Positions 1-64,000 of a DNA stretch of 64,000 nt are shown here, one piece after another. Every line of letters begins with the position of its first letter. Position 1 is the stretch's first letter. The stretch is from an uncultured archaeon. Lineage in GTDB: Archaea > Thermoproteota > EX4484-205 > JAAOZP01. The notes beneath the pieces were generated by a model that ran no database searches, had not been told where the DNA came from, and saw only the letters and a program-made list of their open reading frames with translations. The position numbers and the translations under genes are program-made. Location: contig CALIBN010000024.1 in assembly GCA_938045545.1 (NCBI GenBank), positions 1 to 64,000 on the forward strand. The letters run 5' to 3'.

Positions 1-147
1 AACAGACGGGCAGTATAAGACATTCCGACGATACTCGGATGGCACACTGATGGAATACGGATGCCACTCGGCCGCCTTTTTATATGTAGAAAGAGCGTTG
101 CAACGAAGTAGAACATTTCTACCCCCCAAACGTTAAAAATAAGGCTT
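1..147. promoter_or_regulatory. Bidirectional promoter block homologous to 21713-21862 (TATA-like box, 11-bp array, TATA-like box, CGTTGCAACG palindrome)
   Basis: Colinear similarity to 21713-21862: aacagacggg/aacagatggg, the array, gccgcctttt, cgttgcaacg (96-105 and 21811-21820), catttctacc, gttaaaa. Confidence 0.8.
27..70 (+). repeat. 4 x 11-bp tandem repeat array A (consensus about GATGDMAYWCG)
   Basis: Units gacgatactcg, gatggcacact, gatggaatacg, gatgccactcg read directly. Confidence 0.9.
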
Positions 148-167
148 AAAACTGTTTTTCAAGCAGG

Positions 168-1445
168 ATGGCTGAGGAGCAGTTCTTCCAGATGTTCCTA
201 AGCGGGTTGCGTGAATCAATAAGCAGGCTGAGCCCGCTAAGCTTCAACTCGTCGCCTTTCAAAGCTTCCTATCTTTCAAAATGGTACCCCTATGATGAAA
301 CGTGTGAGCCGGATGGGGCCGTGGCTGCTTGCGATGGGAGCATCAGCGAGTCAAGCTTCTCCGGAGGCCTGGTTGTCTGGGTTGCTAGATCCGTTGCACA
401 TGTTTACTTAAAGGAGGGAGAGCCGATCAGCCTTCTGGAGGCTGGGGTGGAAGCGGGCTATAGGCTTCAGGGCAGAGGGCTGTTTCTAAGGGCCCTGGAG
501 CTTAGAACGTTGAGGCTGGCTTTAGAAAAAGCCTCCCAGTTGTACGGGAGGGTCTTCGGCATTTTCGACGGAAGCTTCTACCTTACTTTTCTACACCACA
601 GGGACCGCTTAAGGGCTTTTTCAAGGGTTTTTGAGAATTACGTTAGGGAGCTGACTCTTCTCCTAAGGCTTGTCGACGAGGAAAAGATGGCCGTGGGTGT
701 TTCTAAGGACAGCGACATCAGTTATCTCAGGGCTAAGATAATGATTGATATTCTGCACAGCATGGATCCTGAGATTGCTGCTGAAGCAAGGGGGAGAAGC
801 ATAAGGAGGATTAGGGAAGTGTTGGGAGAGAAGGTTAAGGGACTGCCTCCGGGTTCAATGTTGAAAACCTGTTTTGAAGAGTTGGAGCAGGATTTTTCAG
901 ATGAAGGGGTTTACAGCGAGATAGCCCCCAGCCCAGGTTTCACGAAGCCTCTTCTTCTAGCGCCGCAGACGATTTTCCTAACCGGGGAGGCTAAGTCAAC
1001 CAGCTGGTGGGACTCAGGGTTCAGGGCGCGTCTAAAGCGTGATGAAGAGTTAAAAGGGGTTCTCGAGGCGCTTGACGACTATTTTTCAAACCCTCCGGTG
1101 GCGTTAACATACTGGATGCCGAGTATGGGCTCCAAAGTATACAGGGTCGACGTGCCTTCAAGCATCCTCGGTTACACTGGCCAGGGTGGAAGTCTTTCAG
1201 GAGACTTTTTCATAGGCGATTCGGGCGTTGAAAAGGCGAAAAAGATATTCTGCGTATTAAATAGGCTGCAGAAAGAGCCTCATGTAGTGCACCCTCTCGC
1301 TGAAGTGGACTCTATTGCCAGGCTCAGTAGGAGCATCTACAAGGATGCTTATGAGCCGGTTGTCGTCGAAGAGTTGAGGAGGAGAGGTTTTAAAGCAAGC
1401 CCTAGGAGGAGAAGCATTAGGGATGCTGTGTTGAGGGGATACTGA
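168..1445 (+). CDS. nurA: NurA-family 5'-3' nuclease
   Basis: ACDGS and IFDGS acidic motifs, GVSKDS; adjacent to herA-mre11-rad50. Confidence 0.8.
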   Translation: MAEEQFFQMFLSGLRESISRLSPLSFNSSPFKASYLSKWYPYDETCEPDGAVAACDGSISESSFSGGLVVWVARSVAHVYLKEGEPISLLEAGVEAGYRLQGRGLFLRALELRTLRLALEKASQLYGRVFGIFDGSFYLTFLHHRDRLRAFSRVFENYVRELTLLLRLVDEEKMAVGVSKDSDISYLRAKIMIDILHSMDPEIAAEARGRSIRRIREVLGEKVKGLPPGSMLKTCFEELEQDFSDEGVYSEIAPSPGFTKPLLLAPQTIFLTGEAKSTSWWDSGFRARLKRDEELKGVLEALDDYFSNPPVALTYWMPSMGSKVYRVDVPSSILGYTGQGGSLSGDFFIGDSGVEKAKKIFCVLNRLQKEPHVVHPLAEVDSIARLSRSIYKDAYEPVVVEELRRRGFKASPRRRSIRDAVLRGY

Positions 1446-3001
1446 TGGAGCCGCTTGGAAGAGTGATAGAGGAGTCCACCCCTTACGGTTTCGTTTTTAA
1501 AACAGGTATAGATAATCCAGTAGCCCTCCACGACTATGTTTTCGTCGAGGTGAATAATTTTGACGATGGAAGGCTGGAGAAGGTAAGGGTTTTAGCGGAG
1601 ATCGTCGGCCTGGCTTCTAAAAACCCCCTTGCGACGGAGAGGCTGGCTGCTGAGCAACAGGTGTCGCCATACTCGTACAAGCTGGTTTCAGCAGAGGTGG
1701 TGGGGTATCTTAAGGATGGGCGAATCATGAGGCCGAAGGTTGCTCCAGACCCTAACGCGCCTGTCTACAGGGCTGACGACGAGCTTCTTCAAACATTCTT
1801 CTCAGGAGTGAAGAGGAGGATACCCGTGTACGTAGCGATGCTCCTCAACAGGCCCATGGTTAAGGTACCGATACATCTTCAAGACCTTCAGTTTCATTTA
1901 GGAGTTTTCGCAGCTACTCGAGCGGGGAAATCATATTTCGCCGGCAGGCTGATCGAGGAGATTCTCGTGAACACGCCTTTCCCAGTAGTCGTCATAGATA
2001 TTCATGCGGACTACGTTATGATGGATAGGCTGGTTAAAGGCAACAGGCATGGCGAGTTCAACACCGTTGTCTACTATCCGCCTGGCGCTCCGAAAATAGG
2101 CGGGGTGACCGCTGAACAGAGGGAGCTCCAACTAAGCCCTGAGCAGCTGACATACGAGGCGATAATCGCGCTTCTTGGAACTACCCTGGGGGAGAGGCAG
2201 AAAATCGTTTTGAGAAACATCTTGAGGAGGCTTAAATCTGAGAAACGGCCTTTCGGTCTGGGGGACATAACCGACTTAATCAGGAACGAGCTGGAGGAAA
2301 CAGATAGCGATGGTAAGCCGGTGCTTAAGGGAGAGGGTAGAGCCAGGTATGAGAGTCTTCTCGCCCGGCTGGAAGACCTTGGGGAAGAGGTTTCGCTACC
2401 CCCGGCTGGGATGAGTATCTCCGAGCTGCTGGCTCCGAAGACGCTGAGCGTCATCTGTCTAAACGGGCTGCGTTCAAGGGTTCAAGACGCGTACGCCAGT
2501 ATAATTATAGACACCCTGTTCAGACACCAGGTTTCAAGTAAGAGCGACGAGAAGAACTTTACTCCCGTTTTCCTCTTCGTCGAGGAGGCTCACCGTATAG
2601 CTTCTGAGAAGAGCGGGGGTTATGCTGTCAGAACCATATCCACAGCTATAAGGGAGGGTGCCAAGTTCGGGCTCTTCATAACTCTGATAAGCCAGCGTCC
2701 GAGAAACATAGACCCAGACATATTGAGCAACGTCGGGAACTACGCGGTGATGAGAATAACCAACCAGCAGGATCAGAGCGTAATAGAGAATGCCAGTGAA
2801 AGCTTTTACCATAGGCTTATACAGGACCTTCCCGGGCTAAACCAGGGGGAGGCTGTGCTAGTCGGGCCTTTCGTACCTCTTCCGGCTCACGTGAGGACCC
2901 TGGACAGGAGGACGGTTCACCACGGTGTAACGCCTGAGCTCAGCAATATCATGGAAAGGATTAATGAGCAGCTTAGGCAGAGGGAAACGGGCAGGTGGTG
3001 A
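1445..3001 (+). CDS. herA: HerA helicase/translocase with N-terminal HAS barrel
   Basis: HAS-barrel-like N-terminus, Walker A AATRAGKS, IDIHADY, Walker B VEEAH, ISQRP. Confidence 0.85.
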   Translation: MEPLGRVIEESTPYGFVFKTGIDNPVALHDYVFVEVNNFDDGRLEKVRVLAEIVGLASKNPLATERLAAEQQVSPYSYKLVSAEVVGYLKDGRIMRPKVAPDPNAPVYRADDELLQTFFSGVKRRIPVYVAMLLNRPMVKVPIHLQDLQFHLGVFAATRAGKSYFAGRLIEEILVNTPFPVVVIDIHADYVMMDRLVKGNRHGEFNTVVYYPPGAPKIGGVTAEQRELQLSPEQLTYEAIIALLGTTLGERQKIVLRNILRRLKSEKRPFGLGDITDLIRNELEETDSDGKPVLKGEGRARYESLLARLEDLGEEVSLPPAGMSISELLAPKTLSVICLNGLRSRVQDAYASIIIDTLFRHQVSSKSDEKNFTPVFLFVEEAHRIASEKSGGYAVRTISTAIREGAKFGLFITLISQRPRNIDPDILSNVGNYAVMRITNQQDQSVIENASESFYHRLIQDLPGLNQGEAVLVGPFVPLPAHVRTLDRRTVHHGVTPELSNIMERINEQLRQRETGRW

Positions 3002-3007
3002 GACACG

Positions 3008-4267
3008 GTGAAGATAGGGGTTTTTGCCGACACCCACATAGGGAGAAACATACCTAGAGAAGTCGGCGAGCTTAGGAGAAACGCTTATCGCCACGCCTTC
3101 ACTCAGGCCATCGATATTTTCGTAAAGGAAAAAGTGGAATGCGCGATCCATTTGGGAGACCTTTTTGAGAAACGCAGCATGATGTCTGAGGACAGTGTTT
3201 TCGTCAAGGAGGAGTTGCAGCGCCTAGTCAACTCTATTCATGAGGAGCATGGTGGAGAAGTATCCGTATTCCTCATTAGGGGGAACCATGACGGTGCCCT
3301 TGACAACAATGCTCTGGATTTCGTTAAGCATCCTCTCGCAAAATATCTCAAGGTGGTGGGTGAGGCCGCTATCAGGGGGGAGGAGGAATCCTATTTTTTC
3401 AAAGGCATCCGGTTAATAGGACTACCTTACCATCCATACATATCGCGTGTTTTCAAGAACGTGAAAAACGTGATCCAGAGAGGGTTTAAGATGGAGGGAG
3501 AGATTAAGATTCTCGCGGTACACAACTTTATTCAGGGGTATCACGAGGTTCCTCCAGGAGTCCCATCGCATAACTGTCTTACACTTAGGGATTTTGACGA
3601 GCTTGGGGCCGATATGGTTTTAGCCGGCCACTATCATGGAAAGGTCAACCCGATGGAGAGTAACGGGACGCTTTTCCTAACGCCTGGCGCGACTGAGGCA
3701 GTCGACCTGTCTGACGAAGGCCCCTTCGGCGTCTACGTGCTGGACGGGGGACAAGTAAGGTTCCAGCCGTTAAAACCTCTGCATGAAATACGCAATGTCG
3801 AAGTGGATTCAAAAGGCGCTGTGAAACCCTGCGAATGGTTCGTCGAACAATCTGTTCGCGAAATAGATGCTTACTCCTCCGATCTTCAGGCTAGAGGTGT
3901 TGATGGGATGTTGCGCCTAGTTTTAAACGGGTACACCGAGAATGATCCCCGTAACATAGACATGGCTCTCCGGAAGGAGATCGCGAAGAAAACAGTCTCA
4001 ACAAGGTTGCTGCACGTTGGCTTGGTTAACCGTGTTGAAGACGTTAAGCAGAGAGCAGTCTTCTCCAGGCTTGGCAGCGGACTAGACTATGCGATGGAGA
4101 TTTTGAAATCGCTCGGGGAAACGTCGGGGGAAGCGATGAGGATCGTGGAGGAGCTGAGTATTACTCTCGATGAAAAGGCGAGTCAGAGAACGGGGCTTCT
4201 CACAGACTCAGATAGGAGCCGCTTCGTAAAACGCTGGGTTCAGATTTTAGAGAAGGCAGGTGGCTGA
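3008..4267 (+). CDS. mre11: Mre11/SbcD metallophosphoesterase nuclease
   Basis: Motifs DTHIG, GDLFE, GNHD, GHYH. Confidence 0.85.
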   Translation: MKIGVFADTHIGRNIPREVGELRRNAYRHAFTQAIDIFVKEKVECAIHLGDLFEKRSMMSEDSVFVKEELQRLVNSIHEEHGGEVSVFLIRGNHDGALDNNALDFVKHPLAKYLKVVGEAAIRGEEESYFFKGIRLIGLPYHPYISRVFKNVKNVIQRGFKMEGEIKILAVHNFIQGYHEVPPGVPSHNCLTLRDFDELGADMVLAGHYHGKVNPMESNGTLFLTPGATEAVDLSDEGPFGVYVLDGGQVRFQPLKPLHEIRNVEVDSKGAVKPCEWFVEQSVREIDAYSSDLQARGVDGMLRLVLNGYTENDPRNIDMALRKEIAKKTVSTRLLHVGLVNRVEDVKQRAVFSRLGSGLDYAMEILKSLGETSGEAMRIVEELSITLDEKASQRTGLLTDSDRSRFVKRWVQILEKAGG

Positions 4268-6260
4268 AATGAGTGGATTAATCGAAACGCTTAGGCTTAG
4301 AAACCTGGAGCGTTACAGGAATGTTCAGCTAGACTTCTCAGCTGGGCTTAACCTCATAAAAGGTAGGAATTCGACTGGTAAAACTACTCTGCTCAACGCA
4401 TTGACGTTCGCGCTTTTCGGCGAGGTGCCTGAGGCTAGGCCGAAGCTGCTGGTTTCAAAGCTGCCTGGCTCAGGGGAGATGAGCGTTTACGTAAGGTTCA
4501 GAAGCCCGGTGAGCGGCAAGGTTGTTGAAGTTGAGAGAAGGGGCAGTTTAGACAGGAACGGGGATTACAGGACATTGGAACGAATTCTCCGGATTGACGG
4601 TAAAAATGCGTCCTTCAGTAGCGAGGAGGACTTGAGGAGCATGATCACTGGACTTCTCGGGATGAGTTTAAGGAAGTTTATCAACCTGGTCTATGTTAGG
4701 CAAGGTAGGTTAACCGAGATACTGGAGCCTCAGAGGGAACAAATGGACTCAGTGATGGGAATAACGCTGTTAAGAGAGCTGCGTGAACAGCTGGACGGGG
4801 CGCGGAGAGAGCTGGAGAGGTTTAACGGGAAGGATGCTGCAACCGAGATTCAGAGTCTTGAGGAACGGGTGCCGGAGCTCGATTCAAGCCTGAGACAGAT
4901 CGACGAGGACATTTGCCGGTTGAATAGGGAGGTTCAGGAGCTTGAAAACCTTTTGAAGAAGGCGGAATCAAGCGAGTTAACAGAGCTTCTCAACTGTATC
5001 AAGAAGAGGGAGGAGGTTGAGGAGGAGCTGAAGAAGATTTCTTCAAGGAGTCGAGAGCTTCTGGAGCAAGCCGGTGTCTCTTCGATTGAAAAGTTGGAGG
5101 AGAAAATTAGTTCGAGTGAAAAGGAGCTGGAGGCACTGAAAGCAGCGAGAAATAGTTTGAGGAAGGAGCTTGATGCCTCCATGGAGGAATGGTTAAGCGT
5201 GAAGAGCCTTGTTGAAAACCTTGCGAAACAAGTAAGGGAGCGCGAGTCTCTTGCTGGAAGCGGGGCTTCTAAATGCCCCACGTGCGGCCAAGACCTGCAA
5301 CCCGCTGTGATCCAGAGAATTCTGGAGGAGGATCGCAGCTCATTAGCCAGGGCTAGCCTCGAGGAGGCTGAGGCGAGAAAGGTTTACGAGGTGAGAAGCG
5401 TCGAGCTTCAAAACCTTGTTGAAAAAATAAACGCTGTTGAAGGCGAATGCTCAAGGATGAAGACCCTGAGACACCGTCTGAAAGAATATTTGGACTCTGC
5501 TGAAACCCTCGTGAAAACAAGGGGTGAAACCATCGCTAAGGTAAAAGAGATACTAAAAGTCCTCGACCTGCCTTTCACCCCGGAGGATCCTGAACTGAAG
5601 CTGAAGCTGGCCCAGCAGCTCCCCCTTCAGCCGGAGGAGTTAGCCAGAAGAAGGGGTGAGCTTGCTGAGAAGAAGAATGTTTTAGAGAGGAAGATGAGTA
5701 TGAGGGCAGATATCAGCAGGAAACTGGAGGACTACAGTAGGCTGCTCAACCAGCTTAAAAGAAGGATGGAGAAGGCTGGTCTCGCACACAGGTTCTCCCA
5801 GCTCTTCGACCAGGCTGTTGAAACCAGGAGGAGAGAACTGATAAAACGCATAGAGTTCAGAGCATTAGAGTACTATAGGGCTATGACGGATCAGCATGTC
5901 TACGACGCTATAATCATAAACCCGGAGGACTATTCTGTTTCAGTGCATCCGAAAGGGTTGACAGACCCTATTCCCGCAACCAGAGTCGGAGGAGGACACC
6001 AGACTATTCTGGCTCTAGCCATACGTCTCGCCCTCCTCGATGCTCTTGGGCTGAATTCACTGCTGATACTTGACGAGCCCACTTACGGTGTTGACTCGGA
6101 AAACCTTCCGCAGGTTGCAAGCTACATAGGGGAAGCCTCTAAGCAACTCTCTCAAATGATACTTGTAACCCATCACAATATTTGCGAGGAAGAGGCTTCA
6201 AACATTATAGAAGTAAGTGTTCAAGAAGACGGTTCGTCTAAAGCAGAGATTAAAACATAG
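4260..6260 (+). CDS. rad50: Rad50/SbcC SMC-like ATPase (short, 666 aa)
   Basis: Walker A GRNSTGKT, Q-loop YVRQG, coiled coil with CPTC zinc hook, LILDEPT, VTH; ATG at 4269 is an alternative start. Confidence 0.85.
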   Translation: MAEMSGLIETLRLRNLERYRNVQLDFSAGLNLIKGRNSTGKTTLLNALTFALFGEVPEARPKLLVSKLPGSGEMSVYVRFRSPVSGKVVEVERRGSLDRNGDYRTLERILRIDGKNASFSSEEDLRSMITGLLGMSLRKFINLVYVRQGRLTEILEPQREQMDSVMGITLLRELREQLDGARRELERFNGKDAATEIQSLEERVPELDSSLRQIDEDICRLNREVQELENLLKKAESSELTELLNCIKKREEVEEELKKISSRSRELLEQAGVSSIEKLEEKISSSEKELEALKAARNSLRKELDASMEEWLSVKSLVENLAKQVRERESLAGSGASKCPTCGQDLQPAVIQRILEEDRSSLARASLEEAEARKVYEVRSVELQNLVEKINAVEGECSRMKTLRHRLKEYLDSAETLVKTRGETIAKVKEILKVLDLPFTPEDPELKLKLAQQLPLQPEELARRRGELAEKKNVLERKMSMRADISRKLEDYSRLLNQLKRRMEKAGLAHRFSQLFDQAVETRRRELIKRIEFRALEYYRAMTDQHVYDAIIINPEDYSVSVHPKGLTDPIPATRVGGGHQTILALAIRLALLDALGLNSLLILDEPTYGVDSENLPQVASYIGEASKQLSQMILVTHHNICEEEASNIIEVSVQEDGSSKAEIKT

Positions 6261-6363
6261 AATATGGAATTGCTGTTAAACGTTTAGCGTGCGCTCGCGT
6301 AATCCGGAGCATGAGATAAAACTTAATATTTCGGATTTTGCTACTGGTTACGGTTGGTTGAGC

Positions 6364-6843
6364 ATGAGGGTGTTGGTGACCTACTACTCTAAAACTGGAA
6401 ACACGGAAAGCATGGCGAGAGCCATAGCTGAGGGGGCTAAGGAGGTTAAAGGGGTCGTTGCCACGGTTAAGCGGGTTGAGGAAACCTCTTTGGAAGACCT
6501 GGTGGAATCGGACGTTATAATAGTTGGGTCTCCAACCTACTACGGGTTAATGGCGGCTCCTGTGAAAAGGCTTTTAGATGAAAGCGTTAAGATACACGGG
6601 AAGCTTGAAGGAAAGGTTGGGGGAGCCTTTACATCCTCAGGGGGGAGTGCAACGGGGGCTGAAACAACCATCATGTCGATACTGCAAGCCCTGCTTGTCC
6701 ACGGTATGATTATTCAGGGAGACGCAGAGGATAAGCACTACGGAGTTGCCTGCGTCGAGAAGCCTGGTGAAGAAGACTTGGAGCTATGTAGAAAAATGGG
6801 TAGGAGGCTTGCGGAGCTGGCTTCCCGCCTGGTTAAGGACTAG
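6364..6843 (+). CDS. Flavodoxin / WrbA-like NAD(P)H:quinone oxidoreductase
   Basis: YYSKTGNTE FMN loop, VGSPTYYG, AFTSSGG; start moved to ATG 6364. Confidence 0.85.
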   Translation: MRVLVTYYSKTGNTESMARAIAEGAKEVKGVVATVKRVEETSLEDLVESDVIIVGSPTYYGLMAAPVKRLLDESVKIHGKLEGKVGGAFTSSGGSATGAETTIMSILQALLVHGMIIQGDAEDKHYGVACVEKPGEEDLELCRKMGRRLAELASRLVKD

Positions 6844-7044
6844 CCCTGCTGGGCTCTTGACTTTCACGCCGCCAGCGTTTCCACAATTATTCTCGCGACT
6901 TCAAGCAGTATTCTACCCTCGTGTCGAACGCGTCCAGTAGGTCGCTATATACGTCAATCTAGCAGGCGCTTTAGAACATTAAGCAATTAAGCGTAAATCG
7001 GTAAAAGACTTATGACACTAGCCTTACGGCTGATTAAGACTTGG

Positions 7045-7593
7045 TCATTTCCCGGTTAATACTTCTTCCAGTATCCTTAACGTTTTGTCCTTCTCGGCTC
7101 CCATTTTAATTTTCTTCAAATCCACACTTGTGAATTTTAAGATTCCCTTAATGTCTTCAATATCCTTAATGGCTCTATTCTTAGGAATAGTCGCCTTAAT
7201 CATTCGTAGCTTTGCTAAGATTAATTCTTCGGGCTTCTGGAAAAACGTGTTTACGTTAGCGATTACACCCGGCCTCCTGCTAATCCTTTTTTCAGAAATT
7301 ATTACGTCAACACTGTAAGGAGTCCCTTCATCCCTAATAGTGAAAATCCTATAACCGGATTTAAGTGCACTGCTTAACGCCTTCTCATCGATCTTCAGCC
7401 TCGCTTTTCTCAATGCTGAGATGAGCATGTCCATATCCTTTTTATCGGAGACCCTTACGATAACATCGATATCTACAGTGGAACGAGGGACTCCATAGAA
7501 ACTGGCTGCTAAAGCACCGGTGAAGGCATATTCTAGCTTCGCATTTTCAAATGCGGTCACGAGCCTCCTAACTAGGTTTCTGAACGTCTTCAA
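7045..7593 (-). CDS. Nucleotidyltransferase-fold protein (AbiEii/DUF6036-like putative toxin)
   Basis: FTGALAASFYGVPRSTVDID motif, EELILAKL, KDIEDI. Confidence 0.7.
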   Translation of the reverse strand: MKTFRNLVRRLVTAFENAKLEYAFTGALAASFYGVPRSTVDIDVIVRVSDKKDMDMLISALRKARLKIDEKALSSALKSGYRIFTIRDEGTPYSVDVIISEKRISRRPGVIANVNTFFQKPEELILAKLRMIKATIPKNRAIKDIEDIKGILKFTSVDLKKIKMGAEKDKTLRILEEVLTGK

Positions 7594-7805
7594 ACGCTCT
7601 TAAACCCCCGTTTCCCTCCCCGATTTCTTTTCATCCATTCGACGCGTCTCCTGAGCTCTTCGAGCAAACGCTCCCCTTCAAGATTAGGATTCATTGCCTT
7701 GATTCCAGCAGCACAGATCTGCATGCATACGTCGCTTATATCTAGGGCCATTTCTACCTTCTGTTCAGGTTTAAGGTTACTCCACCGTTCTGCTCGCTTA
7801 CGCAA
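7590..7805 (-). CDS. Small helical partner (putative antitoxin) of the nucleotidyltransferase
   Basis: 4-nt overlap with downstream gene; LKPEQKVEMALDISD..AGIKAMNP pattern; TTG start at 7805 inferred from upstream TATA/RBS (ORF track starts at 7880). Confidence 0.55.
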   Translation of the reverse strand: MRKRAERWSNLKPEQKVEMALDISDVCMQICAAGIKAMNPNLEGERLLEELRRRVEWMKRNRGGKRGFKSV

Positions 7806-7996
7806 TACGCTGTACCCCGAATATCCAGTGTAGAACCACGTTATAAAAATTAGCGTGTGCTTTATAGCGCTTGAAATCATAACTCAATATGTCTAGGAGA
7901 CATGTTTCTCGTAGAGTTTGTAGAGGAAGAGAAGAATGGGCCTGTTAGCTACTGCTCGAAAGTCAGCGCGCTGGTTGTAAGATGTTGTTGGCGGAT

Positions 7997-8184
7997 TTAA
8001 GTATGTATCTTCGATGCTTGTTCTCCCCGCGTCCCCCAGTTGCTCCTCGGCACATCGTGAATTATTATGTTAAGCTATTCAGGTTTAACACCTATCTTCT
8101 CGAAGGCTCTCGTTATCCCTTTTATAAGCTTCTCCTTCTGCTCCTCGGAACGGCCCTCCCACATTTCAACTATAACCACCGGAT
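7997..8184 (-). pseudogene. 4-oxalocrotonate tautomerase family pseudogene
   Basis: Manual translation PVVIVEMWEGRSEEQKEKLIKGITRAFEKIGVKPE*LNIIIHDVPRSNWGTRG; start reads AT-CCG (lost G); in-frame TAG at 8075-8077. Confidence 0.8.
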
Positions 8185-8298
8185 CCTAACCACCCTTCAC
8201 CACTTGTTTGCAGCGTCATATTTAGGTTTTAGTCAACCGGCATGTTTAAAATTGACAGCCGGGTTTCTAAGAAGGATTCGGGTTGGTTGGGCAGCCGC

Positions 8299-9150
8299 CT
8301 ATCGCACTAAGACCGTAAGCACATAAGTGTACCTGGTTTCACTCCACTCAGCATATGGGAAAAAGGCTTCTAAAACATAGGTGCCCTCCTCGTCGAAAGC
8401 ATAGCTGTATTCGGCTTCGATGGTTCCGCCTGCTTTTAAAACCCTGTTTTGAACAACCTCTATACATAGTTTTTCAGGATCGTGGCCAACCGGGTACAGC
8501 TCGGTTCTCTCATCCCCCGGAGCCCGTAGACGTATTTTGAAATCCGGACTGCACGGCGTTGGGGAAGAATAGGTGAAATCCTCCTGCGCAGGGTTTAAAG
8601 CTACCGCAAGTATTTTCAACGTTTCACCCTTGTTGACAACCAGCTTATCCGTCTTCAAGTAGAAAACTATTTTCGAGTAGCCCATTGCGAAACTGTTCAA
8701 TTCCAGCAGCAGGCTGGTGAGGCTGTAGAGTTCTCCAGGCAATTCTCCACTAACATCCGTCCAATAATACGTTACTATCCTACTCTTGCCGTAAACAGTC
8801 AGGTTGTAAATGAAATAGTCCGCCCCGCCTCCAGGCTCAAGCTTTAAGCCATCCGGGTACGCTTCGAGAAGAGTCTTCATCCTTCGCAGCAATTCGTCGT
8901 TTGTTGAAATCGGTATTACTGAGGAGCCGCTCTTGTTCCTAGCAAGGTCGTTGAAAACGATGCTTCCATTCGAATAGTACTCGTATTTTTCACGCCTAGC
9001 CCAAAAACCGCCTGAAACCGTTAACTCCATCGTTTTCTCAGGCTTTCTTTGAAAACCGATTATAATGATTGTTGCAGCAGCCAGCATCACCAGTACCCAT
9101 TGAAAAACTTTAAGTTTCAACCCGTTCATAATGCTTACCCAACTATTCAA
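8299..9150 (-). CDS. Membrane-anchored/secreted hypothetical protein with a C-terminal Ig-like (BsuPI-like) domain
   Basis: N-terminal hydrophobic helix; beta-rich C-terminal half. Confidence 0.55.
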   Translation of the reverse strand: MNSWVSIMNGLKLKVFQWVLVMLAAATIIIIGFQRKPEKTMELTVSGGFWARREKYEYYSNGSIVFNDLARNKSGSSVIPISTNDELLRRMKTLLEAYPDGLKLEPGGGADYFIYNLTVYGKSRIVTYYWTDVSGELPGELYSLTSLLLELNSFAMGYSKIVFYLKTDKLVVNKGETLKILAVALNPAQEDFTYSSPTPCSPDFKIRLRAPGDERTELYPVGHDPEKLCIEVVQNRVLKAGGTIEAEYSYAFDEEGTYVLEAFFPYAEWSETRYTYVLTVLVR

Positions 9151-9240
9151 GGGTATATAATACTATTTTTTAGAACACTAGCCAGTTAAGCTGAACCGGC
9201 TAAAGACTTATTTCCCATCGTCTGATCGTAAATATTCGAA

Positions 9241-10284
9241 ATGTCCAGCCGGGAACAAAGGGAGAAGCTTCTCTCGGCTTTAGAAGGATTAACCAGGACC
9301 GTCGTGCTGGAGACCGACGTGGGTTCCGCAATCGTCACACAGTACGGTGCCAGGATCCTGGGAGTTTTCGTCGGAGATAGGCAGAACCCCTTCTGGGTTT
9401 CGAAGAATCTGTCAAGCGCGATAAGCGGTGGGGAATGGAACATCGGCGGAAACAGGCTTTGGATTTCTCCTGAGAGAAGATTCTACTATCGAAGACCAGG
9501 GGGCTTCGAAGACTGGCTGTGCCAGTCTTCACTCGACCCGGGAAACTGGTCAATCGTCAGCTCCAGTGGGAAAAGCGTGAATCTAGAGGGGGAGGCGGAG
9601 CTAGAGGACTTCGCGAGCCAAACCAGGATCCACCTGGCCTTTTCAAGGCAAATCTCAATACGTGGCGAAAGCGTCAGGAAGGGTTTGGAGCATGTTGGGC
9701 TTAAGGTTAGGGATGCCATGGTGGCCAGGGGGGAGGTGAAAAACGGGGTAAACCTTTGGTCTTTAACACAGGTGCGTCCCGGGGGGAGTAGGAGTGGCAC
9801 AGTAATCGTCCCTACGCGCAGAGGCGCTAAGCCCATACATTACTTCGGGGAAATACCGAGAGACAGGTTAAAGGTTTCCGGCGACCATGTTTCGTTTAAA
9901 ATAGACGGCGCCGCCATCTATAAGCTGGGCATAGCTCCTGAGGATGTTCCCCAGCCAGGCTGCCCGAGAATCCTGTATTATGCAGAGCATGGGAGGAATG
10001 AGGTTTTCCTCGTATCCATGAGGACCATGATGGCTCCGGTTAGTCAAGAGGAGTGTCTCGACGTGGCGAAAGCCGACCCTGCTGGCCCCAAGGGATGTGT
10101 TCAGTCTTATAATTCTGGTCCGGACCTTTGCTTCGGGGAGATTGAGCTCCACTTTAAGCCAGCCGCTAGAGTTAAGGATTCCTCCGTGTCCTACGCTGAT
10201 TACGATATAGATGTTTTCGCAGGTGGGCGTGGAGACGTTTTGAGACTTCTGAGGAAGATTATTCCTAAGCCTTTTCTATTTTAA
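9241..10284 (+). CDS. Conserved hypothetical protein (beta-sandwich, possibly DUF6786-like)
   Basis: Long ORF; YGARILG and WNIGGNRLWISPE motifs. Confidence 0.55.
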   Translation: MSSREQREKLLSALEGLTRTVVLETDVGSAIVTQYGARILGVFVGDRQNPFWVSKNLSSAISGGEWNIGGNRLWISPERRFYYRRPGGFEDWLCQSSLDPGNWSIVSSSGKSVNLEGEAELEDFASQTRIHLAFSRQISIRGESVRKGLEHVGLKVRDAMVARGEVKNGVNLWSLTQVRPGGSRSGTVIVPTRRGAKPIHYFGEIPRDRLKVSGDHVSFKIDGAAIYKLGIAPEDVPQPGCPRILYYAEHGRNEVFLVSMRTMMAPVSQEECLDVAKADPAGPKGCVQSYNSGPDLCFGEIELHFKPAARVKDSSVSYADYDIDVFAGGRGDVLRLLRKIIPKPFLF

Positions 10285-10299
10285 AACTACGGTTTCTCT

Positions 10300-11112
10300 T
10301 TAAACGTTTAAATCAAGCACGCTATATCTTAATTCTCCTCCTTCGACCCAGCATACTAGCAAATTGTTATTTTTCAACGGAGACCAGTTCCCCCTTTCTG
10401 TTTTCTCAGACGCGACTATAATATGATCCTTATCGATTTTGAAGCACATCTCGTATACCGGTGCGTCTCCGTAGCACATTGATGGACCAGGATTATACAG
10501 GTATCTCGTGAAGGCGTAGAGCCTGCTGCCGTCTGAGAATATCGTGTTCAAACTAGTGAACGGTGCCTCAAACCTGCTGACCTTCTCCTCTAAAAATATT
10601 TCCATAAGTGTCTGCTCGACTTTTCTGAAGGCAGTTATCACATCACCCTCCTTCTCGATAAGGCTGAGCAGCAGGTAGAAGTATGTCTCACTATCGTTTC
10701 GCCCTTTAATTAGGCTCGCATAGGGACCCAGCCTCCTTGAAACCTCGTCGGGAATATTGATCGTGCCGTTGTGCGCTAAAACATATTTTGAATGGTTGAA
10801 AGGCTGAGAGTTTTCAAGCGATATGAGCATTTCTCGCACCAGCCCCCTTGGGTTGCTTGCTTTCCTCACGTGCGCGATGATTATCCTGCCCCTGGCGGCT
10901 TTAGCGGCCTTCTCAAACTCTTCCCTATCCTCGTAAACCGGCTTATCGCTTTTGAAGATTATTGGGGTGCTTCCTCCAAGGTAGAAGCCTATGCCCCAGC
11001 CGTCTGACTGTCTCCCTTTAAAAGCTTGCGCGAATAGGGAGCACTCAGAGTTTAGGAGATGGTTTTCAACACTGCCAGCTCTCGCGAAAATTGCCCCCAG
11101 GAGCCTGCACAT
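10300..11112 (-). CDS. Class II glutamine amidotransferase (YafJ/EgtC-like)
   Basis: N-terminal MCRLL, DGWGI, IAHVRKAS, HNGTI, DSE. Confidence 0.9.
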   Translation of the reverse strand: MCRLLGAIFARAGSVENHLLNSECSLFAQAFKGRQSDGWGIGFYLGGSTPIIFKSDKPVYEDREEFEKAAKAARGRIIIAHVRKASNPRGLVREMLISLENSQPFNHSKYVLAHNGTINIPDEVSRRLGPYASLIKGRNDSETYFYLLLSLIEKEGDVITAFRKVEQTLMEIFLEEKVSRFEAPFTSLNTIFSDGSRLYAFTRYLYNPGPSMCYGDAPVYEMCFKIDKDHIIVASEKTERGNWSPLKNNNLLVCWVEGGELRYSVLDLNV

Positions 11113-11215
11113 GGCTTACTCTATGACAAGAGGTGTTTTTAGCTTTTCCGGAATGAGAAAAATTTGCTAACAGTGGACCTTTCATGGAGCTCCCTACTGT
11201 TAAGAATTTTTAATA

Positions 11216-11449
11216 TTATTTTTCTCGGCGGTTTTTACTGTCCATGTTCTGATTTTCCCTGACCGTCTTTTTGAATAAGGGATCATGCCTCCACAAGGAA
11301 AGACTCTCCTGCACGGCTTTTTCATGCGCCTCATTGGTGCTCATACCGTTTGCACGATGATATATTTCCCTTAACTCATGGGAAAGTATATATTTCTCGT
11401 AAGATCTCCACATTTCAGAAATCCACATTTCATTCCGCGGAATTTTCAA
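11216..11449 (-). CDS. Small hypothetical protein or gene fragment
   Basis: 77-aa ORF containing SHELRE and EAHEKA; probably N-terminally truncated. Confidence 0.35.
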   Translation of the reverse strand: MKIPRNEMWISEMWRSYEKYILSHELREIYHRANGMSTNEAHEKAVQESLSLWRHDPLFKKTVRENQNMDSKNRREK

Positions 11450-11612
11450 TTCTCTTGCCGCATTTGTTACTAGTTACCATATGCTTGTCTTAAATAACGT
11501 TGTATGTAGCATTATAATCCTCTTACTTCATGAGGCACATAACGGACCTTATAGGCATGCTTAACGAGCATCTTAAGAGCGTCTTCAAACAGGTCTTTAT
11601 TAATCAATTCCT

Positions 11613-12032
11613 CTAATGCACGCTACGAGGGTCGATTCTTCTTATACCAGGTATTCTATCAAAGACGGTGTCTGTAGATATTATTGAATGGTCTGGAACC
11701 TGGTTTAATGCTGTTGCAGCATAATACGCGTCAAAAATTGATTCTAATCTATATTGTTTCATCAGTGTTAATGCTAGCAGATCGATTTCATACGTCGTCT
11801 CTAGGAAGACAAGATTCTTTATGGCGGTTAAGGCAGCTACTCTGGAAATATATTCGTCTATGGAAATCCCTTCCTCTTTGGCGACATAGTACATTTCATG
11901 AAGAGCCTCTCTTGATGCATACACGGTTCCGAGCTCGCCCTTTACAATTTTTAACATTAAGTTTTTAGCGACTTTCTTTAACCAGTCCTCTTTCTTCACG
12001 TAAGCGTAAAGCATATCGGTTTCGATCATCAA
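11613..12032 (-). CDS. vapC: VapC PIN-domain toxin
   Basis: IETDMLYA, ALHE, FDAYYAATA, ISTDTVFD acidic PIN motifs. Confidence 0.85.
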   Translation of the reverse strand: MMIETDMLYAYVKKEDWLKKVAKNLMLKIVKGELGTVYASREALHEMYYVAKEEGISIDEYISRVAALTAIKNLVFLETTYEIDLLALTLMKQYRLESIFDAYYAATALNQVPDHSIISTDTVFDRIPGIRRIDPRSVH

Positions 12033-12277
12033 AGTTGTTTCCTCCTTCTCGCTCGTTTTACAGCATTTTCTTTAGCGGAGCTTTCAGCCAACTTCTTCAA
12101 CTGCTCCCTTTCCTTCCCAGTAGCCAGCCATCCCTCTGCTTCTTCATAAGGAGTTTGTGGAAGCGGGATCGTGATAAAGAAATTGCCCGCGGGTATGACT
12201 ACAACCTTGGTTCCTCTGATACCAATTTCTTTTGGAATAGTCATCCTCCCCCTCTCATCAACCCTCACTACTGCCAT
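12029..12277 (-). CDS. vapB: AbrB/VapB-type antitoxin
   Basis: VRVDERGRMTIPKEI swapped-hairpin motif; overlaps vapC start; ATG at 12277. Confidence 0.8.
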   Translation of the reverse strand: MAVVRVDERGRMTIPKEIGIRGTKVVVIPAGNFFITIPLPQTPYEEAEGWLATGKEREQLKKLAESSAKENAVKRARRRKQL

Positions 12278-12717
12278 TTTACCCTCAATTTTTATTAAAC
12301 CCCAAAATATAAATTTTTGCCCCTTCAATAGCGCACGCTTGCACGCTGCCCGAGTTCTTGAAATTTCCGGCACCGAAATCGTTAATGTGTCTACATACTC
12401 AGCACCACTGGTTTAACGGGGCCTCGGTTTTCATGAAATATTATCTCTCCAAAGAATCCCAATGGTATTTCAATGGTTCTGGGCTCACGGCCAGCGCATG
12501 CTATCAATAAACATATTCAAATCTCCAGCCCCTCTCTTTCTTTAGTTTCTCAGCTCCTTCTTTCGTCAATACAACTACAGTTAAGAGGCTTAGGGATATC
12601 CTAAGGGTTAAGCCTGCTTAGACACATTGTTTTCTCCTACGAGACACGAAAAGTGAATCAGCCACATAGAACCTTAACGGGATATTAAGGTCTCTGGAAA
12701 CACCGATTCTAAAATCT

Positions 12718-14690
12718 CTATGTTTGAACTACGATTGGTATCGCCATATTCATCCTCGGCAGTAATGCTATTGCTTCACCCATTTTCAGCTCCTGAATTT
12801 TTAAGGCTTGCTCCTCGTTAAGGTGCATCGTATCCGCGATCTTTTCAACATCACTAGAGTACTGCAACCTAAGGCAAATTATAGTCCCGCACAATCCCAA
12901 GACATCTCTCGACACCGTTAATGGTCTCTGATCTATAAGCCAAACAGACTCTCCGAACTTCCTCATCTCCCTGAGCATCTTCTCCACTATGGTCTCCTGA
13001 CCCTCAAACCTAGCTGGGGCGATGTTATGGGCTTCCTCGCAGACTATAACGTGCGGCAAACCCCTGTTGGGCTTCTTCCTTCTATAATCGTAAACCCGCT
13101 TCAGCATCATCCACGTAAATATGTTTGCATCCCTATCCGTATCCAAGTCGCTGAGATCAAAGATGACCATATTTGAGAGAAGCCTCTCCATCATCCCTTC
13201 CCGTTCACCGATTGCGTCAAAAACTTTCCCAAAACTTCCTTGAGTGAGCTCGCTCAACCTTCCTACTAGCGAGAACAGCTTGTCCCTAGCTTTTCCTGAA
13301 GGAAGGAACATCAGGTCTTCAGAGTCAACGCTCCTCTCGAGGGATTCCACGAAGTCTACGAAGTCTGGGCGTTTTTTCCTCTTTAACATACTTCAAATAC
13401 ATCCTCCTGAAAACGTGGGAAACCAATGGCCCGAACTCATCGGGCCAGGCCATCGCGAAGACCTCGCCCAGGATCTTAGCATGGCCCTCTGGGTCACCGT
13501 GGTGCTCCAAGAGGTTTATCTTGGCGTTATTCGCATCGAGGACCAAGGCGTCATCGAATTCATCAACGTATTCCCCATGCCTGTCGAAGACCATCGCAAA
13601 ACCTCCTAGCTCCCTGTATCTCCTCAGAAGTGCCTTTGTTAGAGTGCTCTTCCCTGAGCCCGGGACGCCGAATATCGCCATGTGAAGAGGCAGATCTTCT
13701 ATGCCTATCTTAACCTCAATCCTCTTTCTCATAGATTCGTATATCCTACGAGTATTCCATTCCTCTCCAGCCCAGCTGGGTCAAAGGCCCCGAAGTCAAC
13801 GATCCTCTTGGGCGTGTAAGATGCGCTCGGCGTTATGGGCTCCGGGAAGCTTACGAATGACGATAGCTCATTCGCTAGTTAGGTGGAGTCTTTTAGAATC
13901 CACGATTCCCCTGGCGAGAATGCTCCTCGCTACCCCACTTAGACCCAGCCAACCGGCCTCTTCCAGCTTAACTCCGTACGATGAGGAGAAGGCCGCTTTA
14001 ACTGCCTCCACATAATTCCTCTGCTCAAGATAGGCTTGTTTAGGGCTTCTTGTTGAAGGACCTATCACGACGATAATGGGAGAGCACGTCCAACACCCAA
14101 CATCGTTGCTAATCCTTTCGTATCTCTGACGAAGCCTCTCGAGCTCTGTGGATTTGTCCAAGTCATACCCTATGAGCTCTCCCCTGCTGTTATAGAGCCC
14201 CTTCTCCCTCAGCTTTCTGTAGGCTTTCGAGTACCGTAAGGAAATGCTCCTCTTCTTGGCCCAGAGGCTTAACGCGTGGAAAACTCCCTTGCAAGACTTG
14301 GACGCAGAATCTCGGTGAGCAACCGGATTCTGCAGAGGATCTTAAAGCCTTTTCAAGCGCATCTTCTGGAATGTTGAGCTCATCTTCCTTTAATTTCATG
14401 GATAGGAAAGAGGCTGCGGAGACCCTTCGGCCTTTAAGCAGGATCAAGACATTCCTATGCTTTGAGATCGGTAGGCCTCCCAAGGGCCACAGGGCGGCCT
14501 CGGGGGAAGCCTCAAGAGCCTCTAGCTCAGCGCCCGGAAAGCCGGCGAGTACGCTGGCCCTCATCCTCGAGAATATTTTACTGAGCCCTTCAATCGACCG
14601 GGATGCTGCTGAGAGCCTCGCCTCATAGTTAAACGGCTCGTAGGATACCGTGAACATACCTTCAAAGCCGGTTGCGGAGAGGCCATGCAT
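12718..14690 (-). pseudogene. Frameshifted, 5'-truncated paralog of the 731-aa HerA/VirB4-like ATPase
   Basis: ORFs 14190-14690, 13868-14161, 13325-13732 and 12718-13389 align consecutively with 22772-24967 (GLSATGFEG, CWTCSPII, GVPGSGKS, CEEAHNIAP). Confidence 0.9.
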
Positions 14691-14756
14691 GGCTTTTTCG
14701 CTAGGTACTGGCGCTAGCCAGGGCTATCGCTCCAAGCTCCCGGGAGGTGATGTGGA

Positions 14757-15837
14757 ATGTCTTCTCCGGAACCAGAGAATAGAGGTAACTATATCATAGC
14801 AAGGAAGACTATAAAGGCGAAGATACTTGAGCTGAAGAGGGAGGAAGAGGAACTCCTTAGGCGCGAGTACGAGAACTTCCAGCGCTATCTACAGGGCGAG
14901 AAAACAGTTCCGCTATATGCTGCTACTAAGCAACAAGCAGATAGACTCCTGAAGGAGCTGAACGGGAAGCTGAGGGAAAGGGAGTATCCACTAATACTGA
15001 GGAACGACACCTACCGAATTGAAATCGAGCAAAGCCCCTACTTGCTTAAGATACCCGTCTACGGTGTCTGGGGAGGGATAAGGGTTCCGATTAGGACCCA
15101 CAACCCCATAACTAGCGATATGAGATGTAAGGAAGCTAAGGTAATCCACAAAGATAACGAGTGGTTCGTCTACATCTGCATCGAGAAGGAGGTTGAGAAG
15201 AGGATTCCGAGGAACATTTGGCCATAGATATGGGGATAAGGTGGATCGCTACGACAGTCAATTCCAGCAACCCGGTCCCAAAGTTTTACGGCAGGGAGCT
15301 GAGGAGGGTCAGGGGACGCTTCTTTTACCTAAGAAGAAGCCTTGCATTGAAGAAGGCATACGGAGCAATAAAGAAGATTGGTGATAGGGAGCGAAGGATG
15401 GTGAACGATATCCTGCATAAGATAAGCAGGAGGATGGTGGACGAGGCCTTGGAGACGGATGCGATGATCGCCATGGGGAACTTGAAGGGAATTAGGGAAA
15501 ATGATAAGGGCAAAGGTTCAACAGGAAACTCAATGGATTTCCATACTGGAAGCTCAGCAAGTTCATAGAGTATAAGGCGAGGTGGCTTGGAATAAAAGTG
15601 ATCAAAATAAACGAGAGGAACACTTCGAAGCTTTGCCATAGATGCGGAAAGAAAGGAATCCGCGATGGAAGCCTCTTCAAATGCCAGAGCTGCAACTACT
15701 CATGCGACGCAGACTACAACGGAGCAATGAACATAATGAAGCGGGCCATGCGCTATATGCGAATGGCAGGGGCTGAGTTGACACAGCCCATAACCCGGCA
15801 GGATGAACCCACAGGGCGACGAACCGGGAACCCCTAG
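14757..15837 (+). pseudogene. tnpB: Frameshifted TnpB
   Basis: Three ORF pieces match 20495-21538; 1-nt deletions near 15215 and 15512; stop TAG changed to CAG. Confidence 0.9.
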
Positions 15838-15851
15838 CATGGGGATGTCAA
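15790..15851 (+). mobile_element. IS200/IS605-type right end / omegaRNA 3' scaffold (copy 1)
   Basis: ggatgaacccacagggcgacgaaccgggaacccctagcatggggatgtca, near-identical to copy 2; similarity stops at TCA. Confidence 0.8.
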
Positions 15852-15853
15852 AA

Positions 15854-17548
15854 CTAGCGCCGAGCCCCGTAGTCTTCACTGGTTTCTTTAGTAACCAGGT
15901 ACTGCAGGTCGGTCTCAGGATCCTTAACCGGGATGATCCTTATTCCGCCGACCCTGCTCACCTTCTTCACGTTCTCCGGGTATTTCCCCCCGTGAAGGTG
16001 GAAGATTTTAACCCTGTGTCCTCTTTTAACGATCTGCTCTAGACAGGGAAGCGCCTCCTCAATGTTCTGCCAGCCGCAATCCGTTATAATGTTTATCAAA
16101 ACCCTGTTCTCGCTCTCGGAGACGAGCCTCATGATCTCGTTTAGAGGAAGTATCGTCATTCCCCCGAAGTAGAGCGCTAAGGACAATTCCTTCTCAAGCG
16201 TCGAGCCCTGCCATTCTACAGAGTAGTAGTCTGTTGAGAAGGCTATTGAAGCTGTTTTCCCACCTATTCTCTCCACGGAAAGCAGGTTGATGAAGGCTGA
16301 GGTTGCAGCATTATGGATAACCTCCTGCATGCTTCTGCTGGCGTCTAAAACTATTAGGCTTGAGGGCACGTTGCTTACCGTCATGCTGCTCCCCTTCCCC
16401 TTAACCTCGCTCTGCCATTTCACCGTGTTTATTTCAATCCGCAGCCTTCCCTCGTCGAGGCTGGCCTCCAGATCAAGGTCTTCAACCTCGTCCTCAATGT
16501 TCCAATCCATGGGGTAGCTGGATATTGCTAGATTCGGCTCAGGCCTCCTGCCCTCCTCAAGATATACGAGCATCGTCCTCCTCGCCCTAGCCCTATACCA
16601 GCATACTTTCCAGAAGAGCTCTTCAACCATCTCGTTAGTCAACCCGGTGTACGGCTTGCTTACGCTCGTAGGCAGCCTGGGCTCCTGCCCGCCCTCAGGC
16701 TTAGCGCGGCGTATTCCCCCGGCTTCTCCCCTTCTGGTCTTTTTCCCACCCGCCGCTTTACCGCTTTTCCTAATCGTCTTCTTAATCTCCTCAAGCTCAG
16801 AGTTCTTCAGCCTCGATTTAACCCAGTACTCGTAAAACCTTCTCGCCTCCTCGCTGTTTTTTATTCCCCCAAGCACCTCGTTAATCTTCTCAATAGTGTT
16901 CCTGCTCAAGTCCTCCCTTAAGGGGATGCTCGCGCCCGGGCCGGCAAGCTGCCTCGGTATTTCGGCTTTAACCCTGTTTAAAGAGAGGATGAGCGCCACC
17001 AGCCTCACTTTACTAAACCAGTTTCTTTCAGACCTCATAACCATGCTGATTTGCCTAGCCACGTTTTCAACGTTATAGTCGTATTCCCTATGGCTCTTTC
17101 TCAAGATGTGCCTGTAGGCTGCCTGAATATACCTTCCAACCCCCCTCTGCGAAGTGTTTAGAAACTGTTCGACGTGATAAGGTGTTTCCCCGAACCTGCT
17201 TAAAAGGTAGAAGCAGTCAACGTTCAAGTCGGCGAACAGCAAGACTGAGAAATACGCGGTGCCCCAGTCCTTGCACGCACCGTAAGCCTCCTTCACCAGC
17301 TCGTAAGCCGTCCTAATGTCATACGGGCAGTAGTGCAGATGAGCAATCTCATGCCTGATGACGGACCTAAGATATTTTTCACCGTCAACCTTCTTCGGAA
17401 CCGCCTCCGGAGAAATATGTACTTTTGAATCCACCACGAAAAAGGGTTTGCCACCTTCACCGTCATGCTTCACTTCCAGTTCGCACGGTGGGAAATAGAG
17501 TTCACTCCTAACCTGCGCGAAAATCCTTCTTACTTCTTCATCGTCCAT
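15854..17548 (-). CDS. VWA-domain protein with N-terminal HExxH metallopeptidase-like domain (MoxR partner)
   Basis: RHEIAH; MIDAS DASRS and ITD; downstream of MoxR ATPase. Confidence 0.75.
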   Translation of the reverse strand: MDDEEVRRIFAQVRSELYFPPCELEVKHDGEGGKPFFVVDSKVHISPEAVPKKVDGEKYLRSVIRHEIAHLHYCPYDIRTAYELVKEAYGACKDWGTAYFSVLLFADLNVDCFYLLSRFGETPYHVEQFLNTSQRGVGRYIQAAYRHILRKSHREYDYNVENVARQISMVMRSERNWFSKVRLVALILSLNRVKAEIPRQLAGPGASIPLREDLSRNTIEKINEVLGGIKNSEEARRFYEYWVKSRLKNSELEEIKKTIRKSGKAAGGKKTRRGEAGGIRRAKPEGGQEPRLPTSVSKPYTGLTNEMVEELFWKVCWYRARARRTMLVYLEEGRRPEPNLAISSYPMDWNIEDEVEDLDLEASLDEGRLRIEINTVKWQSEVKGKGSSMTVSNVPSSLIVLDASRSMQEVIHNAATSAFINLLSVERIGGKTASIAFSTDYYSVEWQGSTLEKELSLALYFGGMTILPLNEIMRLVSESENRVLINIITDCGWQNIEEALPCLEQIVKRGHRVKIFHLHGGKYPENVKKVSRVGGIRIIPVKDPETDLQYLVTKETSEDYGARR

Positions 17549-17550
17549 CT

Positions 17551-18771
17551 CTATTCGAGCCCGAGGCCCACCTTCAAGGTTTCCTCCCGGCTGATCCTGC
17601 CTTCCCTAACCCATTTCTCCTCTAGGGAAAACAGCTCCTCGGCGAAAACATTATCCTCAGCAGCTATTTCTTTAGCGGTCCTATATAGGCCTGGGCTGAA
17701 ACCGTTGTAAAGCTCGTTCAGGATGAACCATTGTTTCCTGGATTCTCGTTCAAACATTCTCTCCCTCTCCCTTTCAAGCAACTCGCTGATTTCCTTCAAG
17801 GGTTTCTCAGGGTTTAGGAAGCCTGTCCTATGTATGAGAACCCATTTAGCCATCTCGATCACATCCTTCTCCTCAACCTTTCCCTCAAGCCACTTCTTAG
17901 CCTTGACGAGTTGAAGCAGGATGAGGGTTGCCCTCTCGCTCGGAGGCTCCTTAACCCTGCTGCAGACGAACCTGGTGAAATGGCAGCCCTCGCACAGGAC
18001 TGGAAGGGGGACGCTGCTATGCTCCTTACCCCTGACGCACACTTGAAAGTCTCTGACGAGCGTGTTTATGAAGCCGATTAAACCTGGTTCAACCCCGGTT
18101 TCCTCAACCTCCCTCCTTATCTCCGCCAGGTCCCCCGGCTCCATGACGCGCGGCATGGATTTTATCAAATCGTAGCCGTAATCATTGTTCAACTCTTGGA
18201 GAGCGAATTTTTGGCTCACCGTGAGCGAACTCAGGTAGAGAGCAATGTCAAACCTGTCGTAGAACGGCGGAGGCTGTATGAAAGTCGTCACGTCACCCGG
18301 GTTCTCGTTAGCTATGAGAGTATAGTCTTCAACAGTATACTTCTGCCCGTAGGCCCATACTTCTCCGAACTGCATCAAATGATGAATGTTCGCAGTAGTG
18401 TAGGGGTTAAGCCTGTTCACCTCATCTATCCCCTTGCCCTGGGCCCGTACGAACTTAGCCCAGAGGACTTTCTCCCTGCCCTTCTTCTCAAGCGAAGGAA
18501 TATGGAGTCTTCCAACAACCTCCCCTCTCTTCACCTCGGAGGCTCCTGAAATGACGACAAACTCGTCTCCGAAGAGGCCTTTCAAAACAAGCAGCATCAG
18601 CGTGGACTTGCCTGTTCCCCTGGGCGCCCTTATCAGCGTTGTGGACTTCCTGTGAAGCAGGTTCAGCAAAAGTATTGAGATTACCTCCTCGTTGCCGATG
18701 AACCTTTTAGAAAGCTCTTCTCTCAGCCTTTCCACGAGAGGCCTCTTGCTACTCACGCTAACCATCCCCAT
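17551..18771 (-). CDS. MoxR-family AAA+ ATPase
   Basis: FIGNEEV, APRGTGKS, IDEVNR, ANENP, YDRF, SERA. Confidence 0.8.
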   Translation of the reverse strand: MGMVSVSSKRPLVERLREELSKRFIGNEEVISILLLNLLHRKSTTLIRAPRGTGKSTLMLLVLKGLFGDEFVVISGASEVKRGEVVGRLHIPSLEKKGREKVLWAKFVRAQGKGIDEVNRLNPYTTANIHHLMQFGEVWAYGQKYTVEDYTLIANENPGDVTTFIQPPPFYDRFDIALYLSSLTVSQKFALQELNNDYGYDLIKSMPRVMEPGDLAEIRREVEETGVEPGLIGFINTLVRDFQVCVRGKEHSSVPLPVLCEGCHFTRFVCSRVKEPPSERATLILLQLVKAKKWLEGKVEEKDVIEMAKWVLIHRTGFLNPEKPLKEISELLERERERMFERESRKQWFILNELYNGFSPGLYRTAKEIAAEDNVFAEELFSLEEKWVREGRISREETLKVGLGLE

Positions 18772-19067
18772 GCGGCCGCTGCCAGGGAAACAATTAGGAG
18801 TAAAAGCAGTATTCTAAGCCTCAGCATGAGGCTTTTAATCCTCCTCTCCATCCAGTTAATCCTGTCGAGGATGTCGAAAGCAGTACTCCTGTCGAGATAA
18901 ATGTAGTCTCCAGAAGTCTTGTTCGAATACGCGAACTCCAGGAACCCTGTGAAAGAATACTTGTCTCTCTTAACCTCTTCATCCCAGGAGATCCTCTGCC
19001 CCTGCCTCTCAACCTTAATGTTGGTGGACTTCTCCTCTAAAAACTTTCTGAAACTTCTGCTCTCCAA
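18753..19067 (-). CDS. Small protein with a C-terminal transmembrane helix
   Basis: Overlaps the MoxR start; hydrophobic C-terminus. Confidence 0.55.
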   Translation of the reverse strand: MESRSFRKFLEEKSTNIKVERQGQRISWDEEVKRDKYSFTGFLEFAYSNKTSGDYIYLDRSTAFDILDRINWMERRIKSLMLRLRILLLLLIVSLAAAAWGWLA

Positions 19068-19180
19068 GCTGCATAACCATCGTGCGATGGTTTTTTAAGC
19101 ATTATCCTGTTTTTTAAGGCTTGAGAAGCCCCAGCTTACGTTTGAAAACGTTTTTAACTTAGCCAAAAGGGTAAACGGTG

Positions 19181-20449
19181 ATGAGAACATCCAGAATACC
19201 GGGCTTCTACAATTTAAGCGTGGCGGAGAGGCTGAGCAGGATAGTAGAGTACGCCGGGCTGACGGAGGAGGAGGCTAAACTCCTCTCGAAAGAGGGCAAT
19301 CTAAGCCTAGAGACCGCTGACAGAATGGTTGAAAACGTGATTGGGACAATGGCTTACCCCTTCTCTGTTGCACTCAACTTCCTCATAGATGGTAAAGAGT
19401 ATATCGTCCCCATGGTTATAGAGGAAACCTCCGTCGTAGCGGCCGCCAGCAACGCTGCTAAAATGACTAGGGCGAAAGGAGGGATATTCACGGACGCCAC
19501 AGAGCCCATCATGATAGGGCAGGTGCAACTGACTGGAGTAACCAACCCCCTCACGGCTAAAATGAAGATCCTTGAACACAGGGACGAAATATTGAAGCTT
19601 GCCAACGATCAGGATCCTGTTCTCGTAAAGCTCGGCGGAGGCGCTAGAGATGTTGAAGTTAGAGTGGTGGATAGTAACGTGGGCCCAATGGTGATAACGC
19701 ATCTCCTAGTTGACGTTAGGGATGCGATGGGGGCGAACGCTGTCAACACTATGTGCGAAGCCGTAGCACCCCTGATAGAGAAAATAACCGGTGGAAAAGT
19801 ATATTTGAGGATAATATCGAACCTTGCCGATAGAAGACTCGTAAGGGCTAGAGCGACGGTTGCCAAAGAGGAGGTCGGCGGCGAGGAGGGTGTCGACGCA
19901 ATAGTGAAAGCATGGGCTTTCGCAGCAAGCGACCCCTATAGATGCTCAACACATAATAAGGGGATTATGAACGGTGTCATTGCAGTTGCTCTGGCTACTG
20001 GGCAGGACCATCGAGCTATAGAGGCGGGTGCCCACGCTTTCGCTGCAAGGACGGGCAAATACCTGCCTTTAACCGTCTGGGAAAAGGATGAGAATGGCGA
20101 TCTCGCTGGAACGCTGGAGATGCCCATGGCGGTTGGCTTAATAGGCGGGGCAACTAAAACTCACCCTATAGCGAGGATCGCGATTAAAATCCTTGGCGTT
20201 AAAACCGCGACGGAATTGGCGAGAGTGATGGGCGCCGTAGGTCTAGCTCAGAATCTTGCAGCCCTTAGAGCGTTGGCGCTCGAGGGGATTCAAGCAGGCC
20301 ATATGAGGCTTCACGCGCGTAACATAGCGATTATGGCGGGTGCCACGGGAGACCTGATTGAGAAGGTCGCTGAGCAGATGATTAAGGAAAGGAAGATAAG
20401 GTTCGATAGGGCCCAGGAGCTCGTCAAGGAATTCACGGAGAAGAAGTGA
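19181..20449 (+). CDS. mvaA: HMG-CoA reductase, class II (MvaA type)
   Basis: SRIPGFY, ENVIG, EETSVVAAAS, DAMGAN, THNKGIMNG, GIQAGHMRLH. Confidence 0.95.
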   Translation: MRTSRIPGFYNLSVAERLSRIVEYAGLTEEEAKLLSKEGNLSLETADRMVENVIGTMAYPFSVALNFLIDGKEYIVPMVIEETSVVAAASNAAKMTRAKGGIFTDATEPIMIGQVQLTGVTNPLTAKMKILEHRDEILKLANDQDPVLVKLGGGARDVEVRVVDSNVGPMVITHLLVDVRDAMGANAVNTMCEAVAPLIEKITGGKVYLRIISNLADRRLVRARATVAKEEVGGEEGVDAIVKAWAFAASDPYRCSTHNKGIMNGVIAVALATGQDHRAIEAGAHAFAARTGKYLPLTVWEKDENGDLAGTLEMPMAVGLIGGATKTHPIARIAIKILGVKTATELARVMGAVGLAQNLAALRALALEGIQAGHMRLHARNIAIMAGATGDLIEKVAEQMIKERKIRFDRAQELVKEFTEKK

Positions 20450-20560
20450 CATCCCCATGCTAGGGTTCCCGGTTCGTCGCCCTGTGGGTTCATCCTACCG
20501 GGTTATGGGCTGTGTCAACTCAGCCCCTGCCATCCACATGTAGCGGATGGCTCGCTTCAT
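20426..20560 (-). ncRNA. Predicted TnpB omegaRNA (reRNA) 3' part plus guide extending antisense into the mvaA 3' end
   Basis: TnpB guide RNAs are known to derive from the right end plus flank; stem CCC-N3-GGG kept across copies with a changed loop; 5' boundary unknown. Confidence 0.55.
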
Positions 20561-21538
20561 TATGTTCATCGCTCCGTTGTAGTCTGCGTTGCATGAGTAG
20601 TTGCAGCTCTGGCATTTGAAGAGGCTTCCTTTGCGAGTTCCTCTATTTCCGCATTTATGGCATAGCTTCGAAGTGTTCTTCTCATTTACTTTTATTACTT
20701 TGATCCCGAGCCATCTAGCCTTGTACTCTATGAGCTTGCTGAGCTTGCGATAGGGGAATCCATTTAGTTTCCTGTTGAACCTCTTGCCCCTATCGCCATC
20801 CCTGATCCCCTTTAAGTTCCCCATTGCGATCATCGCATCCGTCTCCAAGGCCTCGTCCACTATCCTCCTGCTTATCTTATGCAGAATATCGTTCACCATC
20901 CTTCTTTCCCTATCTCCAATTTTCTTGATCGCGCCGTATGCCCTCTTCATGGCGAGGCTTCTTCTTAGGTAAAAGAAGCGTCCCCTGACCCTCCTCAGCT
21001 CCCTGCCGTAAAACTTTGGGACCGGGTTGCTGGAATTGACTGTCGTAGCGACCCACCTTATCCCCATATCTATGGCCAAGACATTCTTCGGGATCCTCTT
21101 CTCAACTTTCTTCTCAACGCAAATGTGGATGAACCACTCGTTGCCCCTGCGAATCACCTTGGCCTCCTTAAGCCCCATATCGCCCGTTATGGGCTCATGA
21201 GTCCTAATCGGAACCCTTATCCCTCCCCAAACGCCGTAGACGGGTATCTTAAGCAAGTAGGGGCTTTGCTCGATTTCAATTCGGTAGGTGTCGTTCCTCA
21301 GCATTAGCGGATACTCCCCCTCCTTCAGCTTCCCGTTCAGCCTCCTCAGAAACCTCTCCGCGGCTTGCTTCGTGGCAGAGTATACCATAGCGGATTTCTC
21401 TCCCCTCAGGTAGCGCTGGAAGCTCTCGTACTCGCGCCTAAGGAGTTCCTCTTCCTCCCTCTTAAGCTCAAGTATCTTCGCCTTTATAGTCTTCCTAGCT
21501 GTAACATAGTTACTTTTCTCTGATTCTGAAAAAGACAT
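20495..21538 (-). CDS. tnpB: TnpB RNA-guided endonuclease (347 aa, rearranged RuvC-II type)
   Basis: LAIDMG (RuvC-I), AMGNLKGIR, NEKNTSKLCHKC and CQSC zinc finger, NADYNGAMNI (RuvC-III). Confidence 0.95.
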   Translation of the reverse strand: MSFSESEKSNYVTARKTIKAKILELKREEEELLRREYESFQRYLRGEKSAMVYSATKQAAERFLRRLNGKLKEGEYPLMLRNDTYRIEIEQSPYLLKIPVYGVWGGIRVPIRTHEPITGDMGLKEAKVIRRGNEWFIHICVEKKVEKRIPKNVLAIDMGIRWVATTVNSSNPVPKFYGRELRRVRGRFFYLRRSLAMKRAYGAIKKIGDRERRMVNDILHKISRRIVDEALETDAMIAMGNLKGIRDGDRGKRFNRKLNGFPYRKLSKLIEYKARWLGIKVIKVNEKNTSKLCHKCGNRGTRKGSLFKCQSCNYSCNADYNGAMNIMKRAIRYMWMAGAELTQPITR

Positions 21539-21712
21539 TTAGCACCACCTCCTGGGAGCCGGAGCGATAGCCCTGGCTAACGCTGATACTTAGCGAAAGC
21601 CACGCTGGGCCTATACCCGATTAAAAGCGGGTTCCAGCCACTACAAAGCAGGCTAAGAGGTTCTTTCTAAAACTCCCTGTTTCATGCTCCTCCGCAGCTC
21701 CCAATTATGTTA

Positions 21713-21862
21713 AACAGATGGGAGGTATATAGATATTCTGATGGCATATGGATGTCACTCGGATGGAACACGGATGACACACGGCCGCCTTTTTAAATAT
21801 GCGGAGGGGGCGTTGCAACGGAGTAAAGCATTTCTACCTCTCCGAATGTTAAAAGTAGGCAA
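21713..21862. promoter_or_regulatory. Bidirectional promoter block for tnpB (-) and the membrane wHTH gene (+)
   Basis: TATA-like ctatatac (- strand, 21725-21732) and ttttaaat (+, about 21791-21798) flank the array; palindrome cgttgcaacg at 21811-21820. Confidence 0.65.
21740..21783 (+). repeat. 4 x 11-bp tandem repeat array B
   Basis: gatggcatatg, gatgtcactcg, gatggaacacg, gatgacacacg. Confidence 0.9.
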
Positions 21863-22663
21863 ATGGGGATGCTGGGACACGTAGTGAGGCTGTTTTCCGC
21901 TGTAATCATTGGACTGCTGTTTTCATACCTCGTTTATCGGGCCTTGACCACTCTAGATAGTTTCCTAGCATCGATCCTCTCTCTCGGCCTCATGATGAGC
22001 ATGCCCCTCACGCTAATCCTGGTTTTCTACAACAGGCTTCGCTGGGGAGCATTTTTCTTCGTGGCCGTCTGGCTCCTCTACGCCTCAGCGGTATGGCTCT
22101 ACATGCTGGCCGGCTTTTTCACAACAGTCTTTCATGGACAGGCTTGGATACCCGTTTTCATATTAAGCATCGGCGGAATAGCCTTTCTCTTAGTTGTTCT
22201 CAGGAGGAGAGGGATAGGCCTCCCGCAGGTATTTCAAGGGAAAGGGGAGAGCTTGAAAGGTGTTAAAGAGATTCAGGAGGTTGCTGAGGAGCCCGTAGAA
22301 GGGGTCGTTGAGCCCGAGCCCCAAGAGGAGCCGGATTTCTCCCGAACCATGGAACTCCTGGATGAGGCCCACTGCAGGATCCTTGAAACCCTATTGGAGT
22401 CGGGCAGCCCGTATTCGAAGAAGGAGTTAGCCAAGGCTATTGGGGCAACATACAGAAGGGTTCTTAGGGCGGTCGAGGAGCTTGAGAAGCTTGGGCTCGT
22501 CGAGGTTAAGGAAGCACCGAGGAGTGCGAGGGGCTCCTCCGTAGTTCATGCCGTCAAGCTATCCCCAGCTGTATCTAGGAGGAGCGAGCTGGCCAAGGAG
22601 ATGGTTAAGAGGAGGATGGAGGAGCTCGGGGCGGTTAAGGGCAGGGCTAAAACAAGCGCATAA
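21863..22663 (+). CDS. Membrane-anchored winged-helix protein (about 4 N-terminal TM helices, acidic linker, C-terminal wHTH)
   Basis: Four hydrophobic segments in residues 1-115; E/P-rich linker; ILETL..SKKELAKAIGATYRRVLRAVEELEKLGLVE wHTH pattern. Confidence 0.8.
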   Translation: MGMLGHVVRLFSAVIIGLLFSYLVYRALTTLDSFLASILSLGLMMSMPLTLILVFYNRLRWGAFFFVAVWLLYASAVWLYMLAGFFTTVFHGQAWIPVFILSIGGIAFLLVVLRRRGIGLPQVFQGKGESLKGVKEIQEVAEEPVEGVVEPEPQEEPDFSRTMELLDEAHCRILETLLESGSPYSKKELAKAIGATYRRVLRAVEELEKLGLVEVKEAPRSARGSSVVHAVKLSPAVSRRSELAKEMVKRRMEELGAVKGRAKTSA

Positions 22664-22677
22664 AACCCATCGTTTGC

Positions 22678-22732
22678 CGTGTGTTATCCGTATGACATCC
22701 GTGTTCCATCTGAGTGCCATCCGTGTTACATC
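22678..22732 (-). repeat. 5 x 11-bp tandem repeat array C, inverted relative to A and B
   Basis: Minus-strand units gatgtaacacg, gatggcactca, gatggaacacg, gatgtcatacg, gataacacacg. Confidence 0.9.
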
Positions 22733-22771
22733 GGGATGCTTATGAATGGGGATATCGATGATTGAACGGAA

Positions 22772-24967
22772 TTGATCGAGGAGTTCAGAAGGGTAGTCTA
22801 CGAGAGGGTTGAGGTGAGCAGCTTTAGGAAGCGCGTTGAGCAAGCCCAGCCTAAGCGAGTTAAGGCCTTCAAAATCCTCGGAAGTACGGTTGTCCTAGGT
22901 AAAGACGTTTTCAGCGTTTCGGGGAGGCTTGTTTCAGAGATAAGGCTCAGGTCGGCTGATTACGAGGAGAATAAATCCGAGGTTAAGATGCTTCAAGGCC
23001 TTTCGGCAACGGGCTTCGAGGGAATGTTCACGATATCCTATGAGCCCTTCAACTATGAGGTGAGGTTCTCAATAACCTCGAAATCCCCAAGGGAGCTTAG
23101 ACTCATGGCTTCAAGGCTTAAGGCCTCAATACTGGCAAGCAGTCCCGGAGCTGAGCTCGAATCGCTTAGAGCTTCCATCGATAACGTGCTATGGCCCCTA
23201 GGAGGCTTCCCGGTCTCCAGGCGGGAAAACAGGTTGATCCTGCTTAGGGGTAAGGAAGTCTCAGCAGCATCATTCCTGTTAATTAAGCTGAAAGAGGAGA
23301 TGATTAGCCTTCTCGAGGATGGCCTTGAGAACGCCTTAAGGTCCTCTGCGGAATCAGGATGTTCGTTCAGGTTCTGCGTCCCGGTCAAATCATGCAGAGG
23401 ATTCGCCCACCTTCTAAACACATGGGTAAAGAAGAAGGATATTCTATCCAGATATTCCAAGGCCTACAGGGAGCTTAGGGAGAATGGGCTTTTTAACAGC
23501 AGGGGCGAGCTCATAGGCGTTGACCTAAGTAAGTCAACTAAGCTTGAGCTTCTCCGCTCTCAGTACGAGAGGCTTAACGGACAAACGGGATGTTGGACAT
23601 GCTCTCCGATAATAGTAGTGATAGGAACTCCCGAGAGGGACCCTAGGCAGGCTTGTGAAAAACAGAGGGAGTACGTTGAAGCTGTCAAGGCATCTTTCTC
23701 ATCATCCTACAGGGTTAAGATCGAGGAGGCTGGGTGGCTGAACCTAGGGGAGGTAGCGAGAAGCATACTCGTCAGGGGGATAACGAGCTTGAACAAACTT
23801 CATGTAACCGGCGATGAGTTATCTTGTTTCATAAGCTTTCCCAAGCCAATAACGCCAAGCATATCCTACATGCCGAAGAAGATCGTTGAATTCGGAGCCT
23901 TCGACCCGGCTGAGCTCAGGAGGAATGGTATACTCCTAGGATACTATGAATCCATGAGAAAGAGGTTTGGGGTCAGAATAGGGATAGAAGACCTTCCCCT
24001 ACATTTAGCTATATTCGGCGTCCCGGGCTCAGGGAAGAGCACTCTAACAAAGGCACTTCTGAGGAGATACAGGGAGCTAGGAGGTTTTGCGATGGTCTTC
24101 GACAGGCATGGAGAGTACGTTGACGAATTCGATAATGCCCTAGTCCTCAATACGGATAATGCCAGGATAAACCTCCTAGACCACCACGGTGACCCGGAGG
24201 GCCATGCTAAGATCCTGGGCGAGGTCTTCGCGATGGCTTGGCCGGATGAGTTCGGGCCGTTGGTTTCACACGTTTTCAGGAAGATGTACCTGAAGTACAT
24301 TAAAGGAGTCAGCCACCCCGATTTCCTGGAATTCGTAGAATTCCTCGAGAAGGACGCCAACTCGGAGGACCTGACGTTCCTTCGCTCCGGAAAGGCTAGG
24401 GATAAGCTGTTCTCGCTAGTGGGGAGGCTTAGCGAGCTAGCCCAGGGGAGCATTGGAAAGGTGTTCGACACGGTTGGGGGGCAAGGGGGCGTGATGGAGA
24501 GGCTGCTCTCGGGCATGGTCGTCTTCGATTTAAGCGGCATGGATACGGATAGGGATGCGAACATACTTACATGGTTGATGCTGAAGCGAATCTACGATTA
24601 TAGAAGGAAGAAGCCCAACAGGGGTTTGCCGCACGTTATAGTCTGCGAGGAGGCTCATAACATCGCTCCAGCTAGGTTTGAGGGCCAGGAGACCATAGTT
24701 GAGAAGATGCTTAAGGAGATGAGGAAGTTCGGCGAGTCTGTTTGGCTTATAGATCAGAGACCATTAACGGTGTCGAGGGATGTCTTGGGATTATGTGGGA
24801 CCATAGTCTGCCTGAGGCTACAATACTCGAGCGACGTTGAGAAGACCGGGGACACGATGCACCTGAACGAAGAGCAGAGGCTGAGGCTGCAGGAACTCGA
24901 GTTGGGGGAGGCGATAGCATTGCTGCCGAGAATGAAGACTGCGATACCAATCACCGTCCAGCTGTAG
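22772..24967 (+). CDS. HerA/VirB4/FtsK-superfamily ATPase (DUF87-like) with an uncharacterised N-terminal region of about 390 aa
   Basis: HLAIFGVPGSGKS, FDRHGEY, VCEEAH, EMRKFG, IDQRP, GEAI. Confidence 0.85.
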   Translation: MIEEFRRVVYERVEVSSFRKRVEQAQPKRVKAFKILGSTVVLGKDVFSVSGRLVSEIRLRSADYEENKSEVKMLQGLSATGFEGMFTISYEPFNYEVRFSITSKSPRELRLMASRLKASILASSPGAELESLRASIDNVLWPLGGFPVSRRENRLILLRGKEVSAASFLLIKLKEEMISLLEDGLENALRSSAESGCSFRFCVPVKSCRGFAHLLNTWVKKKDILSRYSKAYRELRENGLFNSRGELIGVDLSKSTKLELLRSQYERLNGQTGCWTCSPIIVVIGTPERDPRQACEKQREYVEAVKASFSSSYRVKIEEAGWLNLGEVARSILVRGITSLNKLHVTGDELSCFISFPKPITPSISYMPKKIVEFGAFDPAELRRNGILLGYYESMRKRFGVRIGIEDLPLHLAIFGVPGSGKSTLTKALLRRYRELGGFAMVFDRHGEYVDEFDNALVLNTDNARINLLDHHGDPEGHAKILGEVFAMAWPDEFGPLVSHVFRKMYLKYIKGVSHPDFLEFVEFLEKDANSEDLTFLRSGKARDKLFSLVGRLSELAQGSIGKVFDTVGGQGGVMERLLSGMVVFDLSGMDTDRDANILTWLMLKRIYDYRRKKPNRGLPHVIVCEEAHNIAPARFEGQETIVEKMLKEMRKFGESVWLIDQRPLTVSRDVLGLCGTIVCLRLQYSSDVEKTGDTMHLNEEQRLRLQELELGEAIALLPRMKTAIPITVQL

Positions 24968-25280
24968 CGTGCTCAACCATGCTCGGGCTAAAGCCCCGAG
25001 AGCGGCTGGATTGGGCTCCATGAGTTAATCGTAGAATGTTTATGAGTTCAGCCGATGGTACATACGCATCGTTAGCGGGGAATAATTTAAGACCATTATT
25101 TTCCTAACTTCCGCTTTTGGCATATGCTAAAACGTTAAAGCCTAGTTTTCAAAGCCTAGTTTAAAAGTCTTCAGTAACATCCTTCAGCAGCGTTAAGCAA
25201 GTGTTCGAATTTCTGTACACGCTGTTCGCAACAATACTGTTAAAAACAGGTGGGGGCAAATAGCAGGATGGGGTTCGAAA

Positions 25281-26117
25281 ATGGAGGAAATGTTAAGCAG
25301 GAAATGGTTGCTCGTGCTCAGCGTGGTTTTCGTCGCAACCATCGGCGTAAACCTGGCTCTACTAGTCGGAATATATCCGGTGCTCATCAGCCAGCGGGCA
25401 GGCTCTGAGAACCGCTTCAACACGGTTGAAGAAGGCTTTAAAACCTGGGGCACCGCCGGCCTGCTGGACACCGGCCAGGCTGAGCAGCGGGCGAAGACGA
25501 TAAGCGTAACCGGCACCGGCGTGGTTAAGGCTAAGCCTGACAGGGCGGTTTTAAGCCTCAGCGTGGTTACGCAGGCGGAAAGCGCGGGGGAAGCGATCTC
25601 TGAGAACGCGGGTAAAATGGACAGCGTCGTAAAAGCCGTCAGGAGCATGGGGATTCTGGAGAACCAGACGGAAACATCCGCGTACAGTCTGACCCCTATT
25701 TGGGATTATCCTAAGGAAGGCGTCTCGCCCAGAATAGTTGGCTACACGTGTTCCAACACTATTAGGGTCACGGTTAAGGATTTGAACAAGGTGGGGGAGG
25801 TGATTGACGCAGCGGTTAAGGCTGGTGCAAACCAGGTTTCCTCGCTTCAATTCACGATTTCCGACGAGGCAATGCGTCAACTCGGGTTGAATGCTTTGAG
25901 CCTTGCTGTGAAAGACGCCTCCTCTAAAGCCAGCACGATAGCTGCCGCAGCCGGAGTAACGCTGGTCGGCCCGGTTTCAATAAGCCTCTCCGGATACTCT
26001 CCGTATTTTAGAAGCTACGCTTTTGAATCCGTGATGGGAAGCGTTGCGACGCCGATAATTTCACCGGAGGAGGTCAGCGTAACCGTGAGCGTTTCAGCGG
26101 TTTACGAGTTTAATTGA
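25281..26117 (+). CDS. SIMPL (DUF541) domain protein
   Basis: N-terminal TM; ISVTGTGVVKAKPDRA, IDAAVKAGANQV, DASSKA. Confidence 0.9.
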   Translation: MEEMLSRKWLLVLSVVFVATIGVNLALLVGIYPVLISQRAGSENRFNTVEEGFKTWGTAGLLDTGQAEQRAKTISVTGTGVVKAKPDRAVLSLSVVTQAESAGEAISENAGKMDSVVKAVRSMGILENQTETSAYSLTPIWDYPKEGVSPRIVGYTCSNTIRVTVKDLNKVGEVIDAAVKAGANQVSSLQFTISDEAMRQLGLNALSLAVKDASSKASTIAAAAGVTLVGPVSISLSGYSPYFRSYAFESVMGSVATPIISPEEVSVTVSVSAVYEFN

Positions 26118-26652
26118 CATTCCCCCGGTTGAAGCCGGTGGGATTCCCGGTTCGTCGCCCTCAGGGCTCATCCCCTCGAGTTATAGCGCGCGCCCTATGG
26201 CCATTAGGAGGCTTACCACTCTCGAAGCATAAGAATGCTTTAAGCCTGTTTAGGGGACGGAAGATCTCGGCAGCCTCATCCCTATTCATGAGGTTAGAAG
26301 ATGCTCTCGAACTTCCTGAGGATGCTCTTGAGAATGCTTTAAGGTCCTCCGAAGAATCCGGTTGCTCGCTCAGGTTCTGCATCCCAGTTAAGTCTTGCAA
26401 GGGAATTTTCCATGCTTTAAGCCTGTGGGCCAGAAGGAAAATTATCTCTTCGCAGTACTCTAGGGCTTACAGGATGTTGAGGGGAAAGGGACTCTACAAC
26501 AGCAGAGGGGAGCTCATAGGCTACGACCTTGGGAAATCCGCCGAACTCGAAAGGCTTCCGGGATACGAGAAGCTCGACGGTAAAGCTGGATGCGGAAATG
26601 CTCCCCTACAATCGTCGTGATAGGCCCTTCAGCAAAAAGCCCTGAACGAGCA
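26114..26652 (-). mobile_element. Internally deleted copy 3: right end fused to an internal fragment of the ATPase gene
   Basis: 26114-26185 homologous to tnpB right ends with a fuller hairpin; about 26190-26652 (+) homologous to the ATPase N-terminal region (LWPLGGLP, CIPVKSCKG, YNSRGELIG). Confidence 0.8.
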
Positions 26653-26812
26653 CTTGCTTAAAGCATGGTATGAGGTTTTACTAAGTGTTTTACAGCACTG
26701 ACTATAGACAATGAAAGCTTTAGTGCGCGATTCTTCGACCATTCTACGTGGGAAAATCTAGGATGATTGGTAAAAGTTTAAGACCTTTTTAAACAATTAG
26801 TCAGCGTGCTGC

Positions 26813-27271
26813 TTGTTGAGCGAGGAGGAGCTAGAGTATAAGCTGCGCGGCAAGACTCTTCAGGTCTACCTCTACCTGATAAGGTCCGGCGGGGACGATA
26901 GCTACGGCGTGAGGGAGGTTCAGAGGGCACTTGGCTTCAAGAGCCCGAGCATAGCGTCATACCATCTTGAAAAGCTGAGGGAACTGGGTCTGCTCGTTAA
27001 GGATGAGAAGGGGGATTATCGCGTCGCTAAAGAGGTCAACATAGGGTTGTTTAAGCTCTACATTAAGATAGGGGAGCTTAGAATGCCGAGGTTCCTACTG
27101 TACGCTTGCTTCATAACCAGCATGGTGGCGACATACCTGCTGGCTTATCCTCAGACGTTCAGCCCACATAATCTTTTCGCGCTACTGGTAAGCTTCTCCT
27201 CGCTCACAATACTCTGGGGCGAGACCCTCCTGATAATGAGGGAAACAAGGTCTAAAACCTTGAAAAAATAG
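26813..27271 (+). CDS. wHTH transcriptional regulator with two C-terminal TM helices
   Basis: GVREVQRALGFKSPSIASYHLEKL; hydrophobic C-terminus. Confidence 0.8.
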   Translation: MLSEEELEYKLRGKTLQVYLYLIRSGGDDSYGVREVQRALGFKSPSIASYHLEKLRELGLLVKDEKGDYRVAKEVNIGLFKLYIKIGELRMPRFLLYACFITSMVATYLLAYPQTFSPHNLFALLVSFSSLTILWGETLLIMRETRSKTLKK

Positions 27272-27290
27272 CTTTTTCAACAGGAACCTG

Positions 27291-29381
27291 ATGTGCAGGC
27301 CTGCCAATAGGCTTGAAGAGAGTGTTTTAATCCTTGGAGCCGTCATGGCGAGGCATGCAGGCAGTCTCCAATCCGCGTTTCAACAGGAAACCATTAATAT
27401 GGGAAGCAAGGGTCCCGTACGGGTGAACAGGATGCCGAAGAAACACTACGGTTTCCAATCGGCAGAAGTATCCTCCCCAGACGGGCAGATCCTTGTGAAA
27501 ATAACCATTAGGGAGAGAATCGAGCCATATCCCTCTGGTAGGCGCCTCTACTACTCCATCTCTTTCAAGGGAAGGGAGATACTGGTTGACTCTCCGCTGG
27601 CCATGGATTTTAAGGACGCGCCGCCCCTCGCCGGGAACCTTGTTTTAACCAGGAGGGAGGAGAAGACTATTAGCGAGAAATGGCAGGCGGTGCACGGCAA
27701 GTGCAAGAGCGTCCTTAACCTGTGCAACGAGCTGCACCTTTGGCTTAAGGAGGAAGAGGAGCCGGGTAGGAGGCTGGAGCTTTTTTTCCGCGCGTACAAT
27801 GACGGTGTTGCATTCCGCTATTTTCTCCCGAGGCAACCGGGCATGAAGAGCTTCAAACTTGCTAATGAGCGCTCAGAATTTCACTTCGCGTCAAACCATA
27901 CTGTTTGGGCAGCCGACTATAGATCGTACATCTCGCCCCAGGAAGCCCTTTTCGAGAAGAAGACTCTCAGCCAAATAACGCCTTCCTCAATAATAGGACT
28001 ACCCTTGCTTGTTAAAGTCGACGAATCCAGATGGGTTGCAATCACTGAGGCAAACATAACAGACTGGGCTGGAATGTATCTTACCGGGACGGGTGTCAAA
28101 CCCTATGCTCTCGTCTCAAGCCTCGCCCCTAGGCTAGACGAGCCCGGAGTACTGGTCGGCTCAAACACTCCCCACTACTCGCCGTGGAGAGTAGTGATGA
28201 TAGGCCAGAGCCCCGGAGACCTGATCGAGTCAAACATCATACTGAATCTTAATGAGCCATGCGTAATCAGAGACACGTCTTGGATAAAACCGGGTAAGGC
28301 TGCTTGGGACTGGTGGTGCGGAGGATATATTCCCGACGCGAAGTTTAAAGTCGGCATGAACACCGAGACCATGAAGTACTTCATAGAGTTCGCCGCAGAA
28401 ATGGGTTTCGAGTACATGATTGTCGACGCCGGCTGGTATGGAGAACCTAACAAGCCTGAGGCGGATGTCACTAAACCTATTCCTGAGCTGAATATTCGTG
28501 AGCTCATCAGGTTCGCTGGAGAAAGAAACATTAGGATTATAATCTGGCTCCACTGGAGGGATGTTGAGGAAAAGATTGAGGAAGCCTTCCAGCTTTACGA
28601 GAAATGGGGTATAGCAGGGGTCAAGATAGACTTTATGGATCGCGACGACCAGGAGATGGTTAACTTCTACCACAGGGTTGTTAAGAAGGCTGCTGAACAC
28701 CGTCTTCTCGTAGAATTCCACGGCGCTTACAAGCCGGATGGCTTACGCAGAACCTATCCGAACCTAATAACCCGCGAGGGCGTTTTAGGAAACGAGTATT
28801 GTAAATGGTCAACGCTAGTCACCCCAGAGCACACCGTGACAATACCCTTCACGAGGATGCTTGCTGGACCTATGGACTTTACGCCAGGAGGCTTTCGTCA
28901 CACGACCAAGGCGACTTTTAGACCTCAGAACAGGGGCCCGTTCGTAATGGGTACGAGGTGTCACCAGCTTGCTATGTTCGTTGTCTACGAGAGCCCGCTG
29001 CAAGTCGTTTGCGACTCACCCTACAATTACCGGGGGCAACCCGGCCTAGAGTTTCTCAAGATAGTTCCAACTACATGGGATGAGACCAAGTTTCTGAACG
29101 GCGAGGTTGGGGAATACATAACCATCGCTAGGAGAAACGGTTCAGACTGGTTCATCGGAAGCATGACGAATTGGAATCCTAGGGAAATAGAAATACCGTT
29201 GGGATTCCTGGGAGATGAAAAGTATGTTGCCCACGTTTTTGAAGATGCTCCGGATGCGGATGATTTCCCTAATAGGGTTTGCGAGAAGAGGCTTGAGGTA
29301 ACGTCTAAAGACATCTTGGTGGCGAGAATGGCTTCCGGCGGAGGCTATGTGGCCCACATACTGCGTGATGAAGATCGATGA
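27291..29381 (+). CDS. Glycoside hydrolase family 97 (alpha-glucosidase/galactosidase)
   Basis: WIKPGKAAWDWW, GVKIDF, RRTYPN..REGV, RMLAGPMDFTPG; true start probably further downstream (about 27432). Confidence 0.92.
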   Translation: MCRPANRLEESVLILGAVMARHAGSLQSAFQQETINMGSKGPVRVNRMPKKHYGFQSAEVSSPDGQILVKITIRERIEPYPSGRRLYYSISFKGREILVDSPLAMDFKDAPPLAGNLVLTRREEKTISEKWQAVHGKCKSVLNLCNELHLWLKEEEEPGRRLELFFRAYNDGVAFRYFLPRQPGMKSFKLANERSEFHFASNHTVWAADYRSYISPQEALFEKKTLSQITPSSIIGLPLLVKVDESRWVAITEANITDWAGMYLTGTGVKPYALVSSLAPRLDEPGVLVGSNTPHYSPWRVVMIGQSPGDLIESNIILNLNEPCVIRDTSWIKPGKAAWDWWCGGYIPDAKFKVGMNTETMKYFIEFAAEMGFEYMIVDAGWYGEPNKPEADVTKPIPELNIRELIRFAGERNIRIIIWLHWRDVEEKIEEAFQLYEKWGIAGVKIDFMDRDDQEMVNFYHRVVKKAAEHRLLVEFHGAYKPDGLRRTYPNLITREGVLGNEYCKWSTLVTPEHTVTIPFTRMLAGPMDFTPGGFRHTTKATFRPQNRGPFVMGTRCHQLAMFVVYESPLQVVCDSPYNYRGQPGLEFLKIVPTTWDETKFLNGEVGEYITIARRNGSDWFIGSMTNWNPREIEIPLGFLGDEKYVAHVFEDAPDADDFPNRVCEKRLEVTSKDILVARMASGGGYVAHILRDEDR

Positions 29382-29542
29382 AAAATTTTATGAGAGAGTT
29401 CGCTCGAATAGCGCGGGCTGCGCCCCCAGCTGCCGCCGTTAAGCTTCTCCTCCAGATAATCTGTTTATAAATGTTGCCATTTTTATTAAACTTGGGAAAA
29501 AATTAAATAATGTTTAACGGTTCTCAAACGGTTCCTGAGATC

Positions 29543-30352
29543 ATGGTTAAGGTAAACTATCATATTCACAGTACGTATAGCGACGGCCGAGCTACCATAA
29601 TGCAGTATGCTGAGGAAGCGGTTAGAAAGGGTTTTCACGAGATCGCCTTTACTGAACACTTGGCTATACGGCCAGGGTCGATGAAAAAACTGTATTACTC
29701 TATAGATGCTTCTAAGATAGAGGATTATGTTGAGGATGTTAAAGGGGCAGGGAGGAGTTTTAAAGGCTTAAAGGTTAAGGCTGGTTTAGAAGTCGACTAC
29801 TTCCCAGGCTCGGGATCACTGCTTAAAGATATCTTGGGGAGTAACGATTTGGATTTCACTATGGTAAGCATCCATTGGATAGGCGAGTTTTGCCTAGACT
29901 GTGTCAAGTATAAGAAGGCTTTCGAGATCGCTGTTAAAGAAGAGGGTTTCGACAAGTTCTACTCGAAATATTTGAGGCTTCTTGGGGAAGCTGTGGAGTC
30001 AGGATTGTTCAACGTTATCGCGCATTTCGACATCGCTAGGAACTGGGGTTTCAAAACCTCCAGTGATTTTAAGATGGATGAGCTCAAGATCTTGGAGAAT
30101 GCAAGTAAGCTGGGAATGGCTGTCGAGGTTTCCAGCAAGGGTTTGAGAAACCCCATTAACGAGCCATATCCTGCTAGAAGGATTTTAGAATACTGCAGTC
30201 CTCTCCGCATACCGATAACACTGGGTACTGATGCTCACAGGTTGAATGAGATTGATGCAAACTATGATTCTATAGTTGAGTATGCCAGGTCTGCAGGCTA
30301 CTCAGAGTTAGCCGTGTTCAGTAGGGGGAAGCTGACCCTCGTTTCCCTTTAG
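29543..30352 (+). CDS. PHP-family histidinol-phosphatase-like protein
   Basis: YHIHS, FTEH, GLEVDY, IAHFD, GTDAH. Confidence 0.8.
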   Translation: MVKVNYHIHSTYSDGRATIMQYAEEAVRKGFHEIAFTEHLAIRPGSMKKLYYSIDASKIEDYVEDVKGAGRSFKGLKVKAGLEVDYFPGSGSLLKDILGSNDLDFTMVSIHWIGEFCLDCVKYKKAFEIAVKEEGFDKFYSKYLRLLGEAVESGLFNVIAHFDIARNWGFKTSSDFKMDELKILENASKLGMAVEVSSKGLRNPINEPYPARRILEYCSPLRIPITLGTDAHRLNEIDANYDSIVEYARSAGYSELAVFSRGKLTLVSL

Positions 30353-30798
30353 GCTTCTCCGAACCATTTGCCTAAGCCGCCTTCCGTCTTTCTAACCCTG
30401 AATTCTTCAGCCTCCTTAAGAACTTCCTTGTAACCCGGATATTTGATTCTAATGATTGCCTCGTCTAGGCTTAGCCATTCGAAGCCCTCATGCTCCCAGG
30501 ATATTGAAACATTTTTCTCTAAGGCTTCTCCGAGAAACAGGATCAGCGTTTTGCTGACAAGCGTACCGTTATCCCTCCTATAATAGTAGTTTAAAACCTT
30601 CCTGAACCCAGGTATGACTCTAATTTTATCTATCCCGCTTTCCTCCTTCAATTCTCTCAACGCTGCTGCAAGCTCGTCCTCAGCCTCCTCTATATTGCCC
30701 TTCGGAAAATCAAGCCTTCCTCCGACTTTTAGAAACAGGTATTTCACTTCACTATTTTCCTTTGTAAAAACAATGAAGCCGGCTGACTTCTCTTTCAT
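30349..30798 (-). CDS. Nudix hydrolase (Ap4A hydrolase-like)
   Basis: EKSAG, FPKG..AALRELKEESG Nudix box, SWEH. Confidence 0.85.
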   Translation of the reverse strand: MKEKSAGFIVFTKENSEVKYLFLKVGGRLDFPKGNIEEAEDELAAALRELKEESGIDKIRVIPGFRKVLNYYYRRDNGTLVSKTLILFLGEALEKNVSISWEHEGFEWLSLDEAIIRIKYPGYKEVLKEAEEFRVRKTEGGLGKWFGEA

Positions 30799-30896
30799 CA
30801 GGGGGCTGGACAATAAGCTTTAACCCAGGCTTCTCTTTATAAGTGTTTTCGGAAAAAACTTATTTAAAGCCCCTGCATTATGTAGAACGATGAGTC

Positions 30897-31343
30897 TTGG
30901 AGAAGGAAGAGCTTTTGAAAATGCTCAACCATGCGCTTGAACTCGAGCACGCGGCTTATGTACAATACCTCAGCCATGCTGAGCTTATAGATGGTGATAA
31001 CGCTGAACCGTTGATAGAGAGGCTTAAAGAAATCGCGAACGATGAGAAAACCCATCAGGAGAAGTTCAGGTCCCTGATAGGCATGCTAGGGGGAACACCC
31101 AGCATGGGCATTGCAGAAACCCATCCGGCTAAAACCGTTAGGGAAATACTTGAGCAGAATCTGAAGGACGAGAAAGAGGCTGTTGACACTTACAGGAAGA
31201 TATATGGGGCGATAGTCGGGGGAAGAGGCAGAGGATACTATGATATGCTTCTTGAACATGAGGTTAGACACATAATAATGGATGAGCAGGAGCACATTAC
31301 AGAGCTAGAACTATTGCTTGGAAAGTCGGGCGAAAGCTATTAA
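30897..31343 (+). CDS. Ferritin-like (Dps/bacterioferritin-like) protein
   Basis: E..A..QY, DEKTH, DEKEA, DEQEH di-iron motifs. Confidence 0.85.
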   Translation: MEKEELLKMLNHALELEHAAYVQYLSHAELIDGDNAEPLIERLKEIANDEKTHQEKFRSLIGMLGGTPSMGIAETHPAKTVREILEQNLKDEKEAVDTYRKIYGAIVGGRGRGYYDMLLEHEVRHIIMDEQEHITELELLLGKSGESY

Positions 31344-31379
31344 AACGTTTTCGTTTTTTCTTTTTTTTAAAAAAACGCG

Positions 31380-32327
31380 TTAAAATACCCATCTATAGCT
31401 ATCTTCCTCCTTAACCATGTTCTTCAATGCCTCCCTGTCTGTAATCTCCTTGGCTGGTTTCATCAGAATTTCCTCCTCTTCAGGTGAAATGAAGAAGTTC
31501 GCCAAGTATGTTTTCCCATTCAAGTATCTTAAACGTCCCTTGACTTTTTCAGCTATCCTGTTGTCAACCTCCTTGAACTCTTCAGGGAGTATTCTAAGCC
31601 CATCCCGAGGTTTCAAACCCATTACGAAACCCCAGTCGTCGCAGAAGCTTTTAACGTAGACGTGCAGAGGAATCGAGTTTCCAAAAACCCTTTTAACGGT
31701 CCAGAATATTCTCCTAAACTGACGACTCTGGAACGCGGTTGCCTGAGTTATGAAAGTGCCTCCGGGCTTCAGGGCATCTTGAACCATTCTGTAAAACTCC
31801 TTGGAGTAGAGTAGAACAGACGGGCCACCCTCCACCGGGTCAGTTAAATCAATTATTATTGAATCATAATAATTCTTCTTTCGCGATATGAATTTCCTCG
31901 CATCAGTAAGGTGAATCTTAACCCTCCGGCTCTTCAAGGATCCTTTGTTTAAGCGTTGAAGGTATTTTTCAGACACTTCAACAACCCTCCCATCTATGTC
32001 TACAAGATCCACGTGCTCAACCTCCCTGTATTTTAAAACCTCTCTGAGCGCGCATCCGTCTCCTCCCCCGAGTATGGCTATGCGCCTCCGGTCTTCAGCG
32101 TTTAGAAGCGGCGTGTGTACAAGCGTCTCATGATACCTGTATTCATCGTACTCGGCAACCTGAATAAGGCCATCGAGCAACAGGCATAATCCGAATTCAG
32201 GTGACTCCAGCACCTCCAGGGTTTGAAACCTTGTTCTCTCAGCAAGCAGGATTTTGCTGACTCTGAAGAGAAAGTAGTTGTTAAAAAGGTCGAGTGTTAA
32301 GTATCTTGTTCTCGTTAACCTGGACAT
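31380..32327 (-). CDS. speE: Polyamine aminopropyltransferase (spermidine synthase)
   Basis: LLLDG, YHETLVH, ILGGGDG, IDLTDP. Confidence 0.92.
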   Translation of the reverse strand: MSRLTRTRYLTLDLFNNYFLFRVSKILLAERTRFQTLEVLESPEFGLCLLLDGLIQVAEYDEYRYHETLVHTPLLNAEDRRRIAILGGGDGCALREVLKYREVEHVDLVDIDGRVVEVSEKYLQRLNKGSLKSRRVKIHLTDARKFISRKKNYYDSIIIDLTDPVEGGPSVLLYSKEFYRMVQDALKPGGTFITQATAFQSRQFRRIFWTVKRVFGNSIPLHVYVKSFCDDWGFVMGLKPRDGLRILPEEFKEVDNRIAEKVKGRLRYLNGKTYLANFFISPEEEEILMKPAKEITDREALKNMVKEEDSYRWVF

Positions 32328-32673
32328 GTTCTAACACTCCTCGTCTAAGCTCCTTGTACATTACTCTTTTAGCTTTTAGAGCCCTGCTGACATGTTTGAG
32401 AGCCAGCCTCGGCATGCTTCTGTTTCCACACGTGAAGATGTCTATGGCTGCATAGCCATACTCCGGCCAAGTGTGGATGGCTATGTGCGACTCCGCTATG
32501 ACCACAACCCCTGAGACTCCTTGGGGTGTGAACTTATGGAACCTGCAGTCGATTATCCGTGTCTCCGCCTTCTCAGCGGCCTCTACGACGGTTTTCCTAA
32601 CATATTCTAAGTCGTCTAGCAGTTCTTCATCGCAACGGTACAGATCCGCTATTATTTGCTTACCTAAATACAT
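32281..32673 (-). CDS. speD: Pyruvoyl-dependent S-adenosylmethionine decarboxylase proenzyme (SpeD/SpeH)
   Basis: HKFTPQGVSG, AESHIAIHTWPE, DIFTCG; adjacent to speE. Confidence 0.9.
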   Translation of the reverse strand: MYLGKQIIADLYRCDEELLDDLEYVRKTVVEAAEKAETRIIDCRFHKFTPQGVSGVVVIAESHIAIHTWPEYGYAAIDIFTCGNRSMPRLALKHVSRALKAKRVMYKELRRGVLEHVQVNENKILNTRPF

Positions 32674-32935
32674 TATTCTACTCATTTCTGATTTTTTCAA
32701 GTTAGTGTATATTAAAACAATTTAAATTTTACGGTTAGACATTAAAAACAAAGTTAAAACGGTTTTTCTTGCTGAAAACTGATTTGAAATAAAAATTGTA
32801 GTCGAATGATGAGCAATGTTTTTTATAGTCTATTTTTCAGCTTCAAAAAGCTTTTTTCTTCATTTTTTAATTTTTTAAAAAGCTCAACGCGTTTTTTCAA
32901 GTCTTTTTCCGCAACAATTCCGCCGAAAATAAAGT

Positions 32936-33895
32936 CTAGTAGAAGTTTTTCAAAAGCAGATCTAAATACCTGTAGCCACCGTCAGGCAATACTGTAACAA
33001 TACTCCCGCCCTTGAAATCCCCGGCTACTTTCAAACAGGCTGAAACATTCGCCCCAGAAGATACTCCGCACAGCAATCCTTCAATCCTAGCCAGCTGAAG
33101 AGTTGTCTGAATAGCCTCCTCGTCGCTCACCAGCATCACCCCGTCGACAAGGCCCAGGTTATCCCTGAGGATCTTTGAGACAAAGCCCTCTCCAATGCCT
33201 TCTATCACATGCGGTATCCCAGCTATCTTCGAAGCTCCTCTTCCGTAAAACATGTTGTAGAGCGCCGGGGAATTCTCAGGCTCGACGGCGATTAAACGCA
33301 TATTGGGGTACTTCTCCTTCAAAGCCTTTCCCACCCCTATAAGCGTCCCACCGGTTCCCACTCCGGCGACGAAGGCGTCGATCCTCTCATCCAGCTGCCT
33401 CAGTATTTCCATACCTGTGCCCTCGTAATGGGCCTTAACATTATCCTCGTTTGAAAACTGGTTGACTAGGAAACCACCGGTCTTTTCAGCTATTTCACCC
33501 GCCTTTCTGACCACGCTCTCCATACCCTCCTTCTCAGGAACCAAAACTATCTTAGCGTTTAACGTGTGCATCATCTGCCGCTTAGCCTTAGCAGTGTTAT
33601 CCGGCATCACGAGGATTGCGTTATAGCCTTTAACTGCAGCAACCATCGCAATAGAGATCCCCGTGTTCCCGCTAGTGGCCTCAACTATTGTTGAACCGGG
33701 TTTCAGAAGCCCCTTCTTCTCCGCAGACTCTATAATGTACAGGGCTATCCTGTCCTTTATGCTTCCACTCGGATTTAGAAACTCGAGTTTCGCAAAAATG
33801 TTTACGCCTGCTTTTTCAGAAATCTTGTTCAGCCTCACTAATGGTGTTTCCCCTATTGCGTTAAGGACGCTGGAGGCTACTCTGTTTCTCTCCAA
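32936..33895 (-). CDS. cysK: Cysteine synthase (PLP-dependent)
   Basis: NPSGSIKDR, EATSGNTG, GVGTGGT, GVSSGAN. Confidence 0.88.
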   Translation of the reverse strand: MERNRVASSVLNAIGETPLVRLNKISEKAGVNIFAKLEFLNPSGSIKDRIALYIIESAEKKGLLKPGSTIVEATSGNTGISIAMVAAVKGYNAILVMPDNTAKAKRQMMHTLNAKIVLVPEKEGMESVVRKAGEIAEKTGGFLVNQFSNEDNVKAHYEGTGMEILRQLDERIDAFVAGVGTGGTLIGVGKALKEKYPNMRLIAVEPENSPALYNMFYGRGASKIAGIPHVIEGIGEGFVSKILRDNLGLVDGVMLVSDEEAIQTTLQLARIEGLLCGVSSGANVSACLKVAGDFKGGSIVTVLPDGGYRYLDLLLKNFY

Positions 33896-34055
33896 GCCTC
33901 GGCTAAAAACCAGTTGATACGCTTATAAACTCTTGCAACTGTTGTTAAGGAGCAGTGTTAATGCAGTTGAAGCATAGCGGGCTCCCTGAGAAAATAAAAG
34001 ACATCTCTGCACTTAACCAGGGGATTGGGAAGGATTTCTGTAATAGGCTTGTGTT

Positions 34056-34562
34056 CTAGGATACGCGTGCGGTCCCCCTGAACAGGATTATCGTCCTTCC
34101 GTTTTCAACGCCGGAAGCGCCTAAACCCCTTAAAGCATACAGTCCGCCTCCCATCCAGAAGTAACGTATGTGAAGAACCATGCTTGAACCATCGTTGCAT
34201 CTGAGTCTGAGAATTATAGTGCTTCTCTTGTATAACACTACGCCCCGGGCTTCTGCAACATCATAGGTTGTTCCACCGATTACAACGCTTCCCTCAACCG
34301 CTTCTACAGGGATAAAGTTCTCTCGTCTCTCTCCAAGCTTCAAGGCTAGACTCAGACCCAGTTCCCTCTTTTCCCTCTCTCCATCAGTTTTTCTTACAGC
34401 TATTCCCTTTGCATTCACAGAGACTGTTGATTTCCCCCTTATCGGTGTCTGCTCTTGAGGCTCGCCGCTGATTCTTAAGAACAGCATTGTCGAGACCAGT
34501 ATCGCTAATAAGCTTGCTAGCGCCAGCAGTTTGAACCCGGTCATGTTTCTCATGCTCATCAC
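34056..34562 (-). CDS. Membrane-anchored/secreted hypothetical protein
   Basis: N-terminal hydrophobic helix; beta-rich remainder. Confidence 0.55.
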   Translation of the reverse strand: MMSMRNMTGFKLLALASLLAILVSTMLFLRISGEPQEQTPIRGKSTVSVNAKGIAVRKTDGEREKRELGLSLALKLGERRENFIPVEAVEGSVVIGGTTYDVAEARGVVLYKRSTIILRLRCNDGSSMVLHIRYFWMGGGLYALRGLGASGVENGRTIILFRGTARVS

Positions 34563-34604
34563 CTCCGTTTAAAGCGTTTTCCCTCTGATTTTTATATGTG
34601 AGGC

Positions 34605-35300
34605 ATGATTCGTATGGATGAATCATCCATAAACTTAAAAAGCGTTAAAAAGCGTATGCTTCGAAGAAGCTTGGACGGTTTACCGCTAATATCAATTCTA
34701 ACCGAGCCGGTGAGTGCAGTGATAAGCTTTGCCATAGCCTATTACGCGTATAAAAGCTTTAGAATGTCTTCAATAAGAAGACTTTTTCTGCTGCATTTAG
34801 GGTTTGTAATACTTGGAGTAGCCCTCTTGCTTCGCTTCGTAACCTTCACCTTCCTCCTGTCGCTGCGTTTTTCTGAACAGAATGTTCAAGCTATACGGGG
34901 AATCGTTTCTCTAGGAGGATTCGTTTTCTCCTCGCTGCAGCTGGTCGCCTATATTCTTTTCTCAGCCTCGTACACCTCGCAACCTGAATCCGCAAACGAG
35001 AATGGCAAAATACTGGCCGTCCTACCAGGTTTCTACCTTATATTTTTCAACCCTTTTCTAGAACTGTTGTCTCTCGCGATAATCGGCTACGTCGTGGCCC
35101 GTGCGCTTATTCTCTTCATTTATAAAAGCAGCGGCAATTCGCTTCTAGTCCTGCTCGGCTTTGCATGTTTCTTCGCGAGCCACCTGTTCTTTCTTTTCAC
35201 GGCGATTGAAGAAAGCCTCTTGTTCCTGGGTCAGGTTGTTCAGCTTTTCGGATTCATATTCTTTCTAGTGATGTTGACACGGGTGACTAGGACGGGTTGA
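34605..35300 (+). CDS. Multi-pass (6-7 TM) membrane protein
   Basis: Consecutive hydrophobic helices; overlaps the downstream wHTH gene. Confidence 0.65.
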   Translation: MIRMDESSINLKSVKKRMLRRSLDGLPLISILTEPVSAVISFAIAYYAYKSFRMSSIRRLFLLHLGFVILGVALLLRFVTFTFLLSLRFSEQNVQAIRGIVSLGGFVFSSLQLVAYILFSASYTSQPESANENGKILAVLPGFYLIFFNPFLELLSLAIIGYVVARALILFIYKSSGNSLLVLLGFACFFASHLFFLFTAIEESLLFLGQVVQLFGFIFFLVMLTRVTRTG

Positions 35301-35584
35301 CTGCTTCAAAAGAGTACCGTTCTAAAGCACGCATCTACTTCGACATATTGAACCAGATAGTTAGCGAAGGCGGTAGGGCTGGACCCACACGCATTCTTTA
35401 CGGTGCAAACTTGTCGCATGACCGTTTGACTAAGCACTTAGCCCAGCTCATAAGCCTAGGGTTGGTTGTTGAGGAGAAGGAGGGGGACAGGGTATTCTAT
35501 TCTTTAACTGAAAAAGGGATGGCTTTTATCCAAGAGTTTCGCCGGATACAGGCTTTCGCTAAAGCCTTCGGAATACCTATTTGA
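35297..35584 (+). CDS. Small winged-helix transcriptional regulator
   Basis: RSKARIYFDIL, TRILYGANLS, YSLTEKG. Confidence 0.85.
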   Translation: MTASKEYRSKARIYFDILNQIVSEGGRAGPTRILYGANLSHDRLTKHLAQLISLGLVVEEKEGDRVFYSLTEKGMAFIQEFRRIQAFAKAFGIPI

Positions 35585-35662
35585 CAGCCTTACAGCATCC
35601 AAATCGACTCTTCTTAGCGTTAAGCATGGAAAGATTTATGAGTGTAACCGGGGGTTTTAATA

Positions 35663-36457
35663 TTGCGGATGGAGACTATTGCCAGGATTAATGAGCCGCT
35701 TCACGGTTATGTTCAGGAGATAGTGCTTATCCCTGTGAGCAAGCTTAAGGTTATAGAGGTTCAGAGAAAACCCTCCGCTCCTCACGTTAAGAGGCTTAAA
35801 AGCTCGATTAAGAAGATAGGTTTCACCATACCGCTGATAGTTGTCAGAAGGGGGGAAGAAAACATAATAATAGATGGTCAACACAGGTTTCTGGCGGCGA
35901 AGGAGCTTGGAATAAAAGAATTGCCTGCGATAGTAATACCTGAAAAGTATGCTCACAACCTGATGGAGCTGAACGTTGAGAAACAGATGTCTCTGAGGGA
36001 GAGAGCGTACGTTGCGCTTAATGTTTACAGGATGTATTTGAATGAAACCCCTTCTATGAAGGAGGATGATGGAAGGATAATGGATTCAATAGAGTATGCA
36101 TACTATGTTACGCTTGGAATAGCCTATGAGAAGAAGCCGAGGGTATCCGGATCACCCTATGAGGCATTGTTGAAGAAGGTAGATGGTTTTCTTTCAAAGC
36201 CGTTGAGGGACGCTGTCGTGGAAAGGGAGAGGAGGGCGGAAGTCATAATAGAGACGGATGGCTTAACCAGGGAGGTTGTTAAGAAAGTCAAGGAATTAGG
36301 GGTGGAACACGAATTCCTATATAACGAGGTCGTGTCTTTCTGCAACCCTATGAAGAGGAAGAAGAAGGTTTCACAGAGCTTCGACAATATTTTCAGCGCG
36401 CTGCAAAAGAACCTAAAGGACTTGGCTCAAAACCCTGAGAAAATTTTAAAGAAGTAA
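35663..36457 (+). CDS. ParB/Srx N-terminal domain protein
   Basis: LKSSIKKIGFTIPLIV, IIDGQHRFLAA. Confidence 0.8.
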   Translation: MRMETIARINEPLHGYVQEIVLIPVSKLKVIEVQRKPSAPHVKRLKSSIKKIGFTIPLIVVRRGEENIIIDGQHRFLAAKELGIKELPAIVIPEKYAHNLMELNVEKQMSLRERAYVALNVYRMYLNETPSMKEDDGRIMDSIEYAYYVTLGIAYEKKPRVSGSPYEALLKKVDGFLSKPLRDAVVERERRAEVIIETDGLTREVVKKVKELGVEHEFLYNEVVSFCNPMKRKKKVSQSFDNIFSALQKNLKDLAQNPEKILKK

Positions 36458-36467
36458 CTGAAAAAAT

Positions 36468-36639
36468 TTACCATATTCGGCGAGAAAGCACATGTCCTTC
36501 AGGAATGGTGATAATGCCATTAAACTTTTGGACATTTCTCCACTAAAAGCCTTTCCCCGTATCCATTGAGTATGATCAGAATAAGAATGAATATTACTAC
36601 CTATTTATCTATATAGTTGGGAACTGCGTGAAGTGTCAA
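36468..36639 (+). mobile_element. Putative IS200/IS605-derived MITE (left end plus degenerate right end, no ORF); TTAC target included in the coordinates
   Basis: TTAC (36468-71), AAAG (36485-88), hairpin (36489-36510); ends gggaac...gtgtcaa; removal restores the host stop codon. Confidence 0.55.
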
Positions 36640-37466
36640 GGTTTAGTGACCATTCTCACCGTGGCTAAGAGTAGCACAATGCCCAGCAACATCTTAAGAA
36701 GACCTTCGCTAGCCACGGTTACGAAACTGGCTCCAACATATGATCCCAAGACTGAAGCGAAGCCCATGGTTAATCCAATGGCAATGCCATAGTTGTTCAG
36801 GTGGCCTATGCGCCAATGCTTTATGAAGCTGGCCAATATGGTTGGGATGGAAACCAGCAGGCTTAATGTACCCGCTATTTTCACCGGGAAACCAAAGAAG
36901 TAGATGAGAGCTGGGATCCTGTACTCTCCTCCAGCAACTCCCAGCAGGCCTGAAACAACCCCGATTAGAAGGCCAACGAGCATCGAGAAGGCGATTTCCA
37001 TAAGATATGGGAATGAAACGCTTGATGGGGGCAATTCGACAAACTGGTCAAAAATCATCCTCAACCCTACTGCAATCAACAGCACTATTAGAAACTTCCT
37101 TAACAGGCTTTCATTTAGCCTTCCAGCCAGATGTGCACCAATATATCCTCCCAAGATTGAGCCGGAAGACATGAATAACGCGATATTGATCGCGTTAGGA
37201 GTGATTAGGCCGGTCCGGTACCTCACGATAAATGAGACGGAGACGGTTAAAAGCCCTATCAACAGGTTTATAGTGATTGAAAGCAGGACCGGCAGATCCA
37301 GCAGGTAGAGCAAGACGGGTATTCTGAACTCCCCGCCTCCTACGCCAAGGAGTCCTGATGCTAAACCAATCGAAAAACCGGAAAAAACGGAGACAAAAAG
37401 TTTGCCTATGTTAAAACGTTGAACCGTGCTCTCGAAAGCATTGCCCGTCATTATTAATGCTTTCAA
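36636..37466 (-). CDS. TauE/SafE (sulfite exporter) family membrane protein
   Basis: Duplicated GLLGVGGG / GLLGVAGG motifs; many TM helices. Confidence 0.9.
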   Translation of the reverse strand: MKALIMTGNAFESTVQRFNIGKLFVSVFSGFSIGLASGLLGVGGGEFRIPVLLYLLDLPVLLSITINLLIGLLTVSVSFIVRYRTGLITPNAINIALFMSSGSILGGYIGAHLAGRLNESLLRKFLIVLLIAVGLRMIFDQFVELPPSSVSFPYLMEIAFSMLVGLLIGVVSGLLGVAGGEYRIPALIYFFGFPVKIAGTLSLLVSIPTILASFIKHWRIGHLNNYGIAIGLTMGFASVLGSYVGASFVTVASEGLLKMLLGIVLLLATVRMVTKP

Positions 37467-37510
37467 ACCGGCTGACTTTGCATTTAAATAGTTTAAGTTC
37501 CTCAGTCAAG

Positions 37511-38011
37511 CTACTCTAAGGTTATTCTTCCTGAAACCGTTGCGAAAACATTCTTAGAATAGTGTAAGACCGGTTGAAAGTCGAGTTTTTCAACATGCTC
37601 TTTCAAGACTCTTCCAACAACCAGCCAGTGGTCTCCGAACTCTTTGAACAGTTCCACTCTGCACTCCAGCTGGACAGGCATGTTTCTCACGAGGGGTGGC
37701 TTAACAGTCTCAGCCTTCTCAGTCTCCAATCCTAGGAGGGCAAACTTATCGACTTCCCTCCCGGACCTTGTGCCGCAGGCCCACACCATATCGATCATAT
37801 CTCTCGAAGGAATGGCTAAAATGAATTCGGTAACCTCCCTCAGATTCTCAAAGGTTTTCCTTCTGGGGGAAACGGCAAAAGCAACATATTTCGGTTCAAA
37901 GCTTATAGGCATCAAGAATGAGAATGCCGCAATATCCGGCTCACCCTTAGAATCGCAAGTAATAACTAGTCCCGTCACCCTTGGAAAGATCATCTCGCTT
38001 ATTCTAGCCAT
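37511..38011 (-). CDS. Flavin reductase-like protein
   Basis: CGTRSGREVDKF, LECRV, GDHWLVVGRV. Confidence 0.85.
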   Translation of the reverse strand: MARISEMIFPRVTGLVITCDSKGEPDIAAFSFLMPISFEPKYVAFAVSPRRKTFENLREVTEFILAIPSRDMIDMVWACGTRSGREVDKFALLGLETEKAETVKPPLVRNMPVQLECRVELFKEFGDHWLVVGRVLKEHVEKLDFQPVLHYSKNVFATVSGRITLE

Positions 38012-38337
38012 GTATCGAGATCGTAGAAAGTATTGTTAACCTTTTCCCTCGAGCATCCAATATTAGGGAGCTAAAATCCCGTTTTTGTAGTAACCGTATT
38101 GCAACACTGTTGAGAAGGTTAGTTAACATATTCTTAAAGACGATTAAAATAGGGAGGCTTCTCCCTTTATCCATAGTCTCGTTTTAAATTATTTATGAAT
38201 CTGGAAAAAGAAGCCATTTCTAGAGAGGAATTAACTTTACAACCTTATTATCGATCCTTGTTTTATCCTCGTAATCCCAAGTGATTATTTCTCAGAAAAA
38301 TTAACGCCGCCTAGCCAGAAATTAAAAGCAAGATTTA

Positions 38338-38961
38338 CTAACTTTTTCTCTCAAGGATCTCCCTGATTCTCTTAAGCTCGTCTAGGATCCGTTGTTCTAA
38401 ATCTTCTTGCGGAGCGAATCCTGACTCAGTCTCCACAGCCATCGGCCGAAGCCTTCCAACCATGTTAAGCATGAAGCTCTTCACTTCTTCAACGTTCTTA
38501 ATACCCTGAAGAATGGCTTCCGCAACCCCGTGGCTTCCGGGAGCAACATGGTAACCAGCAGTTTGAATGCGAAGCTCCCATAACCCTAGCATCCTGGAGA
38601 CGGGGCCTTGTCGAATGTCAACATTAGTTATACGGTTGTAGGGGACTATGCTCTTATGCTTCCACCAAACCCCCTTTTCAACGATTATTTCACTCTCCGT
38701 AAAGGTGTAGAACAGGGATAGATAATACAGGTTTATCCAAATGATCGAGGGGACAAGGATTAGGAGGCATATGATTGCGAGAATGAATATAACCATCGCG
38801 AGAACCCCCAAGTTAAGGGTAGGAGGAGAGAGGATTGTTAAAACGCTCATGAGGCATAGCGGAAAAATGAGAACCAGCCCTAAACCAGTTAGAAGGTAGA
38901 TGTATTGAAGCGTCTTGAAAGACGGGTCTGGTTTAAACTTCTCGCCAATTCTAACAGTCAT
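38338..38961 (-). CDS. Membrane protein with a bacterial PH (bPH_2) domain
   Basis: Two TM helices, then VPYNRITNVDIRQGP..LRIQTAG. Confidence 0.85.
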   Translation of the reverse strand: MTVRIGEKFKPDPSFKTLQYIYLLTGLGLVLIFPLCLMSVLTILSPPTLNLGVLAMVIFILAIICLLILVPSIIWINLYYLSLFYTFTESEIIVEKGVWWKHKSIVPYNRITNVDIRQGPVSRMLGLWELRIQTAGYHVAPGSHGVAEAILQGIKNVEEVKSFMLNMVGRLRPMAVETESGFAPQEDLEQRILDELKRIREILERKS

Positions 38962-39039
38962 TCACTTCAGTAATCATGCAGGGGAATATAAGACTTTTTC
39001 AGATGATGCTGCAAATAAGGTTGGTGTTTTTAGAAAATA

Positions 39040-39829
39040 CTATTTTTCCTCGCGTCTCGTGGAAACGATGTAGGAAAGTATTACGAATACTGTTGGATAT
39101 AGTATCAGGACCATTAGGGATATGGGGTATTGTGAAGACAGTTTAAGCAGGTCGAAGACATCCTGCTTGCTAGCCTTAGCGGGAACAGGGCCTGTTAAAG
39201 TGCTGTAGTGATTATTGATTGAGAAGATCTGCGTCATGTAGTTTAGCTCAACGTATTTTTTTCCCAGTAATCGCTCTCCAGGCTGAAAGAGGCGAAGGAG
39301 GGTATACCCAGCATCATGAAGGCGATCATCACGGATATTAAAGGCACTATTATGGTAAAAAACGCCCAGAGCGCTATGCTTGCTATGGGCGAGTGACCCG
39401 ATTTATTTAGGATCGTGGAGAAGAAAAGCGAGACGGAGTAGTATGCGAACGCGAAAATCAGTGAGAATATTGAGAATAACGTTAGCCTGGTGAGATCGTC
39501 TAAGTCTATGTTTAGGCCGTATACTTAAGGTTCTCCAAGGCAGTCATGTCGTCGTAGAACTCGAAGCCTTCTGGCAGCAGCCCCACCTTCCTCCTTATCT
39601 CCAATGATTCGCGAAGCACATCATGTCCTAAAACCCTAGCCACGCCCCTCGTCGGCAGAGTTAAGCCCATCAGTATCGCTATCAGCGTTGATTTCCCAGC
39701 TCCATTCGGGCCGAAGAGCCCGTGTATGCTGCCTTTAGGAATCTTAAGGTTAACGTTGTCCAGGGCTGTCACCGGAGGGGTGCCCTTGAATATCTTTACA
39801 AGGTTTTCATATTCTATTACAAAGCTCAT
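39040..39829 (-). pseudogene. ABC transporter remnant: ATPase N-terminal fragment joined to permease C-terminal fragments
   Basis: GPNGAGKST Walker A but the ORF ends at ENLKY with no signature or Walker B; hydrophobic fragments follow, ending ..REEK. Confidence 0.75.
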
Positions 39830-40033
39830 GCCTCCCGCCTTCCCTGTTTCTGAATATTTAGAGGGTGAGAGTTAAAAAGATTCCAGCGTAGCCTTCTTTA
39901 TGGGGAATACTCCGTATTCAGTTCAAAGAAACGTGGAGGAATATTGTTAGCGTCGGTGCTGGTTTACTCGGTCTGAGGGTTTTCCTCTTTGCTTAAGCCT
40001 TCCTAAAAGATTGAGGTTCATGAAAACCCTATT

Positions 40034-40534
40034 TTAAACCTCAGCCCCTACTTCTCTGAAACCGTTCTCAACATACTGGAGGCCTCTCCGAAGCATTTTG
40101 AAAACCTTCTTACCGGCCTCGACGCCTGTTTCACTCACAAGCCCCCTCTTTATCAGTATGCTCATGTACTGCCTAGGGTTTTCAAGCCCGCTTAGCCTAG
40201 CCTCCTCCTTAAGCTTCTCAACATCCTCGTAAGTAAAATCCCTCTTCTCAACCATGTAAAGATAGTAGCCGATCAACAGTATCTTCTCATACCCCTTCAA
40301 CATATCTGGCTCCCTTCCGATCCTCTTAGCCTCCTCGGCGAGAAACTCGGTGAAGGTGATGCCCTGTGGCAGCGGCTCTGGTTCAATTGTCCTCGCAGCC
40401 TCAACCCTTTCTTGGAGAAACTCGCTCCTGAGCCTCTCGAAAGTAGTCTCCACAAACTCCCTGCTGCCCCAGACCTCCACCTCGACGTCTCTCCTCTTAA
40501 CCCTCACGCCGTATCCATGTTCCTTGACACTCAT
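40034..40534 (-). CDS. Hypothetical protein with a C-terminal wHTH-like region
   Basis: ATG at 40534 avoids overlap with the helicase; LIKRGLV..LRRGLQYV pattern. Confidence 0.55.
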   Translation of the reverse strand: MSVKEHGYGVRVKRRDVEVEVWGSREFVETTFERLRSEFLQERVEAARTIEPEPLPQGITFTEFLAEEAKRIGREPDMLKGYEKILLIGYYLYMVEKRDFTYEDVEKLKEEARLSGLENPRQYMSILIKRGLVSETGVEAGKKVFKMLRRGLQYVENGFREVGAEV

Positions 40535-40578
40535 GTTCAAGCCGGAAACCATGCTTCTCAACGAAATATAAGGCTTTC

Positions 40579-42540
40579 TCAGGAGAGGAAGCTGCTTACC
40601 TCCCTCGTAAGGTTTTCGATTTTCAAATGGGCATGCATGTCCTGTCTCCAATCCTGTGGAAGCTTGTCCCTCACCCTTCCATATATCCTGCTGTCCATAA
40701 TCACTATGACTCCCCTGTCCTGCTGGCTTCTTATCAGTCTGCCAGCCATCTGGGCCAGTGTGACTATGCATGGGGTGGTGCTCGCGTATTCGAAAGCCTT
40801 TTCGCCGAACTTTTTCTCATAGTATTTTAAAAGGGCTTCATGCATCTCGCTCCTCTTAGGATAGGGTAGGCCAACTATCACGACGGCTGAGAGGAGGGAG
40901 GAGCCCTCGCTCGTAAGGTCCACGCCCTCGCTTATCTTGCCTCTTGCAACACCTAACGCTAAGCAACTGTTGTTCTCCCTGAGGAACTTGAGCACTTCCC
41001 TAACCCTTGTCTTCGCGTCCTCCCTGATTATCGGGCGGTTTATCACGATTCTCTCCGAAACCTTCTCCATCAGCTCGTAAGACGGGAAGTATACGGCTAC
41101 CCTCCCTTTTACGGATTCAATGATCCTGTTGAGCCTCTCAGCTATCCTGCCTATCATCTCCCCCCTAAGCTCGTACTTGGTTGTCACAGCCTTGTCCACG
41201 AGTATCAGCCTGTTCTCCCTTTTAAACGGAGACGGGAGGGAGAGGGTTGCCACCCGCCTCTCATCCAAGCCTAGGACATCCCTGTAGTAGGGGAAATCCC
41301 AAAGTGTTCCAGACATTAAAACGGCTGACCTAACCTTGTTCAGGCTTCGCGTCGCCCTTGAAACATCCAGCGAACATATTCCAATCCTCACAATCCTCCT
41401 GCCGCCGGAGCCTTTCTCAACCCTAACGTATCTCACAGTGTCCTCGGAATCCTCAGAGGCCCATCTTTGAGCAAACTCCGCGATCCTCCCAAGGTGCGAG
41501 ACAGGAGGCTTCCCCGAATCCATTTTCATCGAAACTATTCTCTCAGATTCCTCCAGCATTTTCCGGAGGGTTTCAAGCACCTTCTCCCCTGGCATGCGTA
41601 GGGCTCTGAGCAGGGAAGCCTCATCCCCTTCTAAAACATGGTTCTCCCCAATGCCCACTTGTTTCACAGCTTTTCTCCCAAGCCTCTCCATGAACGCTTT
41701 GAAAAGCCTTATGAAACTCTTTTCTTCAAACCCGTATTCGACAGCCTCTTTCCAGGCTCTTGAAACGGTTCTCGTGGAAACCTCGTCTGAGAGGAGCCCT
41801 GAGGCAGCGGAGGGGAGCGAGTGAGCCTCGTCGAAAACAATGTTCACACTGCCCATCTGCATCCTTCCCCTGGCGAATATGCTTCTCCTAGCCTCATCTA
41901 TAAGGAAATGGTTGTAGTTGCCTATGATGACGTCTGAGTCGGCAGCCGCCAGCCTAGTTAGCTCATACGGGCACATCCCCCGTGATGAAGCCTCTTCGTA
42001 CAGCTCGTCCGGCATTAAAACACGCTTGACCCCCGCCTCCTCCAGGAAGACTATCGCCTCCCTAGACGGCTTCCAGTCCCTGAAAACCTTAGCGTAGAAG
42101 GCGCATGATGATGCTGAAACACCCTTCTTAAGCCTGCTGCAATACGTTAGGAAGCTCCGGTAGTCCATTCTCCCAACCTCCAGCCTCCCCCTGGCTAGGG
42201 GGCACATCTCCTGCCTGCTCACCATCAGCGTTGCCCTAAGGATTACCCCAGTCTTTTCAGCGATCGTTTTAAGCTCCCTAGCGTATATTTCAAGCTCGTT
42301 CCTCGTCCTAGTCAGTATGAACAGTTTCCCAACTTCCTCGATCTCCCTAGCCATCAAGTATGCTGTTAAAACCGAAACTGATTTCCCGGTTCCACAGGGG
42401 GAGGATAATAAACCTATTCTCCCCGTGGTGAGAACACGGAAGATGAACTCTATCGCTTCAAGCTGGTGTTCCCTGAACTCCGAATAGGGAAAGTATTTCT
42501 TGGCCCATTTCTCAACCGTCTGATGCAAAGGCTTCTGCAT
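40579..42540 (-). CDS. xpd: XPD/Rad3/DinG-family Fe-S DNA helicase
   Basis: Q motif REHQ, SPCGTGKS, Fe-S cysteines, DEAH, SGTL, EGVD, QMAGRLIR. Confidence 0.9.
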   Translation of the reverse strand: MQKPLHQTVEKWAKKYFPYSEFREHQLEAIEFIFRVLTTGRIGLLSSPCGTGKSVSVLTAYLMAREIEEVGKLFILTRTRNELEIYARELKTIAEKTGVILRATLMVSRQEMCPLARGRLEVGRMDYRSFLTYCSRLKKGVSASSCAFYAKVFRDWKPSREAIVFLEEAGVKRVLMPDELYEEASSRGMCPYELTRLAAADSDVIIGNYNHFLIDEARRSIFARGRMQMGSVNIVFDEAHSLPSAASGLLSDEVSTRTVSRAWKEAVEYGFEEKSFIRLFKAFMERLGRKAVKQVGIGENHVLEGDEASLLRALRMPGEKVLETLRKMLEESERIVSMKMDSGKPPVSHLGRIAEFAQRWASEDSEDTVRYVRVEKGSGGRRIVRIGICSLDVSRATRSLNKVRSAVLMSGTLWDFPYYRDVLGLDERRVATLSLPSPFKRENRLILVDKAVTTKYELRGEMIGRIAERLNRIIESVKGRVAVYFPSYELMEKVSERIVINRPIIREDAKTRVREVLKFLRENNSCLALGVARGKISEGVDLTSEGSSLLSAVVIVGLPYPKRSEMHEALLKYYEKKFGEKAFEYASTTPCIVTLAQMAGRLIRSQQDRGVIVIMDSRIYGRVRDKLPQDWRQDMHAHLKIENLTREVSSFLS

Positions 42541-42579
42541 CCTTATTCCGGGGAACGCTTAAAAGCGTTAGCACCCTGT

Positions 42580-45500
42580 TTAACCCTGAGGATTCTGGTT
42601 TACACCACTTTTCCCTGTTTTCCTCCCGCTCTCTTTGAAGCCTCTCCTCCTGCGCCTCATTCTCAGAGCGAGAGCAGCCAGCAGCGGGGTTACGGATATC
42701 AGTGGAAACAGGTTAACCCCCCGGTTACTCCAAACCCTAACCGAGTGTGGAACAGTGTTCTCAGAGTATGCTACAAGCACGACTGGGTTTAAACCCTGCC
42801 CGCCTGGAAGCTCCAGGGAAGTTTCCAGGCATGAACCGGGTTCAAGGTCTCCAAGGTTTTTCTCAAAATCCGTATCAACCACCTTAACCCTGACGCCTCT
42901 AACAACCAGATGCTTAGCGAGAGACCTGACCCTGACCCTGATCATCCTGCCGTCGTATTCAGCGTAGTCTATTCTCAGCGCAAGCCTCTCGTCGAAAAAG
43001 AGCCCTCCGGGAGGGCTTAGGAACACGGTCATGCTGGAGTTGTCACTCTGAACTTGAAGAATTCTTATCGAGCAGGATGTTTCCGGAGGATAGCCTTCAA
43101 CCCTAATCCGCATAGGTAGGCTCACCATGCCAGCGTCAGCCTCCAGTCTTAGAAAAGCTTCAAACCCGTGCTGGTCGCCCTTTAAAACCAGGCTGCTCCA
43201 GTCGAGCCTGACGATCCTGACGCTGCAGTCCCCGACTGTCCTCCATATCCCTGAAGGATGCGGATCCCGTTTTAAAACCACTATCCTCTCCACGCAGGAA
43301 GCATTGTATTCAGAGTCGTTTAAAGCCAACCTTATTCTACCCTCGTCGTCTGACAGAACCCTTTTCGCGGATAGGCTCGTGTAGACGGGTAGGCTGCTCA
43401 CCGGGGAACCGTTGTGAGCCCAGCGCGCCGTGGCGCAGAAAATCCTGGTTCCATTACGGTCTAAAATGTAGTCCGGGGTAATGTTGAAGGCTGTGAAAAC
43501 AGCCTCGATGGTGAGCACGTCGCTGCAAACGTTTTCTTCAAGCGCCTTCACATAGTAACGGTAAACGCCGGGCTTGGACTCTGTCCAGTTGAAGCTGACC
43601 CCGTTGCTGGAAACCAGGCTGCTTCTCACAACCGTCCCGTTTGAAGACACGACACCCATCCTGATTCCGCGGGCAATGCTCCCGTTGCCCTGCCACACCA
43701 CTCTACGTATAGTGATGTTAAGGAGGTCCATTATGTTCAGCATGACCCTGAAGGAATAGTTTTCCAGAGGGATGTTGTTCACAAAGACCCTTGGCCCATT
43801 ATCCTCAGGGTTGCCAAGCCTCACCCAGTTGGGAACCAGGGTTACGGTGCACGGCTCGACGCAAGGTAGGAAACCGACAGCGTTGAAGGACGCTTTGGAA
43901 ACGCCTTTCTCAGGTATTCTAAGCCTGAAGGACGCGGGGCTCCTTCCAACGAGTCCGGTTTCAACCCATCTTACTTCAAGACCCTTAAGCGGCATGTTGT
44001 TGAAAGAGAGCCTTGCTGAAACCGTTACCTCAACCTCCTCCCCGGGTCTGCCGCCGACCACTGTTCTAGAGGCTTCCAGCAGTATTCTGGTGAAGACAAC
44101 GCTGAGAGTAGCCTCACCCTCTATGAACCCGTCGCTCGCCTTAACCATTCCCTCGTAGGCAACATCCCTGCCTGTTAGCCTTAGCACAGCGGCGCCGTCG
44201 ACCCCCGTCAGAGCGGAGGAGCCTGAAGGCTTAAACTCCACCAGCACGCTGGAGGCCGGTGTAAGGCTGTGAGAATACACTGCTTTAACTGAAAAACTTG
44301 ATGAACCATTGTTGCAAGCATAGTAGGATTCTTCGAAGAACACAGCGTCTAGGCTTGAGACCTCAAGTCTGATCTTTGTGAAGACTATTCTCACGCAAGC
44401 CTCCTCGCTCAACCTGGCCCCGTTCTCGCCGACCGCGACGAAGGTTAACCAGGCTTCCCGGTCTTTTTGGGCGAATGAGAAAACCGCGTCGCCGTTCATC
44501 CCGGTTAAAGCATCTTTGCCTTCGGAATCCCTTATCCTGACTCCAGCCGCCGGACTGTCGTCATGAGAGAAATATGCTGAAACAGTGATGCTCACGGTGG
44601 AGCCGCTCCTAGCCCAGTAAACCCCGTTCCTAAGAACCCCGCCGGAGACGCTCTTTACAGTAAGCCTGTAGGATGACCATGTTACAGTGAAGGTCGCGTT
44701 CCCGCCGGTCGTAGAGCTTATACCCCTGTAAACCCCCTTGGGAGGGCTGAAGGAATATTTTCTGACACCTGGGCTGGATTCTGAAACACTGTAAACATCT
44801 ATCTTAGAATATTCTCCAAGACAGTCGGAAACCTTAACCCTGAGCTCAACAGTCTCGCCGAGCATGCGTAAACCTAGATCGGTGGGCCCCAGGGGCTCGA
44901 TCCTCATCGAGTCGAAGCGCAGGCTCATCTGGGGTAAGCTTATTGTAAGCGTCAACTCGTCGGTCCTGTTCTTGGATGAGAAGACAACTCTTCTGGTGAA
45001 AAATCCTCCGCCCAGCTTCTTCAACACGCAGCTACCGGTTTCAACCCCGCTGGCGGCCTCCTCCGCAACCCATCCGCCCGCGCTGTAAAACCTTATTTTC
45101 TGAGACCAGTGGACACTAGAGCCGCTGTTAGCCCACGCGTCCAAGCCCTCCACGAAAGTGCATCCAGTTATGTTTAAGCCTAGATACTCTATGCTTGTCA
45201 CAAGATATTTTCCGGAGGCGAACCCGACCTCGTCGCCGTTGCTAATGGCTACGGCAACCCTACGGATACTGGCTTCACCGGAGCCCTCGTCGAAAACAGC
45301 GTCGATGGCGAAACCATCGCTAGGACTGACTGAGGGGGCTGGTTCTCCAACCATTATCACGACGGGGCTCGTGAAGACCCAGCTGTCCCTGTTAACCCCT
45401 TGGAAAACAGCTTTCTGAACACTTCCCGGAGCTCCGCTTCCAGTCTTCTCAACGTTGCTCCACCTCGCCTTCCAACTCATGTTTCTCACGCCAGTCGCCT

Positions 45501-46158
45501 GGGGAAGCCTGAACGTGAAGACGTGTGTTACGCTTCCATCCAGGGTTGCCTCAGCAGTATGCGATTCAGCCTGGATGCTTCCACCCCCCTCAAGCCTAAT
45601 GTCCATCGCAGCGTAGGCTAAGTCGCGCTCCTCGAAGCACGAGGAAACCTTAACACTGATGCCTATTGTAAGCCTAACCTCGTGCGTCCCCTGGCCCAGG
45701 ACAGCGGCCTTAGAATAGCAGCGTGCCCACCAGTATTCTTTACCCAGCTCGTAGACCCTGACCCCGTCGACGTAAACCCTGAGATACTTATCCACAACTG
45801 TCCAGCCGTTTGGAACAGGGTTATGGTCGTTCCCGCAAACGTAAATCCCTGCCGAGAAGCCTTCCGGTATTATTACCCTTGCCGTCACTGACTTAGTATC
45901 GCTATACGTCCCCTGCCCAGCTCTGGCGTCGATATGAAGATAACCTGTTCCACCGTACCATATGCTTTCGCCGAATGAATAGCTTATTTGAACAGTATCC
46001 GTCCTTAAACCAGTCCACGAGTAGAATGACGGCAAGCTTTCCGGATGCGCTTCAACCTGAACCAGGCATTGGAGCAGGACTATGACTGTGATTAGCAGCA
46101 GGGTTTTCCAAGCTTTTTTCGAAACCGGCATCCCGAAGAATCCTTGCCGCCGGCACAC
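42580..46158 (-). CDS. Large cell-surface protein (signal peptide, beta-sandwich repeats, C-terminal TM plus basic tail)
   Basis: Hydrophobic N-terminal signal; V/S/T/G-rich body; LLAALALRMRRRRR anchor. Confidence 0.7.
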   Translation of the reverse strand: MCRRQGFFGMPVSKKAWKTLLLITVIVLLQCLVQVEAHPESLPSFYSWTGLRTDTVQISYSFGESIWYGGTGYLHIDARAGQGTYSDTKSVTARVIIPEGFSAGIYVCGNDHNPVPNGWTVVDKYLRVYVDGVRVYELGKEYWWARCYSKAAVLGQGTHEVRLTIGISVKVSSCFEERDLAYAAMDIRLEGGGSIQAESHTAEATLDGSVTHVFTFRLPQATGVRNMSWKARWSNVEKTGSGAPGSVQKAVFQGVNRDSWVFTSPVVIMVGEPAPSVSPSDGFAIDAVFDEGSGEASIRRVAVAISNGDEVGFASGKYLVTSIEYLGLNITGCTFVEGLDAWANSGSSVHWSQKIRFYSAGGWVAEEAASGVETGSCVLKKLGGGFFTRRVVFSSKNRTDELTLTISLPQMSLRFDSMRIEPLGPTDLGLRMLGETVELRVKVSDCLGEYSKIDVYSVSESSPGVRKYSFSPPKGVYRGISSTTGGNATFTVTWSSYRLTVKSVSGGVLRNGVYWARSGSTVSITVSAYFSHDDSPAAGVRIRDSEGKDALTGMNGDAVFSFAQKDREAWLTFVAVGENGARLSEEACVRIVFTKIRLEVSSLDAVFFEESYYACNNGSSSFSVKAVYSHSLTPASSVLVEFKPSGSSALTGVDGAAVLRLTGRDVAYEGMVKASDGFIEGEATLSVVFTRILLEASRTVVGGRPGEEVEVTVSARLSFNNMPLKGLEVRWVETGLVGRSPASFRLRIPEKGVSKASFNAVGFLPCVEPCTVTLVPNWVRLGNPEDNGPRVFVNNIPLENYSFRVMLNIMDLLNITIRRVVWQGNGSIARGIRMGVVSSNGTVVRSSLVSSNGVSFNWTESKPGVYRYYVKALEENVCSDVLTIEAVFTAFNITPDYILDRNGTRIFCATARWAHNGSPVSSLPVYTSLSAKRVLSDDEGRIRLALNDSEYNASCVERIVVLKRDPHPSGIWRTVGDCSVRIVRLDWSSLVLKGDQHGFEAFLRLEADAGMVSLPMRIRVEGYPPETSCSIRILQVQSDNSSMTVFLSPPGGLFFDERLALRIDYAEYDGRMIRVRVRSLAKHLVVRGVRVKVVDTDFEKNLGDLEPGSCLETSLELPGGQGLNPVVLVAYSENTVPHSVRVWSNRGVNLFPLISVTPLLAALALRMRRRRRGFKESGRKTGKSGVNQNPQG

Positions 46159-47046
46159 TTAAGCGCCAATATTGTTCGAAACAGCCTTGGCGAGGCTGTG
46201 AAAATCTTGGACAGTAAGCTCTAAAACCCTACTGGCCTCTGGAACAAGATGGAAAACATTGGAGTAAACCCGTTTACCCCTTTCCCCGTATAGCCGTTCA
46301 AGGCTGTTTCTCAAAACTGTTCTCGCAAGCCTGTTTCTCTGGCTGAACATCGCTCTAAGCAGGCCTTCCAGAATACCCGTGTCCACCTCTATCCTAGAAG
46401 GCTTAATGTAGAGAACTGCGTGAGCAACCTTAGGCCTAGGGTAGAACGAGGAGGATGGGAAAAAACCTAGTATACGGGGCTCAGCCATGGTGTTAACAGA
46501 GACTGTTAGCCTGCCGTATTCCCTGGTTCCCGGTTTCGAGACAATTCTCTCAGCAACCTCCCTCTGCACCGTGATCACAGCCCTCTCATAGTTCTGCTCC
46601 AGAATCCTGAATATCACCGGGGTTGAAACATGGTATGGGATGTTTCCAGTGTAGACATTACCCTTCAAATCCATCTTCATGAAGTCTCCTTGAACCACCT
46701 CGACGTTATTAAAGGCTGAGAACCGGTCTTTCAATACCCTTACCAGCGCGGGGTCTATTTCAACAGCCTTAACCTTTGAACCGTGCTTAGCCAGTTCAAA
46801 AGTCAGTGTCCCCAATCCGGCCCCAATCTCAACAATAGTATCGCTGGGCTTGGGCTGAACGTTTTCAACCACTGTTCTCACCAGAAGCTCGTCTACGACG
46901 AAGCTTTGGCTAAGCCTCTTCTTAGGCCTTATCCCATATTTCCTGATCAGACGGATCGTCTCAGCGAGAAGGTTTTCACGGTAAGGGTGGGGCCTGCTCC
47001 CGCCTGCTTGGGAGCCTACCCTCCTTCTAGTCGACATGCAGCTCAA
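46159..47046 (-). CDS. rsmA: 16S rRNA m6,6A dimethyltransferase
   Basis: KKRLSQSF, VEIGAGLG, NIPY, QREVAERI, YGRLTV. Confidence 0.92.
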   Translation of the reverse strand: MSCMSTRRRVGSQAGGSRPHPYRENLLAETIRLIRKYGIRPKKRLSQSFVVDELLVRTVVENVQPKPSDTIVEIGAGLGTLTFELAKHGSKVKAVEIDPALVRVLKDRFSAFNNVEVVQGDFMKMDLKGNVYTGNIPYHVSTPVIFRILEQNYERAVITVQREVAERIVSKPGTREYGRLTVSVNTMAEPRILGFFPSSSFYPRPKVAHAVLYIKPSRIEVDTGILEGLLRAMFSQRNRLARTVLRNSLERLYGERGKRVYSNVFHLVPEASRVLELTVQDFHSLAKAVSNNIGA

Positions 47047-48490
47047 GCGTGTACACGCTTATCGCCTTCAACAATGGGAAGGCCATGTTCGGCGGAGTGT
47101 GTTCCACGCATAGCTCAACGTTAATCCTGTAAACGCCTCTAGCAATAGTCCTCTTCAACTCCAAGCTTAGGAATACGAATCTCGCTTCCCCGACGGTTAT
47201 GTTCACCCTTTCAATGCTAACCCCCATTTTCGGAAACCCTTCTCCTGTCGAAAAGTAGAACATGCCTAAATCCGGGTCCGTCGAGTTATACTTGCTTACT
47301 CTGAGTATAACCTCCCCCTCAAACCCATTTAAAGAGCCCAATAGAAAATCGACGGTGGTCTTCCCGCCGGGAGAAGCGTCGACGCGTGAAAAGTATGCTA
47401 CTATGCTTGGGGCGGGCTCATTATATGTTGAGGAAACGTTCGCAACCCCCAGCTTAACCCCTTTAACCTCCATCCTTGACGAGGTTTCCACGATGAACGT
47501 TAAAACATTTATGCCGAAGAGGGAGCGCTCATCTATCTGCATAGTCATAACCACCCCGCTGTAGTTCCTCGGCGTTAAGAAGAAGTCGCTGCCGTTAAAC
47601 TCGTTCAGAAAGAGACCAATATGGCTCGAGTAAACATGCACTGTTTCGTCGAAACCGTAGATGGGTTTAACTTTCACCAGTATGTTCACAACGTCACCCG
47701 GCTTAGCAATCGTGATGTTCGGTTGGAAGAGTATTTGAAAGTCTGGCGGAGGAGCCTCTGAAACCTCTACCGTCAGGTTCACAAGAGCCTGATGGCTAGT
47801 CGAGTTTAAAACAACCGTGAAATTGTTAACGCCCACAGGGGTGCTCCTGTTCGTTTTAACGATTATCTGATCTCTTTTCACACCTTTCTCTATAATGCTT
47901 TTCTCGGGCGTTGAGCCCGGCAGGCCCATTATGGAAACACCTATGGTCTCGTTGAAACCGGCGTGCGGGGTTATTGAAATGTTCAGCAGGAACGCTTCGG
48001 TCTGAATGATGCTTCCTGGTTGAAGGCTAACGCTCGCTTCAAACCAGGGCTTCTCAACCTCCTTAACGACTATCGTGAGCCTCGTTTTCCTCTCAACCTC
48101 CAGGTAGGAGCCTGAGACATTAACAGGGTATGTGCCAGGGAGGAGACCAGTGGTGTTCAGCGTGAGGATGGCGTTCCTCGAGGAAGGTGTTAAAACCCAG
48201 TTTGAAACCGAGTAGTCTATTTCGCCGGGTTTTTCAATCTTAAGGGTTACGCTGCCCTGGAAGGCGCCCTCCGGCACAAGGGTTATGAGCGTATTCACAA
48301 CCTTGCCTGGGAGAACCTCCACCCGGGTAGTGTTCAACTCCAGTCTGAAATCGTACACGGACGGCGGGGGGGTGAGGACCTTGGTGAACAGGAAGTAGAC
48401 GAGGACTACTGCTAGCAAAGCCACTGCGACTATCACAATGATGGGAAGCATTCTTCTAATCTTCTCCTCATTCTCTCCCGGCTCGAACAA
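47027..48490 (-). CDS. N-terminally membrane-anchored protein with about 4 Ig-like repeats
   Basis: N-terminal TM; recurring DF.l...PG...GF.g.V.L units. Confidence 0.7.
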   Translation of the reverse strand: MFEPGENEEKIRRMLPIIVIVAVALLAVVLVYFLFTKVLTPPPSVYDFRLELNTTRVEVLPGKVVNTLITLVPEGAFQGSVTLKIEKPGEIDYSVSNWVLTPSSRNAILTLNTTGLLPGTYPVNVSGSYLEVERKTRLTIVVKEVEKPWFEASVSLQPGSIIQTEAFLLNISITPHAGFNETIGVSIMGLPGSTPEKSIIEKGVKRDQIIVKTNRSTPVGVNNFTVVLNSTSHQALVNLTVEVSEAPPPDFQILFQPNITIAKPGDVVNILVKVKPIYGFDETVHVYSSHIGLFLNEFNGSDFFLTPRNYSGVVMTMQIDERSLFGINVLTFIVETSSRMEVKGVKLGVANVSSTYNEPAPSIVAYFSRVDASPGGKTTVDFLLGSLNGFEGEVILRVSKYNSTDPDLGMFYFSTGEGFPKMGVSIERVNITVGEARFVFLSLELKRTIARGVYRINVELCVEHTPPNMAFPLLKAISVYTLELHVD

Positions 48491-48578
48491 GTATCGTTTC
48501 TAATGGTGAAGAAGGATTTTTAAAGTTCTCGTTTAAAACAGGGATATCTTTAAAGCCTCCTCCAGCCCATATCGGCTC

Positions 48579-49793
48579 ATGCCACTAGACCCTTACACCG
48601 TCAGAGAGGATTTTCCTATTCTGAAGAGGGTTGTAAACGGTAAAAGCCTTGTTTACTTTAACAATGCTGCGACAACCCAGAAGCCTGTTCAGGTTGTTGA
48701 GGCTATAAAAGACTATTACTACAATTATAATTCCGACGTTCTGCGCAGCGTAAACACGTTGAGCTCCCAGGCGACTGACCTCTACATGGAGGCTAGGCGT
48801 AAAATAGCCGGGTTCATAGGCGCCGGCGAGGATGAGATTGTCTTCACTAGAAACACGACCGAGGGCTTAAACATGGTTGCGGAGGCGCTTTCAGGGCGGA
48901 TCGGCAGAGGGTCTCTGGTCGTCACCAGCATAATGGAGCACCACAGCAACCTTTTGCCTTGGAGGAGAATAGTAGCTAGAAAGGGCGGGAGGCTGACCGT
49001 GGTGGGGATGAACAGGGATTTCACGATAGACATGGACATGGTTGAGAAAAGCCTTGAAGAGGGTTGTGAAATACTTACTACTCTGCATGTTTCCAACGTT
49101 CTCGGGACTGTTAACCCTGTTAAAGAGCTTTCCAAGCTTGCCCACAAGCATGGGTGCCTCTTCATTCTCGACGCTGCCCAGAGCGTGCCGCACATGCCTT
49201 TCAACGTTAAGGATGTTGAACCGGATGCTACTGCTTTCAGCGGACACAAGATGCTTGGGCCTACAGGCATAGGCGTATTATACGTTAAGAGGAGTATTCT
49301 GGAGGAGGTTGAGCCCATGCTTCTAGGAGGCGGGATGGTGAAGACGGTGACTCTTGAAACCCAGGTTTACGAGGATATTCCCTTCAGGTTTGAAGCCGGC
49401 ACCCCTAATGTTGAGGGTGTAATCGGGCTGGCTGCTGCTGTCGATTACCTCCGCAAGATCGGGTTGGAGAACATTGCTGAACACGAGTCGAAACTGGTTA
49501 AGCATCTCCTTGAAGGCTTAGATAGGAGCTTTGTTGAAGTCTACGGGCCTGGAGAGGCTGATAAGCATGCCGGAATCTTAAGCTTCAACGTTAAGGGTGT
49601 TCATCCCCATGACGTCGCCCAGTTTCTAGACGCAGACGGGATCATGATAAGGTCAGGTGCCCTCTGTGCTGAGCCGCTTGTGAACGCTCTGGGAGCAAGC
49701 GCTGTTGCCAGAGTAAGCTTCTACCTCTACAACACTCTGGAGGAGGTCGATATGTTTCACGAGTCCCTCAGAAGGATGAGGATGCTCATGTAG
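48579..49793 (+). CDS. sufS: Cysteine desulfurase, SufS type
   Basis: NAATTQKP, MEHHSN, DAAQS, SGHKMLGPTG, RSGALCA. Confidence 0.92.
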   Translation: MPLDPYTVREDFPILKRVVNGKSLVYFNNAATTQKPVQVVEAIKDYYYNYNSDVLRSVNTLSSQATDLYMEARRKIAGFIGAGEDEIVFTRNTTEGLNMVAEALSGRIGRGSLVVTSIMEHHSNLLPWRRIVARKGGRLTVVGMNRDFTIDMDMVEKSLEEGCEILTTLHVSNVLGTVNPVKELSKLAHKHGCLFILDAAQSVPHMPFNVKDVEPDATAFSGHKMLGPTGIGVLYVKRSILEEVEPMLLGGGMVKTVTLETQVYEDIPFRFEAGTPNVEGVIGLAAAVDYLRKIGLENIAEHESKLVKHLLEGLDRSFVEVYGPGEADKHAGILSFNVKGVHPHDVAQFLDADGIMIRSGALCAEPLVNALGASAVARVSFYLYNTLEEVDMFHESLRRMRMLM

Positions 49794-49816
49794 CTGTTGA
49801 ACGGGGTGGGGAAACA

Positions 49817-50194
49817 ACGGGGGGTTCAGAGGGTCTCCGCGAGCTTTTAAAACGGTTTAAAAACACTGCTAATTACGGTGTGATTGAGAATGCTGACGCC
49901 GTCTCGGAGGAGACCGATTACTCTTGCGGAGACAGGCTGAAAATGTTTTTCAAGCTTGAGGGGAGAAAGATTGTGGACGTTAAGTTTACTTCCGAGGCAT
50001 GCCTGTTCTGCAACGCTTCAGCATCCCTACTCGCCGACCTGGCTAAAGGTAGGACTATTGAGCAGGCTCTTAGTATTAAAGAAGAAGATCTTTTAAGACT
50101 GTTCAACACTGATTCTAAAAGCCCTCGCTACCGCTGTATAATCCTCCCCCTGAGGGTCTTGAAGAAGGCCCTCCAAGGGTTTGAGAAAGGCTAG
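49817..50194 (+). CDS. sufU: SufU/IscU Fe-S scaffold-like protein
   Basis: CGD, ACLFCNASAS, RYRC; family-like N-terminus extends upstream of GTG 49880 to an in-frame ACG at 49817. Confidence 0.8.
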   Translation, partial: TGGSEGLRELLKRFKNTANYGVIENADAVSEETDYSCGDRLKMFFKLEGRKIVDVKFTSEACLFCNASASLLADLAKGRTIEQALSIKEEDLLRLFNTDSKSPRYRCIILPLRVLKKALQGFEKG

Positions 50195-50856
50195 GCCTCA
50201 CTGTTTTCCTCAGGTCTTTTCGACAGGATCTCGACCCAAGGGTTGTCTCTTAAGAAGGATGGGAGCCCACCCGTCTCAGCCGGTTCCCCCCCGCCTGAGA
50301 ACTTTTTTTGAACAGGCTCCTCCGCAACCATCGTTTTCCTCTCCACGGTTCTCCTCAGCTCCCTGACTTCCCTCAACAGTGAGAAGTATGCTTTTTCAAG
50401 CGAGTCAACTCTTTCAGAAAGCTCTCTGATCATGGACTCTATTCTGACAAGGCTTCTCTCGAGAGACCGGGTTTCAACAGGCCTCTGAGCCTGCCTGTTC
50501 ACAGTCTTCCTAAACCTGTTCTCCGCAGGAACCTTCTCCTCCGCGCCGTAGTCATCGTACAGGATTAGCCCGACGCCCTTCTTCATGAAGGAAGCTGTCT
50601 CGGCATCTTCCCCGACGATTCTGGGGGCGGCCACGTAAACCATGCTGTACTCCTTCGCTTTTTCAAGCACGGAGGCCAGGGCCTCGTAGAGAACAACCCT
50701 GTCAGCCTCCTCCTCGAAAAGTATTTTCACCAATGCTTCCTCCCTGCCGTTTGAAAAAACAAGCTCCCCCTTCTCCTCGTCATAGTCAGTAGCCTGAAAA
50801 CCCTGTTTAGAAAAGTATTTTTCAACCCTCTGAATAACCCTTCTGGAGAGGCTCAT
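50191..50856 (-). CDS. Arcadin-2-like crenactin regulator
   Basis: ATGA overlap with the crenactin stop; coiled coil; C-terminal DNPWVEILSKR resembles the crenactin-binding C-terminal peptide of Pyrobaculum arcadin-2. Confidence 0.7.
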   Translation of the reverse strand: MSLSRRVIQRVEKYFSKQGFQATDYDEEKGELVFSNGREEALVKILFEEEADRVVLYEALASVLEKAKEYSMVYVAAPRIVGEDAETASFMKKGVGLILYDDYGAEEKVPAENRFRKTVNRQAQRPVETRSLERSLVRIESMIRELSERVDSLEKAYFSLLREVRELRRTVERKTMVAEEPVQKKFSGGGEPAETGGLPSFLRDNPWVEILSKRPEENSEA

Positions 50857-52121
50857 CTGAACCCCATCCATCCCTCCATCCTGTCCCAGCTCCACCTGAA
50901 ACCCTCGGGGACAGCGTAGCCGTAAACTATGCATCCCCTCCAGACAGAGTACTTCGGGGAGCTCGCCATCACGACTCCTGCTTCCGAAACTCCTTTCTCG
51001 CTGAGCATCGTCTTAATCTTGTCAACCGCGTTTACACACGTGTTTTCAAGGCCCGGGGGGACTCTCCACTCGAAGTTCCCGCCGGAGAGTATTATCTGCC
51101 TGTATAGGTATGGTTGAAGCTCAACCGGGCATTTTTCGATTGACTGCAATATTGCCTCAGCCATGTCAATCATCCCTAGGAAAAACGTGTCCCCCACCTT
51201 AACATCCCCGGGCCGAGGCATTCCCCTTGTGAAATAGCTTTGAAAAACCTCGTGGTTAGGGTTGAAAACATACTCGCCGATGAGGAACCTTAGCCAACCG
51301 TTATCTTCAAGCGTGATCCTCAGCCTGGTTCCAGGTATGTTTACCACTGCGGCCAGCCTATCCGGGTTCTCCTTTCCAAACCTTATCGCCTCCTCAAGCC
51401 TCCTAGGCACTAGGCCAACCTGCTCCTTGATCTGTCTGACGACAGTCTCCTCCTTGGCGAGGTCGCTGTATCCACTGTCCTTCAGTATCTCTGCCGTTAT
51501 AGAGTTAGCATCCCCACCGCCCCTGTTTAGAGCGATGATGGCTGTTCTAACAGGGTATCTCGAGATCGGGGTTATCTGAGTGTTGCCATGTCCAGACTCT
51601 ACGACGACGCTCGTCGGAACCTTGTGGGATATCGCGACCGCCAGGGGCTGCGGGATTATCGTGGCCGCCGCAATAGTGTGTTCCTCGGAATCAATCCTCC
51701 TGTAGATGTCGAAAAGCTTCTCATACATGTATCTCGGCGCGACTGCTGACAGGGAGGCTACAACGTAGAAACCGTTGAAACCCTCCTCCTTCGGCGTGAA
51801 CTCTCTGAGGGCCATTCGAGAAACCTCTTCAACAACCTGCCAGGCTCTACTGTCGTTCTTATCTATTACGCCGTTTCTAAAAGGGTAGACGAGTCTTGAA
51901 GGCAGGTCTTCTCTCGCCTCCAAGTACAGAGGGATATCCTTTCCCACTACAACCTCCCTGCCCTCTCCCATTATCCTCGTCATAATCGAATCCTTATCCG
52001 GGAAATAGCCTCTGTTCTCAGTCACCTCCGGTGTTTCACCCAGAGAGATCGGGCCATACTTGATGAAGCTCGTCCCATAATCCATTCCAAGCACGTGTGA
52101 ACGCTTATACGTCTCGGACAA
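50853..52121 (-). CDS. Crenactin (archaeal actin)
   Basis: GMDYGTSFIKYGP, LSAVAPRYMY, IPQPLAVAI, ESGHGNTQ, ALNRGG, IILSGG, YSVWRG..YGYA, recognisable as crenactin. Confidence 0.92.
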   Translation of the reverse strand: MSETYKRSHVLGMDYGTSFIKYGPISLGETPEVTENRGYFPDKDSIMTRIMGEGREVVVGKDIPLYLEAREDLPSRLVYPFRNGVIDKNDSRAWQVVEEVSRMALREFTPKEEGFNGFYVVASLSAVAPRYMYEKLFDIYRRIDSEEHTIAAATIIPQPLAVAISHKVPTSVVVESGHGNTQITPISRYPVRTAIIALNRGGGDANSITAEILKDSGYSDLAKEETVVRQIKEQVGLVPRRLEEAIRFGKENPDRLAAVVNIPGTRLRITLEDNGWLRFLIGEYVFNPNHEVFQSYFTRGMPRPGDVKVGDTFFLGMIDMAEAILQSIEKCPVELQPYLYRQIILSGGNFEWRVPPGLENTCVNAVDKIKTMLSEKGVSEAGVVMASSPKYSVWRGCIVYGYAVPEGFRWSWDRMEGWMGFR

Positions 52122-52243
52122 TCCTCCCTCACACTCTTCTACTAATGCTTCCTTTAAACCATTTAAAAAACTACTGGTGCACGTTAAAACTCCACCGTCC
52201 CTGCCTCAGGCCTTCTTAACCGTTTCTAAAGGGTGAACAGGGG

Positions 52244-52762
52244 CTAAAGCCTCAGCATGCTTCTCAGCCTTTCTGAAACAGTCCTGCTCCTCCTTTTTTT
52301 TCCGGAAAGAATCCTTGAAACCATGTTCATCCCCCTGTTGGGTTTGAAAAGCCTGTAGGAAAAAGTGGCAACCCCCTTATCAGGGTAGGTTGAAACCCTC
52401 ACCCCAATCCCCTCGATGAAGAAGTTTTCGCCCAATCCTTGGAACTGTTCAATACTGCCCCTGACAGTAACGTAGGCTTCAACATGCTCGCACAGCTCAA
52501 GAATACCGTCGACAATCCTGTCAGCCATCAAGGGGTTTCTCAAACCGGAGAAATGGAGTGAAGCATGCAGGGTTTTCCCAAGCTCCTCCTCGTGGAAAAG
52601 CGTAAGGCTGAAATCCTCGTAAACCTCTGTGCGGAGCCTTGTTGAAACGTGTCTAGAGATCTTTTTAAGGGATTCGACCAGCAGAGGCCAGTATCCGCCG
52701 GGCTTCTCAAAATAGGCCTCCACTCTCATGAAATACTCCTGCTTTTCCAGCGGGCTGGTCAT
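52244..52762 (-). CDS. Hypothetical protein upstream of crenactin
   Basis: 172-aa ORF co-oriented with crenactin. Confidence 0.55.
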   Translation of the reverse strand: MTSPLEKQEYFMRVEAYFEKPGGYWPLLVESLKKISRHVSTRLRTEVYEDFSLTLFHEEELGKTLHASLHFSGLRNPLMADRIVDGILELCEHVEAYVTVRGSIEQFQGLGENFFIEGIGVRVSTYPDKGVATFSYRLFKPNRGMNMVSRILSGKKRRSRTVSERLRSMLRL

Positions 52763-52918
52763 CAGCCTAATATTGCGGTGCCGGAGGGAGAGATTAAAAC
52801 ATTACCTTAAGCCACCCTTCCCCCTGCGGATATACCGGTTTGAAAGGGTTGCCCCACACGATTGGCTTTTAAGCGAATGGGGAAGCTTTAAAACAGGAGG
52901 TTAAAGCCCAGTTTTAAA

Positions 52919-53737
52919 ATGGAGAGCGAGTATTCCGAATACGTTAAGGATGCTTTGAAAAAGTGTTTTGAAAAGATTAGGGGGATGGATGAGCATTCCC
53001 TTCATGAAAGAGTCGCGATAAACCCTTTCGGAGACCAGACCTTCATGGTGGACAGGGTTGCTGAAGAAGTGGTTTTCGAAACAACAAGGTTTTTCTTTAA
53101 AGACGCTACGCTGGTTAGCGAGGAATCAGGGCTAGTGGAGATTGGAGGCGGAGGTCCCCCTTTAATAATCGTCGACCCTGTTGACGGGAGCGTCAACGCT
53201 TCCAGAGGATATCCCGGTTACAGCTGTTCAATAGGGGTTGCAGAAGGAGAGCGCTTGGACGACTTAGTATGCTCAGGCGTTGTCAATCTTTTAACCGGCG
53301 ACCTTTACTTGGCTGAGAAGAATCGCGGAGCGTTCTTAAACGGGCGTAGAATAAGGGTTTCGAACGTGAAGAGGATCGAGGAGTCTCTGATATCTGTTGA
53401 CTTGAACGTCCGGGGAAGACTGCCTGGCTACGTTAGCAGGGTTTCAAGCATAATTGAGAAGGCTAGGCACGTTAGATCTCTGGGTTCTGACGCGCTTGAA
53501 ATATGCTTAGTGGCCTCTGGGGCGGCCGACGCCTTCTTGGATCTAAGGGGTTTTCTGAGGAGCCTCGACTTCGCAGCAGCATTCTTAATAGTTAAGGAGG
53601 CTGGAGGAGTAGTGTTAAACGGTGAGGCGGAGGACCTTAATGTTGAGCTGGTGCCTGTCTCGAAAAGCAGGGTTGTAGCAGCATGTTCAAGAAGCCTTGG
53701 CGAAGAAATAATTCGAGCCTTCAGAAGCAATACTTAG
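52919..53737 (+). CDS. suhB: Inositol monophosphatase / FBPase class IV
   Basis: VSEE, VDPVDGSVN, RSLGS, DFAAA..IVKEAGG. Confidence 0.88.
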   Translation: MESEYSEYVKDALKKCFEKIRGMDEHSLHERVAINPFGDQTFMVDRVAEEVVFETTRFFFKDATLVSEESGLVEIGGGGPPLIIVDPVDGSVNASRGYPGYSCSIGVAEGERLDDLVCSGVVNLLTGDLYLAEKNRGAFLNGRRIRVSNVKRIEESLISVDLNVRGRLPGYVSRVSSIIEKARHVRSLGSDALEICLVASGAADAFLDLRGFLRSLDFAAAFLIVKEAGGVVLNGEAEDLNVELVPVSKSRVVAACSRSLGEEIIRAFRSNT

Positions 53738-53814
53738 GCCAGTCGGAATGGGGTTTCTCATCATTATTCAGAGATCACCTCCATTCCTCATCTGATGATC
53801 CTGTAAATCGCTTA

Positions 53815-54354
53815 TTAAAAAGTTTTCCAGAGTGTTTCTTCAAAAACCCTGTATGTTTCATCATCATACAGGCAGAGTATGATTTCCCTAATCTTACCTC
53901 CTGAGGAAACGTATTCCTTGATCGTCTTCAGCATTACCTGCGCGCACCTATCCTTAGGGTAGCCAAATAAGCCAGTGGATACGGCTGGGAAAGCTATTGA
54001 CCATAGACCAAGCTGCTCAGCCAGCTTCAAGCTGTTTAACGTGGCGCTCCTGAGCTTCTCATCCTCGTCGCCCTCTCCCATTCTCGGGCCCACCGTGTGG
54101 ATGACGTACTTCGCCTCCAGAGAGCCTGCCGTGGTGTAGACCGCCTCCCCCACTTTCACCGGCCCCCTCTGCTCAACTATCCTGCTGCTCTCCTCCTGAA
54201 TAATCTTTCCCCCTGCCCTGACTATTGCAGCCGCTACTCCACCCCCGTGTCTCAACCAGCTGTTGGCAGCGTTAACGATCGCGTCGACCTTGAGCTTAGT
54301 AATATCGCCTTTAACAAGCCTTACAACGTATTCTCCTATCTTCACGTAAGACAT
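53815..54354 (-). CDS. Macrodomain (ADP-ribose binding/hydrolase) protein
   Basis: GDIT..VDAIVNAAN..HGGGVA, VIHTVGP, FPAVSTGLFG. Confidence 0.92.
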   Translation of the reverse strand: MSYVKIGEYVVRLVKGDITKLKVDAIVNAANSWLRHGGGVAAAIVRAGGKIIQEESSRIVEQRGPVKVGEAVYTTAGSLEAKYVIHTVGPRMGEGDEDEKLRSATLNSLKLAEQLGLWSIAFPAVSTGLFGYPKDRCAQVMLKTIKEYVSSGGKIREIILCLYDDETYRVFEETLWKTF

Positions 54355-54451
54355 TTTCAGCAATACCGTTACGCGGGGTGAAATAAGTTTTACAGTGGAT
54401 TTAAGACGGGAGAACACATTTAAATCCAGTTTTTAATAGCAGGCAGCCGTA

Positions 54452-55744
54452 ATGGCTCAGGCGCTTGACGATAAGGCTTCGGCAAAAAGGTATAGGAGGA
54501 ACCTTCTAGTCCTTCTCATAGACTGGATGACTTATGGTTCAGCGATGAACTTCGTCTCCATGGCTACTGTCCTGCCCGCCTTCATAATGAGCCTCACCGA
54601 CTCTAAGATCGCTGTGGGATTAGTTACGACGATATCGTTTTTGGGATGGAACTTTTTCCAACTGGTTTCCGCTGGAAGAATAGAAATGAGGAAGTTTAAG
54701 AAGCCTTTTCTACTGAGAATAACTCCGGGTGAAAGAATACCGTGGCTCATAGTTGCTTTTTCAACAGTCCTGCTCGCCGAAAGAGATCCTTTACTCGCCC
54801 TCCTTATATTCTACGCGTCGTACATTACGGTGAACGTTTCTTCGGGCCTCTGCACCACCGCTTGGCTGGATATTGTTGCTAAGACGATTCCTGAGGAGAA
54901 GAGGGGCTTCTTCTTCGCGGCCGCAAACCTTGTCTCATCAGTTTTAGGGCTGGCGAGCGGCTTCGCGGTGGCTTTCTACATGAGTTTCTTCAAATACCCT
55001 GTAAACTTTTTCATGTGTTTCCTAACGGCGTTCATACTCGTCTCCCTATCTTGGGTTGACATCACGTTCATAGACGAGCCGCCGTCAAACGTGGTTGGGA
55101 AGCCCAGCACCTTCAGGGAATACGTCGGCAAGATTCCGAGGATCATTAAGAACGATAGAAACTATCTTCTTTACACGGTTTCCGGGATAGTGGGCTCCTT
55201 CGGGGGGATCGCCTCCTCCTTCTATACCGCGTACGCTATAGACAGGTTTAAAGCAGGAGGCTTCGAAATAGGATTGTTCACATCCGCCTCGGTTGGAACA
55301 CAGATACTCGCAAACGTTCTGTGGGGCCTAATTCAGGAAAGACACGGCCATAAGACGGTGCTCGTAGCAGGAGGCGTAGCAGGGCTCCTGGCGACCATTA
55401 TCGCCCTGCTCGCCACCTCGCCGAATCATTTCCTGCTGGTTTTTGCCTTTTCAGGAGCGTCTTTCAGCTCATTCATGGTTTCAGGCTTTCCGATGCTTAT
55501 GGAGATGGCTCCGGAGGAGGATAGGCCGACTTACATAGGTTTAAACAGCGCTCTGAGAGCGCCTTCGCAAGCCGTCGCCCCTATTGTTGGAGGACTGGTT
55601 ATTGAAGAATACGGTTACCCACCGGCCTTCTTAGCCTCAGCGTTATTCTCAACCGCCAGCACGGTTATCTTGGCACGGGTCAGGCAGAAGCCCCGTGGCC
55701 CAGCTGGGTCCTCCATCCTAGGAAAGCTTTTAAAGCGTTTTTAA
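54452..55744 (+). CDS. MFS transporter
   Basis: About 12 TM helices; WLDIVAKTIPEEKRG; APEEDRPTY. Confidence 0.85.
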   Translation: MAQALDDKASAKRYRRNLLVLLIDWMTYGSAMNFVSMATVLPAFIMSLTDSKIAVGLVTTISFLGWNFFQLVSAGRIEMRKFKKPFLLRITPGERIPWLIVAFSTVLLAERDPLLALLIFYASYITVNVSSGLCTTAWLDIVAKTIPEEKRGFFFAAANLVSSVLGLASGFAVAFYMSFFKYPVNFFMCFLTAFILVSLSWVDITFIDEPPSNVVGKPSTFREYVGKIPRIIKNDRNYLLYTVSGIVGSFGGIASSFYTAYAIDRFKAGGFEIGLFTSASVGTQILANVLWGLIQERHGHKTVLVAGGVAGLLATIIALLATSPNHFLLVFAFSGASFSSFMVSGFPMLMEMAPEEDRPTYIGLNSALRAPSQAVAPIVGGLVIEEYGYPPAFLASALFSTASTVILARVRQKPRGPAGSSILGKLLKRF

Positions 55745-55756
55745 GCTTGTTCCGCC

Positions 55757-56965
55757 ATGCCTGCCCCCTCCTGGAGGATTATCGGCAGAGACGTTTATTG
55801 GCTGAGCATGCCTGATTACAGTACAAAGTTTTTCGAGAACATTTGGCCAATACCCGGTGGAGTAAACTACAACGCTTACCTTGTCGCTGACGGCAGCGAG
55901 TGTCTTCTGATAGATTCTTCTAAAAACGTTTATACTGCTGAAGAATTTATAGGTCTTCTCAAACAGGTTACTGAGCCGAGCCGCATAAGGCATATCGCCG
56001 TGCTCCACACGGAGCCTGATCACAGCAACCTTATAAGAGAGGTTTCAAACAGGGTTGGAAACCCCGTGTTATACTCGACCCTAAAGGCCTCCGCCTTCAT
56101 GAGAAGCATGTTTAACGTTGAGACGAGGGTTGTGAAGGACGGGGACACTATAATAGTCGGTGGAAGAAGGCTTAGGGTTATCGAGCTTCCCTGGATACAC
56201 TGGCCTGACACTATGCTCCTCTACCTTGAGGACGAGGGAATACTGTTCAGCTCCGACGCCTTCGGCGCCTTCGGCGCTTTGGAGAAGCCTGTTTTCGACG
56301 ACGAAACAGACTTCGAACAATACATGCGTAACTCCAAAGAGTATTTTGCAACAGTCGTCGCGGCTTACAGACAGATGGTTCTTAGAGCCTTGGACAAGGT
56401 TGGTAAACTCGGTTTAAGACTGAGGATTATTGCTCCCGCGCACGGGATTGTTTTAAGAAGCAGGATTCCTGAGGTTACTGAAGCTTTAACCTCCTGGTGC
56501 AGGTTAAAGAGCAAGAGGAAGATAACGGTGATATACGGGTCCATGTACGGTTTTACGGAACGGCTTGCGAGACACGCGTGCAGCATCCTTAAGAACAGGG
56601 TTGAAGAGGTTGCTCTTCATAGTTCCATGGAAAGCGGTGTGAACAGTGTTTTAAGCGACATTGTCGATTCAGCGGGCGTTCTCCTCATAACCCCCACCTA
56701 CGAGGGAAACGTGTTCCCGCCTTTAAGCAACATTGTCGAGCTTCTCAGGATTAAGAAAATGGGCGTTGGAAAGTTTGCGGCAGTAACTGTGACGAAGCTT
56801 TGGGGAGGGACAGCGGCAAGCCAGCTTTCGGCGAGATTAAGCGAGGCTGGCTTCGAGGTCTCGCATGTCTGCGAATACGTTAACTATCCGTGTGAAAGAG
56901 ACTTGACGGAGTACGAGAAAATTCTCCAAGGCTTCCTTCAAAAGATCTTAGAAAAAGCCGAATAA
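55757..56965 (+). CDS. fprA: FprA flavodiiron protein
   Basis: YNAYL, HTEPDH, HWPD, SSDAFG, PAHG; flavodoxin YGSMYGFT. Confidence 0.9.
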   Translation: MPAPSWRIIGRDVYWLSMPDYSTKFFENIWPIPGGVNYNAYLVADGSECLLIDSSKNVYTAEEFIGLLKQVTEPSRIRHIAVLHTEPDHSNLIREVSNRVGNPVLYSTLKASAFMRSMFNVETRVVKDGDTIIVGGRRLRVIELPWIHWPDTMLLYLEDEGILFSSDAFGAFGALEKPVFDDETDFEQYMRNSKEYFATVVAAYRQMVLRALDKVGKLGLRLRIIAPAHGIVLRSRIPEVTEALTSWCRLKSKRKITVIYGSMYGFTERLARHACSILKNRVEEVALHSSMESGVNSVLSDIVDSAGVLLITPTYEGNVFPPLSNIVELLRIKKMGVGKFAAVTVTKLWGGTAASQLSARLSEAGFEVSHVCEYVNYPCERDLTEYEKILQGFLQKILEKAE

Positions 56966-57011
56966 GGATGGTTAGCAAACTTTTATAACTCTGTGCTCGT
57001 ATAAGTCAACT

Positions 57012-57473
57012 ATGTCTTCAACGGAGCAGGCCTTGGACGATCTAGATCTTAAGATACTTAGACAGCTTATGTCTGACTCCAGAATGTCCTACAGGAAAAT
57101 AGCTAAAGAGCTCGGGGTCGCTCCTGGGACAGTTCTAGCTCGAATCCGAAGAATGGAGGAAAACAAGGTTTTGAAAAAGTATACTTTAAGCGTTGACTAC
57201 GAGAAGCTCGGGTTCTCGGTTACCAGTGTGACTGAGATAAGGGTTTCAAAGGGTAAGCTTGTAGAGGTGGAGAAGAAGCTGGCTGAGCTTCCGGGTGTGT
57301 GCGCTGTCTACGATGTCACCGGGGATGTTGACGCTATAGTGATAAGCAAGTTTAGGAACCCTGCTGAGTTAAGCAGGTTTACGAAGAGGGTTCTATCCAT
57401 GCCGAACGTTGAGAGAACTAATACCCACTTCGTCTTAACTGTGGTTAAAGAGGATTTCAACATTTCCATTTAG
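57012..57473 (+). CDS. Lrp/AsnC family regulator
   Basis: LDDLDLKIL..SYRKIAKELG, YDVTGDVD. Confidence 0.92.
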   Translation: MSSTEQALDDLDLKILRQLMSDSRMSYRKIAKELGVAPGTVLARIRRMEENKVLKKYTLSVDYEKLGFSVTSVTEIRVSKGKLVEVEKKLAELPGVCAVYDVTGDVDAIVISKFRNPAELSRFTKRVLSMPNVERTNTHFVLTVVKEDFNISI

Positions 57474-57552
57474 GGATTTATTCGGGTAAAAGAGTGTTAA
57501 GCTTGCCCTTTTAAGAAGAGGTTAGACAAATGTCGTTAAAATTTTATCTCCA

Positions 57553-58299
57553 GTGAAAAACAGTTTTATAGCCTCTAAAAACAAGTCAGTTAGATTGCTT
57601 GAAACCCTGCTGATAGAGGGACTTTACGCCGGCGTATTCTTCATATGGGTGTTGTTCGTCGTCGGGGTTTTAACCTACGTGTGCTACAAGATACTGGTTA
57701 AGAAGGTTCCTGAAGGGGTGGCAGTCTACTACAACAGGAAGATAATCCATATTCTCGCAGGCGGTTTAATAGGCTACCTTGTACCCTTTACTTTCAGCAC
57801 ACCCTTCTACCCGTTGGTCCTCTCAATGGTCCTAGGGGTTTTCACCCTCATCCCTCATCTTCTTAAAAAGCCTATGTACTGGTTTCAGACAAGCGACAAT
57901 GCTTACGAGGTTCACTTCTGCCTGAGCTGGGGGCTGATACTGACCGCGGGCTGGCTCTTCACCGGTGGGTTCGCTGGTGGAAACTTCTGGTTTGGAGTAA
58001 TACCAATAATGTTCATGGCGCTCGGGGATGCTGTAACCGGGCTTGTAAGGAACGCGATGTTCAAGAGGCGCACAAAGTCGTGGTGGGGAAACCTGGCTAT
58101 GGCCATCGTTAATGTCATAACAGGGTTGAAGCTTGCGCTCCCGGGCGTCGTCGCCGGGCTGTTCAGCAGCGTAATCGAGCATTTCGAATTCGGCCCTATA
58201 GATGATAACATAACTGTCCCAATCTCCGCCTTTCTAATCCTGATGCTGTTCTACTTTTTTATGCCTGAAGCATTCTCGATTCTTAATGTTTTAGCCTGA
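57553..58299 (+). CDS. Dolichol/phytol kinase-like membrane protein
   Basis: RKIIH, GDAVTG, KSWWG, DDNITVP. Confidence 0.75.
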   Translation: MKNSFIASKNKSVRLLETLLIEGLYAGVFFIWVLFVVGVLTYVCYKILVKKVPEGVAVYYNRKIIHILAGGLIGYLVPFTFSTPFYPLVLSMVLGVFTLIPHLLKKPMYWFQTSDNAYEVHFCLSWGLILTAGWLFTGGFAGGNFWFGVIPIMFMALGDAVTGLVRNAMFKRRTKSWWGNLAMAIVNVITGLKLALPGVVAGLFSSVIEHFEFGPIDDNITVPISAFLILMLFYFFMPEAFSILNVLA

Positions 58300-58357
58300 G
58301 ACCTGGTTACTCTTAACGGATAAAACCTTTATTAGTCTCGAGAAATCTGCGGGCAGT

Positions 58358-59197
58358 ATGGAGTCTCACGAGGAGGCTTATGAGAAAGCCCGTGGGAAAA
58401 TTGATTACGTTGAAATCGGCAGAGAGGTCGGCAAGGGGGTTGTCCTAAACAGGTTTAAAATAATCGGGTACGACGAGGATATTCCAGGCTTGGCTGTGCA
58501 TCATCCTGCAGGCCCCTCTGGCAAACTATTGCTGTTTCTACACGGCTTAGGGGGAAGTAAGGAGGATGCTCTATACTTCAGAGCATTCGTGGAAAACATG
58601 GGTTTCTCAATAATGGCGGTTGACGCTAGGGGACACGGGGAGAGGAAGCTGAGCCTTGAAAACATCAAGCCGGAGCTGATAATCGAATACTTAGGTAAAA
58701 CAATAGTTGACAACAGGCTTGCGATAGATATTGCTTTCAGAAACCGTTGGGTTGAAGAGGGGAAGCTCATTCTCGCGGGGGCAAGCATGGGGGGAATACT
58801 GGGAGGCGTATTGGCGGGGGTGGACAAGAGGATTAGCGGTGCTGTGCTCTATGTTCCAGGCGGGGATCTTGTTGAAATAATGTCTGAGAGCAACGTGCCG
58901 ATGCTGGTTGAACTAAGGAGCAAAGTGCCTCGCGAACTTCTCTCTCTCGTTAAACCGGTGCTTGAACCAGTAGACCCGATAAACTATATCGACAAGGTGT
59001 CTCCACGGCCTCTTCTGATTCAGCTGGGCAAGCATGATGACATTGTTCCCTTTAAAAACGGCATGAAGCTTTTCGAGAAGGCTAAGGAGCCGAAGCAGCT
59101 TGTCGTGCATGACTCGGGGCACGCATTGCCGGTGGATAAGGCTGTTGACGAGACAGTCAACTGGCTAAGGAAAAATTTCCCACAGCTAATGGTTTAA
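58358..59197 (+). CDS. Alpha/beta hydrolase
   Basis: LHGLGG, GASMGG nucleophile elbow, DDIVP, GH. Confidence 0.88.
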   Translation: MESHEEAYEKARGKIDYVEIGREVGKGVVLNRFKIIGYDEDIPGLAVHHPAGPSGKLLLFLHGLGGSKEDALYFRAFVENMGFSIMAVDARGHGERKLSLENIKPELIIEYLGKTIVDNRLAIDIAFRNRWVEEGKLILAGASMGGILGGVLAGVDKRISGAVLYVPGGDLVEIMSESNVPMLVELRSKVPRELLSLVKPVLEPVDPINYIDKVSPRPLLIQLGKHDDIVPFKNGMKLFEKAKEPKQLVVHDSGHALPVDKAVDETVNWLRKNFPQLMV

Positions 59198-59413
59198 AGA
59201 ACGCAATACCAGCGTGCTTGACATTCTCGTATAAGTGAAGCGTATCTTAGAGATAGATCCTCAGTATCCTTATTCATTTTCATAGACAAATATTCCAAGA
59301 TTTTCTTTGCGTTACCAGGCATGCTGTGCCGACCCTCATCTCTGTGACGCATGTTGGGAGATGAGGATTCGCGTTTATGCCTTCAACCCCGTAGCGCGCG
59401 CCAGCACTCCCGT

Positions 59414-60349
59414 TTAGAGTAAATCTTCTTTCCTCATACGGGCCATCTCTACTAGCGAGATGATTACTGAAACCATGATTAGTATTGCGCCGGCCGATTC
59501 GGTTGTCCCAAGCCTCTCCCCTAAGATCAGGAAGGAGAATAATGCTGCTGAAACTGGTTCAAGAGCGTAGATTAGAACGGCCTGGGAGGCAGAAGTGTGT
59601 TTCTGTCCCAATACTTGTAATACTCCGACAAGTATTGAGCATACGGCTGCCAGGTAGAGAAGAGGCGGGATGACTTCGATTAAACTTTCAAAGCCTGATG
59701 AGGTGGGGAAAAACGCTGAACCGGCGATGGCTGTCACAGCATACTGGTAGAAGACTAAATCCAGTGAAAAGTATTTTTTGGAAAAACTGTCGACAGCTAA
59801 GACTTGAAGCGCCCAGAAGAAGGCGCCTGCTAAAACCATCAGGTCCCCGATCCTCGACTCATAGGTTCCACCTGATATCAAGTACATCCCAATTACTGAC
59901 AGGATTAGTGCTAGCGTAAATTTATGATTATAGTTGAACCTTCTCCGTAACACGTCGACAGCGTAAACTATCGGTATGTAGAGGCTGGTGATGAAGCCTG
60001 AGTTGGATGCAGAAGTATATCCTGTTCCAAGCCCTTGGAGGAAAATCCCTCCGAAGTATAGCAGCCCTAAAACTGCTCCTGGCCCCGCTGCCTCGCGCAT
60101 CTTACTCCTGTTCTTGAAAAGGCTGTGGAAAAAGTACGGCAGTAGGAGAATAACTGACAGTGTGAACCTTAGGGCAACGTATTCCCCCGCGTTTATTCTG
60201 GAGACGACTATTTTAATCAGGGGGAAAGATGTCCCCCAGAGGATTGAGACAGTAACCAGTAGCAAGGGCCCCAGGATCTTTGCGTAAGATTTCAACATAT
60301 GCGGGGAGTTAAACATGGTGCTTAATAACTTGTGCCCTTTGGAGTACAC
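59414..60349 (-). CDS. DMT/EamA family transporter
   Basis: LWGTSF, LRF, LEPV..LGE; about 10 TM helices. Confidence 0.88.
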   Translation of the reverse strand: MYSKGHKLLSTMFNSPHMLKSYAKILGPLLLVTVSILWGTSFPLIKIVVSRINAGEYVALRFTLSVILLLPYFFHSLFKNRSKMREAAGPGAVLGLLYFGGIFLQGLGTGYTSASNSGFITSLYIPIVYAVDVLRRRFNYNHKFTLALILSVIGMYLISGGTYESRIGDLMVLAGAFFWALQVLAVDSFSKKYFSLDLVFYQYAVTAIAGSAFFPTSSGFESLIEVIPPLLYLAAVCSILVGVLQVLGQKHTSASQAVLIYALEPVSAALFSFLILGERLGTTESAGAILIMVSVIISLVEMARMRKEDLL

Positions 60350-60369
60350 TGGTTAAGTGAGGCGGGTTT

Positions 60370-61314
60370 TCACTGGGAAAGCATTTCCATCGAGACACGG
60401 ATTGGCGGCCACTGGGCAAGGCTCCCAGGCTTAACGGCACCCCAGGTGGTGCAAAGGTAGCCGAGCATACGCTCATTACTCATGAATCTCCGCGAGAACC
60501 CTATGAACGCCTTAGTTGCTTCAACATCCTTCCAGCCGCTCGGCAGGACGCGGAAGCCTTTCTCAAGGAAAAACGGGATTGAAGGATAGTCTTCGCGCAG
60601 AGTATAGTGCCAGTCGCATATCACTATGTCCCTGGGAATCATGTCGACCGCTGGGTGAGTCTGGTTCTCGGAGGACTCCCACATTCCGTAGCCGGTGGTT
60701 TTACTGTCCAGCAGCCGGTCGCCCCACATCAGCATCTCAACCCCCCGCTTCTTCAAATGCTCATAGTAATCGTTAGCAGCCTTTGCGAAAAGCCTGCTTG
60801 GACTCTGGTTCCGGCAGCGCGGGCAATGCTCCGAGGCGATTAGAAAGACCTCATCCATCCCAACGTGCAGCGCGTCTGCTTCAAACACGTCTATAAGCTC
60901 GTCGAAAAGGCTGAAAACAATCCTGTTAACATCAGGATGCTGGGGGCACCAGCTCCGGCAATATATGCCCTCGTTATTCGGAAACTGGCCAGGAGTCTCG
61001 TCGAACTCAGGGTACTTGGTTAAAAGCGGGAAGGTCGTTTTACCCCACGACTGGTGCCCAAGGCACTGGAACTGTGGGATCAAACGGATGTCGTGGGAGC
61101 GGCACTCTTCGACCAGAGCACGCGCATGATCAAAAGTTATTGGATCCGGGCCTTGTAGCTCGGGGTGTGAGGAATAAGCGTAGCCATAGTCCACTTCAAC
61201 TATGAGAACGTTTACACCGATATTTGTTAGCTCAGGCACCTCTTTAACTAAAGCATCAATATCATCATTGCTGTTGGATATTAGGTGAATACCGCGCCAC
61301 AGCCTACGCTCCAT
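60370..61314 (-). CDS. GH20-like glycoside hydrolase
   Basis: IPQFQCLGH, LHVGMDEV catalytic D-E pair, MWGD, DWHY. Confidence 0.8.
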   Translation of the reverse strand: MERRLWRGIHLISNSNDDIDALVKEVPELTNIGVNVLIVEVDYGYAYSSHPELQGPDPITFDHARALVEECRSHDIRLIPQFQCLGHQSWGKTTFPLLTKYPEFDETPGQFPNNEGIYCRSWCPQHPDVNRIVFSLFDELIDVFEADALHVGMDEVFLIASEHCPRCRNQSPSRLFAKAANDYYEHLKKRGVEMLMWGDRLLDSKTTGYGMWESSENQTHPAVDMIPRDIVICDWHYTLREDYPSIPFFLEKGFRVLPSGWKDVEATKAFIGFSRRFMSNERMLGYLCTTWGAVKPGSLAQWPPIRVSMEMLSQ

Positions 61315-61556
61315 GTTTTTTCTATAGAGATCTGGGTTAAAAATATTTCTATGTTGCCTACCTCCCACTCAGCATTACGATGTTTGTTGCTCCTCCAATC
61401 TCATACTTAACAAAGCCCGTAGTCAGTTTATATTCCTCTTAATTTCAAAATGTTTAAGCCTCGTTCTTCTGGGAACAGAATCTGCCGTTGGGCATGCAAT
61501 GGTCCCTATGGGCTTGAACCGTTAAAAGATAAATAAGGCTTAAGATATGCTGGAGC

Positions 61557-62528
61557 ATGCCTAGCCCTAGGGTTATCGGCATCGGGGAGGTCCTGATAGA
61601 TTTCGTAGGGGTTGAACACACTTCCCTCGACAAGGCCACAACCTTTAAAAAATGCTTTGGAGGCGCTCCCATGAACACTGTAGTGGGGGTTGCGAGGCTT
61701 GGGGTTGCTGCGGGAGCAATAGCCGCGGTTGGCGACGACTTCTTCGGAAGATTTATCCTTGGCGAGTTTAAAAGGAATAATGTTGACGCGTCGCGCGTCA
61801 AGGTTAAGAAGGGAGTTAGGACTACGCTCGCATTCATAGTGAACGATCCCGTTAAAGGATGGGTTTGCATCTTCTACCGGAGCCCATGGTTGAAGCATAC
61901 TTCAGACACCCTGCTTTCCCCCATGGATATTGATTACGACTACATATCTAAGGCAAGGATTCTACACGTATCGGGGTTCGCGCTTTCGCAAAACCCTGCT
62001 AGGCAGGCAGTAATCAAGGCGGTGAAGCATGCTAAGGATTCCGGCGTCGAAGTTTCTTTCGACCCCACTCTGAGGCTCGACGTTTGGCGTTCGGTGACTA
62101 TCCTCAGGAAAACATATGTTCAGATGCTTAGGTCCGCGGACATCGCGACTTTCTCGAGGGAGGAGGCCAGGTTCATCTTCGGAACCAGTAATCCGAAAAA
62201 GGTTGCTGAAAAAGCGTTGAAGTATGGGATTAGAATAGTGGGTGTTAAACTCGGCGCTCACGGCTCCTTCCTGAAGGCTAGAGGCGGGCCCGAGAAATAC
62301 GTGCCTGCTTTCAAGGTTAAGGCTGTGGACGCCACTGGAGCCGGCGACGGCTGGAACGCGGGCCTGCTAGTGGGCCTGTGCAAGGGTTTAGACGTTGAGC
62401 AGTGCGCTAAGGTTGCGAACGCTGTTGGAGCCCTGGTTGTCACGAAACCCGGTGCAATAACAGCCCTTCCTTCGAGAGACGAGTTAAACAGGTTCCTGAA
62501 GGCGAACAATGTTAAGATAAGTATTTAG
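61557..62528 (+). CDS. PfkB-family carbohydrate kinase
   Basis: GGAPMN, VGDDFFG, DATGAGDGW. Confidence 0.92.
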   Translation: MPSPRVIGIGEVLIDFVGVEHTSLDKATTFKKCFGGAPMNTVVGVARLGVAAGAIAAVGDDFFGRFILGEFKRNNVDASRVKVKKGVRTTLAFIVNDPVKGWVCIFYRSPWLKHTSDTLLSPMDIDYDYISKARILHVSGFALSQNPARQAVIKAVKHAKDSGVEVSFDPTLRLDVWRSVTILRKTYVQMLRSADIATFSREEARFIFGTSNPKKVAEKALKYGIRIVGVKLGAHGSFLKARGGPEKYVPAFKVKAVDATGAGDGWNAGLLVGLCKGLDVEQCAKVANAVGALVVTKPGAITALPSRDELNRFLKANNVKISI

Positions 62529-62549
62529 TTTTAAAAGGATACGACTGTT

Positions 62550-63923
62550 CTACTTGTAATGCCGCCGCATCTCCTCGTGATAGGGGATTGAAAGAATATC
62601 TTCTAAAAGTCCCCTAGCCTGCTCCTCGCTCCTAGTCCAAGGATCCATCTCAATTAGCTCCAGCAGCCTCTCCCTGCTTCCACTCTCGTATGCTTCAAGC
62701 TCCACCTCTACGGGCGCCACCCTGTCTCTCAGAATGTAAGCAGTCAAGGGTTTCGGCAGCCCTCTGGCCCTGATCCCGTGAACCCCCGTCCCGCTCACTT
62801 CAGCTTTCACCTCAACCTCGAAGTCGCTGGGAACACCCGGCACAAGCCCCTCTGAATTAACAATGTTAACCTGGAACACTCTGGGAATATTGCAGGCTAT
62901 GGACTCTATAATGGGTATGATTATCTCACCCGATTTCTCGGCGGGGAAAACGCTCGTAACCTTTTTAGAAGCGTCTAAGGATACTTTTAATATTTTCTCC
63001 ACGGTTTCCCTGTTGTATGTGAAGAAGCCCTCCCACCAAGACTCGGGATCCTCCCTCCATCTTCTCTCCGTCTCCCTATCCGTATGGTACCACCATGGCC
63101 ATGAGCCCCCGCCTGGAGTACAAGTGTCCCCAACCGGGAAAACTCCAAACCTCCTGTAGAGGTCGAAAGCCTTGGGGCCGAGGTCGCTGCTGAAACCTAC
63201 TCTTTCCCAATGTTTCCCAGCTTCCTTGGCGATCCACTCGTCCAGCAGCGGGAGGACGTCCCTATCCTCGTAAGTAAGGCTTACCAGCCATATGAAATGG
63301 TTTACTCCGGGCGCGTCGAAACCTATACTGTTCGCATCGAGCCCAAGTAGGCCGGCAACCCGGTATACTCCGCTAAAGCCGTGGCATAGGCCAATGGTTT
63401 TAACTCTACTATGCCTCCTGCCCAGGTATGTAACTCCGGCTAGAACAGGGTTCGCCAGCTGAATATGCCAGGCTTCAGGACACTCCTCAAGAATATCCTC
63501 CATCAAGGAGTCGAAGAACCTGAGCTGGTAGAAGTTTATCCAGAATGCTTCATCATGCATTATGTGGAGGCTTCCGCCAAACCTGTACCCCCGTCTCCGG
63601 GCTATCGACCAGCCTTCCCTAAGCCTAGCGTAACCGGCTGTGAGCACAGTGTTTACGACGAAATCGGCTTCCCTCAGGGATTCCCGCCGGTTGAGAGTCT
63701 TCTCAATCCTCAGCCTGCTTCCGGTTTCCTCAGCATACTTTCTGCAAATCGCGTACACGGCGTCAAGCCTCTCCCTGTTTACATCCATCAGGCTGACAGT
63801 GCTTCCAGACAGGCTGGGTGTTAAACACAGGTCTTTAATCAGGCTTATAGAGAAGACTGCGCTACCCGCCCCTATTAAGCTGATTTTAACGTTAACCATC
63901 TCCTGTCTCACTCTCCAAGACAT
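62550..63923 (-). CDS. Glycoside hydrolase family 4 (NAD-dependent alpha-glucosidase/galactosidase)
   Basis: [21 protein letters not shown]. Confidence 0.9.
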
Positions 63924-64000
63924 GTTACGACTAGTCTTCTACTCCTTGGCCTAACGTCGAGCTCTATGAATACCACTTGCTGCCACGTGCCGAGTCTGAG

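Follow-up and report, generated by a model that had tools for sequence, protein, structure and literature searches.

Remnants of insertion sequences can create hybrid promoters of neighbouring genes. Terminal-only remnants of IS605-type elements, together with PATEs, are described from Haloquadratum and other haloarchaea in the consulted part of one account (Dyall-Smith et al. 2011, PMC3119063). TldRs, which are nuclease-dead transcription factors derived from TnpB, are reported for bacteria and phages in a preprint, according to which one catalytic residue can be relocated, so that at least two changes are required (Wiegand et al., 10.1101/2023.11.30.569447). The locus reported here lies at the left edge of a window of 64,000 nt, C24:1-64000, in which base 1 is the start of a contig of the archaeal genome G000 (51 contigs, 2.03 Mb, 92% complete). 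A block of about 140 nt, homologous to part of a mobile-looking unit found elsewhere in the window, precedes an operon for DNA end resection. This block is most probably the fossil of a decayed element in an ancestral host spacer, and the operon a host operon in its old place rather than cargo.

The operon resembles the archaeal NurA-HerA-Mre11-Rad50 operon in having four tightly packed genes with the expected domains, and differs from it in the order nurA-herA-mre11-rad50 and in a Rad50 as short as 666 aa. The scores of all four proteins fall far short of the NCBIfam equivalog cut-offs, which indicates a divergent lineage of the resection machinery. The coordinates of the operon, of the block and of the parent unit are listed in Table 1.

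Table 1. Features of the nurA upstream region, the operon and the parent unit (positions in the window).
Feature	Position	Strand	Remarks
Element-derived block start	1..24	+	Alignment of all copies; C29 end sequence
Array, 4.5 units of 11 nt	25..76	+	CCGACGATACT, CGGATGGCACA, CTGATGGAATA, CGGATGCCACT, CGGCCGCC
TATA-like box 1, TTTTTATATG	77..86	+	Counterpart at 21790-21800
Perfect palindrome, CGTTGCAACG	96..105	.	Counterpart at 21811-21820
Junction zone and nurA core TATA, TTAAAAATAAGGC	133..145	+	Element ends, native promoter begins
Native nurA leader	146..167	+	Conserved in insert-free relatives
nurA	168..1445	+	Pfam NurA, E 3e-07; orthologues in 15/16 same-genus genomes
herA	1445..3001	+	Pfam DUF87/HerA; NCBIfam HerA models below cut-off
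mre11	3008..4267	+	Metallophos; Mre11 models below cut-off
rad50-like, short (666 aa)	4260..6260	+	SMC_N/AAA_23; Rad50 models below cut-off
Decayed inverted second unit copy	12733..15850	-	tnpB and ATPase gene frameshifted; block and wHTH gene deleted
Only intact tnpB of G000	20447..21538 (ORF 20495-21538)	-	RE terminus (T)TGACA at 20447
LE / tnpB leader	21539..21712	-	Conserved core ends ...CGCAGCTCCC
Reference block copy (array, TATA1, palindrome, TATA2)	21713..21862	+	Upstream of the wHTH gene
Membrane-anchored winged-helix (wHTH) gene	21863..22663	+	Single copy in G000
Second array, inverted	22675..22735	-	Between the wHTH and ATPase genes
HerA/FtsK-superfamily ATPase gene	22772..24967	+	Best named match CedD, 106.7 bits versus cut-off 600

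A search of the genome with window positions 1-167 matched seven places, the query itself among them. Positions 1-141 matched 21713-21857 with 77% identity (E 1.7e-23), C1:1-145 and C29:71936-72076 matched the block at 99% and 100%, respectively, and three shorter matches covered only the first ~93 nt of the query. A MAFFT alignment of the two copies gave a mean column identity of 81%. The sequence-only reading had described positions 1-147 as colinear with 21713-21862. These values show that the colinearity is real and well above chance level, the array, a TATA-like box and the palindrome being common to both copies, but homology by descent stops at ~135-145. Of the two TATA-like boxes that it had taken to be shared, the first is; the second, at 133-142, consists largely of the native TATA of nurA, since relatives that do not have the block read AATAATAAGGCTTAAAAC... 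at that place.

The arrays at 25-76 and about 21735-21789 are built of an 11-nt unit with a consensus of about C-G-GATG-N-M-A-Y-W, and a pattern of two such units occurs at five sites in the window versus none expected from 100 shuffles. A TATA-like GTATAAG at 13-19 faces tnpB in the full copies. Box 1 is kept in every array-bearing copy, pointing to the wHTH gene in the full element and to nurA here. The palindrome CGTTGCAACG is perfect only in the copies of G000 and in the nurA-locus copy of the sister species G006. The full element and the second remnant of G006 have it in broken form, which shows that it is not conserved across the family.

The sequence to the left of the window was recovered at the end of contig C29, into which the block start continues leftward through LE-like and RE-like remnants. 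This contig end contains a 768-aa ORF that encodes a GH3 glycosidase (Pfam), then ~210 nt, and then the block. The ~210 nt consist of RE-like and LE-like sequence from which the tnpB ORF is missing: C29:71718-71864 matches window positions 20443-20590 on the RE side, and C29:71868-72076 matches 21645-21857, comprising the LE side and the block. As in terminal-only derivatives, the remnant at nurA retains both end regions of the tnpB element while the ORF is deleted. The GH3 stop codon TGA (C29:71722-71724) is supplied by the TGA with which the element's terminal TGACA begins. The last GH3 sense codon is AAT, in place of the AAA of insert-free relatives. A single contig of G006 carries the GH3 gene, the insert and nurA together with 20 kb of sequence further upstream, and this uninterrupted contig independently confirms the join of C29 to C24. 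A search for element sequence just left of the window, as had been suggested, was thus rewarded with both kinds of end-like sequence, but they come without tnpB and the neighbour is the GH3 gene.

Orthologues of nurA were found in 15 of 16 same-genus genomes, and the loci returned for G000 and 11 relatives, 12 in total, were read upstream of nurA; the matching genomes G003, G014, G013 and G020 were left out of this reading. The GH3 gene stands directly upstream of nurA without insert in eight of the 12 loci. In six of them (G009, G016, G007, G012, G002 and G008), its 3′ end is followed by a spacer of ~75 nt ending ...GAGAAAGAATAATAAGGCTTA... and then by nurA, and in the other two (G004 and G005) by a longer A/T-rich spacer. 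A different gene precedes nurA in G015 and G011. An insert of ~350 nt was found only in G000 and G006, whose NurA proteins are 98% identical, and the arrangement is restricted to these two sister species among the 17 genomes of the genus that were searched. An empty site was present in a 940-nt Logan contig of run X6, which belongs to another study; relative to the G006 locus, this contig skips 352 nt, has 42 other letters instead, and joins at the base equivalent to the junction zone. Reading the nurA upstream regions of relatives, a comparison proposed by the sequence-only reading, therefore places the operon at its ancestral position, with the insert in two of the 12 loci.

Native sequence resumes in the window at ~135-138, and the point of transition can be placed within 133-145. 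The insert-free relatives read the 11-mer AATAATAAGGC at the junction; G006 keeps AATAATAAGGC exactly, and G000 reads AAAAATAAGGC at that place. A box of the AATAATAAGG type lies ~30 nt before the ATG in six relatives, is kept in G006 and has one base changed in G000, so that an A/T-rich box upstream of nurA is conserved in orthologous loci, as would be expected of an archaeal promoter. Since native sequence begins at ~135-138, nurA keeps its own TATA (133-142) and the distance of ~30 nt to the ATG at 168. The core promoter is nevertheless not untouched, because a conserved GAGAAAG purine tract and the rest of the ~42-nt native spacer were replaced by CCCCAAACG and the block. All six short-spacer relatives have the GAGAAAG tract, and the four more distant ones have similar tracts. 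At the equivalent spot the full element of G006 reads ...AAAAAATAAGGCAAATGG, and the two parent sequences consequently have up to 8 nt in common at the junction. Archaeal TATA boxes are centred about 26 nt before the transcript start. From the spacing of the box at 133-142, the nurA transcript would start at about 163-167 and the mRNA would be leaderless or nearly so.

The history of the locus can be proposed as follows. Window positions 1 to about 137 would form the right-hand portion of a fossil, ~350 nt long, that derives from a repeated unit of Brockarchaeota and lies between the GH3 stop codon and the native TATA of nurA-herA-mre11-rad50. The fossil appears to keep the fused RE-like and LE-like ends as well as the promoter block of the wHTH gene; all that followed from the start of this gene has presumably been lost. 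A single insertion probably took place before G000 and G006, two sister archaea of hot springs, split. A later deletion would then have joined the second TATA region of the element to the similar native TATA of nurA, removing about 42 nt of native spacer with the GAGAAAG tract; we infer such a deletion between the two A/T boxes as the simplest route to the present structure. To judge by the spacing, the TATA at 133-142, which precedes the ATG by about 30 nt, probably still drives the transcription of nurA. The element would contribute only the DNA upstream of this TATA, with a regulatory effect that may be modest or nil. The outcome resembles hybrid promoters made by insertion sequences in that mobile DNA takes the place of the sequence immediately before a host core promoter element, and differs from them in that the promoter is of the archaeal BRE/TATA type and the native TATA is retained.

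The divergence of the insert between the two sister species was compared with that of the neighbouring genes. Over its 352 nt, the insert shows about 92% identity, with several indels, while four-fold sites are 94.5% identical in nurA (10/181 differ) and 93.5% identical in the GH3 tail (9/139 differ). By this comparison, the insert appears neutral-like, diverging at a roughly neutral rate. The 33-nt stretch TTTTTATATGTAGAAAGAGCGTTGCAACGAAGT, which covers TATA1 to the palindrome, does not differ between the two species, and the GATG cores of the nurA-locus array are kept in both. Five of six array differences were counted by hand at variable unit positions, a bias that is not significant (hand-calculated p about 0.07). 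A weak constraint on the insert is possible.

The full unit from which the fossil would derive occupies window positions 20447-24967 and consists of tnpB on the minus strand, the array and TATA block, and the genes for a membrane wHTH protein and a HerA-like ATPase. Its first array is flanked by TATA1, which faces the wHTH gene, and by a TATA-like box on the minus strand that faces tnpB. G000 has one intact copy of each gene of the unit and its other copies are frameshifted; the wHTH gene is intact in both G000 and G006. The full-length copies encode TnpB, with matches to Pfam PF07282 (E 9e-23) and PF01385, that is, the OrfB_IS605 and Zn-ribbon/TNB domains of the family, and the protein scores 168.8 bits against the NCBIfam guided_TnpB model (cut-off 100). 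This is the sole tnpB family in G000, and its other tnpB-like matches lie away from nurA. The order tnpB (minus strand), wHTH, ATPase recurs at four related loci (L051, L052, L053 and L054), and at L055 the wHTH and ATPase genes occur with no tnpB match. The flanks of the full unit, which include genes for HMG-CoA reductase and a SIMPL-family protein, showed no synteny in five related loci, so that the parent unit is conserved across several Brockarchaeota genomes at non-syntenic places. An empty site of the full unit was not found in four relatives, and a direct repeat flanking it did not rise above shuffled sequences (137/300 reached the score).

The wHTH gene is bracketed by inverted 11-nt arrays, at 21735-21789 and 22675-22735 in the window, at 1580-1660 and 2505-2565 in L035, and at 570-630 and 1480-1530 in L036. 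In G007 (L052) the wHTH protein is 46% identical and both arrays are of a GATCGTA type, still forming nearly perfect inverted repeats, and in G011 the wHTH cassette, which the arrays enclose, has the opposite orientation with respect to the ATPase gene and LE. The joint switch of the arrays in the former and the flipped cassette in the latter suggest that the wHTH protein and the arrays co-evolved and that at least one inversion occurred between arrays. On the RE side, the alignment shows short palindromes near the terminus, for example CGAC-CGAA-GTCG and CCCC-ATGCTA-GGGG. A broad fuzzy search for RE termini was noisy but gave a few clear extra copies. An Rfam search of window 20200-22000 with E up to 1 returned one weak, irrelevant match (TLS-PK2, E 0.39), and PADLOC returned generic Cas12f, HerA and Csa3-type wHTH similarities only, with no named defence system. 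The two unit copies of the window lie inverted around 15854-20449, a segment with a 564-aa ORF that has no Pfam match, an AAA_5 ATPase gene and the HMG-CoA reductase gene. In G006 the end of the HMG-CoA reductase gene is ~650 nt from the equivalent of window position 12583, so this segment is arranged differently there. Window 26116-26624 holds a further decayed fragment, with an RE-like terminus directly after the SIMPL-family gene and an ATPase-like stretch that is 59% identical to residues 136-274.

The catalytic residues of TnpB were located by alignment to solved Cas12f and TnpB chains. D157 and D319 are present, and G240 occupies the position of the RuvC-II Glu, aligning to the Glu that we count as residue 324 of chain 7wju_A. 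We take this chain to be AsCas12f, with catalytic residues D225, E324 and D401. A Gly at the canonical Glu position (MGNL or MGDL in place of MEDL) was found in six of six related sequences, which makes it uncertain that the protein is a double-strand-break nuclease, as the sequence-only reading had presumed; TnpB may be inactive, or the Glu may have been relocated. Judging from the part of the TldR preprint drawn on here (10.1101/2023.11.30.569447), the protein is like TldRs as a TnpB homologue that is stably associated with non-transposase genes and has a changed RuvC motif, and unlike them in that only one of the three catalytic residues is altered and the Zn-ribbon and C-terminus are intact. 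Two or more deteriorated DED residues were not found, the Glu position being the only one altered in the six sequences. In addition, no second place in the genome matches the guide-like 16 nt beside the RE of the intact tnpB at fewer than two mismatches, and hence no promoter target of the TldR kind was recognized.

A second, fuller remnant is present in G000 between contigs C17 and C1 (C1:1-571 together with the reverse complement of C17:1-73). C17:1-73 is identical to C29:71772-71844. In G006, contig C1 is contiguous across the orthologue of G000 C1:1-1300 (94% identity), and its upstream flank is orthologous to the reverse complement of G000 C17:2-1412. This remnant contains RE, LE, the block, 55 nt of the wHTH gene, the final ~130 nt of the ATPase gene and a further ~190 nt. 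The site is empty in G009, and a 13-nt direct repeat, an untypical feature for IS200/IS605, flanks the 752-nt insert of G006 (L026 1280-2031). The C17/C1 block of G000 is 100% identical to the nurA-locus block of the same genome and 89% identical to the nurA-locus block of G006, but only 82% identical to its own positional orthologue in G006. Identity within G000 in the face of such divergence from the orthologue suggests that gene conversion has acted on the pair of copies in G000. Downstream of the second remnant, and in the same orientation, is a gene for an HhH-GPD (EndoIII-like) glycosylase (Pfam). Among the five array-bearing remnants, the two in front of nurA and of this glycosylase gene are upstream and co-oriented, and three face the 3′ ends of convergent ORFs, which indicates that remnants are not generally placed as promoters. 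That both downstream genes act in repair is a coincidence worth a note, not evidence.

As far as the consulted part of their description goes (PMC3119063), PATEs are a close parallel to these remnants: a tnpB element of the IS1341 type lost its core and its end regions were fused, many short copies are scattered, most full copies are pseudogenes, and palindromes lie near the terminus at the RE end. The remnants differ from PATEs in that the one at nurA also holds about 140 nt of the adjoining wHTH promoter block, that no Y1 transposase was found, and that one remnant has the 13-nt flanking direct repeat. The search for Y1 TnpA (PF01797) gave no matches in G000, which is 92% complete, and the control was positive in six of 14 reference genomes. 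The presence of the wHTH promoter block inside the remnant indicates that the parent was the larger tnpB-wHTH-ATPase unit and not a plain insertion sequence.

Other explanations of the nurA upstream region were considered. The block sits on a fork of the assembly graph at a contig end, where a chimeric path through a repeat could have joined it to nurA. Exactly 141 nt are common to many contig ends of G000, the signature of a k=141 graph assembly, and the last 141 nt of C29 (71936-72076) are identical to C24:1-141 and to C1:1-141, which places the block on the fork. The break is accounted for by the two near-identical block copies, the second of them between C17 and C1. The Logan depth of run X1, 33.3 on the GH3 side, 60 on a 305-nt repeat piece with LE and block, and 32.7 next to nurA, is what two copies in each genome would give, although this run is possibly the source sample and hence not independent. 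An artefact is very improbable nonetheless: the same junction occurs in the independent assembly of the other species, G006, a Logan contig of 10,379 nt from run X3 crosses from the array into nurA with zero differences (on the G006 locus), and a 141-mer graph requires reads that hold 140 nt of the block together with the nurA leader. Another proposal is that the operon is carried as cargo by a second full copy of the element, whose tnpB would be found on the minus strand immediately to the left of the window. Apart from the block itself, which is colinear with that of the full unit, nothing speaks for it. No tnpB lies between the GH3 gene and the block in G000 or G006, the tnpB-like matches of the genome are all elsewhere, and the GH3 and nurA genes adjoin without the element in eight of 12 loci, with an empty-site contig in addition. 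This part of the sequence-only reading is accordingly refuted, its probability being close to nil.

Its other proposal, a host operon that came under the control of the element, holds structurally, inasmuch as element sequence lies upstream of the nurA TATA. For actual regulatory capture, the array would be the operator of the wHTH protein, and the nurA operon of G000 and G006 would be co-regulated with the element genes, activated or repressed through a hybrid TATA or by read-through from TATA1. Several observations would suit this idea: arrays flank the wHTH gene as inverted repeats and change jointly with its protein (46% identity and GATCGTA-type units in G007/L052), the wHTH gene is intact in both species, the GATG cores at nurA are kept in both, the native upstream tract has been replaced by element sequence, and the second remnant is upstream of and co-oriented with the repair glycosylase gene. 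Against them stand the native TATA and its spacing to the ATG, which are kept, the about neutral divergence of the insert, a palindrome that is not conserved in the family, the three other array-bearing remnants that face convergent 3′ ends, and the restriction of the arrangement to two sister species among the 17 genus genomes searched. On balance we regard capture as unlikely. A wider version of the idea, which appears improbable, is that the arrays are wHTH operators of an undescribed mobile three-gene module of Brockarchaeota and that its fossils have wired host DNA-repair genes into the regulon of the module. The module would comprise a TnpB with a non-canonical RuvC site, a wHTH protein with co-evolving inverted arrays, and a CedD/HerA-like DNA-translocating ATPase. 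If this were true, the regulon would couple RNA-guided DNA targeting with end resection.

With a decayed fossil in a host spacer as the preferred reading, the apparent tie of an RNA-guided nuclease element to the end-resection operon would be a fossil insertion in an intergenic spacer. The locus would then be a natural experiment in which close archaea differ only in the DNA upstream of the nurA TATA, and which may serve to probe the role of this upstream tract.

Follow-up and report, generated by a model that had tools for sequence, protein, structure and literature searches.

Phased 11-bp repeat arrays around a membrane wHTH gene in a multicopy archaeal module: candidate operator sites

Organization of the module

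The window analyzed here, a stretch of 64,000 nucleotides from an uncultured hot-spring archaeon, contains a 4.5-kb module (20447–24967) of which two arrays of 11-bp repeats, arrays B and C, are part. The module begins with an omega-RNA-like right end, followed by tnpB, a leader of about 185 nt, a TATA-like box, array B, a second TATA-like box, the gene of a wHTH protein, array C, a third TATA-like box and the gene of an ATPase. Between arrays B and C the wHTH gene is the only gene, and no genes for replication, integration, pilus or pore were found within the module.

The tnpB gene (20495..21538, minus strand, 347 aa) is the sole intact copy in this genome, in which 16 stretches matching it were found. 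Its product scores above the cut-off of the NCBIfam model guided_TnpB (2.1e-49). The initial annotation had named tnpB at this locus, and the gene is indeed present, but alignment to solved Cas12f/TnpB-like chains revealed that one residue of the catalytic triad is missing: the RuvC-I Asp and the RuvC-III Asp are present, whereas the RuvC-II Glu is replaced by Gly. This Gly is invariant in five TnpB orthologues and in all four genome copies holding the region, and the Glu-less TnpB is kept under purifying selection. Next to tnpB lies the right end of the element (20447..20494, minus strand), the 3’ part of an omega-RNA-like conserved segment (...GACGAACCGGGAAC, a short hairpin, ...TGTCAC) that extends upstream into the 3’ end of tnpB. 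More than 10 copies have this end in common with termini reading ...TGTCA(A/C); it marks the limit of homology among them, and the sequence past it varies between intact copies. A fixed guide-target pair for TnpB was not found. One 10-mer (GGATGTCACT) occurs both in the right-end tail and in unit 2 of array B; with 0.2 expected it was treated as chance, and a relation between a TnpB guide and the arrays was dropped.

Neither a Y1 TnpA (PF01797) nor a match to serine recombinases (PF00239) was found in this 92%-complete genome; four tyrosine recombinases scored above the cut-off, all on other contigs. IS607-type subterminal repeats for a serine transposase were dropped as an explanation, given the missing PF00239 match and the internal position of the arrays within the element. 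We identified no left-end hairpin with a TAM, and the copies end at the stop codon of the ATPase gene, which is the limit of homology among them on that side. Upstream of tnpB a conserved structured leader with a long-range closing stem (21539..21712, minus strand) could represent a 5’ UTR or a separate RNA. In other lineages it is located upstream of a different gene: for the leader-linked proteins of G012 (404 aa) and G052 (533 aa) no credible Pfam family was detected, and their mutual similarity is not significant (E 0.087).

The gene enclosed by the arrays (21863..22663, plus strand) encodes a protein of 266 aa with four membrane helices (residues 3–115), a disordered acidic linker (116–156), a MarR/Lrs14-like wHTH domain (159–233) with its recognition helix at 197–209, and a long C-terminal helix. 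In Pfam the C-terminal domain matched HVO_A0114 (6e-8) and HTH_24 (1e-6), while MarR_2 stayed below the cut-off. The structure model reaches a pLDDT of 83–90 over residues 160–210, and all 46 Foldseek matches listed for it are MarR, Lrs14 or related wHTH regulators, with weak E-values from 2e-3. The best ESM Atlas score for the protein, 0.81, serves as a lead only.

The ATPase gene (22772..24967, plus strand) encodes a member of the HerA/FtsK superfamily of 731 aa with the Walker A motif GVPGSGKST. The P-loop is of the DUF87/HerA type and TrwB-like, neither actin-like nor ParA-type. Among NCBIfam models the DNA-import ATPase CedD (NF053655) matched best (1.2e-30) with 106.7 bits, the cut-off being 600; scores similar in kind came from other HerA models. 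No membrane helix or hydrophobic segment is predicted and no HTH match was found in the ATPase; the wHTH is encoded by a separate gene. The N-terminal 400 aa are known from this clade only and the AlphaFold2 model is poor (mean pLDDT 45.4). Comparison of the N-terminal part with the ESM Atlas gave, as leads only, unnamed clusters at 0.91–0.93 and DUF8128, on 26% of members, at 0.88.

Sequence and promoter context of the arrays

Array B (21740–21783, plus strand) consists of four units of 11 bp, each beginning with GATG. Array C (22678–22732, minus strand) has five such units and is inverted with respect to B; its fifth unit begins with GATA. A further array of four units, array A (GACGATACTCG GATGGCACACT GATGGAATACG GATGCCACTCG), is located at the start of the window (27–70, plus strand). 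The period is exactly 11 bp without spacers in all three. TRF reported period 11 at 36–63 (score 35), 21750–21784 (score 42) and 22696–22732 (score 46). Two more TRF rows of period 11, at 11555 and 36063, are unrelated to the arrays. The initial annotation had placed and counted the units of all three arrays correctly, and its description of phased arrays that bracket the wHTH gene and are oriented alike with respect to the TATA-like boxes facing outward was borne out.

The pattern GATG-N7-GATG-N7-GATG, allowing at most one mismatch, is matched eight times in the window, compared with 0.19 expected (100 shuffles, sd 0.44, largest value 2). Seven of these matches fall into arrays A, B and C and the remaining one lies at 1422. 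In the whole genome (2.03 Mb) at least three exact GATG at 11-bp spacing occur eight times, while the other periods from 7 to 15 give zero or one occurrence each. Three of the eight genome occurrences are the array A sequence again, due to contig overlaps, and one, on contig C17, looks like chance. For the arrays themselves a chance origin of the phasing is excluded.

From 45 units of 11 arrays we derived the consensus GATG[GA][CA]A[CT][AT]CG, with which the originally proposed GATGDMAYWCG agrees. Within the unit, positions 1–4, 7–8 and 10–11 are conserved and positions 5, 6 and 9 are free; the score of position 7 is circular because the arrays were chosen by a filter on that position.

At three places TATA-like boxes, recognized by eye, lie 6–7 nt away from the edge of an array, a position that relatives keep. 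The first (ctatatac, 21725..21732, minus strand) faces the leader and tnpB at 7 nt from array B, the second (TTTTTAAATA, 21790..21799, plus strand) faces the wHTH gene at 6 nt from the inner edge of array B, and the third (cttatgaa, 22739..22746, plus strand) faces the ATPase gene at 6 nt from array C. The last of these putative promoter elements is poor in this genome and reads AATAATTATGAG in other lineages. Array A is separated from its TATA-like box by 7 nt. The boxes that had been claimed beside the arrays are thus located where they were expected, with gaps of 7 nt (B), 6 nt (C) and 7 nt (A). At the gathering score Rfam gave no family in the window nor in four further loci, and a replication origin, a CRISPR or a known RNA was therefore dropped as an explanation. 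There are no RNA runs among the sequencing runs listed as holding the stretch.

Recurrence in relatives and decay of module copies

The core of wHTH gene, array and ATPase gene is also present in nine other loci from three families of one order (Ca. Brockarchaeota). It had been proposed to look for arrays at homologous loci and to ask whether their sequence co-varies with the recognition helix. We found arrays on both sides of the wHTH gene in seven of the nine loci and on the downstream side only in two; no upstream array was seen in G118 and G178. In every case the downstream array separates the wHTH gene from the ATPase gene, and TRF detects period 11 adjoining the wHTH gene in 6/9 of the loci. 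Arrays comprise 3 to 8 units.

According to sequence the arrays fall into four types, and both arms of a locus always belong to the same type, a similarity that gene conversion between the inverted repeats might produce as well. Type T1 (GGATGnCAC) is found in G000, G005 and G012, with G-A-T-Y-[RK]-R at the turn and the start of the recognition helix. In G010, which has T1 arrays as well, the contig end truncates the wHTH gene, and the alignment leaves this gene out. Type T2 (GATCGTACTCA), which has a 22-bp super-period, goes with K-T-T-Y-P-R (G003:C41, G052 and three metagenome contigs), type T3 (GATyGAAyTCA) with K-A-T-Y-S-R (G003:C12 and G009) and type T4 (GCrATATGCrG) with x-A-S-Y-K-R..SS (G118 and G178). 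One genome, G003, carries two types, T2 and T3. A metagenome search with five wHTH sequences yielded six loci, all closely related to the G052 or G012 types; no new array type was among them.

Each array type is therefore accompanied by a different helix start. As this covariation amounts to four independent contrasts the support it gives is weak, and descent confounds part of it: G052 and its three relatives from metagenomes form a tight group, and G003:C12 is almost the same as G009. Identity over the whole wHTH domain does not group T1 (54% for G000-G012, 53% for G000-G003:C41). Among relatives the wHTH protein is 41–48% identical, compared with 65–72% for the ATPase and 74–81% for TnpB. 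A divergence so much faster than that of its neighbors is expected of a specificity determinant.

Within this genome the module is multicopy and decaying. A second copy (12733..15850, minus strand) retains a tnpB pseudogene in three frames and part of the leader, fused directly to what is left of the ATPase gene; its arrays and its wHTH gene have been deleted. Arrays scattered genome-wide independently of this unit would, according to the initial annotation, have spoken against its interpretation. Further arrays (D, E, F and a partial array I) do exist elsewhere in the genome, yet each of them lies on a truncated module copy. Arrays on dead copies have mutated cores (GACG, GGTG) or have lost one unit. 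In arrays B and C the cores stay GATG apart from the fifth unit of C, and in the intact G005 module both arrays show GATG with one unit GATA.

Array A belongs to such a relic. The fragment at window positions 1 to about 153 comprises a leader end, the TATA-like box, array A, the wHTH promoter and the 5’ UTR, and is fused to the upstream region of nurA. It is inserted before nurA in 2 of 14 nurA loci, in two species; the count includes neither L071, which sits at the beginning of a contig, nor the paralogue L072. Six members of the genus have the same gene upstream of nurA, a short intergenic region and a native AATAATAAGG box. Positions 1–141 represent a 141-bp assembly overlap common to the end of C29 and the starts of C24 and C1; in a related genome the join of array A to nurA lies within one contig (G005:C126). 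Array A is not an independent regulated site: it is part of a decayed module copy found at a small fraction of nurA loci. For the same reason we dropped its assignment to a DNA-repair regulon.

Possible functions of the arrays

We lean towards the interpretation that the arrays are cooperative operator sites of the enclosed membrane wHTH protein at three promoters. Behind it stand four observations: the anatomy, its persistence in three families, the correspondence of array type with recognition helix, and the array decay on dead copies. From these we infer binding and promoter function. Each 11-bp unit would be one binding site, and a spacing of one helical turn would align four to five protomers, or two to three head-to-tail dimers, along one face of the DNA and make their binding cooperative. 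Two of the TATA-like boxes point outward, to the leader and tnpB and to the ATPase gene, and one inward to the wHTH gene. Since the arrays lie 6–7 nt upstream of three TATA-like boxes, the wHTH protein would autoregulate and also co-regulate its two neighbors, either by activation or by repression. Autoregulation cannot be general, because no upstream array was seen in G118 and G178. The membrane anchor may have a part in sensing or sequestration. Compared with the interpretation given in the initial annotation, the array anatomy, the recurrence at homologous loci and the helix match are retained, the last two being favorable outcomes of checks that it had proposed itself, while the statements on array A, on genome-wide scatter and on tnpB had to be modified.

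Comparable arrangements are known from bacteria. At the pho boxes of PhoB, winged-helix proteins sit head-to-tail on direct repeats that are spaced by one helical turn and immediately precede the core promoter, and the membrane-anchored one-component regulators ToxR and CadC bind in this manner. These proteins have bacterial OmpR-type domains with an N-terminal HTH and a single membrane helix, whereas the domain described here is archaeal, MarR/Lrs14-like and C-terminal behind four membrane helices, and the putative promoters follow the TATA/BRE scheme. To our knowledge few membrane-bound archaeal transcription factors are understood. If the arrays are sites of the wHTH protein, they would offer a compact and directly testable system with such a factor, and the four site types set against four recognition helices would form a readable recognition code. 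A plain operator leaves three features unexplained, namely the anchoring in the membrane, the invariable presence of a HerA-type motor next to the wHTH gene and the mobility of the cassette.

An alternative is a clt- or centromere-like handling site, at which the membrane wHTH protein would hold array DNA and present it to the ATPase for translocation or segregation. The two proteins would then be a split counterpart of FtsK/TraB, with membrane helices, linker and wHTH in one chain and the motor in the other, and regulation would be a by-product, as in parC/ParR. We consider this unlikely, though it would account for an order of wHTH gene, array and ATPase gene that is constant in 10/10 loci save for the inverted cassette in the G012 lineage, and for a wHTH protein with four membrane helices and a 40-residue disordered linker. 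The coexistence of T2 and T3 in G003 resembles that of incompatibility groups. CedD is the best match of the ATPase, but at a score far under the family cut-off and similar in kind to that of other HerA models; the ATPase has no predicted membrane helix and its contact with the wHTH protein is hypothetical. Likewise the module is mobile and multicopy, but it measures just 4.5 kb, most copies are dead, and it contains no gene for replication, integration, a pilus or a pore.

Precedents for handling sites differ from the module in several respects. In Streptomyces the wHTH of the FtsK-like TraB is reported to recognize direct 8-bp repeats in the cis-acting clt locus (PMC4447253). An FtsK-like ATPase, a wHTH and short direct repeats in a minimal mobile unit are found in both cases. 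However, two defining features of the TraB-clt system are not found here, namely a wHTH fused to the C-terminus of the motor and repeats of 8 bp; the wHTH is encoded by a separate gene and the repeat is 11 bp. In addition, the module has two inverted arrays near TATA-like boxes, a wHTH protein with four membrane helices and an ATPase nearer to HerA/CedD. CedD itself is described as required for DNA import in Saccharolobus (PMC11868833). As far as described there, CedD, part of the Ced DNA-import system of Sulfolobales, also has a HerA-clade ATPase domain behind an N-terminal domain of unknown function; the ATPase of the module differs by its low score (106.7 versus 600 bits) and by the lack of a membrane helix.

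The par promoter of plasmid R1 lies between two groups of five 11-bp iterons each, which function as operators for ParR; ParR binds them cooperatively with about one dimer per iteron, and the sites act both as operator and as cis-acting handle, that is, as centromere (PMC2241845). This is a precedent for the operator logic favored above as well as for a handling site. The likeness to this system, as it is portrayed there, consists in two clusters of 11-bp direct repeats and a DNA-binding protein encoded at the locus itself. By that description ParR is a ribbon-helix-helix protein working with the actin-like ParM, in contrast to a putative membrane wHTH binder and a HerA/FtsK-type ATPase, and the partner NTPase of the module is neither actin-like nor ParA-type as in ParMRC systems. 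Moreover, the clusters of the module are inverted, flank the gene of the putative binder and not just a promoter, and are not on a plasmid.

It is rather improbable that the arrays are recombination or transposition sites, which would border an exchangeable or invertible wHTH cassette or serve movement of the element, their phasing helping to assemble a synaptic nucleoprotein complex and not to control promoters. In G012, G010 and three metagenome contigs, the DNA between the arrays has the opposite orientation with respect to both the ATPase gene and the leader, but this inversion is fixed within one lineage and not flipping, and ordinary homologous recombination between inverted repeats of 44–55 bp would suffice for it. 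Different dS histories of tnpB and wHTH gene point to cassette exchange: dS is 0.77 for tnpB and 2.2 for the wHTH gene between G000 and G003:C41, and 0.76 and 0.32 between G000 and G005. Three truncated copies end at most 30 nt from the inner edge of array B (at 21772–21795), one Logan contig joins 21745 to 24538, and deletion derivatives carry arrays along. The arrays are however internal, as the element is bounded by its right end, ...TGTCA(A/C), and by the stop codon of the ATPase gene. Moreover, neither a Y1 TnpA nor a serine recombinase was found in the 92%-complete genome, and its four tyrosine recombinases above the cut-off lie on other contigs. Contigs from four runs contain no strand-switch joint at the arrays, which is weak evidence as contigs drop rare variants, and one contig of the source run spans 21471–23440 in the orientation of the window. 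Inversion switches of the Hin/Gin or fim kind also have inverted repeats around a segment of either orientation; here the two orientations are distributed between lineages and were not both found in one population (contigs only), and there is no dedicated recombinase at the locus. With IS200/IS605 elements the module shares tnpB, an omega-RNA-like 3’ region, a precise right end and multiple copies, but not the Y1 TnpA, the left-end hairpin with TAM or the intact Asp-Glu-Asp triad of RuvC.

A non-functional tandem duplication by slippage, hitch-hiking on a repeated element, is very improbable: arrays do occur on dead copies and unit number does vary, but conservation is position-specific inside the units, arrays occupy the same two places across three families despite sequence replacement, and intact cores are confined to live modules.

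Operator function of the arrays set aside, the surrounding module matters more, combining a motor, a membrane DNA-binding protein and a selected Glu-less TnpB on one mobile unit. We found no description of such a module in a limited and narrow literature search without supplements. The 4.5-kb unit might be a new selfish archaeal element with membrane-pinned arrays, a HerA/CedD-like motor, a Glu-less TnpB and swappable types T1–T4, although it is decidedly unlikely that all parts of this picture hold together. The unit would be a split archaeal counterpart of TraB-clt, for cell-to-cell transfer or segregation; the RNA-associated Glu-less TnpB would be a non-cutting targeting or regulatory partner, and T1–T4 would be incompatibility or specificity groups, exchanged as cassettes by recombination at the arrays. 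For TnpB there is a bacterial parallel in the TldR proteins, TnpB-like nuclease-dead repressors reported from three bacterial clades near fliC, csrA and oppF, one of which uses a guide of 9 nt (PMC13622181). Loss of a RuvC catalytic residue from a TnpB homologue, purifying selection and a constant position beside the same genes are common to both, as far as that report describes TldR. In the module TnpB is archaeal, has lost Glu alone from the triad and still belongs to a multicopy element whose right end resembles that of a transposon. The module thereby makes two questions testable: the roles of domesticated TnpB outside bacteria, and the movement or holding of DNA in uncultured archaea of the TACK group.

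Downstream of the module, a stand-alone gene on the plus strand (26114..26620) is paralogous to a portion of the N-terminal domain of the ATPase; window positions 23189–23625 and 26195–26624 show 68% DNA identity.

Phased arrays and the genes they enclose

Reading the window sequence, we found the three arrays of the initial annotation with the positions, unit counts and exact 11-bp period claimed there: array A at 27–70, array B at 21740–21783 and array C, inverted, at 22678–22732. All three were detected by TRF. The pattern GATG-N7-GATG-N7-GATG with at most one mismatch has eight matches in the window versus 0.19 expected, seven of them inside the arrays. Genome-wide, at least three exact GATG at 11-bp spacing occur eight times, versus 0–1 for any of the other periods between 7 and 15. 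The consensus first proposed was borne out by 45 units from 11 arrays of the GGATG type, to which arrays A–C belong: G-A-T-G-[G/A]-[C/A]-A-[C/T]-[A/T]-C-G with positions 5, 6 and 9 free. Unit position 7 served as the filter for choosing arrays and its conservation was excluded from the count. The TATA-like boxes claimed near the array edges are also present, at a distance of 6–7 nt, and a fourth (TTTTTAAATA) is oriented toward the wHTH gene. Overall, phased 11-bp arrays are present as first observed.

The product of the wHTH gene (21863–22663) carries four membrane helices at its N-terminus and a MarR/Lrs14-like wHTH in its C-terminal part, joined by a disordered acidic linker; residues 197–209 form the predicted recognition helix. 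Next to array C lies the gene of a 731-aa HerA/FtsK-superfamily ATPase (22772–24967) with no predicted membrane helix. Its top NCBIfam match is CedD, a DNA-import ATPase, with a score far under the cut-off. A search of 5.8 billion proteins gave only 17 relatives of the ATPase's N-terminal 400 residues, every one from a Brockarchaeota or Thermoproteota MAG. Part of this N-terminal domain has a stand-alone paralogue, encoded at 26114–26620 (orf168). A small protein encoded at 26813–27271 (orf152) combines an HTH at its N-terminus (weak Csa3-like match) with two hydrophobic segments at its C-terminal end and is possibly another membrane-bound regulator.

Homologous loci and the role of the arrays

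Of 201 genomes sampled from across the phylum, 10 gave a wHTH homologue: the source genome, five others of its genus, three in two further families of the same order, and one with a weak match. We read nine loci, omitting a contig-end fragment, a pseudogene and the weak match. In all nine the wHTH gene adjoins a 717–795-aa ATPase gene with an array between them, and in seven a second, inverted array lies upstream. TRF reports period 11 in six of the nine; the loci of G012, G052 and G178 contain 3–4 degenerate units, read by eye only. The array sequences fall into four types, and both arms of any locus are of the same type; at one locus (G003:C41) the arms are near-identical over ~55 nt, with a 22-bp super-period. 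No further type came from six metagenome contigs. When aligned, the turn and helix-start residues of the wHTH (helix taken from the predicted model) differ by array type, and the types are not separated by overall wHTH-domain identity.

The initial annotation read the arrays as probable binding sites of the wHTH protein. This reading passed the two tests run, arrays at homologous loci and array type against recognition helix, but array A proved to be a relic and the unit a mobile module. In some role, binding of the arrays by the wHTH protein is likely. The simplest reading, which we favor somewhat less firmly, is that the protein would bind cooperatively along one face of the DNA, at the 11-bp units; bound units would adjoin three core promoters, and the protein would thereby control its own gene, the ATPase and the leader gene. 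Arrays of this kind are known as iteron/operator arrays; the module around them was not found described in a limited literature search.

A clt- or centromere-like site is a less likely alternative, as the wHTH protein has a membrane anchor, the HerA-type partner is constant and the unit is mobile. TraB-clt is the closest motor-plus-wHTH precedent (PMC4447253), and in R1 parC one set of iterons can be both operator and cis-acting handle (PMC2241845). Less probable still is a recombination border. In its favor are an inversion, fixed in the G012 lineage (G012, G010 and three metagenome contigs), of the between-array cassette relative to ATPase and leader, the fact that tnpB and the wHTH gene have diverged differently, and the deletion end points beside array B. 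Against it, the locus has no recombinase and no strand-switch joints were seen in the contigs of four runs.

The leader and TnpB

Between array B and tnpB (20495–21538, minus strand) lies a conserved leader of ~185 nt (21539–21712, minus strand). Its predicted fold has a long-range closing stem GGGAGC...GCTCCC, with compensatory changes in 9 of 36 predicted pairs across eight sequences. Homologous stretches occur in L046, L042, L041, L039, L051, L004 and L015, and in other lineages the leader stands upstream of unrelated genes. Rfam gave no match to it. The leader may represent a novel structured RNA. Behind the leader, tnpB is replaced by a 404-aa protein in the G012 lineage and by a 533-aa protein in G052; leader, array, wHTH, array and ATPase are therefore the constant core. 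These leader-linked proteins (394–404 aa at L039:6158–7372 in G012 and L047:5533–6717 in G010, 533 aa at L040:9451–11052 in G052) gave no credible Pfam family. A region 52% identical to the 404-aa type lies within a 1364-aa open frame of the source genome (C22:3092–4285).

Aligned to solved Cas12f/TnpB-like chains, TnpB has its RuvC-II catalytic Glu changed to Gly (motif AMIAMGNLKGI) and retains both catalytic Asp. Five orthologues share this Gly without exception, as do all four copies of the source genome that contain the region. Orthologues lie at L046:8473–9516, L042:967–1983, L041:6241–7326 and L043:5992–7077; dN/dS is 0.10–0.15 in six of six pairs, and the Gly-bearing tnpB always adjoins the wHTH-ATPase pair. 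The Glu-less protein resembles bacterial TldR repressors (PMC13622181) and may be an archaeal nuclease-dead, TldR-like TnpB. Comparing right-end flanks with the array sequence, we found no fixed guide or target.

A mobile, decaying module

Arrays A and B are homologous far past the repeats themselves. Queried against the genome, the B region gave 11 matches and the whole 4.5-kb module (20447–24967) many partial copies. A second copy at 12733–15850 is without arrays and wHTH gene; further ones lie on C4, C24 (66784–67670), C1, C8, C29 and C2, besides about eight solo right ends. Every copy reaching the ATPase end terminates at the ATPase stop codon, and right ends all terminate at ...TGTCA(A/C) with differing flanks. 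Among these copies tnpB is intact only in the window. Neither a Y1 TnpA nor a serine recombinase was found in the 92%-complete genome, and its tyrosine recombinases lie on other contigs, away from the locus. Relic arrays show core mutations or the loss of a unit; the intact modules of the source genome and G005 have preserved cores. On this sequence evidence the arrays are part of a mobile, decaying module.

Array A is one such relic, with the order right end, deleted tnpB, leader, array, wHTH promoter with 5' UTR, and nurA. We read 14 of 16 nurA loci: the fragment precedes nurA only in the source genome and G005, six other members of the genus share the upstream gene, followed by a short intergenic region that lacks the fragment, and six more have other contexts. 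The nurA-herA-mre11-rad50 operon spans 168–6260; all its products score far under NCBIfam equivalog cut-offs, and the Rad50-like protein is short (666 aa). The window begins at a contig end, and its first 141 bp are an exact assembly overlap common to two other contigs, at a graph branch. From it the end of C29 leads either to nurA (C24) or to a deleted module copy (C1) that joins about codon 20 of the wHTH gene to the final ~50 codons of the ATPase gene. In G005 the nurA-joined and deleted-copy forms each lie on a single contig.

The last bases of the module's right end (20447–20466, GGGGATGTCAC) have a 10-mer in common with array B unit 2 (21750–21759), one match versus 0.2 expected and probably chance. 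Other copies' right ends, G[AG][GT]TG[TC]CA[AC], resemble the unit core.

Relics of another array type (GATCGTACTCA-like) were noticed in the source genome (C1 ~24900–25000 minus strand, C29:10738–10795, C4:170–314) and at loci L010 and L020. They occur in genomes with a live GGATG-type module or without any wHTH match, so several specificity types have passed through these genomes.

As judged from the contigs, the surroundings of the module are rearranged between close relatives. In G005 it lies near rad50 (L046). In sequencing run X3, compared over 19000–26000, one contig of a related organism carries both the HMG-CoA reductase end (20447) and the stretch beginning at 25202, oppositely oriented and with no module between them.
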